Shown: positions 1 through 64,000 of the stretch, piece after piece
Layout: every line of letters starts with the position of its first letter
Numbering within the stretch: position 1 is the stretch's first letter
From: Firmicutes bacterium ADurb.Bin193
GTDB taxonomy: Bacteria; Bacillota; Clostridia; Monoglobales; Firm-18
Assembly: GCA_002070105.1 (NCBI GenBank)
Contig: MWCQ01000012.1
Coordinates: 6,754 to 70,753 of the forward strand
Length of the DNA stretch: 64,000 nt
Reading direction: 5' to 3'
Made by a program: the position numbers and the translations under genes
Notes under the pieces: generated by a model
The model's input: only the letters and a program-made list of their open reading frames with translations
Databases searched by the model: none
What the model was told of the DNA's origin: nothing

Positions 1-645
1 ATCAAGCGCCTTTTGGTGTACCTCCCAGCAAATGCTGTTCTGATTATCACCGGCTGTGGTGATAAGAAAATACAGCGGCTGCATTCTTGCGTCACCGCTG
101 CCTTGGAGCATTACATCATATAATTTTCTATTCGGCTGGGTGTGGAGCTCGTCAAATATAACGCCGTGGGTGTTAAAACCATGTTTATTCGCCACATCCG
201 CTGACAGAGCCTTGTATTTACTGCCCGTCGGAACATAGGTCATAGTTTTCAAACTTGCCTGAATGCTCATTTTGTTGAAAAGCTGAGGACATCGTTTGAC
301 CATATCCATAGCAACATCGAATACGATTCGTGCCTGGTCTTTATCCGCAGCACAGCCGTACACCTCGGCTCCGGGTTCAAAATCAGCACAGAGAAGATAT
401 AGGGCAACAGCCGCCGCAAGTTCGCTTTTTCCTTGCTTTTTCGGAATCTCAATATACGCTGTATTGAACTGTCGATAACCGTTTGGTTTCAAGATTCCGA
501 ATATATCCCGTATAATCTGTTCCTGCCAGTCTATAAGTTCGAAAGGCTTGCCGTCCCATGTACCTTTGGTATGGCAGCAGAACTTCTCTATAAAACACAC
601 GGCATGGTCAGCAGCATCCTTGTCATAATAACTGTCTTTCGCCAT
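1..645 (-). CDS. terL: Phage terminase large subunit, N-terminal 215 codons (gene runs off the window start, so absent from the ORF track)
   Basis: My reverse-strand translation from ATG at 645 is in frame to base 1: MAKDSYYDKDAADHAVCFIEKFCCHTKGTWDGKPFELIDWQEQIIRDIFG...YIEIPKKQGKSELAAAVALYLL...HGVIFDELHTQP...FLITTAGDN. The Walker-A-like KKQGKS and Walker-B-like VIFDELH fit Terminase_1-type TerL. An in-frame TAG lies upstream of the ATG. Confidence 0.8.
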   Translation of the reverse strand, partial: MAKDSYYDKDAADHAVCFIEKFCCHTKGTWDGKPFELIDWQEQIIRDIFGILKPNGYRQFNTAYIEIPKKQGKSELAAAVALYLLCADFEPGAEVYGCAADKDQARIVFDVAMDMVKRCPQLFNKMSIQASLKTMTYVPTGSKYKALSADVANKHGFNTHGVIFDELHTQPNRKLYDVMLQGSGDARMQPLYFLITTAGDNQNSICWEVHQKALD

Positions 646-781
646 AAACCGTGTGGGATTGTATTTTTTGAGTTTTCTCAGATTTGCCGCCTCCTTCCGG
701 GCAAAATAAAAGACACCTTGATAGGTGCCGTACTATGAGGAACAGAGCCTTTCGGCTCTGATGCTGATAAAACTGTATTTA

Positions 782-982
782 TTATTGCTTATAACATCGG
801 TGTATCGTATCAAGTATCTTATCCTGTTCCTCGGCCGTAACGCCAATGCTATCAAGCGCCTCACGTGTGCCGCAGTCAGGGCATATCGGAGTTATATTAT
901 CCGAGCGGGATAGTGCCGGGTGTCCGATATAAGGTTTATTGCATTTGGGGCAGATGCGTATGTCCTTTTCATTTGATTTCAT
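782..982 (-). CDS. Small zinc-ribbon protein (CPKC...CPDC)
   Basis: ORF 782..1003. The internal ATG at 982 is preceded by GAGGA and abuts the stop of the upstream gene. Two CxxC pairs. A hairpin CAGAGCC-GAAA-GGCTCTG (744-761) lies downstream. Confidence 0.45.
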   Translation of the reverse strand: MKSNEKDIRICPKCNKPYIGHPALSRSDNITPICPDCGTREALDSIGVTAEEQDKILDTIHRCYKQ

Positions 983-983
983 G

Positions 984-1442
984 TTATTTTTCCTCGCTTT
1001 CATGGTAGGCTCGTATCAGAGTATTAATGTCAAAGCCGAAATTTCGGTATCCCTCAAGGCAGACCCTCATATAGTAATCTGACGGTATGCCAAGCCTTCT
1101 ATCCTCGTGCATGATGTAAATAAAGCACCTGCGTGTTCTGACCTTTTTGCTACGAATGCCTGTTATATCAAGGGTGAGTTCCTTCTTGTAATAGAAATCC
1201 GGGAATCCCTCGTAACGGTCGAGAGCGACTTCATCCTCAGCAGAGACTTCCCACACGCCGACGGGAACGCTCATGCCATCTTTGGGTTCAACAGTAAGAT
1301 ACGATCCTGTTTTGCTTCCTTTGAAAAGCAGTCTGTGATCTTTTAGCTTGGCGGTACCTACAATTCTCGCAGACGGGCATCTGTATTTCATCTGTTGTAT
1401 GTTAAGGTTGCTGCCGTAAGCCAGGTAATATCTTTTTCGCAT
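984..1442 (-). CDS. Gamma-glutamyl cyclotransferase-like (AIG2/GGACT fold) protein
   Basis: N-terminal YLAYGSNLN motif and ...LDRYEGFP... are typical of the GGCT/AIG2 family. 152 aa. Confidence 0.7.
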   Translation of the reverse strand: MRKRYYLAYGSNLNIQQMKYRCPSARIVGTAKLKDHRLLFKGSKTGSYLTVEPKDGMSVPVGVWEVSAEDEVALDRYEGFPDFYYKKELTLDITGIRSKKVRTRRCFIYIMHEDRRLGIPSDYYMRVCLEGYRNFGFDINTLIRAYHESEEK

Positions 1443-1520
1443 TAAAATGCACCTCCTACCACCTTAAGACCGCCCAAGAACTTTAGTTCTTTGCGGTCGG
1501 CGGGCCTGCGGCTAATTCCT

Positions 1521-2471
1521 TCAAGCAGCTGTTCTACCGAAGCGGAAGGCTGTGTCACCTGTGAGGTTTTTGGTGAGGAGGTTTCTTGCGGTTTCAAATT
1601 CTTCTCCGATAAAGCCGAGGCGCAGGAGCCAAGTTCTCATTGCAAATTTCTTGTTTTCCTTTTGCTGTTCTTTGGGACTTGCGGTTTTCACTGTCTTTGC
1701 CATGTTGGAAAGCGCAAGGCAAAGCTGAATGTAGCTTTTAAGCTGTCCGGCGTGAAGTCCGCCCCTGCGTTCCGCTGTCGGGTTGTCAAACTGGAAAAGT
1801 CTGAACTCTACGGTGCCCTTGGTGAAAGTGGCGTGCAGGTTGAGCATATGGTAGCGGCTGTCATTGTAATGCTGGTTTCTGCCGTAGGATGCTCCGTTGC
1901 CCTCATACCAAATGTCTGCAAGTTGCGCCATCGTTGAGGGCTTTTTCTTATTAAGCCTTGCGAGGAAGGTAGGATCAACCGTCCTGCAGTAGCGGTTAAT
2001 GCGATGGGTGTCGAGTTTCAGGGCTTCTGCTAAAAGGCTCTCGTGGCTTGCCATTATGTTGGCGAGGTTTCTGAGGGTCTGCGGTGTGTGTCCATTCGCA
2101 CCGATGTGAATGTGAACTCCGCAGCCCTGGCTTGGATTGCTGATCGCTCCGCCTTTTCTAAGAACTCTGATGAGTCCCTGCAGTGTTTCGATGTCCTCGT
2201 AGCGAAGGATTGGTGTAACCAGTTCGCATTTTTCGCTGTCTGTGCCTGCAATGCTGACATCCCTTTGAAATTTCCACTCTCTGCCTTGTGCGTCCCATGC
2301 AGAAACCGTGTAGTAACCGTTTCGTCTCGCTGTATCTTCGTATCTGCCTGTGCCGAAATACTCGGCTGCAAGTTTCGCCGCCTTTGAGCGGGTTATGTGG
2401 TTCATCTCAACTTCTACTCCAATGGTCTGTTTTTTCATCTCGGCTATCTGAGTCCTTGTTGTTTCCTTCAT
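1521..2471 (-). CDS. Amidoligase (glutamine-synthetase-like COOH-NH2 ligase; the 'putative amidoligase enzyme' family)
   Basis: GVEVEMNHI..., CELVTPIL, GCGVHIHIG, TVEFRLFQ blocks. Start chosen at ATG 2471 (MKETTRTQ), preceded by GGAGGAACAAAAA. Confidence 0.75.
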   Translation of the reverse strand: MKETTRTQIAEMKKQTIGVEVEMNHITRSKAAKLAAEYFGTGRYEDTARRNGYYTVSAWDAQGREWKFQRDVSIAGTDSEKCELVTPILRYEDIETLQGLIRVLRKGGAISNPSQGCGVHIHIGANGHTPQTLRNLANIMASHESLLAEALKLDTHRINRYCRTVDPTFLARLNKKKPSTMAQLADIWYEGNGASYGRNQHYNDSRYHMLNLHATFTKGTVEFRLFQFDNPTAERRGGLHAGQLKSYIQLCLALSNMAKTVKTASPKEQQKENKKFAMRTWLLRLGFIGEEFETARNLLTKNLTGDTAFRFGRTAA

Positions 2472-2607
2472 TTTTTGTTCCTCCGTGTCGGTTGTTTTCC
2501 CCTTAGGGTATCTGTATATTACCGTCACTTTGAGGATATATCCAGTCATTTTCGAGATATAAATCGGCATAAACTACACAATCTTACAGGGGTATTATTT
2601 GTGTATA

Positions 2608-2832
2608 TTATTCCTCGATTCTACGGCAGGAGTCTTCACCGTATACAACGTTCAGACCACAGCCGTTGTCCCATTTTACCATGATGCTTGCGGCATCGTC
2701 CACACCGATAACTGTACCTTTGGTGCCTATGGGAGGCGCTTGAACATCGTCCATGCGGACAAGTTCCACCCGGCAGCCTTTCGGATACTGCCTGCGAACC
2801 ATATCCACAATTTCTTTACTCGGAAAGTTCAT
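2608..2832 (-). CDS. DUF4314-like small protein
   Basis: YPKGCRVELVRMDDVQAPPIGTKGTVIGVDDAASIMVKWDNGCGLNVVYGEDS matches my memory of DUF4314. Start ATG 2832 follows AAGGAGG. Confidence 0.55.
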   Translation of the reverse strand: MNFPSKEIVDMVRRQYPKGCRVELVRMDDVQAPPIGTKGTVIGVDDAASIMVKWDNGCGLNVVYGEDSCRRIEE

Positions 2833-3532
2833 CTTTCGCACCTCCTTTGAAAGCAGAAGAGCCACTTAGATTCCGCAGCAGGATTTTACGTTCTTTTTTA
2901 TACTCTTCGCCGATAAAGCCGAGGCGGAGCAGAAAGCAACGAAATGCATATTTTTCGTTCTCAACTTCTTTTTCGGTGGTATTGACCCGTTTCTGATTCC
3001 TGCTCATGTCACACAGCGCGCATATGAATTTGCTGTAGGCATTGACTTCTTCCGGGTCAGGCACGGAATCAAACCATGGAAATGATATCGTATCTTCTTT
3101 GAGCTCAATGGGGATTGCCGGAATGCCGAACGCCTTGCTGATAAGACTGCCTTTGGCATCAAGCAGTTTCGTTAAGTTTCCGACCGATACCTTGTCAAGC
3201 GGAAGGGTTATAACGAGTCCCGTTTTATTGCTGATGTCGGCGCGATGCTCGCCCGTGTTTGGGCTTGTTTCCTCTACTGCATTATTCTCCAAGGGTTCAG
3301 GCTCAAAGCCCTGTTCGGCAAGCCGTGCCACAAGGTTTTCAACTTCCTCGCTGTCGGCTCTGTCATCGAGGCTGACCGCTCCATTCTTGTCTATGGTGAA
3401 GTAGCCCACTTGATAGGCCATAGACGGCATTCCGAGGTATTTTGCATCTGCCCCGGCAACTTGGCTGATTGCGCTGACGAGCTTTTTTCGCTCCGTGCCG
3501 GTCACATTGAATCTGAATGTGAATGTTGCCAT
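2816..3532 (-). CDS. Hypothetical protein; its C-terminal LLRLGFIGEE module is shared with the amidoligase
   Basis: ORF 2816..3538. ATG 3532 follows AGGAGG. C-terminus KYAFRCFLLRLGFIGEEYKKERKILLRNLSGSSAFKGG. Confidence 0.5.
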   Translation of the reverse strand: MATFTFRFNVTGTERKKLVSAISQVAGADAKYLGMPSMAYQVGYFTIDKNGAVSLDDRADSEEVENLVARLAEQGFEPEPLENNAVEETSPNTGEHRADISNKTGLVITLPLDKVSVGNLTKLLDAKGSLISKAFGIPAIPIELKEDTISFPWFDSVPDPEEVNAYSKFICALCDMSRNQKRVNTTEKEVENEKYAFRCFLLRLGFIGEEYKKERKILLRNLSGSSAFKGGAKDELSE

Positions 3533-3618
3533 GTACAAGTCCTCCTTTAATTTGGTAGTGTTATATTACCGTCAGTGTGCAGATATATCCAGTCATTTCT
3601 TTGAAATATATCACACAA

Positions 3619-5778
3619 TTATTCGGAGGATTTTTCGTTATCATTGCTGGCAGCCCACACAATGCCGGAGAGAATGAAGTATACGCACGGGAGAGCGATT
3701 CCGTTGCCCCACATCTTGTATTCCGCAGAATCGGAGTACGGGTTTTTCAGCCATGAAATTATCTGTTTCTGCGATTTGGGTTTTGAAGATGTACCGCAAA
3801 TCAATCTGTGGGTCTCGAACACATCCGACCAGAACGAAATCTCCCCGTATGTGGGAGTGTCTGTTCCAAGGTCGGCGCACCACCAGTCGGGGAACCCCTG
3901 CAGCCTTGCGCACTCTGTTGGGGTAAGGCGGCGGACGGTGTATTCCGGTTCGCATTTCGCCACAGCGCCGGGGCCTTTAGCTACGAGCGTCGGTTGTACC
4001 TCCTCAGCAACGGCCGGAGAGAATAACGCATTTTTGCCCTGGTTCATTGCATCTCTGCCGATTCCGTAGGCAGAGGGCTCATTTATGATATTGGGGTCTT
4101 TATAGTCCCGAGCCATCAATGTTGGAGATTTTTCCTCACACACCTGTGTAAATTCACCGGTAGTCATAGCATAAACCGCATGACGGTCGGCAGTGTTGAG
4201 GGTAAAGGAAATTTCCTTGTTGACACCGTCGCCCTGCGGACCGTTCTCGTCTTTGCGTCCGATCATAGAACCCTGCAGCACATAGGTTTGTTGCTTTGTC
4301 GCTGCTTTGCAAAGCGCACCGCTTTTATCACCGAGGATGCGAACCTCGTCACGTTGGTTCTGCGTGAACGGGATGCCTTCCACCACAGCAATGCCTCCCT
4401 GGTTGCAGGTAGGATTGCCTCCATTGCCGTCAAGGCAGCGGGAGGAGTCGGCTTTATAAAAACCACTGTGCGGATTGTCCGATTTCATGGAGTTGGAATC
4501 TTTGGAGCAGATGCCGTAAGCCTCAACCACGCAGTTGAAGTTGTCCTTATCCGGCATCCGCTGATTGCCGCCTGCGTTGTTTGCAGTCAGTGTGGGAGAT
4601 ACATCACTGCCGTCCCAGGATTTCGGTTCGAAAAGCGTCTGGTCATTGTTGCAAGACAGCGTGGCTGACCTGTCCTCTTGAATAAGAGCGCCTTTGCCGC
4701 CGCCGTCGCAGCCGCATCGTATCTTCAGCGTTTTTGGTGTACCTACTACGAACGGCTGATTATTGCCTCCCGTACCATAAGTGGAGAGTACAGTGGGCGC
4801 GACGTCACCCGTATCTTTGTATCGGGTATCCTGACTATGATTTTCATAAACGGTTGCTGGAACTACACCTGCGCGGAGCGTGGGAGACATCTCTTCCTCA
4901 AAACCAATTGACCGTGCTTTTGCCGAATGCTCGGTACAGAAACCCGCCGATTCCATTACGCAGGGAGGATGATGAGCTTCCGCACGGAGTGTACTGGTCA
5001 TATCATGAGTTACATCCATACGGTTTCCGCCCTGGTCGTTTAACACAACGCCTGTCTTGTCAGCGCAGTTTTCAGCACGGCAGGCAATTCCTTGCCACGA
5101 GCGGAAGCCCTCCGCAGAATACCCTGACAGGCCTTCGGACTCAAATAATATTTGTCCGGCACTCCGACCTGCAAAATCCGCGACAAGGAAGATGCGTTTT
5201 CTTCGTTGGGGCACTCCCCAAAACTGCGCATCGAGAACTCTCCATGCGACTGAAAAATCATCTCCCAGGATTTCTCCTGCGGATTCCCACTTTTTACATT
5301 CAGGAACATCGCAGGTTTCATCTTTGATTTTGCAGATAGAGTCGAGTACTGCTTTGAAATCTTCTCCCTTGTTGGAGGAGAAAGCGCCGGGGACATTTTC
5401 CCAGCAAATCCATCGCGGATACTTTCCATCGGTCGCACACCTCATTTCTTTTACAATTCGGACGGCTTCATAGAAAAGGTTGGAACGGCTGCCGTCCAGT
5501 CCCGCTCTCTTTCCGGCAACGGACATATCCTGGCAGGGACTGCCGAAAGTGATAATGTCCACCGGTTCAATCTCTCCACCGTTCATTTTGCTGACATCGC
5601 CATAGTGTTTCATAAACGGCAGGCGTTTGGTTGTAACCCTTATAGGAAAAGGCTCAACTTCCGATGCCCATACAGGCTTAATACCGGAAATAATCCCTCC
5701 CAAAGGAAAACCCCCGGAGCCGTCAAAAAGGCTGCCGAGGGTAAGTCCGCTTTCGAACACAGGCTTATTCAGTTCCAT
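3619..5778 (-). CDS. DNA (cytosine-5)-methyltransferase with an approximately 410-aa variable region
   Basis: Motifs FDGSGGF (I), GSPCQDMS (IV), ENVPG (VI), QRRKRIFLV (VIII), RRLTPTECARLQGFP (IX), GNGIALPCV (X). Start ATG 5778 (MELNK) follows GAGGAGG. Confidence 0.9.
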   Translation of the reverse strand: MELNKPVFESGLTLGSLFDGSGGFPLGGIISGIKPVWASEVEPFPIRVTTKRLPFMKHYGDVSKMNGGEIEPVDIITFGSPCQDMSVAGKRAGLDGSRSNLFYEAVRIVKEMRCATDGKYPRWICWENVPGAFSSNKGEDFKAVLDSICKIKDETCDVPECKKWESAGEILGDDFSVAWRVLDAQFWGVPQRRKRIFLVADFAGRSAGQILFESEGLSGYSAEGFRSWQGIACRAENCADKTGVVLNDQGGNRMDVTHDMTSTLRAEAHHPPCVMESAGFCTEHSAKARSIGFEEEMSPTLRAGVVPATVYENHSQDTRYKDTGDVAPTVLSTYGTGGNNQPFVVGTPKTLKIRCGCDGGGKGALIQEDRSATLSCNNDQTLFEPKSWDGSDVSPTLTANNAGGNQRMPDKDNFNCVVEAYGICSKDSNSMKSDNPHSGFYKADSSRCLDGNGGNPTCNQGGIAVVEGIPFTQNQRDEVRILGDKSGALCKAATKQQTYVLQGSMIGRKDENGPQGDGVNKEISFTLNTADRHAVYAMTTGEFTQVCEEKSPTLMARDYKDPNIINEPSAYGIGRDAMNQGKNALFSPAVAEEVQPTLVAKGPGAVAKCEPEYTVRRLTPTECARLQGFPDWWCADLGTDTPTYGEISFWSDVFETHRLICGTSSKPKSQKQIISWLKNPYSDSAEYKMWGNGIALPCVYFILSGIVWAASNDNEKSSE

Positions 5779-7009
5779 CCGTCTGCACCTCCTCGAACTT
5801 GAGAGTTTTTCCATCTCGCATGACCGTTACATTTTCGCTTGTGCCGACCTGCTCAATGTACCGTTTCACAATTACATCGCAGAATTTCTCATCAAGCTCT
5901 GCTGTATAACAGATGCGTCCGGTCTGCTCACAGGCGATAAGGGTAGACCCGCTGCCTCCGAAGGGGTCGAGTACGATAGAATTCGTAAGCGAGGAGTTCA
6001 TAATGGGGTAAGCCAAAAGCGGTATCGGTTTCATCGTGGGATGGTCTCCGTTTTTCTTCGGCTTGTCAAACTCCCATATGGTGGTTTCCTTTCTGCCGGT
6101 GTACCACTGATGTTTACCGCTTTTCTTCCAGCCGTACAGTACAGGCTCGTGCTGCCACTGATAGGGAGAACGTCCGAGTACAAGAGATTGCTTTTTCCAA
6201 ATACAGCAGCCAGACAGGTAAAACCCGGCGTCATTAAAAGCGCGACGGAAATTCAACCCTTCAGTGTCTGCATGAAACACATATATACTGGCATCATCCG
6301 CCATACAGCATTCCATGTTGGTAAAGGCGTCAAGTAGGAACTGATAGAACTTTTCATTCGCCATATTGTCATTTTTTATTTTTCCAGCTAAACCTTCGTA
6401 ATTTACGTTATATGGAGGGTCGGTTATGACAAGATTTACCCGATGGTCGCCGACAAGAATGTTATAGGTGTCCTTTTTTGTGGAGTCGCCGCAGATAAGC
6501 CTGTGCCGCCCAAGTGTCCAGATATCTCCGAGTTTCGAGAATGTCGGCTTTTGCAGTTCGGCTTCGACATCAAAGTTGTCTTCCTTCACATCAGTGTCCG
6601 TGCCGAATAGGTCAGACAGTTCCTTTTCATCAAAGCCCGTAAAGCCTAGGTCGAAACCGAGCCCCTGGAGTTCTTCCAACTCTATCTTTAGAAGTTCCTC
6701 ATCCCATCCGGCATCTAGCGCCATACGGTTGTCGGCGAGGATGTACGCTTTCTTCTGCGCATCGGTGAGATGGTCGACATATACACACGGCACCTCTGTG
6801 ATGCCCTCTTCCATAGCCGCCTGAATTCTTCCGTGTCCGGCTATGACTCCGTAGTTACGGTCGATGAGGACGGGGTTTACGAAACCGAATTCCCGTAAAG
6901 AAGAGCGGAGCTTTTTTATCTGCTCCGCCGAGTGCGTTCTTGCGTTATTCTGATAAGGCACCAGCTTGGCGATTGGCACGAGCTGCATCTCAGTCGTTGA
7001 CTTGTTCAT
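5765..7009 (-). CDS. ParB-like N-terminal domain fused to a DPPY-type (N6-adenine or N4-cytosine) DNA methyltransferase
   Basis: VPYQNNARTHS...GHGRIQAA (ParB-N-like) followed by LVITDPPYNVNY and DPFGGSGST (SAM-binding). Confidence 0.85.
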   Translation of the reverse strand: MNKSTTEMQLVPIAKLVPYQNNARTHSAEQIKKLRSSLREFGFVNPVLIDRNYGVIAGHGRIQAAMEEGITEVPCVYVDHLTDAQKKAYILADNRMALDAGWDEELLKIELEELQGLGFDLGFTGFDEKELSDLFGTDTDVKEDNFDVEAELQKPTFSKLGDIWTLGRHRLICGDSTKKDTYNILVGDHRVNLVITDPPYNVNYEGLAGKIKNDNMANEKFYQFLLDAFTNMECCMADDASIYVFHADTEGLNFRRAFNDAGFYLSGCCIWKKQSLVLGRSPYQWQHEPVLYGWKKSGKHQWYTGRKETTIWEFDKPKKNGDHPTMKPIPLLAYPIMNSSLTNSIVLDPFGGSGSTLIACEQTGRICYTAELDEKFCDVIVKRYIEQVGTSENVTVMRDGKTLKFEEVQTDGTE

Positions 7010-8159
7010 GTTTCTTCACCGCCTTTCGCAGTTCCTGTGAACAGTGGTTCCATTCCCATCTCTCGCACCCACCGAAGTGGCCGTAGGTTGATGTTGCGGA
7101 ATAATCTGTGTCTTTAAGTTTCAGGAATTCTATAATTGCGGCGGGGCGGAAGTTGAATGTATCAATAACAGCGTTTCTGATTGCAGTATTGGAATATCTG
7201 CCTGTGCCGAAAGTATCTACCTGAACAGCGACAGGGTCAGCCTTGCCGATGGCATAGGAAACAGCAACCTGGCACTTATCGGCAAGACCGCTTTGAACAA
7301 CTGAAACGGCAACGCACCTTGCCATATATGCAGCCGAGCGATCGACCTTAGTGGGGTCTTTGCCGGAAAATGCTCCGCCACCGTGAGCTCCTTCACCACC
7401 GTAGGTATCAACGATGATTTTTCTGCCGGTCAAACCTGTGTCCGCAACGGGACCGCCCTTAACAAATCTGCCGGATGGGTTGACAAGGATTTCTGTATCA
7501 TTGTCAAAAGGAAAATCCTCAAACACAGGCCATAGGACATTTGCAATAATCTCACTTCGGAGAGCATCAAGGTCTTTATCTTTGGAATGCTGAACAGATA
7601 CCACTATTGCCTTAACACGCACGGGTTTTCCGTTTTCATACTGAACGGTCACCTGTGCTTTGCCGTCGGAGAAGATGCCTTTGATAGTCCCATCTTCGCG
7701 AACCTTGTCGAGCCTTTTGCATATCCGGTGGGCCAGTTCCAACGGGAGAGGAATAAGGGATTTGGTTTCGTTGGTAGCATAACCGTAAACCGTACCCTGG
7801 TCTCCTGCACCGATAGTGGAATACCAGGAGGTGTCTCCGTTTCTTGATTCAAGAGCTCTCGATACTCCACCGTCAATATCCTCGGACTGTTTATGCACAT
7901 ACACATAAATCAAGTATTGCATTGGATTGTATCCGGCTTTACGCAACGCCTGCCGAGTGATAAACCGGATATCCACACGCTTTGAGCAGGTGATTTCTCC
8001 CGCTACGATAATTTTATGTCCCGTTGCCATGACCTCACAGGCTACACGGGAGGATTTGTCGAGCCGCAGACACTCGTCCAGAATGCTGTCGGCAATAAGG
8101 TCACACAGTTTATCCGGGTGACCGATGCATACGCTTTCGCAGGTTTTATATGTGGTCAT
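6990..8159 (-). CDS. metK: S-adenosylmethionine synthetase
   Basis: GHPDKLCDLIADSILD, GAGDQGTVYGYA, GGGAFSGKDPTKVDRSAAY. Start ATG 8159 (MTTYKT) lies directly after the terS stop (8161). Confidence 0.9.
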   Translation of the reverse strand: MTTYKTCESVCIGHPDKLCDLIADSILDECLRLDKSSRVACEVMATGHKIIVAGEITCSKRVDIRFITRQALRKAGYNPMQYLIYVYVHKQSEDIDGGVSRALESRNGDTSWYSTIGAGDQGTVYGYATNETKSLIPLPLELAHRICKRLDKVREDGTIKGIFSDGKAQVTVQYENGKPVRVKAIVVSVQHSKDKDLDALRSEIIANVLWPVFEDFPFDNDTEILVNPSGRFVKGGPVADTGLTGRKIIVDTYGGEGAHGGGAFSGKDPTKVDRSAAYMARCVAVSVVQSGLADKCQVAVSYAIGKADPVAVQVDTFGTGRYSNTAIRNAVIDTFNFRPAAIIEFLKLKDTDYSATSTYGHFGGCERWEWNHCSQELRKAVKKHEQVND

Positions 8160-8160
8160 G

Positions 8161-8757
8161 TTAAAACCCCTTTCTCTGATGAAGCAGTCGTTCCAAATCA
8201 TCATTAGGGTTTGCGCCGCTGAAATCCACGGTACAATTCTCCTTGACGATTTGCATGATGGCATCCCACTGACGGGCTGCCTGGTTCATATAGTTGATTC
8301 CGATGTTTATAAACGGAGAAGCAATAGGCTTCCCGGTTGTCGGATGTTTTGAAAGAAAACCGAGTTCATTGGTCATCTCCTCGCATTGAAGCCATCGCGC
8401 CACGCACATGGCGTAACGCTCTATTGTCTGGGTAGATACATAGGATGCACAGCCGATATTGTTTAGCCACTGCCATGTTTCCTCGTATAACTCCTTTGCG
8501 CGCAGTTCGGTGCCATCGCGCTGTTTTGCCGAGAGTATGTCTTTCGGCTTCGGCATTGCCGCTCCTTCAACATCGGGAATATCCAGAACGGTCAGTTTTC
8601 TGCCGCCAGGATTGCCGTTCAAAGCTTTTTCTGTCACAGCCTTTTTTTTGCGTCCGGCACCGGGTCTTTTGCCTCCGCGTCCGCCGGTGTTATTAGATTT
8701 TGTAGGCATTTTATCACCGCCTTCCATATCACCCTTTTGATTTCGCTTTTTATTCAC
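8161..8757 (-). CDS. terS: Terminase small subunit (P27-like)
   Basis: Basic, Gly-rich N-terminus (GGRGGKRPGAGRKKK), then ...ELYEETWQWLN...IERYAMCVARW... as in P27-family TerS. Sits directly downstream of an HNH gene. Confidence 0.7.
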   Translation of the reverse strand: MNKKRNQKGDMEGGDKMPTKSNNTGGRGGKRPGAGRKKKAVTEKALNGNPGGRKLTVLDIPDVEGAAMPKPKDILSAKQRDGTELRAKELYEETWQWLNNIGCASYVSTQTIERYAMCVARWLQCEEMTNELGFLSKHPTTGKPIASPFINIGINYMNQAARQWDAIMQIVKENCTVDFSGANPNDDLERLLHQRKGF

Positions 8758-8820
8758 ACGAAGCCCCGCGCCGTTCTCCCGGCTTCAAAACCGTAGAGAT
8801 TAGACCGCCCCTACGGGCCG

Positions 8821-9195
8821 TCAGAAGTCAAAAGAATGCGGTTTTCGTGTTCCAAGTTCGCCATGCGCCTTCATATGGCATGAACGGCATAGTGACACAA
8901 GGTTTGAACGCTCATGTGTTCCACCCTCCGAGAGCGGGGTGCGGTGATGGACTTCCTCCGCCAAATGGTAGATGCCTTGTTTCAAACACTCCTCACACAT
9001 GGGAGATTCACGGATTTTTCTGTCTCTGATTCGTTTCCACGCGCGTCCGTACATATTCTTGTCGGTGGGTCGCTGGTATCGGTTGTAAAAACGTTCCGTT
9101 TCTGTTTTATGTTCCGGGCAGTAAATCTCACCGTCCCCGGCGGAGCTGGCGCAACCGTTCATTCGACACGGCCTTTTTGGTTTTCTCGGCATCAA
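8821..9195 (-). CDS. HNH endonuclease
   Basis: CEECLKQG...VHHRTPLSEGGTHERSNLVSLCRSCHMKAH. Confidence 0.85.
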   Translation of the reverse strand: MMPRKPKRPCRMNGCASSAGDGEIYCPEHKTETERFYNRYQRPTDKNMYGRAWKRIRDRKIRESPMCEECLKQGIYHLAEEVHHRTPLSEGGTHERSNLVSLCRSCHMKAHGELGTRKPHSFDF

Positions 9196-9314
9196 ATCAC
9201 CTCTGTTTGGGCATCAAAAAAGCCATCTTAGGCTTTCACTCCTACAATGGCTCCTTTGATTATATTTTTCTGATTATATACTATCACAAAGGGGTACATG
9301 ACAAACAGTGACAA

Positions 9315-9731
9315 TTACTGCTGAGTTTGCGTAAACACAATTTTTTCAATTGCTTCATCGTGAAGACGATATACATGACGGACGTTGTATCCCATGTCAA
9401 CAGCAATTTGTTCCCATGTTTTGAAGCATAAGTATCGAAGCTCCAATAGCGTCTGATACTCTGTGTTATCTACAGCTTTTATGAGCTTTACCATTTCACG
9501 CTTTAAATCGACAAGCCTGTCTATGTCAGAATTAATTTCTGCCTGCAGGTCAACGATTTTGGCTACGGCGTCTTCCATTGCAGAGGTGCCACGATTGGGA
9601 TTACGCGGCATACCAGTAAGTGTTGAAGTGCATTTTGTCGCTAGTCCATTCAGAGAGGCAATCTGCTCCAGTTTCGAGTTTATACGCTGATCAATACGGT
9701 ATGCCTGCCCAAGATATTCTTTTGCAGTCAT
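9315..9731 (-). CDS. Phage transcriptional regulator with a sigma-70 region-4-like HTH (DUF1492-like)
   Basis: C-terminal YQTLLELRYLCFKTWEQIAVDMGYNVRHVYRLHDEAIEKI. Confidence 0.55.
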   Translation of the reverse strand: MTAKEYLGQAYRIDQRINSKLEQIASLNGLATKCTSTLTGMPRNPNRGTSAMEDAVAKIVDLQAEINSDIDRLVDLKREMVKLIKAVDNTEYQTLLELRYLCFKTWEQIAVDMGYNVRHVYRLHDEAIEKIVFTQTQQ

Positions 9732-9949
9732 GCCGCCACCTCCGCATTAAGACGCTTGATAAGCATTTCCGGTTCAAGATTGGTTAAAACACGAAACCAG
9801 TCGGAGCGGAAGAAGCGCAAGAGACTGCTTTTTTCCCTGATAGCATCCCGGTGATATGGGTGCTTGTATAAAATTCGTAGAACCTTTCTATAATCCGCAA
9901 CCGCTCTCAAAATGATAGCATTTGATAAGTTTTCATACGGTGTGTTCAT
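9728..9949 (-). CDS. Hypothetical phage protein
   Basis: 73-aa ORF whose stop overlaps the next start by 4 nt. No recognisable motif. Confidence 0.4.
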   Translation of the reverse strand: MNTPYENLSNAIILRAVADYRKVLRILYKHPYHRDAIREKSSLLRFFRSDWFRVLTNLEPEMLIKRLNAEVAA

Positions 9950-9996
9950 AATCGTACCTCCGAATATTTATTTCTCTCGGATTTTTGTTGATTTTC

Positions 9997-11361
9997 TCAG
10001 ATTTTCAAATCTGCCTTTACGGCATCAATCAGGGCTGACTGCGTGTGATCCTTGGCAAAAAGTGCCTTCAGTATCCGGCTGTCGATGGTGCCCTTTGTGA
10101 TGATGTGCTGCACCACAACCGTATCCGCAGTTTGTCCCTGTCTCCACAGACGGGCGTTTGTCTGTTGGTAAAGCTCTAAAGACCATGTCAGCCCGAACCA
10201 TATGATGGTGGAGCCACCACTCTGCAGGTTGAGGCCATGTCCGGCAGAGGCGGGATGCACCAGTGCCACAGGCAGTTCTCCTGCATTCCATCTGCGAATG
10301 CTTTCAGGTGTATCGAGCTGGGAGAACGGTATGTGGAGTTTATGCAGTCGCTCGGATATTCTGGCAAGGTCATGCTTGAACCAGTAGGCCACCAGCACCG
10401 GTTTGCCGTTCGCTGCTTCAATTAAATCCTCCAGTGCATCCAGCTTACGGCCGTGAATGTGGACTATGTCGCCAACATCGTCATAGACAGCACCGTTAGC
10501 CATCTGGGAGAGCTTGTTTGATAGGGCGGCAGCATTGGCAGCGGTAATATCGCCGTCAGGGAGCTGCAACACGAGGTCGTTTTTCAGATCGTCATAGCGT
10601 TTCTGTTCGTCCTCGGAAAGTTGAACATCATACTCGCTGCTAACGAGTTCCGGCATCTGGAGATGGTCAGTGGATTTCATGCTAATGGTGATATCCGAAA
10701 TTTTGCGGTATATTGCTTCCTCTGCTCCGGGCAACGGTTTATATGAATAGATGATCTGACCGTTCCTCTTGTCAGGCATGAAATAGCTTGTACGATACTG
10801 TCCAATGAAGCGGCCGAGACGCTGGCCCATATCCAGAAGCCTGTATTCAGCCCACAAATCCATGAGACCGTTTGCGGACGGTGTACCAGTCAGTCCTATA
10901 ATGCGACGGATGCGTGGGCGGACCTTCATCAGTGCCCGGAAGCGCTTTGCCTGATAGCTCTTGAAGGATGACAGTTCGTCGACAACCACAGTATCGAAGT
11001 CAAATGGTATGCCGCTGTCCTCAATGAGCCACTGAACATTTTCCCTGTTTATAATACAGATGTCCGTTTGCTGTAGGAGAGCTGCTTTGCGTTCTGTTTC
11101 AGTCCCAACCGCTACGGAATATGTTAGTAGCGACAAGTGATCCCATTTCTGAATTTCGGAAGGCCATGTATCGCGTGCTACACGTAGAGGCGCTATAACA
11201 AGAATACGGTGAGCCACGAATCTGTCAAACAACAGGTTCAGAATGGCAGTCAATGTGATGCTTGTTTTTCCAAGGCCCATATCCAGCAGGACTGCTGCGA
11301 TAGGATGTGTCTCAATGTAGTCAATAGCAAAGGACTGGTAGTTATGTGGTTTGTATATCAT
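9997..11361 (-). CDS. SNF2-family helicase
   Basis: LDMGLGKT (motif I), VVVDELSSFK (motif II), LTGTP, and a C-terminal helicase domain with RLWRQGQ. Start taken at MIYKPHNYQ (11361). Confidence 0.85.
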   Translation of the reverse strand: MIYKPHNYQSFAIDYIETHPIAAVLLDMGLGKTSITLTAILNLLFDRFVAHRILVIAPLRVARDTWPSEIQKWDHLSLLTYSVAVGTETERKAALLQQTDICIINRENVQWLIEDSGIPFDFDTVVVDELSSFKSYQAKRFRALMKVRPRIRRIIGLTGTPSANGLMDLWAEYRLLDMGQRLGRFIGQYRTSYFMPDKRNGQIIYSYKPLPGAEEAIYRKISDITISMKSTDHLQMPELVSSEYDVQLSEDEQKRYDDLKNDLVLQLPDGDITAANAAALSNKLSQMANGAVYDDVGDIVHIHGRKLDALEDLIEAANGKPVLVAYWFKHDLARISERLHKLHIPFSQLDTPESIRRWNAGELPVALVHPASAGHGLNLQSGGSTIIWFGLTWSLELYQQTNARLWRQGQTADTVVVQHIITKGTIDSRILKALFAKDHTQSALIDAVKADLKI

Positions 11362-11623
11362 CAAGAACCCCTCCAATCTGACCTGCATTGTCCAACACGT
11401 AAACCTTAAATCCCAGCTTTCGTAGCATCCGGTGTCTGGCCTCCTGCAAAGGGCGTGGTACCTTGCCGGGCGCCTTGACTTCCACAAAGGCCATGTGACC
11501 ACCCGGTAAAAGTACGATGCGATCAGGCATGCCACTCATGCCCGGCGATACAAACTTCAGAGCCAGACCACCTGCTTGCTTTACCATCAGTGTGAATTTT
11601 TGCTCGATTTCTTTTTCTCTCAT
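11342..11623 (-). CDS. VRR-NUC domain nuclease
   Basis: GMPDRIVLLPGGHMAFVEVKAPG (D...EVK). Start taken at MREKEIEQ. Confidence 0.8.
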   Translation of the reverse strand: MREKEIEQKFTLMVKQAGGLALKFVSPGMSGMPDRIVLLPGGHMAFVEVKAPGKVPRPLQEARHRMLRKLGFKVYVLDNAGQIGGVLDDIQTT

Positions 11624-11747
11624 GGTCGTTTTCTCCTTACAAGTGACCTCGGCATATGTCATTTACCAAACTTTTTCTTACATATTTTTTTATACTCTTA
11701 ATAAAATTTTTGTAATAGACCTTCGTCGAGGTCACTTGATTATCTCT

Positions 11748-14024
11748 TTACTGTAGTAAGTTCTCAAAATCTCCGTTATCGGTTTTGAGGCGAAGCCCGG
11801 CGAAATAACGTCTGCCATCACGGACAATACGGTCAAAACCTGCCTTTTCAAGTGCAAAGTAAAAATCTGCTGTGCTGCGGACATATTCATTTGTGTCAAT
11901 ACTGTAATTTCGATACGCCTGATACAAAGCACCGGAGCTTTCACGGAAGCTGGTATCAAGCTCACATTTGTCGTCAAGAAAATGGCCAAACCAGTCATTT
12001 TGCGACCGGTACTCGTCGATTGCTTTCTGCACGCATGCCGGAACGGGAATATTGTACTCCAGCGCGATAACCTTTTGCGCACCCTCAATGATCCATGCAA
12101 GAATGCTCTCTCCGGCGTTGTTGTAAAGATATTCACCATAATTTTTGATGTCGCTCTGGCCTTCAATTTTTGCATCGAACGGAATCACGATTAGCCTTCG
12201 CCAGATACCGTCGTCAGAGGCGCTGACCTTTGGTAGGTGATTAGTGTAAAGCACCAGCGTGTGGCAAGGCGTAAAACTGAATGGGTCCTTGTACTTTTTC
12301 TCAGCAAAAACGTCATCTGTGGAGCATAACTGCTTAACGGTTGAGTCGTTAAGCCGAGCACCTTCCTGCATTTCAGCTGCAATCAATAGGCGCTTACCCT
12401 TGACCTCTGCAAGCTCCGGCTTGATGTTACGGCGACAACCGACCGTTAGGGTGTCAGCGGATATGTTGCCGCTATACAGCCCCAATACTCGTGAAACAGC
12501 ATTCCAGAAGGTGGATTTACCGTTTCGCCCATCACCGTAGGCAATAATTAGAGCTTCCACATAGACCTTACCGATTGCAGCAAGTCCGCAGATCATTTGC
12601 ACGTATTCGATGAGCTCCTGATCCTTGCGGAAAATGAGGTCAAGGCTGTCTCGCCATAGCTGCTCGCCTTTGTTGCTGGGAGATACGGATGTAATTTTGG
12701 TGATATAGTCGGACGGTGAGTGTTCCCGCACACCTGCTACACCTTTGCGGAGATCGTAGGTAGCTTCCGGTGTGCAAAGGAGAAAACAGTCTGCATCCAA
12801 ATCACGCGGGGATATTTCCAGCATCGGGCGCGCTTCTTTCAGCGTTGCAGTGATGTTTTTAGAATCGCGGCGGCGAATTGCAAATGATTGATATGCCTTG
12901 GCTGCGAGAAATTCCGTATATGCTTCAGACTGTGCATCATTGAACAGAGCTTCAGCCTTTGCCTTTGATGTCGTGTCGAGGATGCTTTGTGCGCCGCAAT
13001 CGGTTAGCTTCTTGGCGGCGGCCAGTAGGTCTTTCGTCGATTCTTTCAGTTGGCGGCGAGTAAGCTCATGAGCAACCGCCTGCGCACCGGGCTCAGTTTC
13101 TTTCCAGTAATGCTCTGTGTAACGTATGAAGTGTGTGGCAGGGGAATAGCGCAGCTCACCTGAAAAGTGTTTTGCTAGTACCTCAGCCTGCCCGACATCT
13201 GAGAAATCTTCAGGCTTATATGAGGTGTCGTCGTTATATATCTCCGGTGGAACGTAACCGTCCTGTTGCTGTACTCTGGCATAAAATCTCTGTGCACTGT
13301 GCCAAATGGTCGAAAGCTCAGAGTCCTCCAGCGGCGGTGTGCATTTGGCAGCTTCATCAAGAAAGCACTGGTATGCTTCCGCACTATCACCATATTTCTT
13401 GATGACCCGACCGGCAAAGCGTGACATGGTGGCATTGCGACTGCCTTCCGGGATGATCATACTGGATCTGTGGCCGCTAGGCATATTTGAATCAAAGTCA
13501 TCGTTCTCCAGAAACTCTGTCAGATTCATGTTGCCTGGGAAAAGCTCTACTTCAACGGTAGAGGTGCCGAAGAAGAAGCGTGCTGCGTCTAGCGCTTTAT
13601 TATCAAAGTATGGGAAAATAGAATTCACCAGTTTCTTCATATCGCTGTAAGCAGCCGCATCGGTCATGCGTGTGATCGGGAAAAGAATATGAAATTTTGG
13701 CCGAGCAGGCTTTCCGTTTTTCTCGCGCATGTTGTAGCGGCTGTAATGAACTGCAAAGCGAACATCAGGGAAAGCGGTAGCGACGTCGGCTGGTAAGACC
13801 CAATCAGAAGGGTCCTCGGAATGATCGTTGTCACAGTCGACCGGGAGGCAGTCTGCACCCAAAAAGTTGTCGCTGCTTCGATAGCTGTTTTTATACTCAG
13901 CGCAGACATAGTCGTGGCAAACGGCAGCTCGCAGGCTGTCAACATCCGTGACCTCGGTTTTATTGGGATAGGAGCAATTGCCAGGGTTGCCGATGATGTC
14001 GGCACTATATAAGGTGAACATCAA
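11748..14024 (-). CDS. Phage/plasmid primase-helicase (P4/D5-type; N-terminal primase-like region plus C-terminal SF3-like NTPase)
   Basis: Walker A GDGRNGKSTFWN, followed by a D5/VirE-like C-terminal region. 758 aa. Confidence 0.85.
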   Translation of the reverse strand: MMFTLYSADIIGNPGNCSYPNKTEVTDVDSLRAAVCHDYVCAEYKNSYRSSDNFLGADCLPVDCDNDHSEDPSDWVLPADVATAFPDVRFAVHYSRYNMREKNGKPARPKFHILFPITRMTDAAAYSDMKKLVNSIFPYFDNKALDAARFFFGTSTVEVELFPGNMNLTEFLENDDFDSNMPSGHRSSMIIPEGSRNATMSRFAGRVIKKYGDSAEAYQCFLDEAAKCTPPLEDSELSTIWHSAQRFYARVQQQDGYVPPEIYNDDTSYKPEDFSDVGQAEVLAKHFSGELRYSPATHFIRYTEHYWKETEPGAQAVAHELTRRQLKESTKDLLAAAKKLTDCGAQSILDTTSKAKAEALFNDAQSEAYTEFLAAKAYQSFAIRRRDSKNITATLKEARPMLEISPRDLDADCFLLCTPEATYDLRKGVAGVREHSPSDYITKITSVSPSNKGEQLWRDSLDLIFRKDQELIEYVQMICGLAAIGKVYVEALIIAYGDGRNGKSTFWNAVSRVLGLYSGNISADTLTVGCRRNIKPELAEVKGKRLLIAAEMQEGARLNDSTVKQLCSTDDVFAEKKYKDPFSFTPCHTLVLYTNHLPKVSASDDGIWRRLIVIPFDAKIEGQSDIKNYGEYLYNNAGESILAWIIEGAQKVIALEYNIPVPACVQKAIDEYRSQNDWFGHFLDDKCELDTSFRESSGALYQAYRNYSIDTNEYVRSTADFYFALEKAGFDRIVRDGRRYFAGLRLKTDNGDFENLLQ

Positions 14025-14344
14025 TCGTACACCTCCTTCGCGCCATCCTCCAGAACCTTGGTAATGAATTTGAGTGCCATGATAATAGTTTCAAGCTCAT
14101 AGTCGCCGCCGAGGCTAACTTCAAAACCTTCATCACCATATCGGCCAAGTGGGTGCACCTGAATATCTGTGCCGCCTTGATTTTCTATGCGGAAATAAGT
14201 GCGGCTGCCATGTCCTGTATCACCGCCCTGATATCCGTTTGTGCCGGCTTCAACTTCGAGGATATTGGCGCTTACAATTTCGCGCTTATAAGTGGGAACA
14301 TCTATGCCGCCAATGCGGCGTGTACCTTCAGTGATTGCAAACAT
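14021..14344 (-). CDS. Hypothetical phage protein
   Basis: ATG 14344 (MFAITEG) follows GGAGGAGG. The stop overlaps the primase start. Confidence 0.45.
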   Translation of the reverse strand: MFAITEGTRRIGGIDVPTYKREIVSANILEVEAGTNGYQGGDTGHGSRTYFRIENQGGTDIQVHPLGRYGDEGFEVSLGGDYELETIIMALKFITKVLEDGAKEVYD

Positions 14345-14765
14345 CTTGTACCTCCTCCAAATCTTCTGTGAAGTAACGCAGGCGGTAGTTTTTCCACCTG
14401 GCTCTTTTAATCTCAACCTGCATGCCGGGAGAGATAGTGCTGCCGAATACCCAAACCTCGGAGCATTTGCTCATTAAGGCATTTCCAAAGAATAATCCCA
14501 ATTTTCGTTCCTGTGGGTCTGTGTCGTCCATAAACTGAGGAAAAAGCAAATGCGGTGCGACCGGGATGAAACCCTTGTCCACAGCAAAACGGCTGTAACT
14601 ACGCGCTGCGTTTACGTTTTTTTCAATGTCTCCAGCATAAGGAGAACAGATATAAACGATTGGCCTGAAAGCGCGGAGTGAGCGTTCCTCTTTCTCTATC
14701 AACGACAGGGCTTCATAGGCGGTTGGGTCTGGGTAACCCTCACTATTGTGTTTATCGATACTCAT
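14328..14765 (-). CDS. DUF4406 / nucleoside 2-deoxyribosyltransferase-like protein
   Basis: PIVYICSPYAGD...VAPHLLFP...EVWVFG pattern. ATG 14765 follows AAAGGAGG. Confidence 0.5.
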   Translation of the reverse strand: MSIDKHNSEGYPDPTAYEALSLIEKEERSLRAFRPIVYICSPYAGDIEKNVNAARSYSRFAVDKGFIPVAPHLLFPQFMDDTDPQERKLGLFFGNALMSKCSEVWVFGSTISPGMQVEIKRARWKNYRLRYFTEDLEEVQDVCNH

Positions 14766-14841
14766 TGTGAGCCTCCTTTCACGACGGGCTGCCACCCATC
14801 TATATCAACTGGAGGTGACAGCCCGCTTTTGACGAAAATAA

Positions 14842-16782
14842 TCAGTCTTTTTTATAAAAATTTGTCTCGTACCCATCTGCACGAAGCAACAGTCCTTTTG
14901 CCCAGGGTGGAGTTTTGCCCATCTGTTCGCAGACCTCTTGCAAAGACATATGCTTATCAGCCTCGATAACCACTTCATCATGGATGTGCATGACAATGGA
15001 GCATTTTTGAAGTGTCTGAATGGCATAGGAAAGAATGTCGCGGGCAGTTGCCTGAACAATGTTTTCCACGAATTTTGGGCCGTAGGAATCTAAACGTTCC
15101 CATTTCTTCGTGCTACCGATGCCTTCATAGGTGATACACTGACCACCGAACCTGTTTTCACCAATACGCGGCTTTACGTAGGATAGCCTACGGCCGGAGG
15201 GCAACGTGATAAAGAGCATCCCACTCTGACATGAGAACACAATGCCATGTGTACTATTGGTGTGCTTATTGCGGACAGCCTCAATCGCTGCCCCGTCAAC
15301 GTCCCACCAGAGTTTTACGATATTCGGGTTGGCCTGCCGCCACGCATCAACTAGAGCAGGAAGTTCATCTTCAGTCAGACCCATCTCCAGAGCACCCATT
15401 GCTTTGAGCGCACCGACAGAACCACCGTAACCGAGCGCCAATTCTGCGATTTTGCCTTTTTGCCGCAGATGCCCGTTAACGCCATGTTTCTCAACCGGAA
15501 CCTTGAACATCTGACTGGCGCTGGCACAGTAAATATCGCCGCCCTTAGTAAAGACAGTCTGACGCCACTGCTCACCCGCAAGCCACGCGATAACACGGGC
15601 TTCGATTGCCGAAAAGTCAGAGACGATGAACTTTGCGCCGGTGCGCGGCACGAATGCAGTACGAATTAGCTGCGATAGTGTATCAGGGACGTCTTCATAT
15701 AAGAACTCCAGCGCATCAAAATCTCCGCAACGAACGAGAGCGCGAGCCTGCTCCAAGTCGGGGAGATGGTTCTGCGGCAGGTTTTGCATTTGAATGAGTC
15801 TGCCGGCCCAGCGACCGGTTCGGTTGGCACCATAAAACTGAAACATGCCGCGCGCACGACCATCACTACAAACGGCAGTCTCCATCGCCTGGTATTTCCG
15901 CACGGATGATTTGGCAAGCTGTTGTCGAATGGAAAGAGCGTCGCCGAGGGGTTTTGGTGCAGTTTTCAAAAGGTCTGCAACGGCTTTTTTGCCGAGCGTA
16001 TCTGTTTCCAGCCCGTTATCCGCTAGCCACTGCTTCATCTGTTGTACCGAGTTCGGGTTGTCCAAATCAGTCAAATCTTTCATTGCCTTGGTGAGCTGTA
16101 GTCGGGATCGACCGTCCATGACAATGGCCTGCTTGACCAGCGTCATATCCAGAGCGACGCCACGGTCGTTAATTTGCTGATCAAGATGGTATTCGCCCCA
16201 TATTCGATTCGGCACCGGAAATTTAGAGAGCTTCTCTTGAACAGACATTTCTGTTTCCACATCTCGGGCGTTATACCGTTTGAAAGCTGCCCACTTGTCT
16301 GGAGAATGATATGGATGATTACGGGTGCGACCGTCATTGGATTTAGTTGGAGTGCAGGGCTGACAGAAGTATTTAATAAGTTCTTTACTCTCAGTGAGCT
16401 TTTGCTTTTCGAGCCCCAGCACTGCACCTACACCTTCCAGCGATAGTGGCAGACCCATTGTCGCCGCCCATACCATTGAGCAACACCATTGAGATGGGTC
16501 GAGATATTCTCCGGTCGGTAGCCCAAGAAACCGTGAAAGGCAGACACGTTCAAAGTTGGCATTGAAGGCCCATTTCGTTATAGCCTTGTCTGTAAGCACT
16601 GCCATAATCTCAGATGGGAGTTTTTCACCACAGGCAAGGTCAATGAGCTGAACTGGACCGCTGTCTATGCTATATCCGAACAGAAGAATCTCAAAATCGG
16701 GAGCCTCCGCATATTTATAAACACCGCATTTTAAGAGCGGTGCGCTGCTGTAGGTTTCAATATCTATAGAGAGTGTTTTCAT
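14842..16782 (-). CDS. Family-A DNA polymerase with 3'-5' exonuclease domain
   Basis: LSIDIETYS (Exo I), RQKGKIAELALGYGGS (motif B), HIHDEVVIEA (motif C). Confidence 0.9.
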   Translation of the reverse strand: MKTLSIDIETYSSAPLLKCGVYKYAEAPDFEILLFGYSIDSGPVQLIDLACGEKLPSEIMAVLTDKAITKWAFNANFERVCLSRFLGLPTGEYLDPSQWCCSMVWAATMGLPLSLEGVGAVLGLEKQKLTESKELIKYFCQPCTPTKSNDGRTRNHPYHSPDKWAAFKRYNARDVETEMSVQEKLSKFPVPNRIWGEYHLDQQINDRGVALDMTLVKQAIVMDGRSRLQLTKAMKDLTDLDNPNSVQQMKQWLADNGLETDTLGKKAVADLLKTAPKPLGDALSIRQQLAKSSVRKYQAMETAVCSDGRARGMFQFYGANRTGRWAGRLIQMQNLPQNHLPDLEQARALVRCGDFDALEFLYEDVPDTLSQLIRTAFVPRTGAKFIVSDFSAIEARVIAWLAGEQWRQTVFTKGGDIYCASASQMFKVPVEKHGVNGHLRQKGKIAELALGYGGSVGALKAMGALEMGLTEDELPALVDAWRQANPNIVKLWWDVDGAAIEAVRNKHTNSTHGIVFSCQSGMLFITLPSGRRLSYVKPRIGENRFGGQCITYEGIGSTKKWERLDSYGPKFVENIVQATARDILSYAIQTLQKCSIVMHIHDEVVIEADKHMSLQEVCEQMGKTPPWAKGLLLRADGYETNFYKKD

Positions 16783-16847
16783 TTAAACCATCCTTTTCAA
16801 AGGCCTAAATGGGTGGCAGGATTGCTCCCACCACCCATGAGCCAGGT

Positions 16848-17063
16848 TTACCTTTTGAGCTGATCCATGCGCTTTTTGTGATATTCCTCATCACGGGCGG
16901 CGCGCTCCCTTTCAAACTGGAGCCTTTCAGCTTCCCACTGAGCAGTGCGCTTTTCACGCTTACGGGTTTCAACAACATCAAGGATGGAGTGAATAATCCA
17001 AAAAACCACCAGAGCAAGGTAAAGGCTAAGAAGAAGGATACAAAGAATAGCTGTTATTTCCAT
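16848..17063 (-). CDS. Small membrane protein
   Basis: N-terminal hydrophobic helix ITAILCILLLSLYLALVVFWII followed by a charged tail. Confidence 0.4.
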   Translation of the reverse strand: MEITAILCILLLSLYLALVVFWIIHSILDVVETRKREKRTAQWEAERLQFERERAARDEEYHKKRMDQLKR

Positions 17064-17077
17064 AGTAATTTTCCTCC

Positions 17078-17653
17078 TTAGTTCAGAAAATCGTCATCGT
17101 TGTCAGATGCGAAATCGTTCTCTGCACTTGCTTTGCCACCAAGAGGCTCGCCAGCGCGAATGAGCTGCAGATTATTGAGCCCGCAAGCAATTCCCTTGTT
17201 GCCGTTGCTGTTGAAGGCATAGAAATTGATACTGGCGCGGCCGTAGACACCGGAGTACACCTCGGAGCGGGTGATGACGGGGTTGCGGTCAGCATCAACG
17301 ATACCGGGAGCGGTTGTAGAGTTCGCGTTAATAAAGTAGGCATTTGCGTAAGCAGGATCATCAGGGCGTTCGACGTCGCCGTCACGAAGTGGGTTTTTGA
17401 TTGCAGCCAGAGGCGGCACGGATTTGCCGTTACCCTTGAGCTTGGACTCACCTTCGCGATAGGCAGCTTCGATTGCAGCCTTCAGCTTGGCAACCGTCTT
17501 TGTGTCGGACTTTGGAATAATGAGGCTGACACTGTATTTTGGTGTGCCACCGTTGATGGACTTCGGTTCCCATACGTTGGCATATGACCAGCGGGTATCG
17601 GGACCGGTTATAACTTTCATGGGATTGTTGACTTTGTTCGTAGTATTAGACAT
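17078..17653 (-). CDS. DUF2815-type (gp2.5-like) ssDNA-binding protein
   Basis: MSNTTNK...RWSYANVWEPKS..., acidic tail DNDDDFLN, positioned next to DUF2800 and PolA. Confidence 0.65.
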   Translation of the reverse strand: MSNTTNKVNNPMKVITGPDTRWSYANVWEPKSINGGTPKYSVSLIIPKSDTKTVAKLKAAIEAAYREGESKLKGNGKSVPPLAAIKNPLRDGDVERPDDPAYANAYFINANSTTAPGIVDADRNPVITRSEVYSGVYGRASINFYAFNSNGNKGIACGLNNLQLIRAGEPLGGKASAENDFASDNDDDFLN

Positions 17654-17666
17654 ATGATTGTCCTCC

Positions 17667-18797
17667 TTAATTTTCATTAAAATCGGCTGCTGCCGTTGAC
17701 ATTGCCGGACGTTTATCACTCTCCGGCACAAGAGTGGGTTTGCCTTGCGGCTTTTCAATGTAAGGACTTAAGAGCTCATCAAAGCGGGATTTCCCGAGCA
17801 GCTTTTGCATGGCTGTGATACCGAGCACCTTACGCTCATACGGGTCGAAGCCTGCCTGCTCGACGACATCGGCAACAACCGCGTCGCTAACATATTTCCT
17901 GTTGGAACGACCCTCGACCAGCTTCCAGCCACTCCATTCCTTGCCGCTGATCGCCTGCTGCAGGGCGTATTCCTTGATGTCTGACGCCCATGAGATAAGC
18001 TCATCGACCTTTGACAAAATGTCCTCAATATCCTCATCTGTGAGGAGTGGCGGGAGCTTAAATTCATACTGCGCCAAAGCGAGATTTGATTCAGCACGGG
18101 CGCGGCAGTCGTTCTTTGCCTTACAGAAGCCGCACCACTCGCCACAGAGAAAATTGCCGTCGCCGGCGAATGCGAGTTCAGCGGTGGGTTTAAGAACTTC
18201 GTTAGCCCAGCGATACAGGTTATCCTTGGATATTTCATAGGTGCTGACGTTGTCTCTACGTGGTTGATAGATGGTCGTGCTGACGGTTTCTATGTCGTAG
18301 ATTTTGTCAAAAAGCTCCAGTGCACCGAGAGCGTAACACATAAGCTGTGGGTTTTCCTCGGCACGAACGAGCACGCCGAGTCCATGCTTGTAATCACAGA
18401 TTTTTAGGGTACCATCTGCGATTATAATGGCATCCGCTGTTCCGAAGCCTCCTTCCACCCAGCGTGAAAAATCGACGCGTTGTTCGATGAGAACCACAGG
18501 ATCGGAGCAGGCCTGTTTGGTGGCCTCGACCTGTTCGAGTACATAAGCGGCATAGCCATTGGCACATTCGTTCATTTCCTCATTGAAGTAGGTCAGGTTT
18601 TCGGTCGGGTCCTCGGCGGGCAGTCCCAGTGCCTTACGGAGTTTGTACTCGCAAAGAGCATGGGCTTCAGTGCCTTCGGCAGCGTAATCGCTACCCTTGT
18701 CCTCGAAGCTTTCGCACAATCGTGCGGATGGCGGGCAATGGAGCCAGCGGTCAGCACTTGATGCTGAGAGAATTGCATGTCCTTTAGGTGGCATCAT
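17667..18797 (-). CDS. DUF2800-type PD-(D/E)xK (Cas4-like) nuclease
   Basis: ILSASSADRWLHCPPS N-terminus, ...ICDYKHG..., C-terminal Cys cluster CGEWCGFCKAKNDC. Confidence 0.7.
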   Translation of the reverse strand: MMPPKGHAILSASSADRWLHCPPSARLCESFEDKGSDYAAEGTEAHALCEYKLRKALGLPAEDPTENLTYFNEEMNECANGYAAYVLEQVEATKQACSDPVVLIEQRVDFSRWVEGGFGTADAIIIADGTLKICDYKHGLGVLVRAEENPQLMCYALGALELFDKIYDIETVSTTIYQPRRDNVSTYEISKDNLYRWANEVLKPTAELAFAGDGNFLCGEWCGFCKAKNDCRARAESNLALAQYEFKLPPLLTDEDIEDILSKVDELISWASDIKEYALQQAISGKEWSGWKLVEGRSNRKYVSDAVVADVVEQAGFDPYERKVLGITAMQKLLGKSRFDELLSPYIEKPQGKPTLVPESDKRPAMSTAAADFNEN

Positions 18798-19095
18798 TTA
18801 GTACCTCCACTTCGGCAAGTAGCGCCTTATAGCTGGTTGGGGCAAGCTCTGAAAGTTTATCCGCACCATACTTCTGAAGCAATGAGCGAATCTCGGCGGT
18901 GTGACCTTTGCGGGATTTTTCCGCAAGCACTGCTCTTACTTCTTCCAATGTCAGCGCCGGCTCAGTTGCGGGAGATACTTCGGCCGGTTCATTAGCGCTG
19001 AATGTTTCGGCCAGCCAATTTGCTACGTCATTAATAGCCGCAGCAGCGCTGCGCAGTTCTTTAATAGACGCAGCCATTTCGCTCATTTTGCTCAT
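18784..19095 (-). CDS. Hypothetical phage protein
   Basis: ATG 19095 follows GGAAGGAGG. Confidence 0.4.
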   Translation of the reverse strand: MSKMSEMAASIKELRSAAAAINDVANWLAETFSANEPAEVSPATEPALTLEEVRAVLAEKSRKGHTAEIRSLLQKYGADKLSELAPTSYKALLAEVEVLNDAT

Positions 19096-19240
19096 CTGAC
19101 TTTCCTCCTTCCATGTGTTGACTCTGATCGGCAAGTATCTTCAGTTTTCTTGCCAGGCGTTTGGACACAACGCTGATTGCAGTAAGGACATCAATGAGCT
19201 CTCCGTCTACAGCGCGGGTCCGGGTATCGGTTTCGTACAT
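19061..19240 (-). CDS. Hypothetical small phage protein
   Basis: ATG 19240 (MYETD) follows GAGGAGG. Overlaps the next gene by about 35 nt. Confidence 0.3.
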   Translation of the reverse strand: MYETDTRTRAVDGELIDVLTAISVVSKRLARKLKILADQSQHMEGGKSDEQNERNGCVY

Positions 19241-19339
19241 TTTGTTCACCTCCTCGGAAGGAGCAGTTGTCGTTTTTGCTCTTTCCACTACCCACTGGAG
19301 GTTAGAAGGCTGTTTTGACGAAGGAAAATAAAATATTTT

Positions 19340-19380
19340 GAAAAAAATATCTCCGACCGTTTTATAGGACGGCCGGAGAT
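19340..19380 (-). terminator. Rho-independent terminator after the 19388..19900 gene
   Basis: Minus strand reads ATCTCCGGCCG-TCCTATAAAA-CGGTCGGAGAT (one mismatch) followed by ATTTTTTTC. Confidence 0.6.
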
Positions 19381-19387
19381 GTAGGGT

Positions 19388-19900
19388 TTAGAATAGGTCT
19401 GGGTATTCGCGCTGTAAAATTCCCTTTGCCTTTTTCAAGCGAGAAAGAAATGTTGTACGCGGAACGCCGATTCTATCAGCGATTTCTGAATCAGACAGAC
19501 CTTCCATACGCAGTTTTCCGATACTTCGGGCTTCTGGCATAATATCGGCGAGGCGCTGAAAGAGCATATCCAGCATGATTTGGTCGGTAACGACCTCCTC
19601 GATACTTGCACTTGTATCAGCGAGTTTGTCAAGCATGGAGAAAAGGTCTCCATCTTTGTTCTCGGTAGTATAATCAATGGAGAGCATGTCTCCAGCACGA
19701 TGAAATTCACAGTTATAGCAGTCAACATCGCAGAGCCAAAACTTATTCTTCGGGCAGGCACATCGACCATGAGATTGGCGTCGTTTGCGGAAAGTGTTGC
19801 AATAACGATTGTGATCCTTGTAGTAATCTTCGGGTACTTCCACCCAGTCACGAGTGGCCTTTAAATAGATGCGTTTACTCTTATTGTCTTTGTTTTGCAT
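19388..19900 (-). CDS. Sigma-70 region-4-like regulator with a Cys/His-rich N-terminal half
   Basis: C-terminal LRMEGLSDSEIADRIGVPRTTFLSRLKKAKGIL. N-terminal CACPKNKFWLCDVDCYNCEFH. Start taken at MQNKDNK. Confidence 0.5.
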   Translation of the reverse strand: MQNKDNKSKRIYLKATRDWVEVPEDYYKDHNRYCNTFRKRRQSHGRCACPKNKFWLCDVDCYNCEFHRAGDMLSIDYTTENKDGDLFSMLDKLADTSASIEEVVTDQIMLDMLFQRLADIMPEARSIGKLRMEGLSDSEIADRIGVPRTTFLSRLKKAKGILQREYPDLF

Positions 19901-19968
19901 AATACGGGCCTCCTTTGTCCCACAGCCGCTGATTGGTGTGGAGAAGCGGAGAGCCCGTATGGGTGCCA

Positions 19969-20038
19969 GCGGCAAAAAATGGACGCAAAAATCCCACCCG
20001 TAGCGGGAGAACTATTTCTCCGCTTCAAGTTGCGTCCA
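19969..20038 (-). terminator. Hairpin plus T6 in the leader upstream of the sigma-like gene (terminator or attenuator)
   Basis: Minus strand has outer stem TGGACGCAA / TTGCGTCCA (9 bp) enclosing inner stem GCGGAGAA / TTCTCCCGC, followed directly by TTTTTT. Confidence 0.45.
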
Positions 20039-20167
20039 GCTGTTCGCATGCTGGCTTTTTATTCGGTTTTCGGCGCCATCACCATGGCGAACAGTTCCTT
20101 TTTGTGCACTCGGAACGAACATACTGATGGGCCGGAGCGATTTAGCGTCATGCTTAGGACGGTTCTC

Positions 20168-20362
20168 TTATTTTAATTCTGCCTCAATAGCGTACAATTC
20201 GCTGAAGATGTCAGGCAGATCGCTTGGGTTGGCATCTTCTGCACTATGGCTATCAAAGCGCCTGAAAACTGATTCAATTACTGCCGAGCTTAATTCGGAG
20301 CTAATTACAGAAGCGGTTGCTTCGATATTTATTATCCAGTTCTCACGTTCACTCTTTGTCAC
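20168..20362 (-). CDS. Hypothetical 64-aa acidic protein (first minus-strand gene of the phage block)
   Basis: GTG start at 20362, 7 nt after GAGGAGG. Confidence 0.4.
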   Translation of the reverse strand: MTKSERENWIINIEATASVISSELSSAVIESVFRRFDSHSAEDANPSDLPDIFSELYAIEAELK

Positions 20363-20469
20363 TGCTTTGCCTCCTCTCTATTTCAGCTTTATTATCCGGA
20401 TAATTAACTGGCAACGTATTGGTGGTTTCTGAGAAAAATTTAAGCGAAAACAAAAAAAAATATCAAAAA

Positions 20470-20501
20470 CAGTAGAAATTTATCCGATAATGTGATATAA
20501 T
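20470..20501 (+). promoter_or_regulatory. Candidate extended -10 promoter for the ABC-3C-like operon
   Basis: TGATATAAT at 20493-20501 (TGnTATAAT form) with a weak -35 TAGAAA 17 nt upstream. Overlaps a TTATCCGATAA half-palindrome. Confidence 0.45.
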
Positions 20502-20637
20502 AAAAAATAAGTTTAACTCGATTTTTTCCTTTAACCACACCATAATTATAAGGAATAGCAATGAGAAAGTATTTGCCCCTGTTTTGCCACTGTTTTGCCA
20601 GTGTTTTTCCGGGACATGTGAAGGGAGATATGGTTTG

Positions 20638-21834
20638 ATGAACGAACTGAATATGTCATCTTATATCCAGACCATGCAGCCAGGACTTATGACGCACGAC
20701 AAGCAAGAGTCTGCAGGTGTTTTCCTTCTCAGTTCGATCAATGATCAGGAATACGTCGGACTGAATGGATACAGGACGGACAACCTTAGTTCAAAGAAAA
20801 TAAGTCGTCTGGTAAGCAGAGCCGATCATGTACCGGATGGAATCAAACAGGCTTCAACGAAGCAAGTTGTAATAGATGAGACAATCAAATACTTCAAAAA
20901 TCAGGTGTGGAAGGATCTAAACCCTCATTTGATGGATGATACTATTAATGATGTGGTAAAACTGATCAGCGTTGATCCAACCATTCCAGACAGCAAGAAA
21001 AAGAGTCTCATAGAATTCCACACATCCGGTGATGATCCACGTTTCCTTGCAGAGGCCTTTTTATACGCAGTAAACAGACCAAATAAAAAGGTAGACGATG
21101 TTGTTGAATACGAGGATGCTCCGCTATTGGCGGAAGCAAATTACGAGTGTCCTCTTTGTCATAAGAAATTAGTGGATACTGTAAAAAATCAGGCGGTGAA
21201 GCGTTATAGGATTACTCAGATCTTCCCTGATGATCTTGATGATGAATTTACTGCCATGTTCTCTGCAGCGTGCCAAGCACCGAGCAGACTGGACGTGCCG
21301 GAGAACTTAATCGCATTAGATGAAGAATGCTCTGACCGTTATCTTTTGAGCCCTACGGTGGATGAATATAAAAAGCTCCGTGAGATTAAGGATTCTATCT
21401 CACGGAACTACGCTGCAAAATCCGCTGTTAATTGTGTCCAACTTGAGGATGATATTCGTACTGTTCTGGATGCCCTGAGCCAGATTAGGGATGCATCGGA
21501 GCTTGTTCAACTGGAATATGACGCTCTTCATATAGAGGAAAAATTCAAACCGGAGAATTTCATTCTTAAGAATGAGACGCAATTGCAGGTGGTTACATAC
21601 TATAGATATATCGAAAAAGTGTTCTCTGAGTCTGATGCCGACTTTGATATAATAGCTTCAGAAATCAAGGTAAGTTCTCAAAAGCTGGAGAAGGCCGGGA
21701 TGTCGCAGGCAGAGGTCATGGCTCAATTGTCTGAGTGGATCAGGAATAAGTCAGGTCTAGGTGCGGACGGGCAACTAGCCTGTAATATTGTTGTTTCGTT
21801 TTTTATACAGAATTGTGAGGTGTTCCATAAGTGA
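20638..21834 (+). CDS. ABC-three-component (ABC-3C)-type system protein, first component
   Basis: 398 aa. ATG 20638 lies 9 nt after GGGAGA. The stop overlaps the next start (GTGA). Contains YECPLCHKKL...ITQIFP...ENLIALDEEC, which resembles a degenerate HNH-like finger. The call rests mainly on context with the 74-aa and DUF2326 genes. Confidence 0.55.
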   Translation: MNELNMSSYIQTMQPGLMTHDKQESAGVFLLSSINDQEYVGLNGYRTDNLSSKKISRLVSRADHVPDGIKQASTKQVVIDETIKYFKNQVWKDLNPHLMDDTINDVVKLISVDPTIPDSKKKSLIEFHTSGDDPRFLAEAFLYAVNRPNKKVDDVVEYEDAPLLAEANYECPLCHKKLVDTVKNQAVKRYRITQIFPDDLDDEFTAMFSAACQAPSRLDVPENLIALDEECSDRYLLSPTVDEYKKLREIKDSISRNYAAKSAVNCVQLEDDIRTVLDALSQIRDASELVQLEYDALHIEEKFKPENFILKNETQLQVVTYYRYIEKVFSESDADFDIIASEIKVSSQKLEKAGMSQAEVMAQLSEWIRNKSGLGADGQLACNIVVSFFIQNCEVFHK

Positions 21835-22055
21835 AAATTCCAAGCAAGGTGACACCATACAAAGAAAGCACTATCGCAAAATTCCCTGTTGTGCTTTCCC
21901 TGTTGCAAGAAGGTGACCTTTCTCCAACGGACTTATACAGTAAGGTGAAGGATAGTAAAATTAAGCATATAGAAGAATTCGTTGAGGTTCTGGACTGCCT
22001 TTATGCAATGAGAAAAATAGAAATTCGAGAGGAGGTTCTCTATTATGTTGGTTGA
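21831..22055 (+). CDS. ABC-3C-type middle component (small wHTH-like protein)
   Basis: 74 aa, overlapping both neighbours (4 nt and 11 nt). Size and position are as in ABC-3C triads. Confidence 0.5.
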   Translation: MKIPSKVTPYKESTIAKFPVVLSLLQEGDLSPTDLYSKVKDSKIKHIEEFVEVLDCLYAMRKIEIREEVLYYVG

Positions 22056-23724
22056 AGTGCAATGTGATAAATTTATTAGTGACGGACAGATTCGGGAGCC
22101 TATTCGGTTTCATACTGGTCTCAATACTGTACTCGGTGATAATAATGGGTCAAACTCCATCGGTAAGTCTACCTTCCTAATGATACTGGATTTTATTTTT
22201 GGTGGTTCGGATTATGTAAAAAAGTGTGTAGATGTTCAGGAAAATATAAAAGAGCACACGATTAATTTCACCTTTGAGTTTGGTGGCTATCAATACCACT
22301 TCTCAAGGAATACCATCGACTACAATAAGGTTGTTAGATGTGATGAGAAGTACAATCCCTTAATTGAAGAAAAACCTTTGAGCCTTCAGGAATATGGAGA
22401 TTTTCTATGCAAAAATTATGGGCTGTCTGCAGAGGGAATCACATGGCGCGGGGCAGTAGCCAGATTCATCCGTGTCTATAAGAGAGATACGCTAGACGAG
22501 GAGCGGCCTCTCCGGTCATCAAAGGATGAGAAAGCCAGTGATGTAATCAAACGGTATATGCAACTTTTTAATAGATATCATGCTGTAGAAGCACAGATTA
22601 ATCAGGCAACTGCCGCTGAGGATGAGAAGGAGGCCTTTCGCAAATCTTCGTTGCAATATAATCATGTTCGTGCTGCAAAGACAACTAAGGAAAAAGAAGC
22701 AAATGAAACACGAATTGCTGTGCTAGAGCAGCGAGAGAAGGAAATGGCTGAAAGTAGCAATCAGGGTCTCCTTGATCTTGATAGCCTGACGGCGCGTCGT
22801 CTTTCTGAACTGATGGAGCAACTTATCAACTATCGAAGGCAGAGAGCTCGTATTCAAACACAACTCAACTCTATCCGTCGCGATATGACGGAGCAGAAAA
22901 AAGGGTTTAAAAGAACGTTCACTGATTTAGAACGATTCTTTCCAAACGAAGAATTCCGTACTCTTGAAGAGATTGAGCACTTTCACCAGAAACTAGCGAA
23001 GATTCTAGCTGAGGAGTTTAGGGAGGCAGAAAAGGATCTATCCACTACCTATGTGCTGTTGAATAATGAGATCGTAAGGCTAAAGAATGAGATCACTGAA
23101 ATTAAGAATGTCCCTAATGTGTCTCAGGCTATATTGAAGGAATTTGCACAGATAACGACCGAACTTCATAATCTCAGAGAAGCAAATAAAAATTTTGATG
23201 AACTGGAGAGCCTAAAGAAAGTAGCTGCAGATTATGCAGAGACTCGAGATGCTGTAATCCATGACCAGTTGCTTGCTATTGAAACCACCGTTAATCAGGC
23301 GATGCGCGAAATTAGTCTTAAGATACTAAAGGATGCCACACACATGCCTCCAATATTGCGACTGGAGAAATTAAACAAATATACATTTAATACTCCGAAC
23401 GATGGAGGAACTGGAGCACAGTATCGTGGACTGATTACATTTGACCTTGCGAATATGACAGCAGGTCCCATCCCGTTTGTTATACACGATTCTGTTTTAT
23501 TGAAAAATATAGAACGAAAAGTATTTGCAGAGATAATAAAAGTCTATGAGGCGCAGAAAAGTCATGGAAAACAGGTCTTTATGGCATACGATACTCTAGA
23601 TTCATATGACGAGAAAACGCGACTGCTAATTGAGTCAAATGCAGTGTTGAGACTGTCACCGAGAGGTAATGAGCTTTTCGGATGGGCTTGGAATAAGGAG
23701 AACAAAGATGAAGCAGGCAAATAA
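22045..23724 (+). CDS. DUF2326-type ABC/SMC-like ATPase with central coiled coil
   Basis: N-terminal GLNTVLGDNNGSNSIGKSTFLMILDFIFGG (Walker A), about 240 aa of heptad-rich sequence, and C-terminal PFVIHDSVLLKNI (Walker B/D-loop-like). Confidence 0.75.
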   Translation: MLVEVQCDKFISDGQIREPIRFHTGLNTVLGDNNGSNSIGKSTFLMILDFIFGGSDYVKKCVDVQENIKEHTINFTFEFGGYQYHFSRNTIDYNKVVRCDEKYNPLIEEKPLSLQEYGDFLCKNYGLSAEGITWRGAVARFIRVYKRDTLDEERPLRSSKDEKASDVIKRYMQLFNRYHAVEAQINQATAAEDEKEAFRKSSLQYNHVRAAKTTKEKEANETRIAVLEQREKEMAESSNQGLLDLDSLTARRLSELMEQLINYRRQRARIQTQLNSIRRDMTEQKKGFKRTFTDLERFFPNEEFRTLEEIEHFHQKLAKILAEEFREAEKDLSTTYVLLNNEIVRLKNEITEIKNVPNVSQAILKEFAQITTELHNLREANKNFDELESLKKVAADYAETRDAVIHDQLLAIETTVNQAMREISLKILKDATHMPPILRLEKLNKYTFNTPNDGGTGAQYRGLITFDLANMTAGPIPFVIHDSVLLKNIERKVFAEIIKVYEAQKSHGKQVFMAYDTLDSYDEKTRLLIESNAVLRLSPRGNELFGWAWNKENKDEAGK

Positions 23725-23974
23725 AAATAAAAAAGAGCTAAGAACACAGTTTAGTTACAATCGTTTATGGAAGCTGCTGATTGACAGAAACATTAAAAAG
23801 CAGGAGCTTCAAAAAATGAGCGATGTTAGCGCTGCTTCCATTGCGAAAATGGGAAGGTGCGAAAATGTTACAACAGACGTTCTTCTTAGAATCTGCGAAG
23901 CTCTTGATTGCAGAGTAGAAGAAATAATGGAGCGCGTTCCGAACAAAGAAACTAATACCGAGAAAGTTGAGTGA
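23708..23974 (+). CDS. XRE-family HTH transcriptional regulator
   Basis: KKQELQKMSDVSAASIAKMGRCENVTTDVLLRICEALDCRVEEIME. The start overlaps the ATPase stop by 17 nt. Confidence 0.75.
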   Translation: MKQANKNKKELRTQFSYNRLWKLLIDRNIKKQELQKMSDVSAASIAKMGRCENVTTDVLLRICEALDCRVEEIMERVPNKETNTEKVE

Positions 23975-24090
23975 ATATGATCATTTTAAATATATTGTTT
24001 TTGGCAAACAAATGCATTCAGATGTGTGTTAACGTGCAGGATGCTTGTAAAATACTTGCCTAATGAATTTAGAGAGAGGGGTATCCTGCC

Positions 24091-27000
24091 ATGCTAAACA
24101 GAGAAATTCCGTTTAGACCTAAACTAGAGGGGGACTTTAGAATTAGGTTTTACAATGCAGTTTCTGTTATAAATGAAGAAACCTCGCCATTGGAGATAGA
24201 AAAAATCTCCAATAACGAGATCATGTGGGTAGAGAATGTTTGTACATATAATCTGGGGCAAAGAAAAAAATACAGGGCTGTTTGGATGTTATTTCGTGAT
24301 TTAACCAGAGCATCATGGAAAGCTTGCTATCGAGAGGGAGTTCTATATATGAGCCTGCCAAGCTTAAATGGTGCTGATATGCATGACGCTTCATCACCGG
24401 AAATAAAGAGACTTTTACGCAGTTGGATGAGCGAGAGCAGACACGAGCGATTGGTATCTTATACAGAATTCATCCAACGTATGGAGCGTAAAAATATCAA
24501 CAAGCATAGTATTGATGAATTAATAGCTGATGGAGAAGAACTAGCTTCTCGTTTGGAGAAGGCTCGTGATGGAGATATCAAGCTTACAGAAGCAGTGAAA
24601 CCTTATCTGCAGTTGGTTGTTGAGAACGAAAGAGATGAATTTACCGGAATAAAGACTTCAGAAATATGGAGATATTTTCGACTAACCTGGTCTACACCGG
24701 CTGAAACGACACCCGGACGTACTATGCAATATTTGATCCGAGATGCCGCCCATCCTATGCACGCTGTTATGGGCATAGCGTCACTCGAAAACTGTGCTGT
24801 ACAAATTACATGCAGGGATGATTTTATCGGTTGGAATCAGAAGGCTTTCATAGATAGGATCACATTACTTGGATCTGATGAGGCTAAAAAGGAGTTTCAG
24901 CAACTTCTACGATATCTTGAAAGTGGAATTAGTGGAATCGATTATTCTTCCTTATGTACCGAGGCAACGGTTAAGAATCCAAGCGAGGAGGATATTCAGC
25001 AGTTATTTGATTATGCAAACAGCGCTGAGCAGAGAAGACAAGAATTGTTAAAGGAAGCGTTGGAGGTTGGAATCGAGGAAGAAGAGAAAAGTGAATTAGG
25101 AAGTATATCAAAGGACACGGAGGAAGCTCTTTATAGAAGAAAACGAGCCGAACAACTTGCGCGCTTGCTTATGGCAAAGAAAGCGTTGGTGGAGGTATTT
25201 AATTCCGATGGATTTGATGAAATTTGGGTTGGTTTCTGTAAAAGTGAATACGGAAATTCAGTAATAAGAACTGCGCTTGTGGCACAGAAAACTCAGCATA
25301 TAGGCTCTAGCCTTATGGAGTTAAATGTTTGTGGTGCAATACCGCCATACAATGAAATACTAGGCGGGAAACTTGTTGCACTGTTGGCAACATCTCCTCA
25401 GGTAATACATGATTATAAGGAGCGATATTCGAATAAAGCTAGCATGATAGCTAGTAGAATTAAAGGTGAGGATGTGTTTAGGCCTGCCGACTTGGTTTAT
25501 GTAGGAACCACCTCCCTTTACTATGTTGGATCAAGTCAGTATAACCGATTGAGAATACCAGGGAAACTTTTCGATTCGGATTTCGATGTTGTATGGAAAA
25601 AACTTGGTATGACGATAGGTTTCGGTACGATGCATATAAGCAAAGCTACAACTCTTAGTTTAACTGAAGCAACTAGTGATGGTTACAACCGGATAAATCA
25701 TGTTTTTGGAGAAGGCGCAAGCCCGAAGATGCGCTTGCTCACAATGTCTATTAGAGAATTATTAGAATCTACTAATGAGGATTCCAAGGACTTTTCCAAG
25801 CATGCCATGTCACGTATTGTTTATGGTGCTTGCCTGGCCAGCAATACTTTAGATTATTTGATGGGAAAAGCAGAAGCACCAAAATATTACACAGACGTTC
25901 AAAAATATCAGGATGGAACAAAAAAGATTATTGATTATTGGACATCCAGATGGCTTGGAAGCAGACTTAACTATGACCCTATTTATCAGCGAATTCGTGA
26001 TTTTGATAAAGAAGGCTTTCTTGTAGGGAATCAAGTAAAAAAAGACAAAGAATGGGTTTTTAAGAAACTTAAGGAGGTATCACACATGCCGGTTAACGAT
26101 GATAAAAAAGTAGGCTTGCAATTCATTCGTGATTTTTATCGCGGTACAAGTGCGTACGCCGATCACGTGGATGAGGAACTTCTTTCCTACATACATCTGA
26201 AGACCAAACTGGATGATGCGGTTATAGCCGCAGCAAAAGCCGGCAAAGACATCGTGCTTACAGGAAATCCGGGCGATGGTAAGACGCATATCATCAGACT
26301 GCTGAAAAACCAGTTGGAGAATCTGTCTACTCCTGCAATTGTTGAATTGGATGCAAGTACTCTGTCAAACGAAGAAATATTCCAAAGATGGAATCGCGCA
26401 CAGGAGGAAAAAGCACCGTTTGTTATTGCGATAAACGCTGCTGTTTTGTACGCAGTGTATAATGCTTATCCAAATTTCACTCCGATTAAGGAAGCATATT
26501 CTCAGATGGTGCATTCAGTAGTTTTTCACGATGAAGTTCAGAAGACAGATTCTATTGTTGTGTTTGATCTCAGTAAACGAGAGGTTCTTACAAGTGAAAT
26601 TCTGGAACAAGCAATTTTTAAAATGACAGCCGAGGATCATTATACAGAATGTAAAAAGTGCCCCCTGTACGATGCATGTGTGGTACAAAAGAATAGAGTG
26701 CGGCTCAGGAATCCTCTATTTCAAGAGCGGTTGAGTATAATACTCCAACGAGTTTCTTTACAGGGATACCATGCAACATTACGTGAACTTCAGAGTTTCA
26801 TAGCTTATTTGATATTCGGAAATCGGAGTTGCAAGCAATTAAACCATACAGCCGGGAATAATCAATATGACATTGTGAATTTGATCTACTTTGGTAAAGG
26901 AACCCTTTTTACTGCTATAAATAATGCAATAGACCCTATCAATATCTCACATCCAGTATGGGATGAAAAGATATTATTGAATGACATCGATCCATCCTCC

Positions 27001-27681
27001 TGGGTTGATGGATACGAAGTTCCAGCAGAGGCTATAGCATATGATAATGATGATTTGTTCCGGCTGAGAAAAAGGCAGTTTTTCTTCTTTAATCTATATG
27101 GAGATGAACTTTTAAGGATTCTTGACGATGATGCATCGCGTTTTCAAGATTTCTTGAGGCAGGACAGCGGAAAGATAATTAAAGATCTTATTTCAAAGCT
27201 CAATGGTTTTTTTGGAGCAATCAACGCGTCCAATACAAAGTTGCAGATTTGGTCGGGACATCGTTACAATAATGAACCACGAAAAGTGCTTATTTCTGCA
27301 GGTTGTATAAAGAAAAGTGAATTCAGCATCGGTAGGCCCTCACTTTTAAGCAGTATGCAGACTGGAATTGATATGACCTCCAATTACATAAGACTTGAAA
27401 AAAAAGAGGCACCAAATATCTTTTTAAAGGTTGATTTTAAAATGTATCTCCTTTTGAATGAAGCGGAAAGAGGTGTGCCAGTACTTTTTATGGAATCCAA
27501 TTTAGTAAAGAAAGTATGGCGTTTTATTGAGCAGCTTCAATCATATAAGGATATTGACGATGAAGACACAGTTAAACTTGGACTGATGGATGTTCAGAAC
27601 AAACGCATCATTATGGTGGATGTTGATAGAGAGGATAATAAGTATTCTGCTATTGACAGTGAAAGAACAAGGGAGGTGTAG
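24091..27681 (+). CDS. DruA-like DUF4338 domain fused to a C-terminal P-loop NTPase (1196 aa)
   Basis: Residues about 190-520: RLTWSTPAETTPGRTMQYLIRD...IASLENCAVQITCRDDFIGWN...CGAIPPYNEILGGKLVALLATSP...LVYVGTTSLYYVGSSQYNRL...WKKLGMTIGFG. This parallels the DUF4338 conserved blocks as I remember them. Walker A is GNPGDGKT at 26263-26286 (K731). Confidence 0.65.
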   Translation: MLNREIPFRPKLEGDFRIRFYNAVSVINEETSPLEIEKISNNEIMWVENVCTYNLGQRKKYRAVWMLFRDLTRASWKACYREGVLYMSLPSLNGADMHDASSPEIKRLLRSWMSESRHERLVSYTEFIQRMERKNINKHSIDELIADGEELASRLEKARDGDIKLTEAVKPYLQLVVENERDEFTGIKTSEIWRYFRLTWSTPAETTPGRTMQYLIRDAAHPMHAVMGIASLENCAVQITCRDDFIGWNQKAFIDRITLLGSDEAKKEFQQLLRYLESGISGIDYSSLCTEATVKNPSEEDIQQLFDYANSAEQRRQELLKEALEVGIEEEEKSELGSISKDTEEALYRRKRAEQLARLLMAKKALVEVFNSDGFDEIWVGFCKSEYGNSVIRTALVAQKTQHIGSSLMELNVCGAIPPYNEILGGKLVALLATSPQVIHDYKERYSNKASMIASRIKGEDVFRPADLVYVGTTSLYYVGSSQYNRLRIPGKLFDSDFDVVWKKLGMTIGFGTMHISKATTLSLTEATSDGYNRINHVFGEGASPKMRLLTMSIRELLESTNEDSKDFSKHAMSRIVYGACLASNTLDYLMGKAEAPKYYTDVQKYQDGTKKIIDYWTSRWLGSRLNYDPIYQRIRDFDKEGFLVGNQVKKDKEWVFKKLKEVSHMPVNDDKKVGLQFIRDFYRGTSAYADHVDEELLSYIHLKTKLDDAVIAAAKAGKDIVLTGNPGDGKTHIIRLLKNQLENLSTPAIVELDASTLSNEEIFQRWNRAQEEKAPFVIAINAAVLYAVYNAYPNFTPIKEAYSQMVHSVVFHDEVQKTDSIVVFDLSKREVLTSEILEQAIFKMTAEDHYTECKKCPLYDACVVQKNRVRLRNPLFQERLSIILQRVSLQGYHATLRELQSFIAYLIFGNRSCKQLNHTAGNNQYDIVNLIYFGKGTLFTAINNAIDPINISHPVWDEKILLNDIDPSSWVDGYEVPAEAIAYDNDDLFRLRKRQFFFFNLYGDELLRILDDDASRFQDFLRQDSGKIIKDLISKLNGFFGAINASNTKLQIWSGHRYNNEPRKVLISAGCIKKSEFSIGRPSLLSSMQTGIDMTSNYIRLEKKEAPNIFLKVDFKMYLLLNEAERGVPVLFMESNLVKKVWRFIEQLQSYKDIDDEDTVKLGLMDVQNKRIIMVDVDREDNKYSAIDSERTREV

Positions 27682-27685
27682 AGTG

Positions 27686-29170
27686 ATGGAACAGATTTAT
27701 CTTCGAGATGCACGTAAGGCTGTAGATAAGAATTATGTTGGGTTTACTCCTAATGGAAGTTCAATTAAGCCTGTTCATATAGCGGGTGGTTCACTTCGCT
27801 GTATCTTCGGATATTATAACCGAACCAAAAACATCAAGCGGATGGCATTGGTTTCTGATTCCAAAGGTAATATCCCTGCAGGCAACGAAGCAGATATAAT
27901 TTATTCTCAGTTAGCGAAAGATGAAAAGATTGAGGACAGCATTTCTGAGAATTCCATTGAGTCCATGAGGAATGTCATGCAGAGGTTGCTGTCTGTTGAT
28001 AAAGGTGTTTATGTTGTAAAAGGGCTTAAAGATGGAATGATTTCCTATTCTGCTGGGTCAAAGTATTTCCTCACAAGTAGAGCTATGTATGAGGATGCTG
28101 GTGAGTTTATGGGAAGCCTTATAAGAGCATACTGTCCAGATCTTGCAAACTATATCAGAGATCTCTTGGAATCAGGGAATGATCCGATTACATTGCTATT
28201 CGGCCCTGTTCTAGAGGCAGATATGGAAGTGTTCTCTGATCAAAATCAGCATGAAGATTTGCCTGCATTTCAGGAGTTGAATAAAAGTACTAAATGGTTT
28301 ATAAATAGCATAAGAGATGGCGGAGCGTGCTTATTGGACAATTTCCGGCATCATCCTAACCCATTGACGCAGTTAAGACAGTTCAACTTTTTCTGTATTA
28401 TTAATTTGATTCGATACATGACCCTGCTGGAGGCTTTATATTGTGGCGAAAACATTAGACCAATATTGTTGGATTTTAGTGGGAAAATCCCTAGCTTTAG
28501 TAGTGTGGCAAGAATGTCCGAGATGTCTTACACGCAAATGTATAAATCAATTAACCGCTTCTATGCATGGGGATATGCAAAATGGCTTGATGAGCAGGGA
28601 TACAGCAAAGAAGAACTGTTAAATTCTGAAACGCCTGCATATGAAAAAGGAAAAACTGTCTCAAAGGCTAGCAAGGACGAATTGGATGCGCTGTGGACTC
28701 TTGCAAAGGAACGAGCCAGTGAAGTAGATGGAGAAAGCATGTACCTTGAGTTTGGGGAGACTATGTACGATATGCTTGCGCTAGAAGCATCGTCCCACCC
28801 GGTAACATATATTAGGGCTCTTGGGACATCTGCTGGTGTTTTGTATCCCCCAGATCAACTACACCCTAATAAGCGATTTGTTATTTCTCAAGATATTCTC
28901 GAAATGCTTTTAAGAAGTTGTGTAAGCTCTGGTGAAATAATAAGCGGCATGGAAATTAGACAACGGCTGTGGGATAGATTTGGGATTATTATTGGAGGAA
29001 GCCAGTTTGAAATGCAGATGCTCCAATCAAGTGGAATGATTATGCAAATTGATGAGGATGCACTAGAAGAAAATTTCTCCTTATTTGCCGCAACTCTTGA
29101 GTCAATGGACTTTGCAGAGGTTATGGCAGACGGTATTCTACAGATTAGAATGGGAGGTGCTGAAAAATGA
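27686..29170 (+). CDS. 494-aa protein of unknown function, translationally coupled to both neighbours
   Basis: ATG 27686 lies 4 nt after the upstream stop and after GGGAGG. Its stop overlaps the next start (ATGA). No motif recognised. Confidence 0.6.
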   Translation: MEQIYLRDARKAVDKNYVGFTPNGSSIKPVHIAGGSLRCIFGYYNRTKNIKRMALVSDSKGNIPAGNEADIIYSQLAKDEKIEDSISENSIESMRNVMQRLLSVDKGVYVVKGLKDGMISYSAGSKYFLTSRAMYEDAGEFMGSLIRAYCPDLANYIRDLLESGNDPITLLFGPVLEADMEVFSDQNQHEDLPAFQELNKSTKWFINSIRDGGACLLDNFRHHPNPLTQLRQFNFFCIINLIRYMTLLEALYCGENIRPILLDFSGKIPSFSSVARMSEMSYTQMYKSINRFYAWGYAKWLDEQGYSKEELLNSETPAYEKGKTVSKASKDELDALWTLAKERASEVDGESMYLEFGETMYDMLALEASSHPVTYIRALGTSAGVLYPPDQLHPNKRFVISQDILEMLLRSCVSSGEIISGMEIRQRLWDRFGIIIGGSQFEMQMLQSSGMIMQIDEDALEENFSLFAATLESMDFAEVMADGILQIRMGGAEK

Positions 29171-32100
29171 TGGACAAGCAAGCATTAGTTGCCGAACTTC
29201 TACGGAAGCATCTTGGTTGTGTAAAAACAGGTATCATTATCAAAGGAATTGAGGGTATTAATCCCGAAAGCATTGTCAGTCAGTTGGTTGATACCAATGC
29301 TCAATTGTATACTGCCATAATTGGTTATGGCAAGGTTACCAAGAGCCATGAAGCCAATTATGAAATTACCGATTTGATTGAGAAAGCAGTCTTGTGGAGA
29401 AGTATGCCTGAATGTGCTAGACGCATTCTCGTATTTATAAAGAATGATACGGACAAGCTTCATTCCTTGGCTGAATTTGACGTTATTTCCACGAGGGATG
29501 TATCGAGATTCCTTTTAGAACAGCAATTGAAGAATGATAATAATACACCAACACATAACTTTTGGACTGCACTTAAAGATACCTCTGATTACTATACGTT
29601 CGATGCGCTATACGAATTTGTTTCGGCAGTGTCGAGAAGTGACAATTCCGCAGAAGCAATCCCAGAAAACATGTGGCGGATAAATCTGTTATCTGATTCC
29701 AAAATTCTTGGCACAAAAAGTGATCCCAAGGAGAGACTCGCTAAGAACAGAGACCTAATTTTTTCAATAGGGCAACTACGTGAGGATTCTAGAAAGAAAC
29801 TGAGTCGGTCTTTGGCGCGGTCAAAAGTGAGCGATAAAGAAAGACTCCAAAAGGCATATCATAGCCTGCAAAGTCTTTATAAATACGGCAAGCGTGAAAC
29901 ACTAAGGGATCTTGATATGGAGACAGTCCAAGAATTGTTTTCTGCATCTCAAGAATCAGATAATAAAAGAAAGAAAGCATTACCTCCTAAACCCGAGGAC
30001 CCTTCAAATATTGAGGAAACACTACCTGAGAGCACACCAATCAAGCCAAAGGAGTTAGACGTTTTAATCTCCGATGCAGTGGTATTTGGCGGTGATGAGG
30101 AATTAGAAAATATACAGGATTTACTGAAGGCATTAATAAAGCATTACGATCCTGAAACTGAAGAAAATGATGACGACATTCCTCCGATAGGCGGAATTTT
30201 TGGCGATAGAAATATTGTGTTAGAAAACCATCAAACGGATCTCAGAAAGCTAGTTGGTAAGTTTTGCAATTTGTCCGCTTGGGGCGGTCTCATGGAGACT
30301 GATGAAAGTGTTCTCAAGGATGCTATTTCTGCCGATATCACTAATGCTAAATTTTTCAATCCGGAAAGTGTAAATTCGATAATATCTTTTTCAGGCGGAA
30401 TCGACGGAAGTCAGCCTTTGTTTGATTTCATCGTTCAATTCGATGCTCAATTTGATGCAAAGGGATTGGATAACGCGGAGAGATTCACTGCGATAATATC
30501 TAATTTAAAGGAACAGAGAGCAAAGCTTTATGATTCGATTGATATGATTATGTATCATCCAGTTCTATTATTTGGAGCCTCTGAAGAAAAGAGACAGGTT
30601 CTTGTGGATTATATTCAAGCGTGGGAACGTCTTTATCATGCGTTCTGCGTTAATGAGCCCATCATGAGACAAATCAGCGCTGGAGGAACAAGTTTTATTG
30701 CTAGAGCGATTTTGCTGCTAGATGTTTTATATGTTAAGACTCCGAAGGAATGGAAAGGACTGCTCCTTCCGTTGCATCCAATTTACCTATGGCGCTTTTA
30801 TGAGGTCTTCCGTACCTTGCCCAATAAGAAGTCTACGCTTAGCGACGAAGATAAAGATGCGTTATCTGCAGTTTTATCGCAGCTTCCGCAGGTACTGAGT
30901 TTTATCATAGCAAACAGCATTGTGACTGAATCATCGGAAGATCGAATTCTCCCTTGCTCTGGAAGCATAGAGATGTTGCCTACCTTTGAAAATAAAACTA
31001 ATCGCTATTTAGGCAATGATGGCACAGAATCCATAGAAGAAATACTTACTAGGTGGGTAGGTTTTGCTCCTTATACACGAAACGAAATCAGAATTTGCTC
31101 TGTAGATGCGCCAGATTTAATTGGAATTATTCGTCAAGTTAAGTCCTTTATGGATAAAAATTCCTGCAAGCGCGTAGTATATGATGTTTATCTTACAAGA
31201 AACCAAAATGGGAATACTGAACTGTCAAAACTAGATTATGCTGGAAAGGATTACGAAATAGGCGAATATATAAAAGAAGACCGAATTTTCATAGGTATTA
31301 AAAATGTTCGTTCAGTGAATGATGTAAAATCCGCCTTGGACTTTAGGCCTGTTCATGTGGCGTTCTATTTTGATCAGTCCTCATACGCAATCGAATTTGG
31401 CCCAAACAGCCATAACCTTTATATCAATCCGCTAGTTATAACATATGATTATGACTTTGACGAGATTCAGCATAAAGGCAGCATCTTCCCTTCATCAGAA
31501 ATGGACTCCGGTCTTATTGGTGACTACCATAAGCTAATGAGATCAGCGGATATTATAACCAACAACATGAATCCGAGGACAATCTATAACGGAAATGCGG
31601 ATATGACATCTGTGGTCTCGACGATTGAGGACGGCCAGACGCAGTGGCTTGTGGTTGCAGATAGAGACACAAACAATTATCAGCCAGAAAAGGCTATTCC
31701 GATTGGTGAGATGCAATATGACAAGAGGATGGTAAATGCTTGGGCGTCAGATGAATCAAGAATCATCTCACAGTATTTAAATCTTCTTCGCGGCTATAAT
31801 TTATATCCCAAGGCTGAAACCCTTATTGATATTCTTCGACAGTTTGGCCATATTGCTTCTAATGGGCTGATTAGTATTCCAAAATTTGGGGCAGACGCCC
31901 AGGCGATCGATAACAAGAGAAAAGGTTTAATTGGGACTTTATTTGCAGCTTCTTGGTATATGAAAAAGCATCCAGAGGCTCTTGTTGCATCCTTGGATGA
32001 TGATAAGGCAAGACTTTGGCTGCAAAACAGAAAGTATGGAAATGAACGGGCCGATCTCGTAGGCTTGTACTATGATGATCAGAGCAATACACTCCATATT

Positions 32101-33915
32101 CAACCTATTGAGGTGAAAACGAGAGATGAATCTCCGGATGCCACCATAACTAAGGATGAAGTTGGATCAAAGGTATTTAATATTACTGGCCATGCTGCAG
32201 GTCAGATTGCTTCAGTGATAGAGATCTTGAGAGAAATCTTTACTACCGATGAAAATGCAGCGGATATGTTTACGTCGGCACGAAGAGAGGTCTTAAAATA
32301 CCAAATTGTATCAGAATGCTTCAGAAATGTACACAATGCAGATTGGCAAAAGCGATGGTACGATATTCTGAAAAGAGCGTTCGCGAATGGACCTAGAAAG
32401 AATATAACAATTAATGTATCAGGAATACTAATGCATATAAAGCTTAATGAGGCGTCCGGCGGCGAGCATATTGTTTGCTATAATCCCGAATTCGATGATT
32501 GTCGAATTGATTATTGGAAACTTACAGCCAGAGAAATTCAGCGAGATGTGCTGGGAGATGGTTCCCTTATTAAAGAAATGTGGACACCAGATTTTGATAC
32601 AGCGGAAGACAATGATGTGGTAGTTAATGATTCAGTTGATGCAATAATTGATAAAGATGACGCTGTTGATGATATATATGAAGAAGGAGATATTACAAGA
32701 GATATTCATCCTCCGGAAAGTATTCCATCAAGCAATTTGGCGGTAGTTACCGAACCGCGTGAGAAGAACGGTGCGCCAGTTATTTCGGGCACTCCTGTTC
32801 TGGAGACTGAAAATGGCGTTAGCAAAGAAGAGATTGAACAGTTGGTTAAGGATTTTAAGAGATCCTGTGGTGATTATCATGTTTCCTTGCGTGAATGCGA
32901 TGCAGAAAATACAGTTGTTGGGCCAAGCGTTATACGTTTAAAATTCCGTTTGGGTCGAGGACAAGCATTGCAGGGGCTTTCCAGCCATCTAGAGGATATT
33001 GGAAGAGAGATGAAGCGTACCGGCGTGATTATCCAACAGGTGCCTAATTCTGATGAATTACTTCTAGATGTACCACGGCTTCAACGCGAAAAGGTTTTAT
33101 TTAGGGATGTCATATCTTCTTTGCCTAGGGTAACGTCTCCTGAGCAACTGTATTTCCCCCTTGGAAGAACACCTAATGGTGTAGATTTAATTGAGGATCT
33201 TGGCCAGATGCCACATATGCTGGTTGGTGGTAGCACTGGATCTGGAAAATCTGTATTCCTCTTTACAATGCTTGCTGCAATGTTGATGACTCATCCGCGA
33301 AAGGAAGATCTTCAGTTGATTTTATCCTCGTCAAAGCTGGAGGATTTCATACATTTTGAAGGATTACCCCATCTTTATTCGGGGAGTGTTATTTCTGATG
33401 CTATCGAAGCAACGAAAGTGATCAAGGAGGTTATTTTCGAAGAGTCTGAACGCAGAGGGAAACTACTTGCAGAGGCTAGAGTCGCAAACATTATCGAGTA
33501 TAACAAGATAGCAGAGGAGAAACTCGCTCCAATCGTAGTAGTGATTGATGAGTTTGCTGATTTGGCAGATCAATTAGAAAATAAAAAAGAACAAAACGCT
33601 TTCTATAAACCTGTTCAACGCATAGCACAGGCTGGACGTAGTAGAGGGATACATCTTGTTATCTGCACACAACGACCTGAAGCAAAACTTGTACCTTCAA
33701 CTACAAAAGCACAATTAAACGGCCGTGTTGCTTTGCGTGTTAATGATGGCATTTCATCTCGCATGATTATCGAGACACCGGATGCTCAGTACCTTCAGAA
33801 GCACGGAGATATGATTTACAAGAATGGTGATGTGGTTGAACGTGCCCAAGGTTATTTGATTGAAATCGAGGAACTAGATAAAATCGTAAGCTCAGTAATT
33901 AATGGTACATTCTAA
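29167..33915 (+). CDS. 1582-aa protein: unknown N-terminal region, PD-(D/E)xK-like nuclease motif, acidic linker, C-terminal FtsK/SpoIIIE alpha-beta ATPase motor
   Basis: ERADLVGLYYDDQSNTLHIQPIEVKTR (D963, E982, K984). VGPSVIRLKFRLGRGQALQGL...VIIQQVPN (FtsK alpha-like). MLVGGSTGSGKSVFL (Walker A, K1361). IVVVIDEFADL (Walker B). GIHLVICTQRP. NGRVALRVNDGISSRMI. Confidence 0.8.
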   Translation: MMDKQALVAELLRKHLGCVKTGIIIKGIEGINPESIVSQLVDTNAQLYTAIIGYGKVTKSHEANYEITDLIEKAVLWRSMPECARRILVFIKNDTDKLHSLAEFDVISTRDVSRFLLEQQLKNDNNTPTHNFWTALKDTSDYYTFDALYEFVSAVSRSDNSAEAIPENMWRINLLSDSKILGTKSDPKERLAKNRDLIFSIGQLREDSRKKLSRSLARSKVSDKERLQKAYHSLQSLYKYGKRETLRDLDMETVQELFSASQESDNKRKKALPPKPEDPSNIEETLPESTPIKPKELDVLISDAVVFGGDEELENIQDLLKALIKHYDPETEENDDDIPPIGGIFGDRNIVLENHQTDLRKLVGKFCNLSAWGGLMETDESVLKDAISADITNAKFFNPESVNSIISFSGGIDGSQPLFDFIVQFDAQFDAKGLDNAERFTAIISNLKEQRAKLYDSIDMIMYHPVLLFGASEEKRQVLVDYIQAWERLYHAFCVNEPIMRQISAGGTSFIARAILLLDVLYVKTPKEWKGLLLPLHPIYLWRFYEVFRTLPNKKSTLSDEDKDALSAVLSQLPQVLSFIIANSIVTESSEDRILPCSGSIEMLPTFENKTNRYLGNDGTESIEEILTRWVGFAPYTRNEIRICSVDAPDLIGIIRQVKSFMDKNSCKRVVYDVYLTRNQNGNTELSKLDYAGKDYEIGEYIKEDRIFIGIKNVRSVNDVKSALDFRPVHVAFYFDQSSYAIEFGPNSHNLYINPLVITYDYDFDEIQHKGSIFPSSEMDSGLIGDYHKLMRSADIITNNMNPRTIYNGNADMTSVVSTIEDGQTQWLVVADRDTNNYQPEKAIPIGEMQYDKRMVNAWASDESRIISQYLNLLRGYNLYPKAETLIDILRQFGHIASNGLISIPKFGADAQAIDNKRKGLIGTLFAASWYMKKHPEALVASLDDDKARLWLQNRKYGNERADLVGLYYDDQSNTLHIQPIEVKTRDESPDATITKDEVGSKVFNITGHAAGQIASVIEILREIFTTDENAADMFTSARREVLKYQIVSECFRNVHNADWQKRWYDILKRAFANGPRKNITINVSGILMHIKLNEASGGEHIVCYNPEFDDCRIDYWKLTAREIQRDVLGDGSLIKEMWTPDFDTAEDNDVVVNDSVDAIIDKDDAVDDIYEEGDITRDIHPPESIPSSNLAVVTEPREKNGAPVISGTPVLETENGVSKEEIEQLVKDFKRSCGDYHVSLRECDAENTVVGPSVIRLKFRLGRGQALQGLSSHLEDIGREMKRTGVIIQQVPNSDELLLDVPRLQREKVLFRDVISSLPRVTSPEQLYFPLGRTPNGVDLIEDLGQMPHMLVGGSTGSGKSVFLFTMLAAMLMTHPRKEDLQLILSSSKLEDFIHFEGLPHLYSGSVISDAIEATKVIKEVIFEESERRGKLLAEARVANIIEYNKIAEEKLAPIVVVIDEFADLADQLENKKEQNAFYKPVQRIAQAGRSRGIHLVICTQRPEAKLVPSTTKAQLNGRVALRVNDGISSRMIIETPDAQYLQKHGDMIYKNGDVVERAQGYLIEIEELDKIVSSVINGTF

Positions 33916-33932
33916 GTGAAGGAGAAAACTAT

Positions 33933-34628
33933 ATGCAGGCGACTTCTATGTATGGAGACTTAATTGTTGGCACTTTTATAAAAGAAGAAAAGAATCGATT
34001 TATTTGCCGTGTTAGGGTCTCTGGAATAGAAACCGTCTGCTATATTCCTTCATCCTGTCGACTCAGCAACTTTATTGACCTTGAAGGAAGACAGGTCTTA
34101 CTAAAACCAAACGCATCCAGAAAGACACGCACGGAATACTCTGTTTTTGCAGTTAAATACAAACGAGGATTTATTCCTGTTAATCTTTCTTTAGCTAATC
34201 GAGTTGTTGAAGAACAAATTAAAAACCGCAGATTTTCATTCTTAGGAAACCGAAAAAATGTAATTCGAGAGGCTATGATAGATGGATATAAAGCGGATTT
34301 GTATATCAGTGACACACAGACAATAATTGAAATTAAAAGCATTCTTTCATTTGAAAAAGAAACTGTATTTCCTACTGTATATTCAGAACGTGCACTAAAT
34401 CAGTTAATAAAAATTAAAGAACTATTACTACAGGGATATACGGTACATTATATGTTGATTTCATTAAACCCTGTTGTTAAGCAAATCACATTAAATCAAA
34501 ATATGAGTGATTTTTATGAGCATTTTCTTGAGTGTATAGCTTTGGGGATGCAGTGCTGCGGGTATAGCATTTATTTACAAAGTGGCATACCAACCACGCA
34601 TTCAAAAACTAACGTATATTGGTGCTGA
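33933..34628 (+). CDS. sfsA: SfsA-like nuclease (N-terminal OB-like region plus PD-(D/E)xK core)
   Basis: GTFIKEEKNRFICRVRVSGIETVCYIPSSCRL..., GYKADLYISDTQTIIEIKS (D...E-I-K), and size (231 aa) match the SfsA family. AAGGAG lies 7 nt upstream of the ATG. Confidence 0.7.
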   Translation: MQATSMYGDLIVGTFIKEEKNRFICRVRVSGIETVCYIPSSCRLSNFIDLEGRQVLLKPNASRKTRTEYSVFAVKYKRGFIPVNLSLANRVVEEQIKNRRFSFLGNRKNVIREAMIDGYKADLYISDTQTIIEIKSILSFEKETVFPTVYSERALNQLIKIKELLLQGYTVHYMLISLNPVVKQITLNQNMSDFYEHFLECIALGMQCCGYSIYLQSGIPTTHSKTNVYWC

Positions 34629-34734
34629 TCCAGTTGATGTTTATTCATCTAAACTTAATACGCAGAACAAATATACGAAAGTCCCCGAACTTCTTGATTT
34701 GAGGCCATTCTTACAACTGAAAGGAGATTATAAT

Positions 34735-35793
34735 ATGTTAGATAGTACGATTACTTTATTTTCCTCTGATAGCAGACCTCAGTATGTAAAAGACGTTTTT
34801 AATGTATTAGCTCTACCCCATGGGAGTATGTACAGATTTAGGTATAAAGAGAAATACATACATAGCGATGTAATTGAACACTTAGGCAGTAGTAAAATTA
34901 AGGGTACTATTGCGTTAATAGCGTTCAGGACAAAACTGGGTATAGATAAAAATGAGCAGATTTTAATCCCAGTGCGTTGGGCCTCTATAACAAATATTAG
35001 GAAAAGTTCTGATTACTACTTAATTGATTTTACAGTTTTAGGTTATGCCGTCTTCAATAAAGAATTTGAAAATTGTCGAAATTATGAAGATATAAATTCG
35101 CTGGCAAAAAAGTATTTTTCCTCACAGGATAAGATTGACGCTTTTGTTATAAAAAACACGCCAAATATTGTCATCCCATTTGCAAATACAAAGCCAAATA
35201 AAATAAATGAAGATGATGAGAAAGATCGCTGGTTGAAAGTAACGGAACGTCTCAGTATCTATCCAAAGTTTGAAAAATGCTATTACTTTAAGGCATCAAT
35301 AATAAAAAATGGGCTTGCCAAGCTTTTTAACCCTAATTCTGTAATGGAAGGCGGAAGAACAAACATCAACATTGAATACAATAACTTTTGTGATATTTCA
35401 GACTCTGAAATAAATGTTGAGTACGATGAATGCTTATTAATACCCTCCAGAGATAAAAAAACCAAGATTGAATGCAGATATGATTCTACTATTTATGCAT
35501 TTCAAGCGAAAGGGATTTTATCAGATACACCTACGCAAATAACATTAAACTGTTATAGCTATAAAGACACTGAAAATAATCAAGACATTGAAACGATGAT
35601 AAAGATTCCTTTAATAATAAAAAGGAATCGTTGTTATTTGTTTGCTCGAGTCCTTTTATCGCTCGTTGGCGCAATAGGTATCGGTTTACCAGGAGTTTTA
35701 TCTGAATCTACCCCCTCCAAATGTAAAGTTGTTTTATTTGTTATAGGTTCAATATTCATTGCAATTAGCTGGTTGATACCGTATAAGGAGTAG
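34735..35793 (+). CDS. Hypothetical protein with two C-terminal transmembrane helices
   Basis: ATG 34735 lies 8 nt after AGGAG (the ORF track start 34582 would overlap sfsA). C-terminal CYLFARVLLSLVGAIGIGLPGVL and VVLFVIGSIFIAISWLIPY. Confidence 0.5.
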   Translation: MLDSTITLFSSDSRPQYVKDVFNVLALPHGSMYRFRYKEKYIHSDVIEHLGSSKIKGTIALIAFRTKLGIDKNEQILIPVRWASITNIRKSSDYYLIDFTVLGYAVFNKEFENCRNYEDINSLAKKYFSSQDKIDAFVIKNTPNIVIPFANTKPNKINEDDEKDRWLKVTERLSIYPKFEKCYYFKASIIKNGLAKLFNPNSVMEGGRTNINIEYNNFCDISDSEINVEYDECLLIPSRDKKTKIECRYDSTIYAFQAKGILSDTPTQITLNCYSYKDTENNQDIETMIKIPLIIKRNRCYLFARVLLSLVGAIGIGLPGVLSESTPSKCKVVLFVIGSIFIAISWLIPYKE

Positions 35794-35795
35794 CT

Positions 35796-36164
35796 ATGAT
35801 ATATAAATTTCTGAAAATAAAAAAAGCTATCCAGAAATCTTGGGGAGTTGATACAGCATATAAGGATGATATCCCCAATTGGTCAACCGATAATCCAGCA
35901 GCTGGGCAGTGTGCTGTTACTGCATTGGTAATTCATGACTTTTTTGGTGGCCAAATATTCAGCGGAGTGTCACAAGATGGTGTGGTTCATTATTGGAACT
36001 ACGTACATGGCATAAAAATTGACTTAACTCGAAGTCAATTTAAAGAGACTAAAAAATTCTCTGATATTATTGAATGGGCATCGAATGATTTACTGAATAC
36101 CGGTAATGTCAAGGAACGCTATGAGATTCTTAGAAATCGAGTAGAAATGTATATGCAAAAATAA
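35796..36164 (+). CDS. Small conserved protein, YunG-like (uncertain)
   Basis: 122 aa, starting 2 nt after the previous stop. W..DTAY...WSTDNPAAGQCAVTALVIHDFFGG resembles my memory of YunG-family proteins. Confidence 0.4.
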   Translation: MIYKFLKIKKAIQKSWGVDTAYKDDIPNWSTDNPAAGQCAVTALVIHDFFGGQIFSGVSQDGVVHYWNYVHGIKIDLTRSQFKETKKFSDIIEWASNDLLNTGNVKERYEILRNRVEMYMQK

Positions 36165-36210
36165 AACAAGAGAAAGAATGCAGTGAGATACAAAATCAAG
36201 TATATATTTA

Positions 36211-36303
36211 TTGACATATTCCCAAGAACGCACAAAAACTGTTGACCTGTTCCCGAGAACAGAAATTGCACGAAAAAACCTGCTCGACCTATCCCCGCGA
36301 ACG
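36211..36303 (+). repeat. Three imperfect ~20-nt direct repeats, each followed by an A-rich tract
   Basis: TTGACATATTCCCAAGAACG (36211), TTGACCTGTTCCCGAGAACA (36242), CTCGACCTATCCCCGCGAACG (36283). Each is followed by ...CGAAAAAAC-like runs, and similar GTGCGAAAAACC / GAACGAAAAAC recur at 36396 and 36451. Confidence 0.7.
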
Positions 36304-36517
36304 TAAAAAATGAAAAACACATACCAGACATCAATCTGATGCTATCGTTCCATGTTGAGACGGTGGTATTGATGTCAAGGGTAAAAGAGTGAGTGTGCGA
36401 AAAACCCTTATATATCAAGGCTTTCAGCACACATGGGCGTAAAACCCATTGAACGAAAAACATGAAAATATCGCTTCGTGGAAACAAGTCCAAAGGGGCT
36501 GTTTTGATAGTCAAGAG

Positions 36518-36631
36518 GTCAGGTTAGATGTCAGTACTCGGTGAGTGTACAGGTTAGATGTCAGCCTTCGCGAGTGGTCAGGTCAGATGTTTTTTCGGAA
36601 GTTTTTGAGGTTGTGTGAACAGGTTGGATGT
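36518..36631 (+). repeat. Four phased direct repeats immediately upstream of the PRTase-like gene RBS (candidate operator or iteron array)
   Basis: GGTCAGGTTAGATGTCAG (36518), GTACAGGTTAGATGTCAG (36548), GGTCAGGTCAGATGT (36578), GAACAGGTTGGATGT (36618). Spacing is 30, 30 and 40 nt. Confidence 0.75.
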
Positions 36632-36650
36632 AAAAAGGGAGGAAAGCATA

Positions 36651-37541
36651 TTGGATACAAAAGTTGTAAAAGATATTTGTAGGGAGAAATGGGCAGCAGG
36701 GTTTGATGAGGATACAAAAACAAAGAAAGCATTAGCTCAATTTGATGTTTGGCTTGCTCAAATACCTGATAAATACAAAGAACTGAGTCTTGTTTTAATT
36801 CAAAATCTTGAATATTTTCCCCGAGACTTAATAAACAAGTTGCTGATGGAATTACATAAGAAGCTGATTAAACTGCCAGCCATTAGTGATGATAATACAA
36901 TATATGCATATATCAAGTCAAAAGACGGAAAAACGAATAGTTCGGATGAGTATTGGACAATGTACAAGTTATTGAATGATGTTAATCGTGAGTTTTGCTA
37001 TGAGAATATAAATGCCATAAATAATTGGCAATGGGCATATGTGAAAAATATTGTGTTTATTGACGATTTCAGTGGAACTGGAAAAAGTATAATCAAGGAG
37101 TTGAAAAAGAATGAAAGTCGTTATATAGGAAAGAATATATATTTTATTACAATTTGTGTGATGGAAGATGCAATTCAAAAAATCAAGAATTATTCTAAAT
37201 TAAAAAAAATGAATATAGTACCAGTCTTTTGTTTTATGCATAAGAAAACTTTTGCACGAGAATTATTTGAAAACAATGAAGACGCCAAAGACTCATTTAT
37301 CGCCTTGACAACATATTTAAAAATACCAGAGTGGGAATATCCATTAGGATTTGAAAAATCGGAGGCGCTTGTTGCTTTTCATAATAACACTCCAAACAAC
37401 ACGCTTTCGATTATCAGATGTGACACCAAAGAATATAAGTCTTTATTTCCACGCAGGCATGAGAATAAACCTTTTTGGGATAAAATGAAATCACAAAGCA
37501 AAGGCAGAAAAGTTGCAAACTATAAAAATAAATTTGTGTAA
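36651..37541 (+). CDS. Phosphoribosyltransferase (PRTase)-like retron accessory protein
   Basis: NIVFIDDFSGTGKSII resembles the PRPP-binding loop of type I PRTases. TTG start at 36651 lies 8 nt after GGGAGG (ORF-track start 36615 is inside the repeat array). Confidence 0.55.
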   Translation: MDTKVVKDICREKWAAGFDEDTKTKKALAQFDVWLAQIPDKYKELSLVLIQNLEYFPRDLINKLLMELHKKLIKLPAISDDNTIYAYIKSKDGKTNSSDEYWTMYKLLNDVNREFCYENINAINNWQWAYVKNIVFIDDFSGTGKSIIKELKKNESRYIGKNIYFITICVMEDAIQKIKNYSKLKKMNIVPVFCFMHKKTFARELFENNEDAKDSFIALTTYLKIPEWEYPLGFEKSEALVAFHNNTPNNTLSIIRCDTKEYKSLFPRRHENKPFWDKMKSQSKGRKVANYKNKFV

Positions 37542-37554
37542 AGGGGATGAATCT

Positions 37555-37878
37555 GTGGTTAATTATCAGAAACAACTAGCACTGCTCTATTTTAAAACGT
37601 CTGGTAATGAATATGACTTATTAGAACTTATGCAACTCTTGGGGTTGCGGCAAAATCAACTGGATTTGATTTTATCAGAACTAAAAAAAGATGGTTTTAT
37701 TTGTATCAGTAATTATGAAATCACAATTACTGAAAAAGGAATCCTACATCTTGCTGCAAATAATGTCTCCAGCAATGCAGATGATGGAATACAATATCCG
37801 TTAAAGAATATCGTGAGTGAAAACTTGATGCCGTTGAACGAACCATATGTACCCAAGAAGTTTTTAACTAAAATATAA
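37555..37878 (+). CDS. Small winged-helix DNA-binding protein (retron accessory)
   Basis: DLLELMQLLGLRQNQLDLILSELKKDGFICISNYEITITEKG. GTG 37555 follows AAAGGGGA; the alternative ATG 37513 overlaps the upstream gene. Confidence 0.5.
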   Translation: MVNYQKQLALLYFKTSGNEYDLLELMQLLGLRQNQLDLILSELKKDGFICISNYEITITEKGILHLAANNVSSNADDGIQYPLKNIVSENLMPLNEPYVPKKFLTKI

Positions 37879-37884
37879 AACGAT

Positions 37885-38092
37885 TAATATATGCATGGAA
37901 TAGAAGGCGAATGACAAGTTGTCATTCTTAGCAAAAATGTTTCTTTGTCCCATAGTATGATTCTTTCAAAGAAATAATCATACTATGAAACCATTGGAAC
38001 TGCAATGGTTTCACGCATCCGCACTTTATCTTTATTTGCAATAAAGATAAAGTATGTTTCAATATCAGAATTAGTATTTCATGCAAATATTA
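37885..38092 (+). ncRNA. Retron msr-msd-like ncRNA, unit 1
   Basis: Flanking inverted repeat TGCATGGAATA (37892-37902) / TATTTCATGCA (38075-38085, one G-U), extendable with AT pairs. Conserved TAGAAGGCGAA. Hairpins at 37909-37927, 37951-37987, 37987-38012 and 38023-38053. Conserved CAGAATTAGTATT. Confidence 0.55.
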
Positions 38093-38093
38093 T

Positions 38094-38273
38094 AAGTGCG
38101 CTATATAGAAGGCGAAAAGCAAGTTGCTTTTCACAGTTGCAAAGTTTCTTTGTATTACATCTTTTGAATTCAAAGACTTCAAAAGATGTAACCAATTGGA
38201 ATTGCAATTGGTTACATCAATATTACTAGTAATATTGATGTATGTTAATAACAGAATTAGTATTAGCGCACTT
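38094..38273 (+). ncRNA. Retron msr-msd-like ncRNA, unit 2 (directly upstream of the RT)
   Basis: Perfect 10-nt inverted repeat AAGTGCGCTA (38094-38103) / TAGCGCACTT (38264-38273), in a2/a1 fashion. TAGAAGGCGAA. Hairpins at 38114-38132, 38155-38191, 38192-38211 and 38213-38242. CAGAATTAGTATT. The RT RBS and ATG follow at 38280 and 38291. Confidence 0.65.
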
Positions 38274-38290
38274 TCATTTAGGAGAACGCC

Positions 38291-39307
38291 ATGGAAAATT
38301 ATATTGATAGGCTTAAAATATTATTAAGAGAGTCTGGATACGGCAAGCATTATTCAGAAAAATGTATCGAATATGCAAGACGATTAATCGAAAATAATCT
38401 ACCAGTGATATTCGATATAGACCATTTTTCGTTGGTCAGTGGTGCGCCCAAAGAACTGATTTTAAAAATACTGTTTGCAGATTCAAATTATTATTCGCTG
38501 GCTCAAATACCTAAAAAATCCGGTGGATTCAGAGACTTGCATATTCCGTCGGTAGAATTAAAGTATTTACAATGTTGGATTTTAGATAATATTCTTATTA
38601 AAGTGCAAATTTCACCATATGCGACAGGTTTTTGCAATAATAAATCAATCATTGATAATGCAAAAATGCACATTGGTAGCGAATGCATTTTGAATATGGA
38701 TATTAAAGATTTCTTCCCCTCTATTAAATTCACAATGGTATTTAGAATTTTTGCATATTACGGATACACAAAAGAGCTTTCCTTTGTATTTGCAAAGTTA
38801 TGCACATATGAAGATTCTTTGCCTCAGGGCTCTCCTGCGAGTCCGTGTATTTCCAATATAGTAAGCTTGAGAATTGATAAAAGGCTTTCGCTATTAGCCG
38901 AGAAATACAACGCTTGTTATTCGAGATATGCAGATGATATAACTTTTTCCGGAAATGGCGGAATCAAAAAGTTGATAGAAATCACCGCCAAAATATTAAC
39001 AGAAGAAGGGTTTTCTTTAAACACAAAAAAAACTAGAATGCAATTTTCGCACCAGCGCCAAGAAGTTACTGGATTGATCATTAATGGTGGCACTATTAGA
39101 GTGAATAAGAAATATAAGCGTGATTTATATCAAATATGCTATTATTGTAAAAAATTTGGTGTTGATAGCCATCTACAAAAAATCAAATGCAACAAAAGTT
39201 TTTATAAAGAGCATTTATATGGAAAAGCATATTTTGTGAACATGGTAGAACCTGAGGAAGGTAAAAAACTTTTTAAAATACTAAATGAAATTCAATGGGA
39301 TTATTGA
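38291..39307 (+). CDS. Retron-type reverse transcriptase
   Basis: GGFRDLHIP, NAKMH (retron NAxxH), NMDIKDFFPSI, LPQGSPASP, YSRYADDITFS (YADD), QEVTGLIIN (VTG). 338 aa. Confidence 0.9.
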   Translation: MENYIDRLKILLRESGYGKHYSEKCIEYARRLIENNLPVIFDIDHFSLVSGAPKELILKILFADSNYYSLAQIPKKSGGFRDLHIPSVELKYLQCWILDNILIKVQISPYATGFCNNKSIIDNAKMHIGSECILNMDIKDFFPSIKFTMVFRIFAYYGYTKELSFVFAKLCTYEDSLPQGSPASPCISNIVSLRIDKRLSLLAEKYNACYSRYADDITFSGNGGIKKLIEITAKILTEEGFSLNTKKTRMQFSHQRQEVTGLIINGGTIRVNKKYKRDLYQICYYCKKFGVDSHLQKIKCNKSFYKEHLYGKAYFVNMVEPEEGKKLFKILNEIQWDY

Positions 39308-39316
39308 GGTGATAAT

Positions 39317-39892
39317 ATGGAATTGGAAAAGGCAAATAAGATAATCAATGATTTAGAGTTGCTTATCAATGGCATTGATCCATCTACTAATCATAAATTT
39401 GAGGTTGATACAATATTAAATAACAAATATAACAACCTTCTTTTAAGAGAAGTTCATAAAATGCTTTCCGAATACATGAAAGTTTGTGATATTAATCATG
39501 CTTTTGACAAACGAAGAAAACAATTTTTTCACATTGATGATTTACGGAAGAAAGAAATACCAATTTCAGAAGACGCAATTCCAATTAGTACTTTTGCATA
39601 TACACTTAATGATTTTATTGACACCACAACGATGAAAAAAGTAAAAGCATCTGAGATAACCAAGTGGCTAATGATTGAGGGTTACTTAGAAGAAACAGAA
39701 CACGATGACGGTAAGGTATTCAAAATTCTTACAGCTAAAGCTAGTGAAATTGGTATGATAAAGAAAACAAAAAAGAATTCTTACGGAAGAACTTATGATG
39801 TAAACTTATACAGTGCTAAGGCACAGAAGTTCATTGTTGATAATTTGGATACTATCTCACACTTCATTAAAACACACTTTACAAATGCATAA
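39317..39892 (+). CDS. Hypothetical 191-aa protein downstream of the RT (possible DNA-binding accessory)
   Basis: Starts 9 nt after the RT stop. The C-terminal half (ASEITKWLMIEGYLEE...DGKVFKILTAKASEIGM...YGRTYDVNLYSAKAQKFIVDNL) looks like a small helical DNA-binding module, but I cannot name the family. Confidence 0.45.
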   Translation: MELEKANKIINDLELLINGIDPSTNHKFEVDTILNNKYNNLLLREVHKMLSEYMKVCDINHAFDKRRKQFFHIDDLRKKEIPISEDAIPISTFAYTLNDFIDTTTMKKVKASEITKWLMIEGYLEETEHDDGKVFKILTAKASEIGMIKKTKKNSYGRTYDVNLYSAKAQKFIVDNLDTISHFIKTHFTNA

Positions 39893-40051
39893 AGATATTA
39901 TTGAAGAAGACATACATTGAAATTCCTATTATGGATAATATGACACAATTGATCATTAATGAAATTATTTTATCTCATATGTCATATTAATCGCTTTCAT
40001 ATTATATTTGGGAAGTGTCATAAAACCGTATAATTCTAAAAGTACTGTAGT

Positions 40052-40084
40052 AGCAGGTGCCATGAATGACACCTGCTATTTTAT
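40052..40084 (+). terminator. Rho-independent terminator closing the retron operon
   Basis: AGCAGGTG-CCATGAATGA-CACCTGCT followed by ATTTTATT. Confidence 0.6.
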
Positions 40085-40092
40085 TAAATCAG

Positions 40093-40671
40093 CTAGTCGT
40101 ATTCTTCCACATCCACTGTCACGCCGGACTTGAATTCCACAGTGAATTTTTCCTCGTAGACGGTGACCTTCTCAATCAACCTCCGAACAAGCTGCTCATC
40201 ATATTTGGTAAGAGCGGTGGATTGTTTCTTTAGGAATGTGCTCATGTCAGCAATCCGCTTTTTGAGCTCATCACGATTGGCGCTTTCAAGCTGGAGCTTT
40301 TGTTTTTGGTCACGCAGGTGGTGAATCTCGTCGCCGACCTTTGCATAATCGGCATTAGAAGTGGCAAGCCTAAGAAGTTCTGTCTGCAGCTCCTCCAGTC
40401 GCTTATCAATATCCGCCAGGCCCTTATTGCTTTCATGGCTTATTACAGCGGCAACATTGTCCCGCAGGGTAATGAGAAAGCTGTCCTTATCGCATAGTGT
40501 CCGATTGATGGCGGTGACAAGCACCTGCTCAATTTGGCTTCTCAAAAAATCTATGGAGCGGGAATTGACAGAAAAATTCATTCCATCGCTTACCGTGCCA
40601 CAAAGGCGGAATGTCTTGATTTGCCGGAAACAACGGATATCATACGCAACGGTAAGGTTGAGCGGCAACAC
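40093..40671 (-). pseudogene. C-terminal fragment of a large serine recombinase (catalytic N-terminal domain missing)
   Basis: Coiled-coil and C-terminal region typical of large serine recombinases: ...LEELQTELLRLATSNADYAKVGDEIHHLRDQKQKLQLE...YDEQLVRRLIEKVTVYEEKFTVEFKSGVTVDV. No resolvase domain upstream; an IS fragment abuts instead. Confidence 0.65.
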
Positions 40672-40836
40672 AGGACTGATGAAAAGCGTTTCTATAAGAA
40701 GATGAGAATGTATAGCCTTGAAGATGGCAGACAGCAGCTTGCGAGGTATAACAAATGGTCAAATACTATACCCAAAATATGCTTAAGTTTTCTTATCCCT
40801 AATGAAGTACTGGAAAAGTATTTAGGCACTATCTAA
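40651..40836 (+). pseudogene. C-terminal fragment of a DDE (rve-type integrase core) IS transposase
   Basis: NGKVERQHRTDEKRFY...SLEDGRQQLARYNKWSN resembles the ...NGKVER.HRT...(F/Y)......L..YN tail of rve-domain transposases. No N-terminal part is present. Confidence 0.5.
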
Positions 40837-41279
40837 AAGGCATTATATTTTTTTGGAGCAACTGTCAACCATCATTGACACTTTAAGAAATAAAAAAAAT
40901 GGGAAAATTTGAAAAATGACTTGACAAAACAATAAATATGTGATATAAATAGATATAGTTTAGCACTCAATCGTTATAAGGGCTGATAATTATAAGTAAA
41001 TAAACGGCAATAATAATGTACGGCGCTAAATCCATACAATAAGAATCGGGAAAACCTATTTTATAGAGTTAACAAAAAATTTAAAGAAGAAAATTTCTTT
41101 ATTACATCTGTTTTTAACTTAAATTATTACTTCGGTAGAGTGTTATATAATCTATAAATATTAAAGCACTGTATGTTAAGTATGGCGCTTTTTCTGTTAT
41201 TTTTCATAAGCACGCTATTTTCATGCTGCGTTTTCGACATTAAGCAGAAATTAAAAAATATCAAAACGAGGTGAAAAGA

Positions 41280-43133
41280 ATGCAGGCTTTAATATTAGCG
41301 GCAGGAATGGGAAAAAGACTAAAGGAGTTGACGAAAGATTCAGCCAAATGCATGGTTAAAGTCAATGGGAAAACTTTGATTGAGAGGATGCTCCGACAAC
41401 TTGACGCACTTGAACTGACAAAAATTGTTATTGTCGTTGGATACAAAGCGGAAGAACTTATTTCTTTTATCAATACACTTAATATTCAAACACCCATGGC
41501 ATTTGTTCATAACGAAATTTATTCAAAAACAAACAATATCTATTCATTGTATCTGGCGCGGGATTACCTCCTAAAAGATGACACGCTGCTTCTGGAGTCG
41601 GATTTGATATTCAGCGAAGGCGCTTTAAGAAAGATTATTAAAAATACATATCCGAATCTGGCATTGGTAGCCAAATACGAAAATTGGATGGACGGAACCG
41701 TTGTCACTATAGACAGCCAAAAAAATATAACGAATTTTATAGAAAAAAAAGAATTCGACTTTGCAAACACGAAGCAATATTATAAAACCGTAAATATTTA
41801 TAAATTCAGTAAACAATTTTGCCGATTATATTATGTTCCTTTCCTTAAAGCGTATATTGAATCCCAGGGCAGCAATGAATATTATGAACAGGTGCTTAAG
41901 GTGCTACGGCTAATCAAAAAGTCTTCGATAAAAGCGGAGGTCCTTGAAGATGAAGCCTGGTATGAAATCGACGACATACAGGATTTAGACATAGCGGAGT
42001 CCATATTTTCCGAAGAAAGATTTAACAAAATACGGAGCAGATACGGCGGATATTGGAGATATCCCAAACTGATTGATTTTTGTTATCTTGTCAATCCTTT
42101 TTATCCTCCCAAAAAAATGATTGATGAAATTAAAGCAAACATTGAGGTGCTTATCGGCAACTATCCGTCCGGAATAGAAGTAAACAGTCTTATAGCAGGA
42201 AAATATTACGGTATCAAAAAAGAACATGTTTGTCCGGGTAACGGTGCGGCGGAACTCATCAATTCGCTTATGAAAACAATTAATGGCAACATTGGTGTCA
42301 TTTTCCCGACTTTTGAGGAATATCCGAACCGTATAAGCAAAAATTCCATCGTGCCTTATTATCCGAAAAACAGGAATTTTACATATAAATGCGAAGAATT
42401 AATAGAATATTATAAAAATTCCAATATAAAAGCCCTGCTGCTCATTAACCCCGACAACCCTTCCGGCAATTTTATAAACAAGGCTGAATTGCTGCGACTG
42501 GCAACATGGGCGGAACAAAAGGGCATAAGACTGATAGTGGATGAGTCATTCGTGGATTTTGCGGATGCATCGGAGTCTCAATCTCTTATTTCGGAAGCTG
42601 TTCTTCAAAAGTACAAACATCTGGTCGTTGTAAAAAGCATTTCAAAATCGTTCGGGATAGCCGGACTGCGTCTTGGGTTTATTTGTAGCGCCGATGAGGA
42701 ATTGATTGATTTTATCAAAAAAGATATATCAATTTGGAATATAAATTCAATAGCCGAATTTTATCTTCAGATTTGCGAAAAATACACCAATGATTACAAT
42801 TCGGCACTTGAAAGATTTAAATTCATCAGAGAAGAATTTTTAGAAAAATTAAGATGTGTACCTAATCTCAGAGTTATACCTACGCAGGCAAATTTCGTAA
42901 TGTGCGAAGTGCTTGGCGACTATTCGGCAAAAAAATTGTCCGAAATCCTGCTGTACAAGCATAACATACTGATAAAAGACTTGTCGGCAAAAAAAGGAGT
43001 CGGCGGTGAATATATCAGAGTTGCGGTTAAAACCGGTGAGGAAAACAGTTTATTGGTAGCCGCACTCAATAATGTACTCGGACAAGAAAGCAAAGCAAAT
43101 TTTAGGTTTGTAAGGCAGGAGGCTATTATATGA
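41280..43133 (+). CDS. Fusion of a LicC-like nucleotidyl(cytidylyl)transferase and a class I/II (HisC/CobD-like) PLP aminotransferase/decarboxylase
   Basis: N-terminal LILAAGMGKRLKELT...VVGYK. C-terminal NPDNPSG and VVKSISKSFGIAGLRLGF (PLP-Lys). ATG 41280 follows GAGGTGA. Confidence 0.7.
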   Translation: MQALILAAGMGKRLKELTKDSAKCMVKVNGKTLIERMLRQLDALELTKIVIVVGYKAEELISFINTLNIQTPMAFVHNEIYSKTNNIYSLYLARDYLLKDDTLLLESDLIFSEGALRKIIKNTYPNLALVAKYENWMDGTVVTIDSQKNITNFIEKKEFDFANTKQYYKTVNIYKFSKQFCRLYYVPFLKAYIESQGSNEYYEQVLKVLRLIKKSSIKAEVLEDEAWYEIDDIQDLDIAESIFSEERFNKIRSRYGGYWRYPKLIDFCYLVNPFYPPKKMIDEIKANIEVLIGNYPSGIEVNSLIAGKYYGIKKEHVCPGNGAAELINSLMKTINGNIGVIFPTFEEYPNRISKNSIVPYYPKNRNFTYKCEELIEYYKNSNIKALLLINPDNPSGNFINKAELLRLATWAEQKGIRLIVDESFVDFADASESQSLISEAVLQKYKHLVVVKSISKSFGIAGLRLGFICSADEELIDFIKKDISIWNINSIAEFYLQICEKYTNDYNSALERFKFIREEFLEKLRCVPNLRVIPTQANFVMCEVLGDYSAKKLSEILLYKHNILIKDLSAKKGVGGEYIRVAVKTGEENSLLVAALNNVLGQESKANFRFVRQEAII

Positions 43134-43762
43134 CCGTTAAACACAACAGTGAATATACAATGCTTTATTTTCTGAAGGATCTGCCTAATATTTGCTCACT
43201 TACAGGCCTTTTAAGCTCCTTTATAGGTATTTACTTCTCCATAACAGGGAAATATCTTTATGCGCTGATAGGCGTTCTTTGGTCGGTGTTATTTGACTGG
43301 GCGGACGGGATTATAGCCCGCAATCTTAAAAATCGCACGGATTATCAGCGGGCTGTCGGCGCTCAGCTTGACTCTCTAATCGATATTGTAAGCTTTAGCA
43401 TTTTCCCGGCAATTTTTTTGTTAAGCTATGGAAAATTCAATCCGCTTTTTTTGCCGGGAGCATTCCTTATTGTAAGCGGAGGCGCCCTCAGATTAAGCTA
43501 TTTCAATGTTTTCGGAATGATTGATAAAACTACATACAGAGGGCTGGCTTTGGATAACAATGTAATTATACTATCCTTTGTTTTTATATTTGAAAGATTT
43601 TTTTCGCATCAGATATTTTCAGTCTTTATCTATATTGTTCTGATGTTCCTTCTTGTCTTTAATTTAGCGCCCGTTCGCACATGTAAATTCGGTGAAAAAT
43701 GCTTTTATATACTTGTTGCATATACTATAATAATGTCAATTTATTTTGCCCGGATTCAATGA
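43130..43762 (+). CDS. CDP-alcohol phosphatidyltransferase family membrane protein
   Basis: DWADGIIARNLKNRTDYQRAVGAQLDSLIDIVSF (D..DG..AR...G...D...D), multiple TM helices, and an ATGA overlap with the upstream gene. Confidence 0.75.
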   Translation: MTVKHNSEYTMLYFLKDLPNICSLTGLLSSFIGIYFSITGKYLYALIGVLWSVLFDWADGIIARNLKNRTDYQRAVGAQLDSLIDIVSFSIFPAIFLLSYGKFNPLFLPGAFLIVSGGALRLSYFNVFGMIDKTTYRGLALDNNVIILSFVFIFERFFSHQIFSVFIYIVLMFLLVFNLAPVRTCKFGEKCFYILVAYTIIMSIYFARIQ

Positions 43763-43800
43763 TTAATTTATCGGTGGTCGTTATGTACCTTGCCAAAGCC

Positions 43801-43829
43801 TTGACAATATCTGAAAAGTCGAATAAAAT
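43801..43829 (+). promoter_or_regulatory. Candidate sigma-A promoter for glnS
   Basis: TTGACA (43801-43806), 17-nt spacer, TAAAAT (43824-43829). Confidence 0.5.
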
Positions 43830-43926
43830 ATATAATGGCTTGTTGGAAGGGTATTATCTTTGTTAATTGGACAAGCCCCTTTTAGAATAACGGGTTTTTA
43901 ACATAACGAAAAAGAAGGGGAAGAGG

Positions 43927-45579
43927 ATGGAAGAGAGCGGCTCGAATTTTATCCATGATATAATCGAAGCGGATTTGAAGGAGGGAAGGGTTACAAACAT
44001 TGTTACCCGCTTTCCGCCGGAGCCTAACGGCTATTTGCATATCGGAAGCGCAAAGGCTATATGGATTAACTATACCGCCGCGAAAAAATACGGCGGAAAG
44101 TTTAATTTGAGATATGACGACACCAATCCCGTTAAGGAGGACGACGAGTTTGTCCGCTCTATCGAGGAGGATTTGAACTGGCTTGGGGCTGTGCCAACAG
44201 GCGGGATTTTCTATGGTTCGGACTATTTTGACAAGTGCTATGAATTCGCCGAAAAGCTTATTATGGACAAAAAGGCGTTTGTATGCGACCTTACGCAGGA
44301 GCAGATGAGCGAATACCGCGGAACGCTCACCGAGCCGGGGAAGGACAGCCCCTATAAAAACAGAAGCGTAGAAGAAAATCTTGACCTTTTCAGGCGTATG
44401 AAGGCGGGGGAGTTTGCAGACGGCGAAAAAACACTCCGCGCGATAATAGATATGTCCTCGCCGAATATGAATATGCGAGATCCTGTTATATACAGGATTA
44501 TTCACGCCAATCACCACCGCCAGGGCAACAAGTGGTGTATATATCCGATGTACGACTTTGCGCACCCAATTCAGGACGCGCTTGAGGGGATAACCCACTC
44601 GCTTTGCAGTATTGAGTTTGAAAATCATCGCCCGCTTTATGACTGGGTGATTGACAATATCGGCTTTGAGCAAAAGCCGCACCAATACGAGTTTGCGCGG
44701 CTTAACATGACATACACCGTTATGAGCAAGAGGTATCTCCGAAAGCTTGTCGAGACAAAGACGGTTGACGGCTGGGATGACCCCAGGATGCCTACGCTGT
44801 GTGGGCTCAGAAGAAGAGGATATACCCCTTCGGCGATATTTGAGTTTATCTCGCGAAGCGGCGTTTCAAAAACATATTCAATGGCGGATTCGGGCTTTTT
44901 GGAATATTGTATATGTGAGGAGCTTAACGAAACCGCACTTCGGCGCATTGCGATAAAAGAGCCGTTAAAGGTTATAATAACCAACTATCCCGAAGGAAAA
45001 ACAGAGTATTTTGAGATGCCGAACCACCCGAAAAAGCCTGAGCTCGGAACGAGAAGCCTGCCCTTCGGGCGTGAAATTTATATTGAAAGGTCAGACTTTG
45101 AAAAAGAGCAGATACTCGGCTTTATAAGGCTTATACCGGGCGGTGAGGTTCGTCTTATGGGCGCATATATATTAAAATGCACCAATGTTATATGCGGCGC
45201 GGACGGCGAGGTTTTATCCCTTGAAGGAACGGTTGACCTTGAAACGAGGAACAACAAGCCGATTGACGGGAGGAAGGTAAAGGGCACGATTCACTGGCTT
45301 TCGTTGCAGCATTGCATTGATACGCAGATAAGGGAGTATAACCATCTTTTTAACAGGGAAAATGTCGCAAACCTTTTGGAGGACGACAATTTTAACGAGT
45401 TTATAAACCCCGACTCGCTTGTAATATACGAAAACTGCAAGGCGGAAAAAGCGCTTGAAGGCGCAAAAGACGGCGAAAGGTTTCAGTTTGTGCGCTCGGG
45501 CTACTTTACCCCAGACAGCAAATACAACGGTGTGTTTAACCGTATCGCCCCGCTGAAGAGCAGCTATAAACCGGAGTAA
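43927..45579 (+). CDS. glnS: Glutamine--tRNA ligase
   Basis: RFPPEPNGYLHIGSAKA (HIGH) and VMSKRYL (KMSKS). 550 aa. Confidence 0.9.
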   Translation: MEESGSNFIHDIIEADLKEGRVTNIVTRFPPEPNGYLHIGSAKAIWINYTAAKKYGGKFNLRYDDTNPVKEDDEFVRSIEEDLNWLGAVPTGGIFYGSDYFDKCYEFAEKLIMDKKAFVCDLTQEQMSEYRGTLTEPGKDSPYKNRSVEENLDLFRRMKAGEFADGEKTLRAIIDMSSPNMNMRDPVIYRIIHANHHRQGNKWCIYPMYDFAHPIQDALEGITHSLCSIEFENHRPLYDWVIDNIGFEQKPHQYEFARLNMTYTVMSKRYLRKLVETKTVDGWDDPRMPTLCGLRRRGYTPSAIFEFISRSGVSKTYSMADSGFLEYCICEELNETALRRIAIKEPLKVIITNYPEGKTEYFEMPNHPKKPELGTRSLPFGREIYIERSDFEKEQILGFIRLIPGGEVRLMGAYILKCTNVICGADGEVLSLEGTVDLETRNNKPIDGRKVKGTIHWLSLQHCIDTQIREYNHLFNRENVANLLEDDNFNEFINPDSLVIYENCKAEKALEGAKDGERFQFVRSGYFTPDSKYNGVFNRIAPLKSSYKPE

Positions 45580-45589
45580 ATATTCATAC

Positions 45590-45625
45590 AAAACCCGCCC
45601 ACTTTTAGATAAAGCGGGCGGGTTT
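45590..45625 (+). terminator. Terminator hairpin after glnS
   Basis: AAACCCGCCC (45591-45600) / GGGCGGGTTT (45616-45625), followed by GATGTT. Confidence 0.55.
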
Positions 45626-45731
45626 GATGTTGCCTAAAATCTTCCTCAAACAGAAGGGTTGACATTGTATTGGAAATGAATTAGAATTAAGCTGCATCAA
45701 GAAATAAACTTTGATATGGAGGGGAATAACC

Positions 45732-46805
45732 TTGTTAAACAATTGCATTAAGCCCGGGCAAGTCTGGCTTGATACCGACGGAAAGCGCATACATGCCCAT
45801 GGCGGATCCATTATAACTGTTGACGATACATTCTATTGGTATGGCGAGAACAAGGAGAAGACGCTGCCCGATGATGATATCTGGCATTGGGGCATTCGGT
45901 GCTATGCCTCAAAGGATTTATATAACTGGGAGGATAAGGGGTTAATCATACCGCCCGAGCCGGACGATATAGAATCGCCGTTGCATCCTTCAAAGGGTGT
46001 GGACAGGCCACATATACTCTACAACAAAAAAACAAAGAAATATGTCTGTTGGCTAAAAGTAATGGGAAAGCAGGGTCGCCAGACAGAAACGGTGCTGACT
46101 GCCGATAATATATTAGGCCCTTACACGATTGTAAACCGAGAGCTTATGCCTTTGGGTATGAACGGGGGAGATTTTGATTTGGTGGCGCACAGTGACGGAA
46201 AGGCTTATTATTATTTCGAGAGAGTTCATAAAGAGATTATATGCGCCGATTTAACCGATGATTATACCGATGTAACCGGCTATTACTCTACACATTTTCC
46301 ACAGCCGTTCCCGCCGTTTGTCAGGGAGGCACCGGCGCATTTTTACCGTAAGGGCAAGCATTATATGTTCACTTCCGGCACAACGGGCTATCACCCGAAT
46401 CCTACGGAGGTAGCGGTAGCAAAAACCTATCATGGTCCATGGGAGGTGCTCGGCAACCCGCACAGGAATGACCCGTCTCGAACATCCTTTAATTCGCAGA
46501 TTTCGTCGGTATTTAAGCATCCGTATAAAAAGGATTTGTACATAGCCCTTGCCGACAGATGGATAACAGATTTACCCGCCAGGTCGGGCGGACTGTTTGA
46601 AACCGGTGAACAATATCAAAAAACAGCCGATTGGTATGAATCTTTATTTAATCCCGACAAAGAAAAGCCGAGCGGAGAGAATCAATTTCCGGATAAAAAA
46701 GTAAACACCTCAATAGCCGATTATGTTTGGTTACCGGTCAAATTTGACGGTGACATTCCTTATTTGGAATGGTACGACCAATGGCGCATAGAGGATTTCG
46801 AATAA
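45732..46805 (+). CDS. Glycoside hydrolase family 43-like protein
   Basis: GQVWLDTDGKRIHAHGGSII..DDTFYWYGENK and REAPAHFYRKGKHYMFTSG are five-bladed-propeller GH43-like blocks. TTG 45732 follows GGAGGGG (start uncertain; the ORF track gives 45711). Confidence 0.55.
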   Translation: MLNNCIKPGQVWLDTDGKRIHAHGGSIITVDDTFYWYGENKEKTLPDDDIWHWGIRCYASKDLYNWEDKGLIIPPEPDDIESPLHPSKGVDRPHILYNKKTKKYVCWLKVMGKQGRQTETVLTADNILGPYTIVNRELMPLGMNGGDFDLVAHSDGKAYYYFERVHKEIICADLTDDYTDVTGYYSTHFPQPFPPFVREAPAHFYRKGKHYMFTSGTTGYHPNPTEVAVAKTYHGPWEVLGNPHRNDPSRTSFNSQISSVFKHPYKKDLYIALADRWITDLPARSGGLFETGEQYQKTADWYESLFNPDKEKPSGENQFPDKKVNTSIADYVWLPVKFDGDIPYLEWYDQWRIEDFE

Positions 46806-46851
46806 AGGAAACGGCGAGGTCGCCCCAAACAAACAAAGGAGTCAAAGTATT

Positions 46852-48129
46852 ATGAATAATAAATATCTGATACTTACTATGATTGTCATGTTCATAGTAT
46901 TATCTGTCATCGGTATTCTAATATCGAACGCTGAAGATGAATTGAAGCAACCCGAAGAAATCAAAGTTATATTTAACGGAAAAAAGCTGGAATTTGATGT
47001 GCCCCCTATGATAGTTAATGACAGGACTTTGGTACCTTTCAGGGCTTTGTTTGAGGCTATGGGTGCAACAATTCACTGGGATGAGGCGACACAGACTGTT
47101 ACGGGAGTGAAGGATACAATTACTATTCAGCTGAAAATTGATTATAATATAGCTAATGTCAATGGAAAAGAAATCGAACTTGATACTCCCGCCATGCTGG
47201 TTAATTCAAGAACAATGGTGCCGCTAAGATTTGTCTCCGAAAATTTTAATATGAATGTATCGTGGGATGATGAAACCAAAACTATTGAAATAAAATCTGA
47301 TAAAGAAGTTCAAAATACCGCGGCAAACGCGATAGATAATGTGTTTTTGTATAAAACTGTCGGAGAAAAAAAGCTGTATGCGAAAGTATTTAAACCTGAA
47401 GATTGGAAAGCCACGGATAAAAGAAGTGTTGTAGTATACTTTCATGGCGGAGGATGGCAGCAGGGAGATAAAGAACAATTTGATGTTCATGGGAAGGCAT
47501 TAGCCAAAAAAGGACTTGTTGCGATCTCGGTTGATTACCGGTTGAGAAAGAAAAATGATCAAAATCCTACGACGCCTGTTGAATGTGTCGAAGATGCCAG
47601 AGATGCGATTATTTGGGTCAGGCAAAACGCCCAAACACTTGGGATAGACCCAAACAGAGTGATTGCATCCGGGTTGTCGGCAGGCGGGCATCTCGCAATG
47701 ATGACCGGTGTAAAGGATTCGGATATAGCGGTTGTTAAAAATATGGAGTTTTCGATTCCGAATGTAATCGTTACCATAAGCGGTGTTTTGGACGCGGTTG
47801 AATTTTTGGAACAATATAATGGAGGAGAAGGATTTTTCAATAGGACATATTATGGGAAGAAGGATGTTAGGGAATTAACGGCGGCTTTATCCCCATACCA
47901 ATTGCTGACAGCTGATTTCCCGCCAACCCTTATCATTCACGGAACCGCGGATACGACGGTACCCTATGCGCAGGCAACTAAAGCGAAGAATAAACTGGAT
48001 CAGTTGGGTGTTAAGAATGATTTGCTTACCATAAACGGCGGGACACATGGATTATTCCCCCAAATTAGCGGAAGCGTAGAAAAAACAGTAGAAACCATTA
48101 TTTCTTTTTCAAACAGCGTTCTGAATTAG
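46852..48129 (+). CDS. Secreted or anchored alpha/beta-hydrolase (esterase) with two copper-amine-oxidase-N-like 'stalk' repeats
   Basis: N-terminal TM helix; NDRTLVPFRALFEAMGA and NSRTMVPLRFVSENF repeats; HGGGW and GLSAGGH (GxSxG). Confidence 0.65.
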   Translation: MNNKYLILTMIVMFIVLSVIGILISNAEDELKQPEEIKVIFNGKKLEFDVPPMIVNDRTLVPFRALFEAMGATIHWDEATQTVTGVKDTITIQLKIDYNIANVNGKEIELDTPAMLVNSRTMVPLRFVSENFNMNVSWDDETKTIEIKSDKEVQNTAANAIDNVFLYKTVGEKKLYAKVFKPEDWKATDKRSVVVYFHGGGWQQGDKEQFDVHGKALAKKGLVAISVDYRLRKKNDQNPTTPVECVEDARDAIIWVRQNAQTLGIDPNRVIASGLSAGGHLAMMTGVKDSDIAVVKNMEFSIPNVIVTISGVLDAVEFLEQYNGGEGFFNRTYYGKKDVRELTAALSPYQLLTADFPPTLIIHGTADTTVPYAQATKAKNKLDQLGVKNDLLTINGGTHGLFPQISGSVEKTVETIISFSNSVLN

Positions 48130-48184
48130 TTGCTCTACCCGAATGCGCTTAGCTATATTTTTCTATATATGATTTAAAAATAAT

Positions 48185-48217
48185 AAGTGGTATAATCTTT
48201 ACAAGATTATACCACTT
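48185..48217 (-). terminator. Terminator after the 48254..48886 gene (also faces the end of the convergent plus-strand gene)
   Basis: 15-bp stem AAGTGGTATAATCTT / AAGATTATACCACTT. On the minus strand it is followed by ATTATTTTTAAA. Confidence 0.6.
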
Positions 48218-48253
48218 TCAACATAATTCAGCCCGAAAACGGGAATTATTATC

Positions 48254-48886
48254 CTAATCCTTTTTCGAAATCTCCGCTAAAATTTTAAAGGCATTGTTCT
48301 GTTGGGCTACCTTTTTTTCCTTTTTCTCGTCCCCCTGGGATAAGGCACGAACGCAGGCATAAATTTTTGCGTCACCCGAGGTCATTTTAAGCCCGGAGGC
48401 TGAAATGTCATAGGCATATACAGGCTCGTCCCCACCCACTATGCCCGATATATCGGTAAACAGACCCTGCTTTTCAAAAAGGAGGAAATAATGCTCGTCC
48501 ATAAAATACAAAAAGCTCTCCCCCGCAATGGTTTCAAGCTGTGCCCTCTGCAAAAGCGCCGCCTGTTCGGGCGTTTCCACACGGTCGGGAATGGTAAACG
48601 GTGAGAAAAAAACGCTTTTAATCCCGTCCCCGTTCACATCGTCAATATAATCGGCAAACTCAAGCTCCAACGACCGTATTTCCTCATCGGTCCAGCTTAT
48701 GTTACCGAGATAGCTTACCGTTGTGTCGGGTTGAATCCTATTCATACACTCCACTAATGTCACTATAATCACAAACAGTATTACGATGCCCGTAATTGTA
48801 TGCACTTTATAGTAATACCAATAATTTTCAATCCACTTGGCAAAGGTCTGCGGTGCGCTGTTGGCTGTTTTTTCTGATTTTTCCAT
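48254..48886 (-). CDS. Membrane-anchored hypothetical protein
   Basis: One N-terminal TM helix (ITGIVILFVIIVTLV). No recognised motif. Confidence 0.5.
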   Translation of the reverse strand: MEKSEKTANSAPQTFAKWIENYWYYYKVHTITGIVILFVIIVTLVECMNRIQPDTTVSYLGNISWTDEEIRSLELEFADYIDDVNGDGIKSVFFSPFTIPDRVETPEQAALLQRAQLETIAGESFLYFMDEHYFLLFEKQGLFTDISGIVGGDEPVYAYDISASGLKMTSGDAKIYACVRALSQGDEKKEKKVAQQNNAFKILAEISKKD

Positions 48887-49046
48887 TAAAATTCCTTCTT
48901 TTGATTATCCGAAATTTCGCTAACCCTGTCACTTTCGAGGCAACGCCGAAGTATCTTTAAGATTCTTCACTTTGCTCAGGATGACAAGTATGTTAAACAA
49001 AATAATTTAAGCAGACAAAAGACATCTAAACTTTTCGGTACCTTTG

Positions 49047-51034
<1,988 letters not shown>

Positions 51035-51097
51035 AACAATACCACTCCTTTATTTGTAATACGAAAGTCGAATATGTGATATTTGAATTTTCGTTTC

Positions 51098-51126
51098 ATT
51101 ATATACAATATTTCTATAAATGTCAA
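51098..51126 (-). promoter_or_regulatory. Consensus sigma-A promoter for greA-lysS
   Basis: Minus strand reads TTGACA (51126-51121), 17-nt spacer, TATAAT (51103-51098). Confidence 0.65.
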
Positions 51127-51184
51127 TCTTTTTTTCAGCGCATGGGGAATTGCATTTTAACGCTGAAGGAAGGCGCTTATCGCC

Positions 51185-51979
51185 TTAACGCCTTATTCCG
51201 AAAATTGAGGTTGGGACAATATCCGTTCCGCATCTGAAAGCTGTAATTTTATAGTCCGCCTTTGAACCGGTTACAAGCTCGAATGCTTCGGCAAGAGAGA
51301 GGCTGTCTATTTTGTAGGGAAGGTTATGGCTAAGCGAAACATCAATCCAATCAACACTGTTTTTTCTTGTTATAGTATGCTCGCAACTGGCATCAATTAA
51401 AATGGTATTTTTCGACATAACGGGGATTGTGGTGCCTGTTTTGACGGCTATATCGCAGTTTACCTTTGAATCGGAGCCTGCTATAATTATGGGAATGCCG
51501 TATTCGTCCAAAATTTTTTCGGATATCTCGGAAGCTCTTTTTGCATTTTTTGATATAACTGTTATATATTTAAAGTTATCGCAAAGATTTTCGACAAGCG
51601 AAAGAGCAAGCGACGGATTTTCCTCGCTTATGGCAATGGAGCCGCTTTTGGGGTCTACACCCGCGATTTTTGCGATTTTTTTTATTATTTTCGGGGTTAG
51701 GCGTCTGTAAAATATTTTTCCTTTCGCCAATGTAATGCTGTCCGTATCGAATAATTTGAATTTTGACAAAAAACTTTGGGTGCAGACGGCTACGCTTATG
51801 CCGTTTTCGGTCAGAGTTTTTTCAAGGTTTTTGATTTTGTTACCGACAAAAAAGGAAACCGCCTCTATATCATAATCCTCAAGGTACAAAGTCTCTAAAG
51901 TCCTTACGAATAAACGGTCAAACAGAGTCGGCTGTACAATCCGCTCATCCGAACGCGCAATAATTCCAAGCCTGTTCAA
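51185..51979 (-). CDS. Hypothetical protein
   Basis: 264-aa ORF with coding-like composition. No motif recognised. Confidence 0.5.
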   Translation of the reverse strand: MNRLGIIARSDERIVQPTLFDRLFVRTLETLYLEDYDIEAVSFFVGNKIKNLEKTLTENGISVAVCTQSFLSKFKLFDTDSITLAKGKIFYRRLTPKIIKKIAKIAGVDPKSGSIAISEENPSLALSLVENLCDNFKYITVISKNAKRASEISEKILDEYGIPIIIAGSDSKVNCDIAVKTGTTIPVMSKNTILIDASCEHTITRKNSVDWIDVSLSHNLPYKIDSLSLAEAFELVTGSKADYKITAFRCGTDIVPTSIFGIRR

Positions 51980-52013
51980 AAAACCACCCCCCGTTAAACA
52001 ACAGACACACTAA

Positions 52014-52050
52014 TAAACCCCTGCGTAATTTATTTATACGCAGGGGTTTT
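52014..52050 (-). terminator. Hairpin terminator downstream of the ctp gene (could act bidirectionally)
   Basis: CCCCTGCGTA / TACGCAGGGG 10-bp stem with T-rich flanks on both strands. Confidence 0.55.
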
Positions 52051-52108
52051 GGGTTTATACCAATTAAGGCTTGAAAGTAGGGTTGAACCGTGCTTCCTCG
52101 ATAAAGTA

Positions 52109-53269
52109 TTAAAGCTCGGATCTTAAAACCTCAACAGCTTTTTTATACTGCTCGTCGCTTTCGGTTTCAAGCTCAATCTCAAAATCAGGTTTAAGCCCGA
52201 TTTTATCAATGTCGTTGCCGTTTGGGGTAAAGTATTTTTCAACGGTAAGTTTTATAACGCTTTGGTCGGAAAGAGGATAGGTCACCTGAACTACGCCCTT
52301 GCCGTAGGTTGTTTTACCCACAAGTTTTATGCCCTTGTTGTCGCGCAGCGCACCCGCAAGAAGCTCTGCCGCGCTTGCGGTGTTTTCGTTAACAAGCAAA
52401 ACGATGGGGATGTCGACTCCCTCGTTATAGGTTCTATGGTCGAGCCTGTTTCCGTCTTTATCAAGAGTGTAGAAAATCAAATCTCCCTTGTTAAGAAGGC
52501 TGTTTGCGACACTCACAACCGAGCTTACAATACCGCCTCCGTTATCCCGAAGGTCGAGAACAATACCTTTTGCACCGCTTTCAACAAGAAAATTAAGGTT
52601 TTCCTTAAACTCATCTCCCGTTTCGGGGTCAAAGGTGTATAAACTTAAATGTCCGATGTCGCCGTCCATATTAGCATCCATAGAGGGGATGTGGATTTCG
52701 TCGCGCGTTACTTTTATATCGATGGTTTCGCCGCCCTCGGCCTTTAAAACCGTAAGAACAACATCGGTCCCCTTTTCGCCCTTCATTTTTGCGACGGCAA
52801 TGTCAAGGTCGCTGTCCGAAACGCTTTCACCGTCGATTTTAACAATTCTGTCGCCTTTTACAAGCCCCGCCTTTTCCGCGGGGGAGTCCTTAATCGGCTT
52901 AACGATAATAACCGCCTTAAGCTCGGTATCCCACGAAACAAAAGCTCCGACACCGGCGTATGTTCCGCTTATCCGCTCGAAAAACAGCTTTGCCTCATCC
53001 AAAGTCATATAAGTCGTATAAGGGTCGCCGAGCGAATCAAGCATTGTGTCAACGGCTGTATCTATAAGCTTTTGCCTGTCAAACCCGTAATAGTATCTGT
53101 CGTCCAGAATGCTCAGAATCTCATTTATTTTTTCACCCTCCGGAAAGGATGGGGCAAAACGGGCTTTAAGCACAGATGAATAAAAGGCAGATGTAACCAA
53201 AAAGGTAACGGAAGCTGTCAGTATTGCGGTTGCTGTAATCAGTGAAACGGCTTTGTTGTTGTTTTTCAT
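52109..53269 (-). CDS. ctpA: S41 carboxy-terminal processing peptidase with PDZ domain
   Basis: PDZ (PAEKAGLVKGDRIVKIDG), LRDNGGG, NENTASAAELLAGAL, GKTTYGKG. Start taken at MKNNNK. Confidence 0.8.
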   Translation of the reverse strand: MKNNNKAVSLITATAILTASVTFLVTSAFYSSVLKARFAPSFPEGEKINEILSILDDRYYYGFDRQKLIDTAVDTMLDSLGDPYTTYMTLDEAKLFFERISGTYAGVGAFVSWDTELKAVIIVKPIKDSPAEKAGLVKGDRIVKIDGESVSDSDLDIAVAKMKGEKGTDVVLTVLKAEGGETIDIKVTRDEIHIPSMDANMDGDIGHLSLYTFDPETGDEFKENLNFLVESGAKGIVLDLRDNGGGIVSSVVSVANSLLNKGDLIFYTLDKDGNRLDHRTYNEGVDIPIVLLVNENTASAAELLAGALRDNKGIKLVGKTTYGKGVVQVTYPLSDQSVIKLTVEKYFTPNGNDIDKIGLKPDFEIELETESDEQYKKAVEVLRSEL

Positions 53270-53291
53270 TATTTCTCCTTTACTTATTGGT

Positions 53292-54467
53292 TTATCGATA
53301 ATAAGACATCGGGTCAACATTCGTTCCGCCAACGATTATCTCATAGTGAAGGTGAGGACCTGTCGAAATGCCCGTGCTTCCGACGCGCATAATCTGCTGA
53401 CCTTTTTTAACGCTGTCGCCTTCCGATACCAAAAGTGCGCTTCCGTGGGCGTAGAGTGTTGCAATACCGCCGCCGTGGTCTATCATAATATAGTTTCCGT
53501 AGGACGCGCTGTAAAGCGAACGGATAACCTTTCCGTCGTTGGCGGCAACAACAGATGCACCGTATTGCGCACCTATATCAACACCGTAGTGCATTTTATT
53601 CTTTTTAAGAACGGGGTGATATCTTGAGCCGAAGGGAGAGGTAATGGTATAACAGCTCGGTGTGGGCCACGCCATTGTGCCGCCGGAGTATTTTGTGTTT
53701 TTGCTCATCTTCGCAGCGGCCGCAGCTTTTTCCTGTCGGTCAAGCTCTTCTTCCTGTTTATATCGCTTTTCAAGCTCCGCAACCGTTGCCTTGCTTTCGT
53801 CAAAAATAGCGTTTCGCTTGGCCTGCTCAACAGAAAGCGTCTTCTTTTCGGCCTGAAGGTCGGACATCTTTTTTTGCTGCTCGGCCCTCTCAACCTTAAC
53901 CAACTGTGTTGTTTCCTCGATTTTCTGCATCGAATTTCGGAGTGAATTAAGCCTGTCGTTGTCGTACTTTGCAATCTGCTGTATTATTTCGAATCTGTTA
54001 AGAAAATCCGTAAGGCTTACCGACGACAAAAGGGCATCGAGATAACTGTCGGTACCCTGCTCATACATAATTCTTATGCGTTTTTTAAGGGTTTCATACT
54101 GCAAATCCGCATTCTTTTTGATATCCTTAAGCTCCGCCTCAAGAACGGCAAGACGGGCAGTATGTACATCTACATCTTTTTGTATAGCCTCTACTCTGGC
54201 TTCAATCTCGGCAACCTTTTGGTCGGATTTCTTTTTTTCTTCAAGGAGGTTTCGCTGAAGCGCCTTTTCCCGGTCTATCTCACTTTGAATTTTACGCATC
54301 GTATCCTGACGGTTTACGGCGGGCGCGGCATCGGCGATAAAATTGAAAATAACCGGTATTATAAATACCGCAAGAAAAAAGAATACTACGATTATGGCAG
54401 TAATTTTTATTGTTTTTGCACTTAATTTCAAAATTCCAACCACACCTTTCGTATATTTCCTAAACAT
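53292..54467 (-). CDS. M23 family metallopeptidase with long coiled coil (EnvC-like murein hydrolase activator)
   Basis: HYGVDIGA...YAHGS...GSTGISTGPHLHYEI, preceded by about 230 aa of coiled coil. Directly downstream of ftsEX. Confidence 0.8.
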   Translation of the reverse strand: MFRKYTKGVVGILKLSAKTIKITAIIVVFFFLAVFIIPVIFNFIADAAPAVNRQDTMRKIQSEIDREKALQRNLLEEKKKSDQKVAEIEARVEAIQKDVDVHTARLAVLEAELKDIKKNADLQYETLKKRIRIMYEQGTDSYLDALLSSVSLTDFLNRFEIIQQIAKYDNDRLNSLRNSMQKIEETTQLVKVERAEQQKKMSDLQAEKKTLSVEQAKRNAIFDESKATVAELEKRYKQEEELDRQEKAAAAAKMSKNTKYSGGTMAWPTPSCYTITSPFGSRYHPVLKKNKMHYGVDIGAQYGASVVAANDGKVIRSLYSASYGNYIMIDHGGGIATLYAHGSALLVSEGDSVKKGQQIMRVGSTGISTGPHLHYEIIVGGTNVDPMSYYR

Positions 54468-55350
54468 GAAGATGGCGTCTTAATGATATTAAGCTTCCGA
54501 GCGCGCCGATTACGGTACCCATTCCCGCAAGCGATGCAGTCAGTATACCGGCAACAGCACCGAATGTATAAAGCGATATAGAGCCCGTAAAAACATCCCC
54601 CACAAGGTTTAAAAAGCGGATATAAACCTGCGAGAGAACAGCAACGGAGAAAAGTGCGCCTATAATTCCTATAATAATACCCTCAATCATAAACGGAAGG
54701 CTTATAAACCAGTCGGTTGCGCCGATAAATTTCATAATATTAACCTCACGGCGCCTTGCGAAAATGGTAATCCGAATGGCGTTGGATATGATGAATATCG
54801 AAACAAGCGCAAAGACAACCATTATCCAGAAGCTGACGGTTTTTACAACGGATGTAACGCTTATAAGCTTTTCTATGGTATCCTTATTGTTTTTGATGTT
54901 TGCGATTTCTTCGATTTCATTTATTTTCGAAACGGTTTCATCAACAAGAGAAAGGCTGTCGACCGTAATTTTATATGAATCGCGAAGGGGGTTGTCAAGC
55001 TCAAGCCCCTCAAGTATTTCCGAATTTTCGCCGAACTGCGCCTTCCAGCTGTCAAGAGCCTCCTTCTTTGAAACAAAAACAACCTTATTCACATTTGGAA
55101 TGGCTATAAGTATATCGGCAAGCTGTGCGGTGCGGGAGGAGGAGGTTCCATCCTTTATAAAAACCTGAATTTCATAATTTTCCTCAACCTGCCTTGCGAC
55201 ATAGTTAAGGTTTGCGGCAAAAAGCACATATATACCGAACATGATAAGACAAAGCATTATTGTTATAACGGAGGCAATCGACATAAGACCGTTTTTCAAA
55301 AAGCTCTTTACGCCCTCGTTTACAAAGTATTTGAAAGAGTTAAGATTCAT
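54460..55350 (-). CDS. ftsX: Cell-division permease-like protein FtsX
   Basis: Four TM segments with a large extracellular loop after TM1, and RREVNIMKFIGATDWFI. Confidence 0.85.
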   Translation of the reverse strand: MNLNSFKYFVNEGVKSFLKNGLMSIASVITIMLCLIMFGIYVLFAANLNYVARQVEENYEIQVFIKDGTSSSRTAQLADILIAIPNVNKVVFVSKKEALDSWKAQFGENSEILEGLELDNPLRDSYKITVDSLSLVDETVSKINEIEEIANIKNNKDTIEKLISVTSVVKTVSFWIMVVFALVSIFIISNAIRITIFARRREVNIMKFIGATDWFISLPFMIEGIIIGIIGALFSVAVLSQVYIRFLNLVGDVFTGSISLYTFGAVAGILTASLAGMGTVIGALGSLISLRRHLHV

Positions 55351-56023
55351 TTGAATACCCTCCGACCTCGTCGCGGATAATAGAGCCGTTGTCTATCTCG
55401 ATAACCCTTTTTTTCATTTTGTTGACAATGTCCCTTGCGTGGGTAACCGCAAGGACGGTTGTCCCCTTTTTGTTTATATCCTCAAGAAGCCTCATAATAT
55501 CGTAAGCGGTGGAAGGGTCAAGATTCCCCGTAGGCTCGTCCGCAATCAGCACGGGAGGGTTGTTAACCATTGCGCGCGCAAGCGAAACGCGCTGCTGCTC
55601 ACCGCCCGAAAGCTGGTTAGGTCGTACCCTTGCCTTGCTTGAAAGCCCGACCATGCTGAGAACATTGGGCACGCTTCGGCGGATTTCCTTTGTTGAGGCG
55701 CCTCTTACCTGCATGGCGAAGGCTATGTTGTCATAAACCGACTTGTTGGGAAGAAGCCTGAAATCCTGAAACACCATACCGAGCTGGCGCCTGTAATAGG
55801 GCATTTCTTTTTGCTTTAACCCGCCGACATTTATTCCGTTTATAAGTACGGAGCCGGAGGTTGGCTTTTCCTCACAAAGAATAAGCTTTGTAATAGTGGA
55901 TTTTCCTGCGCCGGAGGAGCCTACGATAAACACAAACTCACCCTTGTCCACAAAAAAACTCACATTATCCAAAGCAACGGTTCCGTTTTCATACTTTTTT
56001 GTTATATTGTTAAAGAATATCAA
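55340..56023 (-). CDS. ftsE: Cell-division ATP-binding protein FtsE
   Basis: [34 protein letters not shown]. Confidence 0.9.
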
Positions 56024-56048
56024 AAGGGTTCACTCCCACGCCCAAGGG

Positions 56049-57134
56049 CTAAATATTTATCTCCCCCGATTTTAAATACCTGCTGACCATCATTGCAACC
56101 TTAAACACAATCGCATCGTCGAATTTCCGAAGGTCAAGCCCCGTAAGCTTGTAAATCTTGTCCAGTCTGTAAACAAGAGTATTTCTGTGCACAAAAAGCT
56201 GCCTTGATGCCTCGCTGACATTAAGGTTATTTTCAAAGAATTTTTGAATTGTGACGATTGTTTCGTTATCCAAAAGCTCCAGTGAGCCTTTTTTAAAGAC
56301 TTCGGACAAAAACAGCTCACACATTTTTGTGGGAAGCTGATATATAAGACGGCCTATACCGAGGTTGTTATAGCTGATTATCGCGCGCTCGGTATCAAAA
56401 ACCTTGCCTACCTCAAGCGCTACAACCGCATCCTTATAGGAATGTCCTATCTCGCTTATGGTGCTTACGATAGAGCCTATCCCGACCTTTATATTTGTCA
56501 TAAGCTCGGCGCGAAGGGTATCGACAATGGAGTTTGCAAGCTTGTCAAGGTCCTTTATGGTAGTGCCTTCCTTAACCTCTTTTATAAGCACCACATCGGT
56601 TTCATTGATGCTTATAACAAAATCCTTGTTTTTGTCGGGGAAAAGCCCGGAAATAACCTCATGCGCGGAATATTCGTCACCGTATGTTCTTATAAGAAAG
56701 GCAACGCGGTTTACATCGGTGTTAAGATAAAGCGCCTTTGCCTTGGGATAAATATCGCTGACCATAATGTTGTCGATAAGAATATTTTTAACAAAGCTTA
56801 TTTTATCGTATTTTTCGTCATAGTAAAGCTTCAGCTGTGTCAGAGTTATGCAGATAAGTCCGACAAATCCGTGTGCGCAGTCGTCCTCACCGTCGCAGAA
56901 AACAATATAATCAAGCCTTGAGCGCCCGCCGAGCCTTCTGAATGTTTTTCCGTTTTTCGTATATATGTCGGCGGTTTCGCGGGCGATTTCCGCCGCGTCG
57001 CTCCACACGATACCGACCATTGTAACCTCGGTGCATGCCACGATATTGCCCGCATCATCCATAACGCCGGCTTTTCTTCCGCCCAGTGCGGACTGCATTT
57101 GATGTATGACCGTCTGGAACAATCTGACTGTCAT
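56049..57134 (-). CDS. PucR/CdaR-family transcriptional regulator
   Basis: C-terminal NLNVSEASRQLFVHRNTLVYRLDKIYKLTGLDL HTH. Confidence 0.7.
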   Translation of the reverse strand: MTVRLFQTVIHQMQSALGGRKAGVMDDAGNIVACTEVTMVGIVWSDAAEIARETADIYTKNGKTFRRLGGRSRLDYIVFCDGEDDCAHGFVGLICITLTQLKLYYDEKYDKISFVKNILIDNIMVSDIYPKAKALYLNTDVNRVAFLIRTYGDEYSAHEVISGLFPDKNKDFVISINETDVVLIKEVKEGTTIKDLDKLANSIVDTLRAELMTNIKVGIGSIVSTISEIGHSYKDAVVALEVGKVFDTERAIISYNNLGIGRLIYQLPTKMCELFLSEVFKKGSLELLDNETIVTIQKFFENNLNVSEASRQLFVHRNTLVYRLDKIYKLTGLDLRKFDDAIVFKVAMMVSRYLKSGEINI

Positions 57135-57260
57135 TTGATTGCCTCCTTAACTACATAAAAAAATACATATATGCCCTATATTATATATTTTAACCCCAAA
57201 ACAGAAAAAAAGCAAGAACAAATTATGATGTATTTCGCATATCCCAAGAAAAAAGCTATA

Positions 57261-58250
57261 TCAGACAGGCTTTTTTAATATCTGTGCCATGACAAGCTCC
57301 AATGCCGTCCAGGCTTCGATTTTCCCGCTTTTGATATCCTCGTCCGCCGCCGCGCAAAGCCGCATTGCCCTACGAAGCTCCGCTTCGTTTCTGCGCGCGC
57401 TGTCGGAGGCATATCTGGTTGCAAGGAATTTTCTGTTTTGAGGAAGAAAATCCGCCGCTCTTTTTATTTTTTTAAACATATAAAGCGAAGCAAAAAGCGA
57501 ATATATAAGCGAAATAACAACCGTCGGCTGTTCCTTGTTTGTTTTGAACTCCCGAAGCATTATATAAGCCTCTTTTGAGTTCTTAGCCAAAAGGCTTTGG
57601 GCGACGGCATAAATCTTAAATTCAAGTGGAACAAATACCAAATCGTCAATATGCTTTTTGGTTATAACATCGCTGTCCCCCGCCGCCGCAACAAGTTTGT
57701 CGCATTCGGGAATAAGGCGGTCAAGTGAGCGCTCGCAAAGGTTTACAAGAAGCTCGATATCCTCGTTTTTCATTCTTTTCCCCGCACCCGAGATTCTTCT
57801 GTTAACCCAGGAGCGAAGGTCGGCGGCGCTTTGCCTTTCAAACTGCGCTACAATGCCGACGGATTCGATAATCTTTAAAAGATTCTTTTTAATCTTTTTT
57901 ATATCATCCTCAACAAATACGACAACCGAAAAGTCAGGAAGCTCGCCAAGGAGCCTTTCCATTGCGCTCTGGTATTCAGAAGTGGTCAGAAATTCGGTAT
58001 TTTTAAGAATTATAAGCTTTTTCTCCGACATTTGAGGATATGTGTTAAGCTCCGAAACAAATTCCTCAAACGAGGCGTCTTTTCCCTCAAACACGCTTTT
58101 GTTAAAGTCGGAAAGAGGGCCGTCCAAAACCGCTTTTTCAATCCTTTGCAAATAGGAGGAAATAAGAAACTGTTCCTCACCCGTGAATATATAAAGGCCT
58201 TTAACGCCTTCTTTAAGCTGTTTGTTAAGCTGTGTTACCGTAAGAGCCAT
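57261..58250 (-). CDS. holA: DNA polymerase III delta subunit
   Basis: LYIFTGEEQFLI N-terminus, 329 aa, synteny comEC-holA. Confidence 0.75.
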   Translation of the reverse strand: MALTVTQLNKQLKEGVKGLYIFTGEEQFLISSYLQRIEKAVLDGPLSDFNKSVFEGKDASFEEFVSELNTYPQMSEKKLIILKNTEFLTTSEYQSAMERLLGELPDFSVVVFVEDDIKKIKKNLLKIIESVGIVAQFERQSAADLRSWVNRRISGAGKRMKNEDIELLVNLCERSLDRLIPECDKLVAAAGDSDVITKKHIDDLVFVPLEFKIYAVAQSLLAKNSKEAYIMLREFKTNKEQPTVVISLIYSLFASLYMFKKIKRAADFLPQNRKFLATRYASDSARRNEAELRRAMRLCAAADEDIKSGKIEAWTALELVMAQILKKPV

Positions 58251-58280
58251 CGGATAAAGCCTCCTTTTGCTTTGGCGGGT

Positions 58281-60557
58281 TTACCAATCCGTTTCTCTGG
58301 GGATTCGCGTGCTTTTAACTGACTTAATTCCGCTTTTGTCAATCCCGAAGCACACGGTGCCCGATTCGTATGTTTTAATCGGTATAGTCTTTGCAGTATA
58401 AAGATTTTCAATCATTTTATCAGAAATCTTTTTTCCTTTTATATAGCTGTGGGTTGAAACCGCATATTTCGAATTAAGCGCCGATATAAGGGCAGGGCTG
58501 TTGGAAGTGTCATCACCGTGCGAGCCGAGCCGTGTTATATCGCTTTTTATTACTTCTGGCGGGTGGGATTCGAGCATCAAAGCCTCTCTTTGCGGGTTAT
58601 AATCGCCGAGAAGCATAATACCGGTATTATAGCAAAACGCCTTCAAAACGGCTGATTTGTCGGCAGAAGGGTCAAACTCGACAACATCGAAATAAACCTC
58701 ACCGAATACCAACCTGCTGCCCTTTTCATACATTTCGATATTTGCGCCGTCTTTTTTTAATTCATATTCGGTATACGGAGCATCCCGCTTCGGAAGATAG
58801 ACTGTTTTAATACTCATATTCTGCACAAGGTAGGAAGCGCCATTCATATCGGTGGAATTAAGGTTGGCAACAATAAGCGCATCGATTGTTTGCACATTTT
58901 TAGTCCGTAAAAACGCAAGAGTGTTTTTGCCGTTGCCGCCGTCGACAACAATATTCATGCCCTTCGGCGTGCTTATATGGACGGCGTTTCCGCCGTTTTG
59001 GGCAATAAAGTTTACTTTAACATCGCCTGAAGAATACAGGGCGGAGAATATGCAAAAAACGAGAAATATGCTGAAAACCGTAATACCCATTGCGGTTCTT
59101 ATTTTTTTCGCATTCCCCGAAATCACCTGATAAATAATATAAAGCCCCGCAAAGGATAGAATAAGAACACCGAAGCTCGGCGAAGGCACGCTCGGCACAA
59201 GGAATTTTATCGATGCGAAAAATTTGGATATTAAAATCATAACATGGTTTATGCAGAAAATTATCGGCGCCAAAACTATTCCGAGCCATGGGACAATGCA
59301 CATCACAAGCCCTAAAATCAGCGAAATAATAATTAGCGGCGAAATAAGAATATTCGTAAACAGCGCAGCAAAGGTTACAATGTTAAAGCTGTATGCGATA
59401 AGCGGAGCGGTAAATAAAAATGCCGCAATACCCGCATCCAAAATTGTGTATTTTGTAAGCTTGCCGACGACAAGGACAATCCCCAAGGTTGCCAAAAACG
59501 AAAGCTGAAAGCTTATGCTGTGCATCATATAAGGGTTAATAAAAGCAAGCAGGGCGGAGGAAAACATAAGCGCGCAAAGCCCGTCACGCCTGAGTTTTAG
59601 ATTTTCCGCCATAAGTCCGTAAACCGCCATAACAGATGCGCGAAGTATCGGGGGTTGATCCCCCACAACAACGCAATAGGCGAAAACGGAAAGCATAAAA
59701 AGTAATGACCTTAGCTTTCGGTTTGATGCAAATCCTCCTAATGCGAGGCTTGCAAAAAGAATAAATATGCTTACATGAAGGCCCGATACCGACACGATAT
59801 GCGACATTCCGCTAAGCCTGAACGCCTCGGTAAGCTCATAGGAAAAGTCGCTCCTGTCCCCGATTAGAATTCCCTTTAACAATGCACCCTCGTCGCCGGA
59901 AAGATATTTATCGACAACCGTTTTAATATGCTCTCTTGCTCTGTCGCCGATAACAAGAAGGTCGAATACCCGCCCTCTGCCCATCGGTAATGATATACTG
60001 TAACTGCCTGTGCTCATTGATGCAAAGATTCCCTTTGATGCAAACGAGCCGCGACTGCTTAGCCCTCCCCAGAACTCCATCGGCGGATATGGGCTAAGCT
60101 GACCCCTTGCGATAATAATATCGCGGATTCTTATATCTTTTGCGGAGCCGAATAGTGTAACATTCGCCTTAATGTCGGGCTTGTATATCTTGTCGCCGTC
60201 TTTAAGCGATAGTATGTAAACTGTAACAACCGTACTATCCTCATTTTTTGAGATAGCGCGTGCCTCTCCCTCGATTGTTACATCACGGCCTGCAAGGTCA
60301 AGCGTTTTTAGCAGACTTTGACTCATTTCAAAATACCCTCTGATAAGGCCAGCCCCGAAAAACACAACCAGAATTATAGAAAACAAAAACTCGGCATTTT
60401 TGTAATTAAACCCGAAGCGAAGTATCTTATATACAAGCGCCATAATCAAGGCAATAACAAAAAAGCATAGTACCCCTTTGGCAGAATCGTCCCCAAATAT
60501 GCGCCGAGCATTAAAGCGGCGGCAAGTGGCGGCATTGGATTTTTCAACCGAAATCAC
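58281..60557 (-). CDS. comEC: DNA internalization competence protein ComEC/Rec2
   Basis: Multi-TM competence domain (MSHIVSVSGLHVSI) plus a C-terminal metallo-beta-lactamase-like domain. Confidence 0.85.
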   Translation of the reverse strand: MISVEKSNAATCRRFNARRIFGDDSAKGVLCFFVIALIMALVYKILRFGFNYKNAEFLFSIILVVFFGAGLIRGYFEMSQSLLKTLDLAGRDVTIEGEARAISKNEDSTVVTVYILSLKDGDKIYKPDIKANVTLFGSAKDIRIRDIIIARGQLSPYPPMEFWGGLSSRGSFASKGIFASMSTGSYSISLPMGRGRVFDLLVIGDRAREHIKTVVDKYLSGDEGALLKGILIGDRSDFSYELTEAFRLSGMSHIVSVSGLHVSIFILFASLALGGFASNRKLRSLLFMLSVFAYCVVVGDQPPILRASVMAVYGLMAENLKLRRDGLCALMFSSALLAFINPYMMHSISFQLSFLATLGIVLVVGKLTKYTILDAGIAAFLFTAPLIAYSFNIVTFAALFTNILISPLIIISLILGLVMCIVPWLGIVLAPIIFCINHVMILISKFFASIKFLVPSVPSPSFGVLILSFAGLYIIYQVISGNAKKIRTAMGITVFSIFLVFCIFSALYSSGDVKVNFIAQNGGNAVHISTPKGMNIVVDGGNGKNTLAFLRTKNVQTIDALIVANLNSTDMNGASYLVQNMSIKTVYLPKRDAPYTEYELKKDGANIEMYEKGSRLVFGEVYFDVVEFDPSADKSAVLKAFCYNTGIMLLGDYNPQREALMLESHPPEVIKSDITRLGSHGDDTSNSPALISALNSKYAVSTHSYIKGKKISDKMIENLYTAKTIPIKTYESGTVCFGIDKSGIKSVKSTRIPRETDW

Positions 60558-61624
60558 TCCAAAAAATCACAGATTATAGTGTTTGATATGCTTATCCCGT
60601 TTAGATTAAGATAAAAACGCCCGCCCCGTATTTCACAAAAATCGGCGTATTTTTTTATTGCCGAATAATATTTTTCGGTAAAATCATGTCCGAAAAGCGA
60701 CTTGTACTCCGAAAGGCAAATCCCGTCCGTCTTGCGAAGGCCGAGAAATATATATTCGTTTTCGGCGTCTTTTTGAGTAAGAATAGTTTTGGTTACCTTG
60801 TTATCGCTGATATATTCGGAAACATCCCTGCTGTTTTCATACCTTGCGCCGTTGTAAAATGAGTGTGCCCCCGCTCCGAATCCGCGGTATTCCTTGCGCT
60901 CCCAGTATTTAAGGTTGTGCCTGCACTCAAAGCCGTCCTTTGCAAAGTTGGATATTTCATAGTGGTTATATCCGTTCTTTTTCAAAAATTCCGCACAATA
61001 CATATACATTTCCCTGTCCTCGTCCTCCGACGGAAGGGATAATTCCATTCGCGAAAACGGGGTGGTGTCTTCTATTATAAGGCTGTAACACGAAATATGC
61101 TCGGGCTTCAGGCTTACAACCTTATAAAGCGTATCGGCCCAGCTTCTTACCGTCTGATTCGGAATTGAAAACATAAGGTCAACATTTATATTGTCAAAGC
61201 CCGCACGCCTTGCGGCTTTATATGTTGACAAAAAATCGGAATACGAGTGTATCCTGCCGAGTATTTTAAGCTCGCTGTCCTGCGCCGACTGAAGACCGAG
61301 ACTTATCCTGTTTACCCCTGCCGCTTTAAGAACGGCAAAGCCCTCAAAGTCAATGGTTGCGGGGTTTGCCTCAACCGAAAACTCACAGCCCTCTTTGAAA
61401 ACCGCGTCGACAATTTCAAGCAAAAGAGGAAGAGGAAGCGCGGTCGGAGTACCCCCGCCTAAAAATACGGTGTCGTAATCCTTCGGAAGCCCGCTTTTAA
61501 TTTCGGAAATAAGTCTTTGGGTGTAAGGCTCCATAAGCGAATCGAGGTTGTCGTATGAATTAAAATCACAATAAGCGCACTTTCTGGCGCAAAATGGTAT
61601 GTGAATATAAACCCCGCTACTCAT
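60554..61624 (-). CDS. hemW: Radical SAM heme chaperone HemW (HemN-like)
   Basis: [16 protein letters not shown] (CxxxCxxC), 356 aa, directly downstream of lepA. Confidence 0.85.
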
Positions 61625-63425
61625 CGAGCTTTAAAACACTCATAAACGCTTCCTGCGGAATCTCAACGCTTCCTACCTGTCTCATTCGCTTTTTGCCCTC
61701 TTTCTGCTTTTCAAGAAGTTTCTTTTTACGGGTTATGTCGCCGCCGTAGCACTTTGCAAGAACATCCTTACGGAGTGCCTTAACGGTTTCCCTTGCGATT
61801 ATCTTGGTGCCGATTGCCGCCTGAATGGGAATTTCGAAAAGCTGGCGCGGAATAGAAGCTTTAAGCTTTTCGCATATCTTCCTGCCCCTTTCGTATGCCT
61901 TGTCGGTGTGTACGATAAAACTTAGCGCATCCACAACCTCTCCGTTAAGCAAAATGTCGAGCTTAACAAGCGATGACCTTTGATAGCCCGCAAGCTCATA
62001 GTCAAAAGAGGCATATCCCCTTGTATGCGATTTTAACGCATCAAAAAAGTCGTATATTATTTCGTTAAGCGGAAGCTCATAGTGAATGGACACGCGGGTT
62101 TCGTCAAGGTATTTCATATCCTTAAAGGTTCCCCTGCGCTCCTGACAAAGCTCCATAACGCTTCCCACGGTGTCGGAGGGCGTCATAATAGTGGCGGTTA
62201 CGACAGGCTCCTCCATATAGTCGATAATGTTGGGAGAGGGAAGATTTGTGGGGTTGTCGATTTGTTCAACCTCGCCGTTTGTTTTGATAACTTTATATAT
62301 AACGCTGGGTGCGGTTGTGACAAGGTCAAGGTTGTATTCGCGCTCCAAGCGCTCCTGTATTATTTCAAGGTGTAAAAGTCCCAAAAACCCGCACCTGAAG
62401 CCGAATCCCAATGCGACCGATGTCTCCGGCTCGTATGAGAGCGAGGCATCATTCAGTTTAAGCTTACCCAAGGCATCTCTAAGGTCGCCGTACTTTGCCC
62501 CGTCGGCGGGATAGATTCCGCAAAACACCATGGGGTTAACCTTTCGATAACCCGGAAGAGGCTCCTTTGCGCCATTTTCGGCGGTCGTAACGGTATCACC
62601 CACCCTTGTATCCGCAACATTTTTAATGCTTGCGGCTATAAATCCGACCTCGCCCGTCTTAAGCTCGTCCGCAGTTACCGTACCGTTCGGGCTTAAATAG
62701 CCGACCTCCACAACCTCAAAAGTCTTTCCCGTAGCCATAAATTTTATTCTGGTACCTTCCCTGACGGTTCCGCTGAAAACACGGCAGTATATAATAACGC
62801 CCTTATAACTGTCATAAAAAGAATCAAAAATAAGAGCGCGAAGCGGTGCGTTTTCTTCGCCTTTTGGGGGCGGGATTTTTTCAATAATCTTCTCTAAAAC
62901 ATCCTCAATACCAACTCCCGCCTTTGCGGAGATAAGGGGAGCGTCGTCGGCGGGTATACCGATTACATCCTCAATTTCCTGCTTGACATGGTCGGGCCGC
63001 GCGCTCGGCAGATCTATTTTGTTTATAACGGGTACAAGCTCAAGGTTGTTGTCAAGGGCAAGATAAGTGTTTGCAAGTGTCTGCGCCTCAATCCCCTGCG
63101 CCGCATCCACAACCAGAATCGCTCCCTCGCATGCGGCGAGGGAACGCGAAACCTCATAGTTAAAGTCGACATGCCCGGGCGTGTCAATAAGATTAAGAAT
63201 ATAGTCGTTTCCGTCCTTTGCGGTGTAGGAAAGACGCACCGCGCGGGCCTTTATTGTTATACCGCGCTCGCGCTCAAGGTCCATATTGTCAAGAACCTGA
63301 TTCGCCATTTCGCGTGCGGATACAACGCCGGTACGCTCCAAAAGCCTGTCGGCAAGCGTGCTTTTCCCATGGTCGATATGTGCTATAATGCAAAAATTTC
63401 TGATTTTATTCTGACCGTCTGACAT
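61617..63425 (-). CDS. lepA: Translation elongation factor 4
   Basis: [30 protein letters not shown], and the LepA C-terminal region. Confidence 0.95.
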
Positions 63426-63620
63426 ATATTACCCCCGCATAAATAAAGGTATAATAATTACTTTTGATTATTATACCATAGCGGTATGCTCAATTTCAAC
63501 AAAAACTGTGTAAAGGCGCAAAATTTTGATCACATAGATTAAACAAAGTTCATATTGACAAAAGTTAATCTGAAACATATAATAAACATATCAAGTATTT
63601 TGAATATGAGGTGACATATA

Positions 63621-63935
63621 GTGAACACATGTGAAAGCAAAGCCGCAGTTTTCAAAGCACTCAGTGACGGAAAGCGCTTGCGTATTTTAGAGCTTTTGCG
63701 GGAAGGGGAAAAATGCGCCTGTATTTTAATCAAACAAATGAATATGCCCCAGCCCACCTTGTCATACCATATGAAAATTCTGTGCGAAAGCGGGATTGTA
63801 AAAAGCAGACAGCAAGGCAAATGGACGCATTATCGGATTAGCGAAAGCGGAAGCGCGTATGCATTAGAGCTTCTCAAAATTATTACGACACCGATTTCGC
63901 ATACAAAAGATAAAAAACTCTGTTATAAGGATTAA
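63621..63935 (+). CDS. ArsR/SmtB-family metalloregulator
   Basis: FKALSDGKRLRILELLREGEKCACIL...QPTLSYHMKILCESGIV. Confidence 0.8.
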   Translation: MNTCESKAAVFKALSDGKRLRILELLREGEKCACILIKQMNMPQPTLSYHMKILCESGIVKSRQQGKWTHYRISESGSAYALELLKIITTPISHTKDKKLCYKD

Positions 63936-63967
63936 AAAGATATTTTATAAAGGAAGGTATTTTTAAT

Positions 63968-64000
63968 ATGGAAATAATCAAATCGTTATGGAACTTTTTC
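63968..64000 (+). CDS. Start of an unidentified gene (partial, runs off window end)
   Basis: ATG 63968 lies about 8 nt after AAGGAAGG. Only 11 codons are visible (MEIIKSLWNFF). Confidence 0.3.
   Translation, partial: MEIIKSLWNFF

Follow-up and report, generated by a model that had tools for sequence, protein, structure and literature searches.

A predicted mobile restriction cassette of the SspFGH/DndFGH superfamily with a complete DruA joined to its F subunit

Introduction

The closest described relatives of the locus reported here are the F-G-H restriction modules associated with phosphorothioate (PT) modification of DNA. SspFGH, the restriction half of SspABCD-SspFGH, damages non-PT DNA and blocks phage replication; it is toxic alone, and self-damage is averted by PT marking (Wang et al. 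2021, PMC8092258). The domain organization of the related DndFGH proteins was dissected by Rakesh, Aravind and Krishnan (2024, PMC10853773). Specifically, DndF carries a Walker-B Asn, a strand-2 acidic residue, a helical lid of about 200 aa, and a C-terminal alpha+beta domain, while the DndG fold is a triad of winged-helix domains. DndH combines an N-terminal array (an inactive SF2 C-domain, an HTH, two beta-sandwiches, a TRD, and an inactive Dam methylase that has a TRD nested inside it) with an active PD-(D/E)xK REase and, after it, a HerA/FtsK ATPase bearing a sensor-1 Gln. That study argued that DndFGH forms a system in its own right, which frequently occurs uncoupled from dndABCDE; it placed DUF4338 with HEPN, NERD, and kinase domains among the variable extensions at the DndF N-terminus, naming DUF4338 in one line as a fusion partner there (PMC10853773).

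The DUF4338 domain also defines DruA of Druantia type I, where it occurs alongside a helicase system reported to involve a modification of host DNA.

Results

The locus lies in a metagenome-assembled genome, Firmicutes bacterium ADurb.Bin193 (GCA_002070105.1), of which only the 64,000-nt stretch MWCQ01000012.1:6754-70753 (hereafter, the window) was inspected. Six co-directional ORFs (g1 to g6), all on the + strand, occupy positions 24091-36164 and follow a small regulator-like gene:

23669-23974, + strand: small XRE/Cro-type (HTH_26) HTH gene; Pfam HTH_26 at 7e-18, with a VanU-like NCBIfam match
24091-27681, + strand: g1, 1196 aa, predicted DruA + SspF/DndF-type fusion (whole ORF)
24091-26070, + strand: N-terminal part of g1 (about residues 1-660), complete DruA (DUF4338) module by PADLOC and Pfam
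26071-27681, + strand: C-terminal part of g1 (about residues 661-1196), SspF/DndF-type P-loop core by PADLOC and alignment
27686-29170, + strand: g2, 494 aa, predicted SspG/DndG-type DNA-binding subunit, by fold match and distant homologues
29167-33915, + strand: g3, 1582 aa, SspH/DndH-type giant, by PADLOC, PDB FtsK, and conserved residues
about 31984-32316, + strand: PD-(D/E)xK nuclease of g3 (D963, E982, K984), by motif
about 32827-33876, + strand: FtsK alpha/beta motor of g3 (residues 1221-1570), by PDB and Pfam match
33933-34628, + strand: g4, 231 aa, SfsA-like OB-fold plus PD-(D/E)xK nuclease, by Pfam and NCBIfam
34735-35793, + strand: g5, 352 aa, two C-terminal transmembrane segments, by hydrophobicity
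35796-36164, + strand: g6, 122 aa, YunG-family protein; Pfam PF24585 at 1.4e-34

A sequence-only reading of this DNA had proposed six tightly linked genes whose successive junctions are a 4-nt gap, an overlap at ATGA, and gaps of 17 nt (with AAGGAG), 106 nt, and 2 nt, and the ORF coordinates and strands bear out both the linkage and every junction. For g5, the ORF list held a longer GTG start at 34582, but a ribosome-binding site and ATG are present at 34735. Hundreds of full-length homologues occur in the same order in other genomes, so the cluster is not a chance assembly. Its proposed extent held for the six genes and had to be widened upstream, as the HTH gene travels along and belongs in the cassette: a related gene immediately precedes DruA-F in 15 of 17 loci, some of them without ABC-3C, and in 25 of 33 close metagenome loci. 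By its sequence, it is a probable transcriptional regulator of the cassette, with a true start probably some codons downstream of 23669.

The setting is that of a defence island, as proposed. The cluster is flanked by an ABC-3C set upstream (CTD11, DUF2326 ABC ATPase) and a type III-A retron downstream (PRTase, WH, RT), and the GC content is 0.31-0.42 over 20-44 kb, compared with 0.47-0.51 for the flank at 1-20 kb and 0.41-0.47 past 44 kb. At other loci, the cassette adjoins TIR and other defence genes.

The DUF4338-like region noticed in the 1196-aa protein proved to be a full-length DruA, matching Pfam DruA PF14236 (DUF4338) at 9.6e-33 and, with its residues 54-637, the PADLOC DruA type I model PDLC00001 at 8.6e-116 (profile positions 56-650 of 675). 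The DruA proteins that haloarchaeal plasmids encode as separate genes are 35% identical to it and have the motifs IWRYFRxTWxTP..PGR, RDxxIGW, VCGAIPPYNxILGGKL, and FGEGxSP in common with it. The second half of g1 holds the previously noted GNPGDGKT with K731, read directly from the translation, within a Walker A stretch at residues 723-732, along with D754 and a Walker-B Asn, N782. Residues 699-934 match PADLOC SspF PDLC02795 at 3.7e-20 over profile positions 34-285 of 560, that is, its N-terminal half only; four further SspF models also match, and the DndF match is weak. Further, this core is colinear over its full length with stand-alone F proteins of 508-521 aa (blastp 1.8e-43), which likewise match SspF, and the F proteins of Firmicutes, Bacteroidota, and Haloarchaea, plus 44 close homologues, all have LTGNPGDGKT, D754 (in 'DAS'), and IAIN with N782 without variation. 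The AlphaFold2 model of g1 was poor (pLDDT 55.6), and Foldseek with it returned nothing at E <= 1e-3; residues 835-1040 are modelled as helical and 1050-1192 as strand-rich, which fits the DndF lid and alpha+beta domain, but pLDDT there is mostly below 50. Judged by sequence homology, g1 joins a full-length DruA to a P-loop protein of the SspF/DndF type.

The 494-aa product of g2 had been described as lacking any recognisable motif, which holds insofar as a direct PADLOC scan gave no SspG match, but not for the protein's affiliation, which emerged from its predicted fold and its distant relatives. The g2 model (pLDDT 80.4, pTM 0.83) had one notable Foldseek match in the PDB, 7exx, 'The structure of DndG' (E 5.7e-3, probability 1.00, 497 aligned columns), the next-best match having an E of 1.9. 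The TM-scores of 0.39/0.43 are modest, and the domain arrangement may thus differ from that of DndG. A g2 profile search yielded 35 distant full-length homologues (E 1e-13 to 1e-26), 29 of which match PADLOC SspG PDLC02799 (best E 1.9e-16); a haloarchaeal G protein does so at 2.9e-12. SspG membership is therefore established indirectly, through these homologues. The gene always sits between F and H, and g2 is, by model and profile, an SspG/DndG-type protein predicted to bind DNA.

For g3, PADLOC SspH matched at 2.4e-65, with residues 910-1570 colinear with profile positions 908-1554 of 1561. The match is confined to the C-terminal 650-660 aa or so: the N-terminal ~900 aa gave no SspH match in g3 or its distant relatives, and sequence and profile searches with residues 1-900 gave no assignable match. 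The motor matches Pfam FtsK_SpoIIIE (3.5e-30) and PDB FtsK 2ius (2.5e-40, or 3e-83 with a profile, alpha domain included) and resembles cellular FtsK. All motifs reported earlier (D963...E982-V-K984, K1361, VVVIDEFADL, and ICTQRP) are present in the translation, K1361 within GSGKS, and D963, E982, K984, K1361 (Walker A), D1461/E1462, and Q1502 are invariant in nine H proteins of 23-72% identity. On these sequence grounds, g3 is of the SspH type, with its PD-(D/E)xK nuclease motif intact and an FtsK-type motor.

The smaller genes were likewise read correctly from sequence. The SfsA-like nuclease g4 matches Pfam SfsA_N and SfsA and NCBIfam sfsA (7.5e-18), the two C-terminal helices of g5 correspond to hydrophobic segments at 300-324 and 326-351, and g6 is YunG-like. 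SfsA is a frequent accessory gene that follows H in most close relatives: it lies directly after H in 30/30 close, 4/6 intermediate, and 1/5 distant metagenome loci, and is absent from loci L004, L008, and L025 and from the archaeal plasmids. The g5 transmembrane protein and YunG form a rare accessory module. The g5 family is small, with 24 clusters only, and in each of the four contexts examined (L022/L024, L023, L025, and L027; YunG identity 57-78%), its member comes immediately behind the F-G-H(-SfsA) cassette and is followed by YunG.

The neighbourhood survey showed that the genes do co-occur. Genes g1-g2-g3 are contiguous in 13/13 evaluable genome or assembly loci, and the 80 metagenome loci surveyed have G in 65 of 66 evaluable cases and H in 42 of 43. 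DruA and F are fused in one ORF in 70 of these 80 loci, and the DruA linkage holds down to 34% F identity. In Lutispora and in three of three annotated haloarchaeal plasmid loci, DruA is instead a separate adjacent gene, a Rosetta-stone pattern of split and fused versions. Across Firmicutes, Bacteroidota, and Haloarchaea, DruA, F, G, and H are obligately linked. The complete set of six is also seen in some further genomes (Lutispora L024; L023 and L027), and the six-gene unit originally envisaged resolves into a constant DruA-F, G, H core with frequent SfsA, the transmembrane protein and YunG being rare rather than integral. The cassette is widespread and horizontally mobile, with copies of 71-89% identity in Lachnospiraceae, Oscillospiraceae, Peptoniphilaceae, Muribaculaceae, and others; its neighbours include integrases, relaxases, and recombinases, and some copies are plasmid-borne.

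No strong match to dnd or ssp modification genes was present in the 64-kb window, which bears out what the earlier reading had stated for dndA-E-type genes. A scan of all ORFs in 19-44 kb did not find the PT-modification genes sspBCD (plus iscS) or dnd, the remaining 33 window ORFs had no Dnd/Ssp match among the PADLOC families listed, down to 4e-17, and none appeared in the Pfam-annotated flanks of assembly loci. The reported absence of DruE also held, and extends to DruB, DruC, and DruD: neither DruB, DruC, and DruD nor the DUF1998/YprA helicase DruE matched any ORF in the 19-44 kb island or the Pfam-annotated related loci.

Discussion

Our results place the three large proteins in the SspFGH/DndFGH superfamily, and the resemblance in size pattern to DptF-DptG-DptH (DndFGH), remarked on from sequence, reflects true homology to F-G-H restriction modules. 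The locus shares with SspFGH three co-directional genes F-G-H (about 550, 500, and 1560 aa), a Walker A motif in F, a C-terminal FtsK/SpoIIIE motor in H, and matches to the SspF, SspH, and, via distant relatives, SspG models. It differs in having no adjacent sspBCD/iscS, a complete DruA at the F N-terminus, partial SspF and SspH matches with the N-terminal 900 aa of H unmatched, extra SfsA, transmembrane, and YunG genes, and hosts among anaerobic Firmicutes, Bacteroidota, and Haloarchaea, whereas those of SspFGH are Proteobacteria. With DndFGH (PMC10853773), it shares the Walker-B Asn and strand-2 acidic residue of F, the match of the g2 model to the DndG crystal structure, an H protein with an REase and a HerA/FtsK ATPase like that of cellular FtsK (clade 2 of that study), and a standalone, modification-free organization; unlike DndFGH, the PADLOC DndF match is weak, and g1-g3 matched no DptF/G/H-named NCBIfam family at E <= 1. 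The expectation that a known Dnd module would show as full-length DptF/G/H plus dndABCDE was thus borne out by half: homologous proteins are there, but the SspF/SspH matches are partial, no Dpt family matches, and the window holds no modification genes, which together indicate a divergent, DruA-linked branch rather than a canonical Dnd restriction module.

The original claim of an undescribed combination accordingly falls: its large proteins belong to a known superfamily, and the DruA-F architecture is already published, as a DUF4338-DndF fusion (Rakesh et al. 2024, PMC10853773). That study treats DUF4338 as an occasional add-on, and contains no obligate DruA+F+G+H set, unfused versions, SfsA, or TM-YunG module; the co-occurrence of DruA, F, G, and H, the unfused versions, and both accessories are new here. 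The locus resembles Druantia type I in its full-length DruA, but lacks DruB-E, the partner here being an FtsK-REase protein. Weak likeness extends to MADS, with the g2 C-terminus resembling MAD7 (9e-4), the g3 motor PADLOC mad8 (2.6e-19), and the g3 N-terminus NCBIfam MAD8 (1.5e-4), all far below family cut-offs and in an operon without methyltransferase or specificity genes. This likeness suggests that restriction cores of the F-G-H kind combine with more than one type of self-marking module.

Our preferred reading, to which we assign a probability of roughly 0.7, is that of a self-contained and mobile cassette from the SspFGH/DndFGH superfamily that restricts invading DNA and has F fused to a complete DruA. 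The defence-type operon proposed from sequence is upheld by this homology and by the island setting. F, G, and H would assemble into one complex, in which G and the H N-terminus handle DNA binding and readout, the FtsK motor of H moves along double-stranded DNA at the expense of ATP, and, by analogy with SspFGH and DndFGH, the H nuclease nicks or cuts DNA judged foreign, thereby blocking phage or plasmid replication. The P-loop of F, with its Walker-B Asn, may bind nucleotide as a sensor or switch, and the upstream XRE-type HTH protein would control expression. For DruA, tethered to F, we infer that it most likely sets the licence for attack, by marking or recognising self DNA or by sensing infection, and would take the place held by sspBCD or dndA-E in canonical systems. 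We further infer that SfsA is a second nuclease that helps to destroy the target, and that the transmembrane protein and YunG are an exchangeable accessory module, possibly a membrane effector.

One potential alternative is an ordinary PT-dependent module, in which F-G-H spares PT-marked host DNA, sspBCD or dndABCDE reside elsewhere in the genome, and DruA is an accreted extra. Superfamily membership fits this, as does the need of SspFGH for PT marking against self-damage (PMC8092258), and our data cover only 64 kb of a metagenome-assembled genome. We nevertheless regard it as quite improbable: no strong modification match was found in the window or annotated assembly flanks, F-G-H is commonly decoupled from dnd genes (Rakesh et al., PMC10853773), and a compact unit that crosses phyla and is plasmid-borne could hardly depend on a remote partner. 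Moreover, DruA persists in essentially all evaluable loci, even where F identity drops to 34%, and archaea have it as a separate gene, which argues that it is essential rather than incidental. The same constancy, fused or adjacent in all evaluable loci, is unlike that of interchangeable effectors and bears on a different proposal, made explicitly in PMC10853773 for DUF4338 beside HEPN, NERD, and kinase add-ons, that F-G-H restricts alone through its many DNA-binding domains while DruA serves as a suicide back-up, namely a GNAT-type acetyltransferase that acts on host proteins and fires if the invader blocks restriction. The invariant motif VCGAIPPYNxILGGKL would suit an enzyme; however, g1 gave no Pfam acetyltransferase match at E <= 0.01, its poor model yielded no Foldseek match in favour of a GNAT fold, and in Druantia type I, DruA goes with a helicase system and reported host DNA modification, making this role rather unlikely.

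A function outside defence would make the locus a DNA-handling or addiction module of its carrier element, with FtsK-type pumping serving transfer or segregation and the nuclease post-segregational killing. The motor is closest to cellular FtsK and conjugative coupling proteins, and the loci lie in integrative elements and plasmids, yet the transmembrane or coupling-protein architecture is lacking, the proteins are homologous to the experimentally proven defence proteins SspF/G/H, and the cassette sits between ABC-3C and a retron here and adjoins TIR and other defence genes elsewhere; we consider this reading very improbable. A DruA-linked restriction cassette that lacks the usual DNA-marking genes may offer a useful handle on how such systems discriminate self from foreign DNA.

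Organization of the locus and its surroundings

The cassette consists of six co-directional genes, present in the ORF list of the window as the sequence-only reading had claimed, with junctions that direct reading bore out: a 4-nt gap, an ATGA overlap, 17 nt carrying AAGGAG, a 106-nt spacer (ending in AAAGGAG before the g5 ATG), and a 2-nt gap. The motifs quoted for g1 and g3 were found in their translations, Pfam returned DruA, FtsK_SpoIIIE, SfsA_N with SfsA, and YunG, and the C-terminus of g5 carries two hydrophobic segments. The proposed defence context also held, with ABC-3C genes upstream, a type III-A retron downstream, and a low-GC island (GC of 0.31-0.42 at 20-44 kb versus 0.47-0.51 in the 1-20 kb flank).

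Features of the cassette and its neighbours (window positions)
20584-21834: ABC-3C CTD11 protein, upstream of the cassette
22045-23724: ABC-3C DUF2326 ABC ATPase, upstream of the cassette
23669-23974: small XRE-type HTH gene, before the cassette
24091-27681, + strand: g1, DruA-F fusion, 1196 aa
27686-29170, + strand: g2, G-type subunit, 494 aa
29167-33915, + strand: g3, H-type giant, 1582 aa
33933-34628, + strand: g4, SfsA, 231 aa (Pfam SfsA_N and SfsA)
34735-35793, + strand: g5, TM protein, 352 aa (the ORF list has a longer GTG start at 34582)
35796-36164, + strand: g6, YunG, 122 aa (Pfam YunG)
36615-37541, 37513-37878 and 38291-39307: type III-A retron (PRTase, WH and RT, respectively), downstream of the cassette

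Modification genes were sought across the window. None of the ORFs at 19-44 kb matched Dnd/Ssp modification proteins, a methyltransferase, or DruB-E, and the PADLOC families listed for the other 33 ORFs, down to 4e-17, included no Dnd/Ssp match. Hence, the reported lack of dndA-E-type genes and of the DUF1998 helicase DruE stands within these limits. Flanks of the assembly loci annotated with Pfam contained transposases, recombinases, a relaxase, and TIR proteins, and no phosphorothioate (PT) genes.

Other parts of the window yielded observations of their own. An Rfam scan of 20-41 kb returned no RNA family at the gathering threshold, including in the 410-nt gap before the retron RT, which should hold the msr/msd RNA. 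The RT is followed by a 191-aa ORF (39317-39892) with no family match, while 41271-43762, a part of the low-GC island beside the defence genes, encodes a fused nucleotidyltransferase-aminotransferase (620 aa) and a CDP-alcohol phosphatidyltransferase (210 aa) that look like a surface- or lipid-modification pair. Among the other 33 ORFs were C5 and N6/N4 DNA methyltransferases, with very strong PADLOC methylase matches, and genes of phage or mobile-element type by Pfam (DUF2800, an Enc34-type ssDNA-binding protein, a D5_N primase-helicase, DUF7768, an amidoligase, and a SAM synthetase). Because 48-64 kb is core chromosome, these are placed, by exclusion, at 1-19 kb on the minus strand, and the defence island may be cargo beside a prophage-like element. 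An exact-sequence look-up of g1, g5, and g6 in the assembly index gave no match.

A DruA-linked branch of the SspFGH/DndFGH superfamily

The first gene joins two proteins. Residues 54-637 of g1 constitute a complete type I DruA (PADLOC, 8.6e-116, profile positions 56-650 of 675), and the DruA part (residues 1-660) carries the invariant motifs VCGAIPPYNEILGGK, RDDxIGW, and FGEGASP. Residues 699-934 match SspF (PADLOC, 3.7e-20), as well as four more SspF models and, weakly, DndF, with only half of the SspF profile covered. Over its whole length, this F core (residues ~661-1196) aligns with free-standing F proteins, 508-521 aa long, of a haloarchaeal plasmid (blastp 1.8e-43), Lutispora, and a Hymenobacter plasmid. 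Three features are invariant across those lineages, among them the Walker A motif LTGNPGDGKT and an asparagine at the Walker-B position (IAIN, N782), and the same invariant signature was given for the DndF P-loop kinase by Rakesh, Aravind & Krishnan (PMC10853773). Structural searches with g1 were less informative: the AlphaFold2 model of the full 1196 aa was poor (pLDDT 55.6, pTM 0.37; 44 homologues at 72-86% identity) and gave only weak generic P-loop and DENN matches in Foldseek, a PDB search with the single sequence gave no usable match, and PDB profile searches with the F and DruA alignments gave nothing past generic P-loop matches.

The second gene matched nothing in direct searches of Pfam, PADLOC, NCBIfam, and PDB sequences, whether as a single sequence or as a G alignment profile. 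Two independent lines nevertheless indicate that it belongs with SspG/DndG. Specifically, its AlphaFold2 model (pLDDT 80.4, pTM 0.83) had one notable Foldseek match in the PDB, the DndG crystal structure 7exx (E 5.7e-3, probability 1.00; TM 0.39/0.43 over 497 columns), with the next match at E 1.9. Further, the g2 profile, run exhaustively with HMMER, recovered 248 cluster representatives, and 29 of 35 distant full-length homologues matched PADLOC SspG models (best E 1.9e-16).

The third gene is colinear with SspH over residues 910-1570 (PADLOC, 2.4e-65, profile positions 908-1554 of 1561), and for its final ~350 residues the best match is cellular FtsK, with the alpha domain covered as well (2ius: 2.5e-40, or 3e-83 with a profile); the H profile retrieved only FtsK-type ATPases from the PDB. 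Nine proteins that are 23-72% identical share, without exception, the nuclease residues D963, E982, and K984 and, in the motor, K1361, D1461/E1462, and Q1502. The N-terminal ~900 aa of g3 matched nothing in family, PDB, or profile searches.

Genes g1-g3 are thus a divergent branch of the SspFGH/DndFGH superfamily, given that no DptF/G/H-named NCBIfam family was found for the trio at E <= 1, that the SspF match spans half a profile, and that the g3 N-terminal region is unmatched. The resemblance to DptF-DptG-DptH noted previously therefore survives in the SspF and SspH profiles and the DndG fold, but not as membership in a named Dpt family. We predict that the locus functions in the manner of SspFGH/DndFGH and, within that superfamily, represents a separate branch that is linked to DruA and independent of PT. 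The locus is not a variant of Druantia type I, since DruB-E are absent: there, DruA partners the DruE helicase, whereas here it is joined to F of F-G-H. Weak similarities to the methylation-associated defence system (MADS) were also seen, between g2 residues 382-482 and NCBIfam MAD7 (9e-4), g3 residues 35-211 and NCBIfam MAD8 (1.5e-4), and g3 residues 1330-1553 and PADLOC mad8 (2.6e-19). These hint that MADS core genes and F-G-H modules may be distantly related, and that F-G-H-like cores may pair with different self-marking modules.

The sequence-only reading had proposed a candidate undescribed defence system of a combination not seen before. Neither proposal held, as the locus is a branch of a known superfamily and parts of its make-up were published in 2024. 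That work (Rakesh et al. 2024, PMC10853773) shows frequent decoupling of DndFGH from dndABCDE, proposes that DndFGH counters invaders on its own, lists "a GNAT domain (annotated as DUF4338 in Pfam)" among occasional N-terminal DndF fusions, and describes DndH variants with a HerA/FtsK domain from the cellular FtsK clade. The DruA-F fusion is thus already known from one line in that paper; the accessible portion of its supplementary text holds no DUF4338 entries. We found no description of the obligate four-part set, its unfused forms in archaea and clostridia, the regulator, SfsA and TM-YunG as accessories, or the abundance in gut and digester anaerobes. Literature searches found no experimental work on the DruA-linked FGH branch and no paper on DruA biochemistry, and those for YunG and SfsA found nothing informative.

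Linkage of the core and exchange of accessories

The four core parts travel together. Starting from g1, we found 17 loci in assemblies and reference genomes, and g1-g2-g3 were contiguous in all 13 with enough DNA; hosts of close relatives include Muricomes intestini DSM 29489 (with a 77%-identical cassette), Lachnospiraceae, Oscillospiraceae, Anaerovoracaceae, Peptoniphilaceae, and Muribaculaceae (82% identity). A metagenome scan with the F alignment yielded at least 331 relatives, and among the best 80, which were analysed, G was present in 65/66 evaluable loci and H in 42/43. A single fused DruA-F ORF of ~1190-1257 aa occurred in 70 of these 80 loci, including those at 34-40% F identity; the other 10 comprised five without upstream DNA, two decayed fragments, and three contig-edge or frameshift cases. 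Elsewhere, DruA stands as its own gene immediately before F-G-H (Lutispora saccharofermentans), is separate in 3/3 annotated loci of haloarchaeal plasmids (where RefSeq names it "DUF4338 domain-containing protein" or "Druantia anti-phage system protein DruA"), or lies as a segment just upstream of F (Hymenobacter plasmid). Fusion in some lineages and adjacency in others is a classic signature of proteins that function together. F, G, and H are strictly tied to DruA, with no PT genes beside them in the regions scanned, and the unit is mobile and self-contained.

Decayed copies of the cassette were also seen. One (L014, 10001-14407) joins g1 residue ~720 to g3 residue ~828 through an internal deletion that removes g2, in another (L083), SfsA comes straight after a truncated F, and of two more (L100 and L102) nothing but short F fragments is left.

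Around this core, the neighbourhood survey upheld only part of the supposed six-gene unit: DruA-F, G, and H are linked, SfsA is frequent, and g5 and YunG are rare. An XRE-type HTH gene precedes the cassette in 15/17 loci, including loci without ABC-3C, and is found in 25/33 close metagenome loci. SfsA follows H in 30/30 close, 4/6 intermediate, and 1/5 distant metagenome loci and is absent from the archaeal versions. The g5-g6 pair is absent from the 17 g1-based loci and from the surveyed metagenome loci, which suggested unrelated passengers, but a search outward from g5 overturned this view: its family, only 24 clusters in 5.8 billion, sits directly behind F-G-H(-SfsA) and before YunG in all four contexts examined (31-71% identity). 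Between the window and the Lutispora locus (L024), the core proteins are 24-38% identical, with F, G, and H at only 24-25%, and SfsA 49%, while g5 reaches 71% and YunG 78% (window 34735-36164 versus L024 10001-11427), and window GC falls from ~0.40 to 0.34 at 34 kb. Such a disparity, together with the GC drop, suggests that the TM-YunG pair is an accessory module exchanged between divergent cores, probably by recent recombination.

The flanking defence genes were rejected as parts of the system, as the retron is linked in none of the surveyed loci and ABC-3C lies upstream in only 8/17 and 7/33 loci (about a quarter to a half). ABC-3C (window 20584-23724) also stands immediately upstream of HTH-DruA-FGH in four comparison loci (L009, L013, L076, and L101). 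In three others (L007, L010, and L017, at about 7095-9617), the ABC-3C proteins are 23-32% identical to those of the window, while g1-g3 are 75-78% identical, so that different ABC-3C variants have arrived, or been exchanged, at one site; a hotspot effect or a functional pairing could be the reason.

A possible role for DruA in self-discrimination

SspFGH causes damage in DNA without PT marks and suppresses phage DNA replication, needs all three genes, and is toxic to PT-free cells (PMC8092258). The homologous parts of F, G, and H carry intact catalytic residues here. By analogy, the three would assemble as one complex in which DNA reading falls to G together with the N-terminal part of H, while H moves along the DNA by its FtsK-type motor and nicks or cuts it with its PD-(D/E)xK domain; the F P-loop with its Walker-B asparagine may bind a nucleotide as a switch or sensor, a role suggested by Rakesh et al. 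SfsA combines an OB fold with a PD-(D/E)xK nuclease and could plausibly serve as a second one. Since such a cassette is expected to harm a new host unless it is self-controlled, and DruA is the only invariant extra component, DruA most likely licenses or restrains restriction, whether by marking or recognizing self DNA or by sensing infection.

The principal alternative is that DUF4338 is a GNAT-type back-up effector, as proposed by Rakesh et al. Its strict retention suits a core role better than an interchangeable effector. The searches speak neither for nor against a GNAT fold: the g1 model was poor (pLDDT 55.6), fold and profile searches returned no informative match, and Pfam gave no acetyltransferase match on g1 at E <= 0.01.

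A more specific proposal, which we hold tentatively at a probability of about one in five, is that DruA is a self/non-self determinant common to two otherwise unrelated defence machines: an enzyme or reader of a host-DNA mark that takes over from the PT-writing genes as the partner of FGH here, in the same way as it would work with the DruE helicase in Druantia type I. We know of no methylase domain in Druantia type I. Two preprints associate that system with a host DNA modification, which is compatible with self-marking by DruA, short of proof. If DruA is such a determinant, this would explain how the cassette spread between phyla without modification genes, though SspFGH relatives are toxic alone, why DruA is never lost from this branch, and why an additional DNA-modification signal appears in cells with Druantia type I; TM-YunG, as an exchangeable pair, would then be a further output module.

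Implications

Current defence annotation does not seem to define the cassette as a system. PADLOC-DB covers it just by models of parts, which match g1 and g3 and not g2, so many genomes likely carry an uncounted defence system. Beyond annotation, the cassette joins two questions, namely how DruA acts in Druantia type I and how standalone DndFGH/SspFGH modules spare their own genome without PT. With DruA covalently joined to F, and a four-part set strictly conserved from gut Firmicutes to haloarchaeal plasmids, it is both abundant and compact enough for experiments, and at least one carrier, Muricomes intestini DSM 29489, is in culture; the effects of DruA point mutants could be read directly as toxicity, lost defence, or a lost DNA mark. 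The locus is therefore a good experimental entry to the function of DruA and to self-discrimination by standalone FGH modules.

Follow-up and report, generated by a model that had tools for sequence, protein, structure and literature searches.

A DruA (DUF4338) domain fused to an SspF/DndF-type subunit heads a predicted F-G-H defence operon in a Clostridia bacterium

To our knowledge, every experimentally studied defence system of the F/G/H type (Dnd, Ssp and MADS) is tied to DNA modification. SspFGH of Vibrio anguillarum FF-93 is toxic alone and damages unmodified host DNA (Wang et al. 2021, PMC8092258), nickase and translocase activities are reported for DndFGH (PMC11662687), and in MADS (mad1-8; bioRxiv 10.1101/2023.03.30.534895) a mandatory core, MAD6-8, is joined to a different control module, in a system that also has a methylase and other genes. 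Many DndFGH systems, as argued by Rakesh, Aravind and Krishnan (2024; PMC10853773), work by themselves and need no modification. Among the domains that they list as fused to the N-terminus of DndF is a ‘GNAT domain (annotated as DUF4338 in Pfam)’, in a slot that elsewhere holds HEPN, NERD or kinase domains, read by these authors as co-effectors. The domain is treated there as one of several variable add-ons, and neither the text nor the one supplement consulted mentions a split form, the strict linkage of DruA to F-G-H, SfsA, or the occurrence of this same DruA in operons of Druantia I. For DruA itself, the literature that we searched holds nothing on function beyond this one-line GNAT prediction.

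Here we describe a locus in a 64-kb window, by which we mean the whole stretch of DNA analyzed; positions are those of the window, and all features discussed lie on the + strand. The first gene of the operon (24091-27681) is an intact reading frame of 1196 aa that begins with ATG, with an RBS-like AGAGAGAGGGG 10 nt upstream. The encoded protein consists of a long-form DruA/DUF4338 module (aa ~1-650) followed by an SspF/DndF-type P-loop core (aa 650-1196). More than 1500 homologues were found, and the best 120 are all full-length, most of them exactly 1196 aa, with 72-100% identity and from many independent assemblies, which led us to reject an assembly or gene-calling artefact. No phage copy was detected by tblastn against 50,697 phage records. 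The natural fusion of DUF4338 to an NTPase that an earlier note had proposed from the letters alone is therefore genuine, being conserved and confined to a single monophyletic fused clade, and an equivalent form of the check suggested there, a search for the DUF4338 match in one half and the NTPase fold in the other, returned both. The architecture is not unreported, given its entry in the list of DndF fusions (PMC10853773); the locus is a little-described variant of an already known fusion type.

The DruA half scores 114 bits with Pfam PF14236, whose curated cut-off is 27 (E 9.6e-33), and the PADLOC DruA model PDLC00001 aligns aa 54-637 with model positions 56-650 of 675 (E 8.6e-116). The DUF4338 core had been placed at residues ~190-520 on the basis of four sequence blocks, all of which are present (GRTMQYLIRD 209-218, CRDDFIGWN 241-249, LGGKLVALLATSP 424-436 and LVYVGTTSLYYVGSSQYNRL 468-487) and fall on invariant columns of the family alignments. 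The assignment thus holds while the boundaries do not, because the PADLOC match extends well beyond them and makes the DruA part a whole module of ~650 aa. The N-terminal extension of this long form (aa 1-100; 24091-24390) has three helices and a beta-hairpin in AF2 secondary structure (H14-24, H33-50, H55-73, E77-81, E84-88), an order from which a winged-helix-like domain may be inferred, and contains the invariant residues D70 and W76. The core (aa ~101-650; 24391-26040), delimited by Pfam PF14236, PADLOC DruA and hhalign, is split by a helical insert of ~155 aa (aa ~250-405; 24838-25305) that is present only in long-form DruA and aligns with a gap in the short form by hhalign. Its long helices span residues 262-281, 299-326, 341-370 and 375-403 in the AF2 model of DruA (pLDDT 85.3). 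Among sequences only 29-35% identical, ~70 DruA columns are invariant, mostly polar or aromatic. The insert-deleted core, canonical DruA and the N-terminal 170 aa have no further Pfam family at E up to 10.

The GNAT fold attributed to DruA is unconfirmed, having no statistical support in profile or structure comparison. The order of strands and helices in the AF2 model (171-175, 189-200, 211-218, 226-233, insert, 408-416, 420-432, 470-474, 500-507) is GNAT-compatible. Foldseek with the whole 660-aa model against the PDB gave no significant match (E >= 1.7), the acetyltransferases HAT1, NAT10, Esa1/NuA4 and HBO1 occurring only among the weak matches, and Pfam GNAT families had zero matches with DruA at E up to 10. 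No clear copy of the acetyl-CoA pyrophosphate motif Q/R-x-x-G-x-G/A follows strand 4, where the sequence reads P419-Y-N-E-I-L-G425-G426-K427, with a GG pair in non-canonical spacing. Since some GNAT-fold enzymes also do without this motif, its absence is compatible with such a fold.

The C-terminal half (26038-27678) comprises a helical N-extension, a P-loop domain, a 13-helix lid and a C-terminal alpha+beta domain. It is matched by five PADLOC SspF models, which carry no curated PADLOC cut-off, at best with 3.7e-20, and weakly by DndF (1.6e-4). The AF2 model (pLDDT 84.0) has a P-loop alpha/beta core, and its best Foldseek neighbors are AAA+ ATPases (probability 0.92-0.93, E no better than 6e-3). 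In numbering of the C-terminal half, the 13 lid helices occupy residues 186-391 and are followed by strands and helices at 401-542, so that the layout of SspF/DndF proteins, a lid of ~200 aa with 12-13 helices and then an alpha+beta domain, is seen here, as judged from the predicted model. PDB sequence searches with the whole protein, with profiles of both halves and with a profile of G returned generic P-loop matches only (E >= 3e-3), and a homologue search with the F profile, which yielded mostly fragments and no named SspF, served alignment depth only. The NTPase that the earlier note saw in the last ~500 aa is borne out by the SspF match, the modeled core and an intact Walker A region, IVLTGNPGDGKTHII (aa 721-735). 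Within the Walker A motif itself, GNPGDGKT (aa 725-732; 26263-26286), residues G725, G728, D729, G730 and K731 are invariant and N726, P727 and T732 are at least 90% conserved across 25 relatives.

The Walker B motif had been sought in SIVVFDLS (821-828), wrongly so: this is a conserved strand with D826, and it is PFVIAIN (776-782) that aligns with the Walker B hhhhDE of AAA+ proteins (Vps4/SKD1). In this strand (PFVIAINAA, aa 776-784; 26416-26442) Asn782 replaces Asp and is followed by Ala783; among relatives A780 never varies and N782 hardly does. Asn for Asp in Walker B is a described DndF trait (PMC10853773), found here together with GNPGDGKT and D754. The lid also holds a Cys cluster between helices, C854-x2-C857-x5-C863 (26650-26679), nearly invariant in the alignment and probably a Zn-binding insert; some DndF proteins have been described with a similar Zn-chelating insert (PMC10853773).

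The gene for the second subunit, G (27686-29170), begins 4 nt after the F stop, with GGGAGGTG 7 nt upstream of its ATG, from which it encodes 494 aa (an alternative GTG start lies at 27683). The window's own G is sub-threshold for SspG and has only a weak NCBIfam MAD7 match (9e-4), and it is assigned to the SspG family through its aligned homologues, 17 of 24 of which match PADLOC SspG (best 9e-13) and 2 of 24 mad7. The start of H (29167-33915; 1582 aa) overlaps the G stop codon (ATGA). A translocase-nuclease partner had been predicted, and H answers to it: PADLOC SspH matches over aa 910-1570 (2.4e-65), and a PD-(D/E)xK nuclease motif, D963-L964...E982-V983-K984 (32053-32118), has all five of these residues conserved in at least 95% of 56 full-length homologues. 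Its FtsK/HerA-type translocase domain (aa ~1314-1570; 33106-33876) matches Pfam FtsK_SpoIIIE (3.5e-30), PDB FtsK 2ius (2.5e-40) and, in the FtsK part, mad8 (2.6e-19), with G1355, G1358, D1461, R1491 and Q1502 conserved in the 56 homologues. The first 978 aa of H have no Pfam family at E up to 10. SfsA (33933-34628), an OB fold plus a PD-(D/E)xK nuclease (Pfam SfsA and SfsA_N; NCBIfam sfsA 7.5e-18), follows 17 nt after H behind the RBS GAAGGAG. Upstream of the fusion gene lies a small XRE/HTH_26 gene (23708-23974; Pfam HTH_26 7e-18), probably a transcriptional regulator accompanying the system. Rfam over 19-41.5 kb of the window gave zero matches, and a retron ncRNA was thus not located. Neither a phosphorothioate nor a methylase partner of the system is among the ORFs of the 64-kb window.

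The gene order F-G-H, the Walker A of F, the SspG match of the G homologues and the C-terminal FtsK-like domain of H are common to this locus and SspFGH. Unlike SspFGH, the window system lacks sspBCD/iscS, carries 650 aa of DruA on F and has SfsA added; the N-terminal 900 aa of its H lie outside the SspH model, and the similarity to Ssp is moderate, as in the SspF match. As in DndFGH, H pairs a restriction-endonuclease domain with a HerA/FtsK motor that has a sensor-1 Gln and an Arg finger. The matches to mad7 and mad8 are partial, and MADS differs in having a methylase and no DruA.

We examined ±10 kb around 80 related loci drawn from 512 matching species genomes. Long DruA is fused to F or stands directly upstream of a separate F in all 58 loci with enough flanking DNA. 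H is present in 37/37 fused and 21/21 split loci with room (58 in total) and G in 36/37 and 20/21 (56 in total). SfsA occurs in 38 of 51 related loci, in four of those 38 upstream of DruA, and an HTH_26 homologue stands directly 5' of DruA in 21/46 fused loci; every other neighbor family is found in at most 8 of the 80. ABC-3C, upstream in only 7/36 fused loci, was rejected as a system member. The ±10-kb flanks of the 80 loci hold no conserved phosphorothioate gene and no DNA methylase, the latter sought by a crude motif scan. The fused forms make up one clade in a neighbor-joining tree drawn without support values; the split arrangement of one locus (L047) is nested within it and may be a frameshift, because its two ORFs overlap by 83 nt. 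As long DruA is elsewhere either fused to F or just upstream of it, the fusion is the record of a fixed partnership between DruA and F. Conservation differs among the components across the same 14 loci: identity is 35.8% for DruA and 47.6% for SfsA (also the identity of the window SfsA to split-clade copies), as against 25.1% for F, 22.8% for G and 24.1% for H. This slower evolution of DruA and SfsA is more in keeping with an enzyme than with a variable sensor.

These data make it very probable that the locus encodes a defence machine of the DndFGH/SspFGH class without a phosphorothioate module, in which DruA is partnered with F. Our best overall explanation, to which we give a probability of about 50%, is a four-function machine with the fusion protein as its head subunit. 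G and H would bind, translocate along and cut DNA, by analogy with what is reported for DndFGH. F would be a nucleotide-binding switch that binds NTP and, because both acidic positions of Walker B are lost (N782-A783), probably hydrolyses it poorly in this subclade. DruA would be a putative enzyme acting on an invariant substrate, as its acyltransferase-like beta-alpha order and invariant residues suggest, with its activity gated through F; it would thus supply a second, F-triggered output and not be the phage-recognizing element. Only tentatively do we see it as a co-effector in particular, whose target might be a conserved host or nucleic-acid molecule. What counts against this role is that ‘backup effectors’ are usually variable, whereas DruA is obligate throughout the clade and forms the best-conserved part of the core, a pattern that also fits a self-marking or licensing function. 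Moreover, with the studied F/G/H systems tied to modification and SspFGH toxic alone, a modification-free branch needs other self-protection, a need that the co-effector role leaves unmet.

DruA might instead be a non-catalytic adaptor or DNA-binding/loading module that places F-G-H on DNA or detects a phage component, which we consider possible but unlikely. The predicted winged-helix-like N-terminal domain with the long helical arm, the many basic invariant residues and the lack of a significant enzyme-fold match by sequence profile or by Foldseek against the PDB would all suit such a module. What speaks against it is the persistence of so many invariant columns at this level of divergence, among them Cys, His, Asp, Tyr, Ser and Thr residues that cluster in the core strands as active-site residues typically do, and the slower evolution of DruA than of F, G and H, since direct sensors of phage proteins usually evolve fast, as noted for the alpha+beta domain of DndF (PMC10853773). 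For the same reasons, 36% versus 23-25% identity and the ~70 invariant residues, we do not favor the sensor or DNA-recognition role suggested for DruA in the earlier note, whose broader expectation that the fusion could bear on DUF4338 function is supported by the physical link to an SspF/DndF subunit.

A further proposal, which we regard as rather improbable, makes DruA a self-marking enzyme: by acylating DNA, or a mark bound to DNA, it would cause G and H to spare the host chromosome, filling the place of SspABCD, DndABCDE, the MADS methylase, or DruM in Druantia II. In its favor are the lack of a conserved phosphorothioate or methylase gene near the 80 loci, and of one belonging to the system in the window, and an obligate, slowly evolving DruA that has many invariant Arg, Lys, Trp and Tyr residues and a modeled winged-helix-like N-terminus; the same long DruA is also found in true Druantia I operons. 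The damage that SspFGH alone inflicts on unmodified host DNA (PMC8092258) points the same way, as do the finding that mad5 can be deleted only together with mad2 or mad3 (bioRxiv 10.1101/2023.03.30.534895) and the action of DruE-helicase relatives in DISARM and Dpd, two systems based on modification (bioRxiv 10.1101/2025.09.15.676423). Against it, many DndFGH systems are held to act without modification (PMC10853773), and Druantia III is reported in 2026 preprints to function without it. The GNAT fold is itself unconfirmed. We also know of no GNAT-type enzyme that modifies DNA. The boldest form of this proposal, a nucleic-acid acyltransferase writing a previously unknown DNA self-mark in place of phosphorothioation or methylation, is a long shot; if true, one DruA self-mark would license motor-nucleases of two unrelated kinds, the FtsK nuclease of SspH type and, in Druantia I, the DruE helicase-nuclease.

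The partners of DruA are DruB-E in Druantia I and F-G-H in the window. The core of long DruA is homologous to canonical type I DruA (P. putida pKF715A, 409 aa, encoded in a DruA-B-C-D-E operon; hhalign probability 99.5%, E 2e-22), and both contain PYLQ, RD..IGW, GAIPPYN.LLGGKL, TTS..SS.YNR and G.G...LR; the canonical form has neither the N-terminal ~100 aa nor the helical insert of ~155 aa. Profile searches across the window found none of DruB, DruC, DruD and DruE among the ORFs scanned, in agreement with the earlier note, which had placed the gene outside any Druantia context. Among the 60 related loci whose flanking DNA is long enough, 58 likewise lack DruBCDE and carry F-G-H instead, and in the other two (Cohnella, Aneurinibacillus) the same long DruA stands at the end of true DruB-C-D-E operons. 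Despite the strong Pfam and PADLOC DruA matches, the NCBI name ‘Druantia anti-phage system protein DruA’ and its use by PGAP for a plasmid-borne fused homologue from Hymenobacter, we reject the locus as a variant Druantia system, since the defining DruE helicase and DruB-D are missing here and in those 58 loci while true Druantia I operons are easily recognized where present (L078, with DruE1 at E = 0, and L086).

The fusion and its split counterparts are direct evidence of partnership, indicating that a nucleotide-binding subunit of the SspF/DndF type is what DruA works on. They also expose an annotation trap, in that proteins are named ‘Druantia DruA’ where no Druantia system exists. The locus represents a compact, phosphorothioate-independent system of four or five genes in ~500 species genomes, including the cultured strains Muricomes intestini DSM 29489, Anaerotruncus colihominis DSM 17241, Clostridium leptum DSM 753 and Paenibacillus spp., in which the function of DruA is open to genetic testing. 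The comparison shows that DruA has a fixed partnership with each of two distinct anti-phage motors. One and the same long form fits into DruBCDE and into F-G-H, machines that differ in mechanism, and Druantia I and the Dnd/Ssp/MADS restriction family, until now treated separately, become linked.

The gene at 24091-27681 (+ strand) is an intact ORF coding for 1196 aa, and all the sequence blocks quoted in an earlier note were located in it (aa 209-218, 241-249, 424-436, 468-487 and 721-735). An identical protein from the MAG 'Firmicutes bacterium ADurb.Bin193' has been deposited under the label 'hypothetical protein'. Since the 120 best homologues are all full-length, mostly exactly 1196 aa, with identities of 72-100%, the fusion is ruled out as an artefact. 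The note had described a DUF4338 domain joined to a P-loop NTPase outside any Druantia context, and our searches agree. The protein matches the Pfam family DruA (PF14236, formerly DUF4338), scoring 114 bits where the cut-off is 27, and aa 54-637 match the PADLOC DruA model (675 positions) with an E-value of 8.6e-116; the DruA part is thus a complete module of ~650 aa. Five PADLOC SspF models match the C-terminal half (best 3.7e-20, aa 699-934), as does DndF weakly, and the DruB-E genes are absent from the 64-kb window.

In an alignment of 25 relatives of the C-terminal half (F), both fused and stand-alone, the Walker A motif LTGNPGDGKT (K731) and the Asp that ends the strand after it (D754) are invariant. 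The segment SIVVFDLS (D826), previously suggested as Walker B, is instead the next conserved strand. Walker B is the hhIAIN strand with Asn782, which pairs with hhhhDE of Vps4/SKD1 in the profile of this alignment and is followed by Ala in the window's subclade and by Glu in many relatives. From sequence, we infer that F binds nucleotide but hydrolyses it weakly or not at all. The AF2 model (pLDDT 84.0, pTM 0.81) has a short helical N-extension, a four-strand P-loop core, 13 helices across ~205 residues bearing a C-x2-C-x5-C cluster, and an alpha+beta domain at the end. The traits found in this half are those listed for DndF by Rakesh, Aravind and Krishnan (PMC10853773, section 20). Its Foldseek neighbours are all AAA+ proteins, with CbbQ and TnsC at probabilities of 0.92-0.93 and E-values no better than 6e-3; no solved structural relative was found by sequence.

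The fusion gene is the first gene of a compact operon. The SspG-family gene G (27686-29170) starts, with a GGGAGG box of its own, 4 nt past the stop codon of F, the start of H (29167-33915) overlaps the G stop codon (ATGA), and SfsA (33933-34628), a nuclease with an OB fold plus PD-(D/E)xK, begins 17 nt after H. The window copy of G itself has no family match; among its aligned homologues, 17 of 24 match PADLOC SspG (best 9e-13) and two match mad7, MAD6-8 being the mandatory core of MADS (bioRxiv 10.1101/2023.03.30.534895). H matches SspH over aa 910-1570 (2.4e-65), FtsK_SpoIIIE (3.5e-30) and FtsK in the PDB (2.5e-40). Its catalytic motifs are intact, with the nuclease triad (D963, E982, K984) and the motor residues (G1355, G1358, D1461, R1491, Q1502) conserved in at least 95% of 56 full-length homologues.

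When aa 1-660 served as query in an exhaustive HMMER search against clusters at 50% identity, 1507 cluster representatives matched, of which 454 had E-values below 1e-30. In the top 150, the SspF-like half is present in all 34 proteins longer than 1100 aa and in about ten shorter ones, and ~80, with lengths of 600-799 aa, stand alone. With each species represented by one genome, relatives were found in 512 genomes, and we analyzed the best 80 loci. Linkage of DruA, F, G and H is strict, whether DruA and F are fused (37 loci with room; G in 36, H in all 37) or split into a DruA of ~660 aa followed by a separate F of ~515 aa (21 loci with room; G in 20, H in all 21). SfsA is found in 38 of 51 loci (fused, 26/34; split, 12/17), upstream of DruA in four, and 21 of 46 fused loci have a small HTH gene; each remaining neighbour family turns up in at most eight of the 80 loci. 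On one short contig (L076), SfsA appears to be fused to the DruA C-terminus. The hosts include Clostridia, Bacilli, Negativicutes, Chloroflexota, Planctomycetota, Kiritimatiellia, Acidobacteriota, Fusobacterium and Treponema, and the fused forms make up one clade in a neighbour-joining tree that carries no support values.

Long DruA is also carried on plasmids of Hymenobacter, Rhodobacterales and haloarchaea, where neighbours were examined for the Hymenobacter copy and one Roseivivax copy only. The Hymenobacter canadensis plasmid (L087, 11130-14288) encodes a 1052-aa DruA-F fusion that PGAP names 'Druantia anti-phage system protein DruA', a misleading name for a fusion partnered by G-like and FtsK-domain genes. 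The Roseivivax sp. THAF40 plasmid (L085, 956-7182), with two MzaB-like ATPases and then long DruA, is a third context for the module. Two loci depart from the F-G-H linkage. In Cohnella sp. 56 (L078, 1-11740), a long DruA of 664 aa comes last after PADLOC-identified DruB-DruC-DruD-DruE (DruE1 E = 0), whereas DruA comes first in canonical Druantia; Aneurinibacillus tyrosinisolvens (L081) has the same pattern, judged by ORF sizes alone. Both of these DruAs nest among the F-G-H-associated ones in the neighbour-joining tree, apart from short DruA.

The operon lies within a low-GC defence island (20-40 kb), where its neighbours are ABC-3C and type III-A retron systems. At 20 kb the GC content falls from 0.49 to 0.40, and at 34-40 kb it is ~0.31-0.34. 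Directly upstream of the fusion gene is a complete ABC-3C system (20584-23724) consisting of a CTD11 effector protein (20584-21834), a middle-component-like ORF of 74 aa (21831-22055) and a DUF2326 ABC ATPase (22045-23724). With linkage in only 7 of 36 related fused loci, ABC-3C is a neighbour of the DruA system rather than a part of it. Downstream, an ORF of 403 aa, which matches no family and has a hydrophobic tail at its C-terminus, may make up another small defence pair of the island with the YunG-family protein (1.4e-34) that follows it (34582-36164). The type III-A retron-like cluster (36615-39892) holds, in order, a PRTase-CE (36615-37541), an ORF of 121 aa, a reverse transcriptase of the retron St85 family (38291-39307; NCBIfam 1.6e-69) and an ORF of 191 aa, with no Rfam match to an msr/msd RNA in the 413-nt gap ahead of the reverse transcriptase. 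At 40093-40671, on the reverse strand, is the truncated C-terminus of a serine recombinase (DUF4368). The island adjoins a prophage replication module in the left 20 kb (1-20000), with a family A DNA polymerase, D5-type primase, SNF2 helicase, DUF2800 nuclease and Enc34-type SSB, and with C5 and N6/N4 DNA methylases and a SAM synthetase at 3619-8264. Its 9-19 kb stretch has 73% nucleotide identity to Oscillospiraceae phage NatCom_21982 across 85%.

Compared with the canonical DruA of Druantia I, a 409-aa protein encoded ahead of DruB, C, D and E in P. putida pKF715A, the long form has an extra N-terminal ~100 aa and a ~155-aa helical insert: the pKF715A protein matches the long-DruA profile with 99.5% probability over aa ~101-628, skipping aa ~250-405. 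Judging from secondary structure alone, the extra N-terminus (three helices and a beta-hairpin) looks winged-helix-like. The AF2 model of the module (24091-26070; pLDDT 85.3, pTM 0.84) has significant structural relatives in BFVD only among uncharacterised giant-virus proteins, namely Faunusvirus A0A3G4ZXG3 (469 aa, E 1.7e-9) and Yasminevirus A0A5K0UAJ3 (E 3.7e-7), the latter near the fusion in length at 1260 aa. The strand and helix order of the core is compatible with a GNAT-type fold, as assigned to DUF4338 in PMC10853773, without statistical confirmation: the best Foldseek E-value against the PDB is 1.7, and HAT1, NAT10, NuA4/Esa1 and HBO1 appear only among the weak matches. No Pfam GNAT family matched at E-values up to 10, and the canonical CoA-binding motif is not evident.

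By the tested features, the locus belongs to the SspFGH/DndFGH class and probably works like it, although the usual phosphorothioate partner of that class is missing. Nickase and translocase activity is reported for the DndFGH complex (PMC11662687). Here, G and H would find, track and cut DNA, F would serve as a nucleotide-binding switch, and DruA docked on F would provide an F-gated enzymatic output. We tentatively favour DruA as this second, F-triggered output (probability roughly 0.35), because HEPN, NERD or kinase domains sit in the same N-terminal slot elsewhere among DndF proteins (PMC10853773) and because the module is portable between systems. Median identities between the window and 14 split-clade loci are 35.8% for DruA (0.54 bits per residue), 25.1% for F (0.24), 22.8% for G (0.14), 24.1% for H (0.21) and 47.6% for SfsA (0.94). 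SfsA is therefore the most conserved component and DruA the best-conserved core part, a pattern that favours an enzyme acting on an invariant substrate and counts against a fast-evolving phage sensor.

A non-catalytic adaptor is an unlikely role for DruA. In the core, 72 columns are invariant across 36 DruA sequences that are mostly ~30% identical. The main rival, which we regard as improbable, takes DruA for an enzyme that modifies host DNA so that G and H spare the chromosome, in place of the missing modification module. SspFGH restricts DNA that lacks the modification, and in cells without phosphorothioation it is toxic (PMC8092258). The 64-kb window holds neither dnd nor ssp modification genes, and a crude motif scan showed no DNA methylase near related loci. 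A true Druantia variant is essentially excluded; the locus shares a genuine DruA with Druantia yet is not a Druantia system.

A DUF4338-DndF fusion was previously listed in one sentence (PMC10853773). Neither that study nor literature mentioning DUF4338 was found to describe the strict four-part linkage in split and fused form, the recurrent SfsA and HTH genes, the ranking of component conservation or the long DruA in true Druantia I operons, and we found no record of SfsA within a defence system in the literature consulted. The system is a sound, testable lead toward the function of DruA, rather than a surprise.

Follow-up and report, generated by a model that had tools for sequence, protein, structure and literature searches.

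The 1,582-aa protein H, encoded in the window (here the whole 64-kb stretch of DNA that was analyzed), combines an N-terminal scaffold of ~900 aa, a PD-(D/E)xK-type nuclease domain, a flexible acidic linker, and an FtsK alpha-beta ATPase, and it is accompanied by partner genes that are conserved from Firmicutes to haloarchaea. We consider it likely that H is the translocase-nuclease effector subunit of an antiphage defense cassette of the DndFGH/SspFGH class; the cassette itself is a DruA-coupled, seemingly modification-independent relative of these systems without the beta-sandwich pair. A first-pass annotation of this DNA had already pictured a pump tethered to a nuclease, an idea that the motor, the invariant triad, and the modeled nuclease core support, but it missed that H is one subunit of a conserved multigene cassette. 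Nor is the pump-plus-nuclease design new, being the published model for DndH and SspH (NAR 2024 and mBio 2021; PMC10853773, PMC8092258). The coordinates of the features discussed below are collected in Table 1.

Table 1. Features of the H cassette, in coordinates of the window
Feature	Position	Strand	Basis
Small Cro/C1-type HTH protein, putative transcriptional regulator, directly upstream of the cassette	23669..23974	+	Pfam HTH_26, E = 7e-18
DruA::F fusion protein, 1,196 aa	24091..27681	+	PADLOC DruA and SspF, Pfam DruA
G subunit, in the position of DptG/SspG, 494 aa if started at ATG 27686	27686..29170	+	Synteny
H subunit, 1,582 aa: N-terminal sensor/scaffold region, nuclease domain, linker, FtsK motor	29167..33915	+	PADLOC SspH PDLC02804
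H aa 1-125, N-terminal alpha/beta domain, five strands, invariant R78	29167..29541	+	AlphaFold, DSSP
H aa 516-909, alpha/beta module with a Rossmann-like fold, similar to class I SAM methyltransferases	30712..31893	+	Foldseek, hhalign
H aa 911-1130, PD-(D/E)xK-type nuclease domain	31897..32556	+	Invariant triad, AlphaFold model, DptH alignment
Codon of D963	32053-32055		
Codon of E982	32110-32112		
Codon of K984	32116-32118		
H aa 1140-1215, disordered linker joining nuclease and motor, acidic and with prolines	32584..32811	+	Composition, pLDDT
H aa 1221-1582, FtsK alpha and beta motor	32827..33912	+	PF01580, PRK10263, 2ius
Walker A of H motor	33229-33252	+	
Walker B of H motor (TQRP sensor motif downstream)	33535-33552	+	
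SfsA-type nuclease (OB domain and RE domain), 18 nt past the H stop	33933..34628	+	Pfam, NCBIfam

The ATG of H overlaps the stop codon of the upstream G gene (ATGA) and is preceded by GGAGG. The protein had been described as soluble and free of N-terminal TM helices, in agreement with our finding that no TM helix is predicted (no 19-residue Kyte-Doolittle window exceeds 1.6; maximum, 1.58). The PADLOC SspH profile aligned with aa 910 to 1570 collinearly with its positions 908 to 1554 (E = 2.4e-65). Sequence searches matched the C-terminal part to Pfam FtsK_SpoIIIE (PF01580; aa 1314 to 1504, E = 3.5e-30), the NCBIfam FtsK model PRK10263 (from aa 1224, E = 2e-39), and the FtsK structure 2ius (E = 2.5e-40 with H and 4.6e-66 with the family profile), and because the last match begins at aa 1221, the motor includes the alpha domain. 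Walker A (GSTGSGKS at aa 1355) and Walker B (VVVIDE at aa 1457) are intact, and the 79 aa that follow the TQRP motif (aa 1501) leave no room for a gamma domain; the motor was thus rightly read at the outset as an FtsK alpha-beta unit without the KOPS-reading domain. So was the strongly acidic linker upstream of it (DFDTAEDND...EEGD, aa 1142 to 1175), where aa 1140 to 1220 hold 21 D+E versus 5 K+R, the AlphaFold pLDDT falls below 50 (model residues 253 to 314), and the alignment of relatives is unconserved. Across 73 sequences of the H family (72 representatives and the query), the motor is of the FtsK type in 36, the HerA type in 28 (27 DndH-like and 1 mad8-like), and RuvB-like in 7, with 2 unclassified; such motor swapping has also been reported for DndH.

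In the domain preceding the linker, the strings RADLVGL (from aa 961) and IQPIEVKT (from aa 978) place the candidate nuclease residues at D963, E982, and K984. The D...(D/E)xK motif previously noted is present, although its spacer is 10 residues long and not 13. All three residues are invariant in 73 of 73 full-length relatives sharing 22 to 68% identity, as well as in alignments A1 and A10, which settles the proposed conservation check in favor of the motif. In an alignment of 41 relatives with a mean column identity of 26%, they are among only 18 invariant columns, so that their conservation is more than chance; D944, W951, Q1013, and R1039 of this domain are also invariant. The AlphaFold model places the triad on consecutive strands of an alpha-beta-beta-beta-alpha core (pLDDT >90), with D963 opening one strand and E982 and K984 closing the next. 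Foldseek searches with the domain model recovered no significant nuclease match (best E = 0.04), the weak, nonsignificant top matches including McrC, HamA, SduA, and HinP1I, whereas profile-profile alignment with the nuclease core of DptH (hhalign, E = 9e-5, probability 59%) paired IEVKT with LEVKT and AVDQ with AVEQ. The predicted topology and the motifs support a PD-(D/E)xK-type fold for this domain, and the conserved triad falls within the PD-(D/E)xK-like core of the model rather than off a nuclease fold, as had been considered.

The first ~950 aa of H had been said to match nothing recognizable. They indeed have no match among Pfam families, yet they are kept throughout a family with >350 cluster representatives. 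The first 125 residues are modeled with a pLDDT of 82 to 94, and DSSP assigns their strands to residues 22 to 26, 47 to 52, 65 to 68, 87 to 91, and 105 to 107; this domain may correspond to the inactive helicase-like DNA-binding domain of DndH. Foldseek searches with the N-terminal model recovered methyltransferases as the best matches, with MidA (PDB code 5zu0) at E = 2.7e-3, none at E ≤ 1e-3, and probabilities of 0.92 to 0.98 for 4g67, MnmC2 (3vyw), 2f8l, and M.BseCI (7qw6). The corresponding prenuclease module, with W542, H730, D736, P755, and R854 invariant, aligned collinearly with aa 640 to 1045 of DptH (hhalign, 357 columns, E = 1.4e-3, probability 17.7%). As read from the sequence and alignment, aa 516 to 909 contain neither a glycine-rich SAM loop nor an (N/D)PPY motif, and the methyltransferase-like module is therefore probably inactive.

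H is the last large gene in the order HTH regulator, DruA(DUF4338)::F ATPase, G, H, and SfsA nuclease. The true start of the HTH gene probably lies ~20 to 28 codons downstream of 23669; at least 14 other loci have a homolog of it immediately before DruA, some of them with an H that is only 23 to 25% identical, and an HTH_26 gene also occupies this position in locus L001. In the DruA::F protein, a Druantia-type DruA/DUF4338 module makes up the N-terminal ~650 aa (PADLOC DruA, aa 54 to 637, E = 8.6e-116; Pfam PF14236, E = 9.6e-33), and the C-terminal ~545 aa form an SspF/DptF-like P-loop NTPase whose Walker A sequence is GNPGDGKT (PADLOC SspF, aa 699 to 934, E = 3.7e-20). Profile-profile comparison of the F family with DptF (hhalign probability 96.7%, E = 4e-10, 237 columns) identifies the two as homologs. 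The G ORF as listed extends its start to 27590, with GGGAGG preceding the ATG at 27686, and G homologs are 494 to 497 aa long; G had no match in Pfam or PADLOC, including any PADLOC SspG model, and its hhalign comparison with DptG was not significant. The SfsA gene was recovered by Pfam SfsA (E = 5e-12) and SfsA_N (E = 2e-9) and by NCBIfam sfsA (E = 7.5e-18). The cassette of the window is part of a low-GC island and has an ABC-3C system on one side and a retron-like module on the other.

The partners recur widely. Among 77 related loci with enough upstream sequence, in a sample gathered by means of a single N-terminal peptide pattern, in which gut Firmicutes predominate and some near-duplicates occur, F is present in 77, DruA in 76, G in 75 (each time between F and H), and SfsA in 49. 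DruA and F form a single fused gene in 47 loci but are separate genes in 29 (e.g., haloarchaeal plasmid L004), while SfsA mostly lies downstream of H but upstream of DruA in Paenibacillus/Cohnella. These loci come from several bacterial phyla and from haloarchaeal plasmids, and DruA, F, G, and SfsA are the only genes to recur across 84 loci. Hosts of the cassette include Anaerotruncus colihominis DSM 17241 and Muricomes intestini DSM 29489.

Conceivably, H belongs to a true phosphorothioate (PT)-dependent SspFGH/DndFGH module whose sspABCD or dndABCDE genes lie elsewhere in the genome, with PT marks inhibiting H on host DNA and unmarked invading DNA being cut. SspF and SspH are the closest profile matches, the attack of SspFGH on non-PT DNA and its harmfulness without modification (PMC8092258) would lead one to expect a protective mark, and our inspection covered 64 kb of the source genome and ±10 kb of the related loci. 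Within the latter range, however, no PP-loop (SGGKDS) DndC/SspD-like ORF was found at any of the 84 loci by a pattern that recovers canonical DndC, no modification enzyme recurs among the neighbors, and the window ORFs scanned include no dnd or ssp modification gene. DndFGH is, moreover, commonly decoupled from DndABCDE (PMC10853773), and the constant partner here is DruA and not a PT gene. We regard PT dependence as unlikely and think that self/nonself discrimination most likely proceeds without a cis-encoded PT system.

The genomic neighborhoods also speak to the earlier concern that H might be a coupling protein among transfer genes, i.e., a TraB/TcpA-like FtsK homolog pumping the DNA of a conjugative or mobile element. 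Such elements use FtsK-type motors, H weakly matches plasmid TraB (E = 1.2e-7) and the "DNA translocase coupling protein" 6o1w (E = 2e-19), 12 loci have a tyrosine integrase, and in the L002/L003 clade the cassette is cargo next to PrgI, a VirB4-like ATPase, and a CHAP hydrolase. Yet no transfer-gene neighborhood is conserved across the 84 loci, and the neighbors are mostly other defense systems, in defense islands and mobile-element cargo. H has no TM anchor, retains an invariant nuclease triad, and keeps the rest of its architecture when a HerA-type or RuvB-type ATPase replaces the motor, and its N-terminal 1,200 aa had no match in 50,697 phage records, all of which makes a transfer function very improbable.

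For the favored reading of H as a defense effector, FtsK structures and the published DndFGH/SspFGH work suggest how the cassette might operate. The FtsK module would form a hexameric ring on double-stranded DNA and translocate it at the expense of ATP, and the nuclease domains tethered to it would nick or cleave this DNA as it passes the ring. DNA recognition may fall to G together with the N-terminal scaffold of H, the P-loop domain of F and the DruA module could gate the activity as a sensor or regulator so that it is aimed at invading DNA, and SfsA would probably be a second, accessory nuclease.

Compared with cellular FtsK/SpoIIIE, H shares the alpha and beta motor domains, Walker A/B, TQRP, and the expected action as a hexameric dsDNA pump. 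Public annotation, in NCBI and on plasmids, names it "DNA translocase FtsK." Despite that name and a motor closest to cellular FtsK, alpha domain included, there is next to no chance that H is a chromosome-segregation or sporulation paralog, as it lacks the N-terminal membrane and gamma domains, carries a nuclease triad within 1,200 additional N-terminal residues, reaches 135 bits where the cutoff of the FtsK equivalog model is 1,566 bits, and is encoded in a low-GC island with a patchy, horizontal distribution that includes archaeal plasmids.

The cassette shares with Druantia type I (DruABCDE) the very strong match of its first protein to DruA. Unlike in Druantia, this DruA is wired to an F-G-H translocase-nuclease module and not to the DruE helicase: a PADLOC scan of the window ORFs from 20.6 to 37.5 kb gave no match to DruB to DruE, a Pfam scan of the remaining window ORFs found no DruE-like helicase, and DruE occurs in just one related locus, on the opposite strand. 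The methylation-associated defense system (MADS) shows weak collinear matches (the G C terminus with NCBIfam MAD7, E = 1e-3; H aa 35 to 211 with MAD8, E = 1.5e-4), and PADLOC mad8 matches the H motor (E = 2.6e-19), but all MAD7/MAD8 scores are far below curated cutoffs and no methyltransferase is conserved in the cassette, so that kinship of G and H with MADS is a lead only.

The suggested comparison with DptH proved the right lead: H is a distant relative of DptH/SspH and not an equivalog. As in DndFGH/DptFGH, F would be the P-loop sensor and G the middle subunit, and H follows the DndH order of inactive methylase, REase, and HerA/FtsK motor (PMC10853773) behind a long scaffold. The nuclease core motifs (I/L)EVKT and AV(D/E)Q are common to H and DptH, the motor varies among clades, with the FtsK type carrying FtsK-alpha, and the cassette resembles DndFGH, for which PMC11662687 reports nickase and translocase activities, in often being uncoupled from modification genes. 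In contrast, the DptH (NCBIfam TIGR03237) and PADLOC DndH models do not match H, which is ~1,580 rather than ~1,700 aa long and whose confident N-terminal AlphaFold model shows no counterpart of the two DndH beta-sandwich domains; G has no detectable relation to DptG; RuvB-like motors, not mentioned in PMC10853773, occur in the H family; and DruA, there an occasional N-terminal addition to DndF (a DUF4338/GNAT fusion is mentioned in PMC10853773), is near-obligate here, whether fused or separate.

By sequence, the closest known system is SspFGH of Vibrio anguillarum (SspABCD-SspFGH; PMC8092258), likewise three consecutive genes for a Walker A ATPase, a middle protein, and a ~1,560-aa protein with an FtsK-like end; the SspF models match the F region, and SspH covers the C-terminal 660 aa of H. 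It differs in that the SspH model leaves the N-terminal 900 aa of H unmatched, G lacks a PADLOC model match, no sspBCD genes adjoin the cassette, either in the window or at the 84 related loci, and F is fused to or preceded by DruA/DUF4338 in 76 of 77 loci, neither DruA nor SfsA being reported for the Vibrio system. Phage resistance depends on all three sspFGH genes, and SspFGH inflicts damage on non-PT DNA and is toxic to the host when expressed without its modification partner (PMC8092258); a truly stand-alone version would therefore need a different control logic.

The ORF that encodes H, a 1,582-aa protein named here, like its partners F and G, after the subunits of DndFGH, DptFGH, and SspFGH, is real; its ATG overlaps, within ATGA, the stop codon of the preceding gene and follows a GGAGG, an arrangement suggestive of translational coupling. 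The C-terminal part of H is a DNA translocase motor: the Pfam FtsK_SpoIIIE model (PF01580) matches aa 1314 to 1504 (105.5 bits against a cutoff of 24; E = 3.5e-30), and matches to the NCBIfam FtsK model PRK10263 and to the FtsK structure (PDB code 2ius) begin at aa 1224 (E = 2e-39) and aa 1221 (E = 2.5e-40), the latter start indicating that the FtsK alpha domain is included. The Walker A (GSTGSGKS, aa 1355), Walker B (VVVIDE, aa 1457), and TQRP sensor (aa 1501) motifs are intact, and the chain stops 79 aa past TQRP, too soon for a gamma domain to fit. H is predicted to have no TM helix, the Kyte-Doolittle mean staying below 1.6 in every 19-residue window; neither the N-terminal membrane domain nor the gamma (KOPS-binding) domain of cellular FtsK was found. 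Ahead of the motor lies a flexible tether, an acidic stretch (aa 1142 to 1175) that is predicted to be disordered and modeled by AlphaFold with a pLDDT of <50. These results bear out the first-pass annotation, which had described an FtsK alpha-beta motor following an acidic linker, with neither TM helices nor a gamma domain. In public records, H and hundreds of its relatives are named either "DNA translocase FtsK" or "hypothetical."

Upstream of the tether, H contains RADLVGL at aa 961 and IQPIEVKT at aa 978, placing the potential catalytic residues at D963, E982, and K984. The same annotation had read these strings as a nuclease motif; both are present, with a spacer of 10 residues rather than the 13 that it reported, and conservation of the triad among homologs, which it had proposed as a check, proved complete. 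We searched 1.84 billion cluster representatives with HMMER by using aa 1 to 1200 of H as the query, the motor being omitted so that FtsK matches would not dominate, and recovered 357 relatives at E ≤ 1e-3, of which 72 are full length (22 to 68% identity). All three residues are conserved in 73/73 sequences of a MAFFT alignment of these 72 and the query, and in 41/41 and 32/32 sequences of two further alignments of H relatives. The 41-sequence alignment, which is independent of the first, has only 18 invariant columns, at a mean column identity of 26%, and these include, among others, D944, W951, D963, E982, K984, Q1013, and R1039. The diversity sampled comes from the representatives search, as a separate alignment-based homolog search recovered only the same abundant gut Firmicute clade (69 to 83% identity). 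Judged by these alignments, H possesses the conserved D...(D/E)xK that characterizes the PD-(D/E)xK catalytic motif. In an AlphaFold model of aa 901 to 1230 (pLDDT of >90 over aa 911 to 1130), the latter region comprises a helix, a strand, two long consecutive strands, and further helices, with D963 opening one strand and E982 and K984 closing the following one, as in the PD-(D/E)xK arrangement. Foldseek searches of the PDB with this model returned nothing at E ≤ 0.001 (best E = 0.04); the top matches, none of them significant, include McrC, HamA, SduA, and HinP1I, all PD-(D/E)xK nucleases. Hence, we claim no fold match and take topology and motif placement as the sole basis of the assignment.

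The N-terminal 900 aa matched no Pfam family, in keeping with the initial impression that the first ~950 aa resemble nothing recognizable. They are nonetheless conserved family-wide, with R78, G373, R451, W542, H730, D736, P755, and R854 invariant or nearly so, and the AlphaFold model of aa 1 to 930 has a mean pLDDT of 85.8. Its best Foldseek matches are class I SAM methyltransferases (MidA, COG1565, MnmC2, lmo1582, and M.BseCI), and these are weak (probability, 0.9 to 0.98; E = 2.7e-3 or weaker); no other N-terminal domain was matched. Since both the glycine-rich SAM loop and the (N/D)PPY motif are absent from H, the module at aa ~520 to 900, if it is a methylase fold, is probably inactive. 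Searches of 50,697 phage records detected no relative of the N-terminal 1,200 aa.

The motor itself is exchangeable within the family that the N-terminal scaffold defines. Among the 73 sequences (72 representatives and the query), the C-terminal ATPase is of the FtsK type in 36, HerA in 28 (27 matching the C terminus of the PADLOC DndH models and 1 mad8-like), and RuvB-like in 7, with 2 unclassified. The RuvB-like AAA+ module, which stands in place of HerA or FtsK in the cluster representative P0174 and six others and in one related locus (L075:8655-13283), matches the NCBIfam RuvB model (E = 2.2e-26) over nearly the whole profile. Even P0126 and P0127, relatives with a scaffold identity of 42 to 44%, carry a different motor. 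The study that reported the "capture" of HerA and FtsK motors by DndH makes no mention of a RuvB type (PMC10853773). That the motors extend beyond HerA and FtsK to RuvB-like AAA+ argues that a hexameric dsDNA translocase is the sole requirement.

H is encoded in a same-strand cassette. Its partners were assessed by a jackhmmer census of 80 loci from a species-level genome collection, three metagenomic contexts, and one haloarchaeal plasmid. Partner counts over the 77 loci that extend 5.5 kb or more upstream (the window included; the sample was gathered with one peptide pattern and contains near-duplicates) gave F in 77/77, DruA in 76/77 (47 as a fusion with F and 29 as a gene of its own, encoding 660 to 750 aa), G in 75/77, and an adjoining SfsA gene in 49/77. 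The cassette is abundant in gut Firmicutes and occurs in Chloroflexi, Acidobacteria, Planctomycetes, Bacteroides, Treponema, Actinobacteria, a gammaproteobacterium, Myxococcales, and haloarchaea. In the haloarchaea, DUF4338, F, G, and "FtsK" each have a gene of their own, as on Halalkaliarchaeum plasmid pAArc-CO (L004, 6541-16371) and on the plasmids or chromosomes of loci L049, L052, and L076 to L078, all annotated as hypothetical or FtsK; the haloarchaeal H proteins are 24 to 26% identical to that of the window over 96% of the length, which indicates spread of the cassette between domains. Candidatus Frackibacter sp. WG13 has two DruA-like genes, one heading the cassette and another (683 aa; L046:15925-17973) right after SfsA. 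A promoter and terminator scan gave counts at or below the shuffled expectation and therefore sets no operon boundaries.

Features of the window and of H (nucleotide positions in the window; aa numbering of H)
Feature	Position	Description
Replication and anti-restriction block	1-19200 (-)	Phage- or mobile-element-like; Amidoligase_2, 731-aa C5 cytosine methylase, ParB-N6/N4 methylase fusion, SAM synthetase, SNF2 helicase, D5-type primase-helicase, DUF7768, family A DNA polymerase, DUF2800 PD-(D/E)XK protein, Enc34-type ssDNA-binding protein
ABC-3C	20584-23724 (+)	416-aa CTD11-effector protein and 559-aa DUF2326/AAA_15 ABC ATPase; directly upstream of cassette
Small Cro/C1 HTH gene	23669..23974 (+)	Ahead of the cassette
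DruA::F	24091..27681 (+)	1,196 aa; upstream of G; first ~650 aa DruA/DUF4338 (PADLOC E = 8.6e-116), rest matching SspF models (E = 3.7e-20)
G	27686..29170 (+)	494 aa; between DruA::F and H; no family
H	29167..33915 (+)	
H, N terminus	aa 1-125	Five-stranded alpha/beta domain (AlphaFold model)
H, helical regions	aa 127-330 and 418-517	Long helical regions (DSSP of AlphaFold model)
H, strands	aa 335-420	Short strands only (DSSP of AlphaFold model)
H, large module	aa ~520-900	Large alpha/beta module (AlphaFold model)
SfsA nuclease gene	33933..34628 (+)	Downstream of H, starting 18 nt past its stop
Pair after SfsA	34582-36164 (+)	~350-aa protein without family (403 aa from GTG) and YunG-family protein
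Retron-like module	36615-39892 (+)	After the cassette; PRTase-CE (PADLOC PRTase_III-A, E = 2e-65) and a 191-aa ORF without family
wHTH-PRTase-associated ORF	37513-37878	Small ORF; part of the retron-like module
Reverse transcriptase	38291-39307	Part of the retron-like module
Genes at island edge	41271-43762 (+)	620-aa nucleotidyltransferase/class I/II aminotransferase fusion, then CDP-alcohol phosphatidyltransferase

A census of the other neighbors with Pfam and PADLOC covered 122 of 418 neighbor clusters, every recurrent one included. No further family recurred in >14 loci, the commonest being the HTH regulator, a tyrosine integrase, and the ABC-3C pair; the remainder is a shifting mix of defense genes (type IV REase, PbeA-like helicases, SoFic, WYL, AriA, one type III MTase, and DruE, the last in 1 of the 122 clusters). 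The census found no recurrent modification gene beside the cassette. An SGGKDS PP-loop of the DndC/SspD type was found in no neighbor ORF within ±10 kb at 84 loci, by a regular expression that does find canonical DndC; a comparable methyltransferase-motif expression was discarded as too strict, having returned zero where PADLOC found one MTase_III. Transfer genes adjoin the cassette in one clade only, and transfer families such as relaxase and T4SS components are not among its recurrent neighbors, so that the transfer-gene neighborhood that the first-pass annotation had named as one observation speaking against its proposal did not emerge. A conserved modification or transfer neighborhood is absent around the cassette.

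We regard H as probably the translocase-nuclease effector of a defense cassette of the DndFGH/SspFGH class. A more novel reading, to which we give somewhat less than an even chance, is that HTH-DruA-F-G-H (with or without SfsA) is a self-contained, modification-independent defense system, distinct from SspFGH and DndFGH, that joins the DruA of Druantia to translocase-nucleases of the Dnd/Ssp type and tolerates any ring translocase. The main rival explanation is that the cassette is SspFGH proper, dependent on phosphorothioate (PT) modification by genes located elsewhere in the genome; we consider this unlikely, as nothing in our views, which span ±10 kb, supports a trans-encoded PT system. That H, given its FtsK motor, pumps DNA in conjugation or for a mobile element is very improbable in light of the neighborhood census, the lack of a membrane anchor, the invariant nuclease triad, and the swapping of the motor within the family. 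A cell-division FtsK paralog fails on these same four grounds and also on its score against the cellular FtsK equivalog model (NCBIfam PRK10263; 135 bits, short of the cutoff of 1566), and we give it almost no credence. The initial interpretation of a pump tethered to a nuclease is supported, and the observation behind it is confirmed.

In the mechanism that we consider likeliest, the FtsK module would form a hexamer on duplex DNA and translocate, as FtsK structures suggest, and the tethered nuclease domains would nick or cleave the DNA. The latter step is modeled on DndFGH, reported to be a nickase-translocase complex (PMC11662687), and on SspFGH, in which all three genes are needed and which damages non-PT DNA (PMC8092258). 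DNA recognition may fall to G and the H scaffold, F and DruA may sense or gate, and SfsA could serve as an accessory nuclease. If the more novel reading holds, a translocase-nuclease would depend on DruA as its obligatory sensor or regulator; any dsDNA translocase that forms a ring, whether FtsK, HerA, or RuvB-like AAA+, could drive the H scaffold and nuclease; Druantia and the Dnd/Ssp restriction modules would be mechanistically linked; and the cassette would offer a means of studying how machines of this kind distinguish invading DNA from that of the host when no mark is present. A widespread defense cassette has been hidden by "FtsK" and "hypothetical" labels, and its near-constant partner DruA ties an uncharacterized Druantia component to the Dnd/Ssp restriction machines. 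With no modification genes in cis, the question of how FGH-type modules escape self-damage becomes sharper, and D963, E982, K984, and the Walker motifs offer ready mutational targets.

The cassette lies in a low-GC island (20000-44000; 0.31 to 0.42 versus 0.47 to 0.51 in the left flank) whose GC skew is positive and which holds at least three stacked defense modules: ABC-3C, DruA-F-G-H-SfsA, and the retron-like module. The island starts straight after the replication and anti-restriction block, and housekeeping genes resume from ~43.9 kb. The same ABC-3C pair precedes DruA-F-G-H in at least nine other loci (L006, L007, L012, L014, L015, L017, L024, L031, and L035), a pairing that may reflect cotransfer and not a functional link. 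The pair that follows SfsA recurs in L005 (70% and 89% identity) and L056 (30% and 57%), and because L056 retains it with an H only ~25% identical to that of the window, it may be a recurrent add-on. The retron-like region has the lowest GC content of the window (0.31 to 0.34), and an Rfam scan of the window returned no match, and thus no ncRNA for this module. The genes at the island edge, where GC is low, may function in surface or teichoic acid modification and appear unrelated to H.

Of the known systems, Druantia type I shares DruA with the cassette; in contrast, PADLOC matched none of DruB to DruE in the nine island ORFs that it covered (20.6 to 37.5 kb), and Pfam detected no DruE-like helicase in the rest of the window. 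Literature searches on MADS/MAD8 and on DruA function found nothing usable. A GNAT fold has been proposed for DruA (PMC10853773). The PT-linked haloarchaeal PbeABCD system was considered for the full-length relatives on haloarchaeal plasmids and rejected, because it is made up of a helicase, an SMC-like protein, and two small proteins and lacks both FtsK and DUF4338. The resemblance to SspFGH is closer. SspF models match the F region, and of the PADLOC SspH models (PDLC02804/02806), PDLC02804 aligns aa 910 to 1570 of H with profile positions 908 to 1554 of 1561 (E = 2.4e-65) and leaves the N-terminal 900 aa unmatched; H and SspH are therefore collinear, with recognizable likeness in the nuclease-linker-motor part only. 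Unlike SspFGH, the cassette has a G that no PADLOC model matches and, within ±10 kb at 84 loci, shows no coupling to sspBCD.

For the comparison with DndFGH, we used two canonical plasmid-borne dptFGH operons as references, from Massilia (L085) and Aliivibrio (L086, beside dndBCDE), the DptH profiles comprising two sequences each. The NCBIfam DptH (TIGR03237) and PADLOC DndH models did not match H at E ≤ 0.01. In profile-profile comparisons with hhalign, F aligned with DptF (probability, 96.7%; E = 4e-10; 237 columns that take in the GDGK(S/T) Walker A), and the H motor with that of DptH (97.9%; E = 5e-13; 235 columns); the family profile also matched the DptH structure (PDB code 7es4; E = 2e-9). 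As whole-protein comparison of H with DptH gave the motor alone, region-limited alignments were run, which are weak partly because of the two-sequence DptH profile. The nuclease cores aligned over 47 columns (59%; E = 9e-5) covering the ExK strand and the next helix, IEVKT with LEVKT and AVDQ with AVEQ, and aa 516 to 909 of H aligned weakly but collinearly with DptH 640 to 1045 (17.7%; E = 1.4e-3; 357 columns; TPLHPL with TPFHPL). G showed no similarity to DptG (0.5%; E = 0.11; 84 columns).

DndH has been described (PMC10853773) as an N-terminal helicase-like/HTH region followed by two tandem beta-sandwich domains, an inactive methylase-like module directly before the REase, and an exchangeable C-terminal HerA/FtsK-class ATPase, which in the clade with a motor from cellular FtsK carries FtsK-alpha. 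According to the same source, DndF is a sensor resembling P-loop kinases, to which other domains, including a GNAT domain annotated as DUF4338, are occasionally fused at the N terminus, and DndFGH is often decoupled from DndABCDE. The Massilia sp. H6 plasmid (L085, 2188-10122) is an annotated example of such decoupling, as no modification gene of the dnd type lies within 9 kb of its canonical dptFGH. H appears to fit this plan in its putative methylase-like module, candidate REase, and FtsK alpha-beta motor, in a DptF-like partner fused to DUF4338, and in a C-terminal ATPase that is exchanged between clades of the family. It differs in that its confidently modeled N-terminal part, mostly helical by DSSP at aa 127 to 330 and 418 to 517, has no beta-sandwich pair. 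It is also shorter, and the curated DptH models do not recognize it; moreover, its partner G, with a gene of similar size at that place in 75/77 loci, has no detectable homology to the triple-wHTH DptG. The pump-plus-nuclease design of H is already known from DndH and SspH, so the protein is no surprise by itself. The DruA-coupled F-G-H (with or without SfsA) cassette without modification genes in cis is a variant of that design. Its nearest counterpart is SspFGH in sequence and DndFGH in architecture, and it is the equivalog of neither.

Follow-up and report, generated by a model that had tools for sequence, protein, structure and literature searches.

A type III-A retron operon with two tandem, diverged ncRNA genes upstream of a single reverse transcriptase

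Retron reverse transcriptases (RT) prime DNA synthesis from the 2'-OH of a branching G, and copying starts at the base 5' of the a2 repeat. Genomes that carry several separate retrons exist, for example, that of Myxococcus xanthus with Mx162 and Mx65, with more than one msDNA per cell; in this case, each msDNA has its own RT and a separate locus. The canonical retron cassette contains one ncRNA gene per RT, and both Mx162 and Mx65 are listed as type XIII (PMC7736814). In the type III-A variants III-A1 and III-A2, a PRTase-like effector and a winged-helix (WH) protein are encoded separately (Mestre et al. 2020, PMC7736814). In Retron-Eco11 (type III-A3), phage helicases act on the msDNA, which is 101 nt long and contains two DNA stem-loops, and the effector depletes PRPP (PMC12746101). 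Tandem msr-msd units on one transcript, served by one RT, have been constructed in the engineered 'multitron' arrays, which consist of synthetic Eco1 ncRNA copies with editing donors; each unit yields its own RT-DNA, that is, the arrangement works biochemically (Gonzalez-Delgado et al., PMC10370050). The first-pass annotation of the locus described here regarded a natural retron with two templates as unusual, and the literature bears this out: the only tandem arrays found were the engineered ones, and no natural tandem retron ncRNAs were found in a survey that included PMC7736814, PMC12746101, PMC10849725 (an experimental census) and PMC10370050 and did not cover a September 2026 preprint (10.64898/2026.09.22.753630; 'ncRNA array', reverse transcriptases).

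The window, that is, the whole 64,000-nt stretch of DNA from Firmicutes bacterium ADurb.Bin193 that was analyzed, contains a retron operon with the following protein-coding genes:

36615-39892, + strand: retron operon (PRTase-like effector, WH, two ncRNA units, RT, 191-aa ORF)
36615..37541, + strand: PRTase-like effector gene (308 aa for the listed ORF; the gene may actually begin a few codons further downstream)
37513..37878, + strand: winged-helix accessory gene, given as ORF bounds, with the stop at 37878
38291..39307, + strand: retron reverse transcriptase, 338 aa; AGGAG at 38281-38285 precedes the ATG
39317..39892, + strand: conserved 191-aa ORF that starts 9 nt after the RT stop

By gene content and HMM matches, this is a type III-A retron. 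The effector ORF matches the Pfam family PRTase-CE (PF24390; 4.6e-34) and the PADLOC model PRTase_III-A (2.2e-65) and contains a PRPP-loop-like motif, VFIDDFSGTG; compared to the retron PRTase motif Gx14PNNxP, it carries G-x14-PNN-T-L, such that PNN is kept and the final P is replaced by L. The WH ORF, which is syntenic in all relatives, is recognized by PADLOC WH_III-A (2.1e-20) and reaches 0.0025 and 18.2 bits with Pfam wHTH-PRTase_assc, under the cut-off of 27; the gene probably starts near position 37555, its relatives being 102-111 aa long. The RT matches Pfam RVT_1 and, among the PADLOC retron RT models (range from 1e-54 to 1e-136), scores best with RT_III-A (3.7e-136); with NCBIfam retron_St85_RT, it scores 234.3 bits against a cut-off of 235. 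Its motifs are NAKMH at 123, YADD at 213 and VTG at 259, and the NAxxH, YxDD and VTG signatures are invariant in 32 relatives. An NCBI protein from the MAG Firmicutes bacterium ADurb.Bin193 matches the RT with 100% identity.

The order of PRTase, WH, ncRNA and RT on one strand is that of type III-A (PMC7736814), and so are the terminal inverted repeats of the ncRNA, the G right after the 5' repeat and the short msr hairpin. Unlike type III-A, with one ncRNA gene and one long msd stem-loop, the present locus contains two complete ncRNA genes with three msd hairpins each, as well as a conserved ORF of ~190 aa after the RT and a PRTase with Gx14PNNxL instead of Gx14PNNxP; the two ncRNA genes, the multi-hairpin msd and the extra downstream ORF are departures from the canonical cassette. 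Similarly to Retron-Eco11, a PRTase-like effector is combined with an ncRNA region between the effector and RT genes and a predicted multi-hairpin msDNA, and the inverted repeats form a bipartite stem with a bulge that is directly followed by the candidate branching G. Retron-Eco11 differs in its single ncRNA, the fusion of PRTase and WH in the effector, the lack of the downstream 190-aa ORF and its origin from Proteobacteria, and no sequence similarity between the ncRNAs of the two loci was detected. Here two ncRNAs are combined with one RT in one operon, in contrast to the separate loci of M. xanthus, and, unlike the multitrons, this is a natural, old array, the units of which have diverged in a1/a2 and in the stems and are both under selection.

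The downstream ORF, of ~190 aa, is found 9-10 nt past the RT stop in nearly all relatives, to ~52% RT identity. The 191-aa protein matches no family in Pfam, PADLOC, NCBIfam or PHROGs; its AF2 model (pLDDT 85.6) is weakly similar to wHTH regulators, the best Foldseek match in the PDB being at E 0.04. This ORF is probably a fourth component, not described before, of the type III-A retrons in this clade. A connection between the dual ncRNA and this ORF was considered and rejected because the single-ncRNA outgroups have kept the ORF as well. In two loci (L087:3842-5182 and L088:3812-5140), an ISL3-family transposase is encoded right behind the RT and the ~190-aa ORF is absent; the RT cluster of these loci includes a Gemella haemolysans protein, and they have the shortest unit 2, with one msd hairpin. 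The G+C content of the operon is ~30-33% vs the window mean of 43%; more broadly, it is 29-37% at ~33500-40000, compared to 43% overall and 46-48% past 44 kb, and this low-GC stretch also holds SfsA-like, YunG and unknown genes. The composition suggests that the stretch with the retron is a horizontally acquired island; a blastn search of plasmid and phage collections with the operon gave no match.

The WH stop (37878) is separated from the RT ATG (38291) by a 412-nt gap (37879-38290) that accommodates two head-to-tail ncRNA units:

37885..38092, + strand: ncRNA unit 1, 208 nt, from fold, covariance model (CM) and covariation
37892-37902, + strand: unit 1 a1, TGCATGGAATA, pairing with a2, TATTTCATGCA, at 38075-38085 (one G.U)
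37885-37890 with 38087-38092, + strand: unit 1 outer stem, an outward extension of a1/a2
37903, + strand: unit 1 candidate branching G, in the ATAG box
37909-37927, + strand: unit 1 msr hairpin, GAATGAC-AAGTT-GTCATTC
37952-37986, 37987-38012 and 38023-38053, + strand: unit 1 msd hairpins
38066-38078, + strand: unit 1 initiation box (CAGAATTAGTATT)
38094..38273, + strand: ncRNA unit 2, adjoining the RT, from fold, CM and covariation
38094-38103, + strand: unit 2 a1, AAGTGCGCTA, pairing perfectly with a2, TAGCGCACTT, at 38264-38273
38094-38106 (a1) with 38260-38273 (a2), + strand: unit 2 extended stem, 13 bp with a 1-nt bulge
38108, + strand: unit 2 candidate branching G, in the ATAG box
38114-38132, + strand: unit 2 msr hairpin, GAAAAGC-AAGTT-GCTTTTC
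38156-38190, 38191-38212 and 38213-38242, + strand: unit 2 msd hairpins
38252-38264, + strand: unit 2 initiation box (CAGAATTAGTATT)
37901-37911 (unit 1) and 38106-38116 (unit 2), + strand: shared box TAGAAGGCGAA
37939-37948 (unit 1) and 38144-38153 (unit 2), + strand: shared box GTTTCTTTGT

The two units and the elements that the first-pass annotation had listed for them were all found in the sequence where it had placed them. Its assignment of the candidate branching G stands for unit 1; in unit 2, this G is at 38108, not at 38107. The layout is common to both units: the a1/a2 stem is followed by the unpaired ATAG-AAGGCG, the msr hairpin of 7-8 bp with an AAGUU loop, a small A/U hairpin over GUUUCUUUGU and the three msd hairpins, and then by an unpaired stretch with the CAGAAUUAGUAU box adjoining a2. 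The msr stems of the two window units differ by three compensated pair changes. Directly after the unit-1 a2 (window 38086-38095), there is a motif, ATTATTATAA, that is present clade-wide, even where a1/a2 differ; TATTATA, conserved between the units, lengthens the stem of the unit-1 a2 and could be a -10 box for a separate unit-2 transcript. In a scan with sigma-70 and terminator consensus sequences, no promoter-like site was placed convincingly before either unit; the scan, with 29 promoter-like sites vs 18.7 +/- 5.6 in shuffles, is uninformative in this AT-rich DNA.

Both units are predicted to fold more stably than shuffled sequences, with fold z-scores of -8.9 for unit 1, -10.7 for unit 2 and -11.9 for the whole gap, and none of 100-200 shuffles folded as well; when the whole gap is folded as one RNA, two independent closed units result, in the MFE and centroid structures alike. 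A covariance model of the 62-nt msr block (R1) matches the 64-kb window only at the two units, with scores of 79.8 bits (unit 1) and 81.5 bits (unit 2), so the units are not a dispersed repeat. The region 36000-40500 contains no Rfam family with E < 0.5, and the matches at E <= 10 were discarded as spurious miRNA and snoRNA hits, the best one being a miRNA model on the minus strand; the ncRNA assignment therefore rests on the architecture and on the analogy with characterized retrons.

For the comparative analysis, we took the loci of RT homologues in genome, metagenome and viral collections, as well as loci reached through exact-protein look-ups. In the clade with ~59-91% RT identity to the window, the gap between WH and RT is typically 380-430 nt, and the msr model yields two matches per locus. 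The units occupy the exact position of the single ncRNAs in outgroup loci, and the two-unit layout recurs in more than 15 independent assemblies (NCBI, ENA, JGI, Logan). The ncRNA content of the loci is as follows (the fractions refer to the 23 distinct loci with RT 59-91% identical, window included):

Both complete units (15/23): window, L081, L083, L087, L093, L095, L096, L098, L103, L200, L198, L199, L202, L105, L203
Unit 1 full, unit 2 truncated (3/23): L085, L115, L201
Unit 2 full, unit 1 defective or absent (5/23): L089 (decayed), L015 (~45-nt remnant), L091, L100 and L101 (absent; one lineage)
One unit, RT ~52-61% identical: L109, L001, L110, L112, L114, L002, L116, L003, L004

Thus, the window and 14 other distinct loci depart from the single ncRNA gene per RT of the canonical cassette. 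Three apparent distant (47-64%) dual-unit relatives, L111, L120 and L121, turned out to be indel-ridden assemblies of close relatives and were not counted. The msd of unit 2 is shortened in some relatives, to one hairpin in L087 and two in L083. Part of unit 1 hairpin 3 is repeated in L096 (2215-2265), the last hairpin and initiation box are repeated in L101 (2385-2450), and a 15-nt insertion is located inside the initiation box of L085 (2885-2905); the msd seems to be prone to local duplication.

MAFFT alignments of each unit family were folded with RNAalifold, and paired cells were counted against slid and shuffle controls. In unit 1 (alignment A4, 18 distinct sequences), 95.9% of the cells are paired, compared to 34-55% in the slid controls, and double changes occur in 26/41 pairs; for unit 2 (alignment A5, 15 distinct sequences), the corresponding values are 94.8%, 37-46% and 30/46. 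None of the 500 shuffles reached the observed covariation values; because the shuffling does not take phylogeny into account, more weight should be given to the slid controls and to the many independent types of pairs. The proposal of the first-pass annotation that both units fold as RNA, for which it named RNA folding and a covariance model of homologous loci as a check, is thus supported by the fold z-scores and by covariation within the same architecture in both families; the homologous loci make a much stronger case than the two paralogous copies by themselves. Each of the two units in the 15 dual loci is closed by its own a1/a2 stem of 12-17 bp, with widely differing sequences: the a1 variants include TGCATGGAATA, GGTCACGTTTGGAATA, ATCACTAAAGGGATA and TAGTTGTTGAAATA in unit 1 and AAGTGCGCTA, GATGATATACTGATA, AGAGATGTGCTAATA and CTTGCTGAGTGCAGATA in unit 2. 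Cross-unit a1/a2 pairing within a locus is limited to 3-4 bp, apart from exceptional stretches of 6 and 10 bp; a single giant ncRNA closed by the unit-1 a1 and the unit-2 a2 was accordingly rejected, only 3-4 bp being possible (6 in one locus). In both families, little or no variation is seen in the ATAG box and the CAGAAUUAGUAU initiation box, and the G of ATAG directly 3' of the 5' repeat, the candidate branching G, is invariant in 33/33 aligned units.

In nine relatives, unit 1 is 78-93% and unit 2 79-94% identical to the window sequence, compared to 32-67% at the four-fold sites of the RT gene; thus, both units evolve well below the neutral rate, that is, they are subject to purifying selection relative to synonymous sites. 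Among close relatives, unit 1 is the better conserved of the two. Alignments A4 and A5 contain 31 G.U pairs but only 6 A.C combinations in their a1/a2 and msr helices, which is suggestive of a + strand RNA. The msd helices of the same alignments show no G.U excess (13 G.U vs 16 A.C), a suggestive pattern that would follow from a need for the DNA copy, and not only the RNA template, to fold.

In the neighbour-joining tree of the RT, the loci with two units and those that once had two make up one clade, with the single-unit loci outside. In the tree of the msr and 3' block, the unit-1 copies of different loci group together, whereas the unit-2 copies group with most of the in-clade single units and with L109; the exception is the single unit of L089, which is placed among the unit-1 copies. 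This tree shows no sign of concerted evolution of the units. The distant single-unit loci are located near its root, which implies that unit 2, the RT-proximal one, is ancestral and unit 1 derived. The msr stems remain unit-specific down to 59% RT identity (L203, L201, L105, L202), with GAAUGAC/GUCAUUC kept in unit 1 and GAAAAGC/GCUUUUC in unit 2. In the evolution of this clade, then, the msr-msd gene was duplicated in tandem once, long ago, and one or the other unit was lost later on. Each unit was lost or truncated about three times with the protein genes intact; hence, neither is absolutely required, and there may be much redundancy between them.

When all of the fetched loci (about 200 examined) were screened for self-similarity with k-mers and blastn, two further cases of tandem units came up, L026 and L037, both in type XIII retrons. 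In an Acidobacteriota MAG (L026:1008-1545, JBFLVQ010000624.1), two tandem ncRNA-like units of 240 nt each, 87% alike over 201 nt and with a common msr block, precede the RT ORF (1564-3099); the proteins match SWIM_XIII (4.5e-131) and RT_XIII (1.8e-199), the a1/a2 pairs are TCACCAGTAACAGCC/GGCTGTTTTTGGTGA and TATCACGCGCCGCGACC/GGTCGTGGCGCGTGATA, and the msd stems differ between the units with full compensation (fold z of -9.5 and -6.7). The second case, from a Cyanobacteria MAG (L037:2026-2562, JBCDDV010000109.1), is a type-XIII-like retron, with an RT N-terminus of the same kind as in L026; its two tandem units have in common a 61-nt msr block (90% identical), with unrelated msd regions, and are closed by stems of 14 and 22 bp, respectively (fold z of -4.0 and -5.8). 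Together with the III-A clade, these cases indicate that tandem ncRNA genes arose at least three times in retrons. Two other candidates, L048 and L030, were rejected: neither contains ncRNA units, the former having 21-nt microsatellite-like repeats and the latter GCACTCAGCACT simple repeats. In L048 (1526-1749), ~8-10 copies of a 21-nt TTGAACCTTGAACTTTAATCT-like repeat are located upstream of an Acidobacteriota retron-type RT.

Taken together, we consider it likely that this is a type III-A retron operon with a fixed tandem msr-msd duplication in which both units are functional ncRNAs and the one RT produces two msDNAs. The case for two structured RNAs is strong, and we infer, on good grounds, that each is a source of msDNA; one enzyme would thus probably make two different small DNAs, which we have not found reported for natural retrons. 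Co-transcription, reverse transcription of both units and the msDNA ends are all predictions. In the + strand transcript, each unit would fold separately, with the a1/a2 duplex presenting the G of ATAG|AA (37903 and 38108); the single RT would recognize the msr hairpin, prime from the 2'-OH of this invariant G, begin copying at the CAGAAUUAGUAU box just 5' of a2, proceed across the three msd hairpins toward the GUUUCUUUGU box and stop near the msr/msd boundary. The predicted products are a pair of msDNAs, ~125 and ~105 nt long, with three DNA hairpins each, that would have in common the hairpin-loop motifs TCAAAGA and TTGGAAYTGCAA (template strand) and differ in their stems. As the best guess, by analogy with Retron-Eco11, the PRTase effector would be kept in check by the RT-msDNA complexes as long as the msDNA is not acted upon by a phage factor, for example, a helicase; a pair of msDNAs might form a heteromeric complex or provide a broader and more robust sensor.

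The closest competing explanation, which we deem unlikely, is that both units are conserved structured RNAs of which only one, probably the ancestral, RT-proximal unit 2, is reverse-transcribed, the other being an RT decoy or competitor, a scaffold for WH and PRTase or a cis-regulator of RT translation. Such a division of labour fits the observations that either unit is dispensable while the protein genes remain and that the clade-wide unit-specific msr stems could reflect different partners. However, both families keep everything that priming and templating would specifically require, namely, closed a1/a2 stems with the invariant ATAG G right after the stem and the initiation box adjoining a2, and the Watson-Crick character of the msd hairpins (the 13 G.U and 16 A.C) looks as if a DNA copy must fold. 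Furthermore, in the three lineages that lost unit 2 (L085, L115 and L201), unit 1 is the only full ncRNA and hence must suffice for the RT.

The layout itself could have another cause, the repeats being DNA-level elements, such as protein-binding or recombination sites, a terminator or an attenuator, or else an assembly artefact. The winged-helix DNA-binding protein encoded next door and the terminator-like minus-strand scores that the msr hairpins reach in a simple scan are compatible with the former possibility, but the recurrence in more than 15 independent assemblies, the 31:6 ratio of G.U to A.C in the a1/a2 and msr helices that points to + strand RNA, the canonical retron ncRNA architecture at the position of the outgroups' single ncRNA and the lack of other copies in the 64-kb window make both versions highly improbable. 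Least probable of all is that unit 1 is a recent, decaying and functionless duplicate, a pseudo-ncRNA without conserved structure, an outcome the first-pass annotation had itself envisaged and that is contradicted by the data. Tandem duplications arise easily, and unit 1 is indeed degenerate in L089 and reduced to a ~45-nt remnant in L015; yet it is structurally intact in 18 distinct loci that span 59-91% RT identity, 26/41 of its pairs covary, it is 78-93% identical where four-fold RT sites are at 32-67%, and it is unit 2, not unit 1, that decayed in three lineages.

Under the preferred reading, with both units as templates, the repeated loss of either one with the protein genes intact argues for partial redundancy, whereas their long joint persistence in most lineages, with stems that stay unit-specific, speaks for some benefit beyond redundancy, such as a heteromeric complex, a broader trigger range or robustness to anti-retron factors. 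More tentatively, and with a probability that we would put somewhat below even, natural 'multitrons' might be functional in this Firmicutes III-A clade and in at least two type XIII retrons, with the two msDNAs per RT being non-redundant, either because they form a heteromeric complex with the RT, the PRTase, the WH protein and the 191-aa protein or because they respond to different phage triggers.

Retrons have been defined, classified and engineered as one ncRNA, one RT and one or more effectors, and a natural diverged pair of ncRNAs departs from this scheme. Annotation pipelines that halt at the first ncRNA match will miss second units. Since one RT has to accommodate two different msr stems as well as two a1/a2 sequences, the positions that are invariant in both units map what it reads, a map that is useful for the design of orthogonal or multiplexed retron editors, and the lineages without unit 1 or unit 2 are natural knock-outs for the contribution of each msDNA. 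The msDNA as a sensor may itself duplicate and diverge in the arms race with phages; should the two msDNAs indeed prove non-redundant, the ncRNA gene would be a duplicable, diversifying sensor module of retron immunity.
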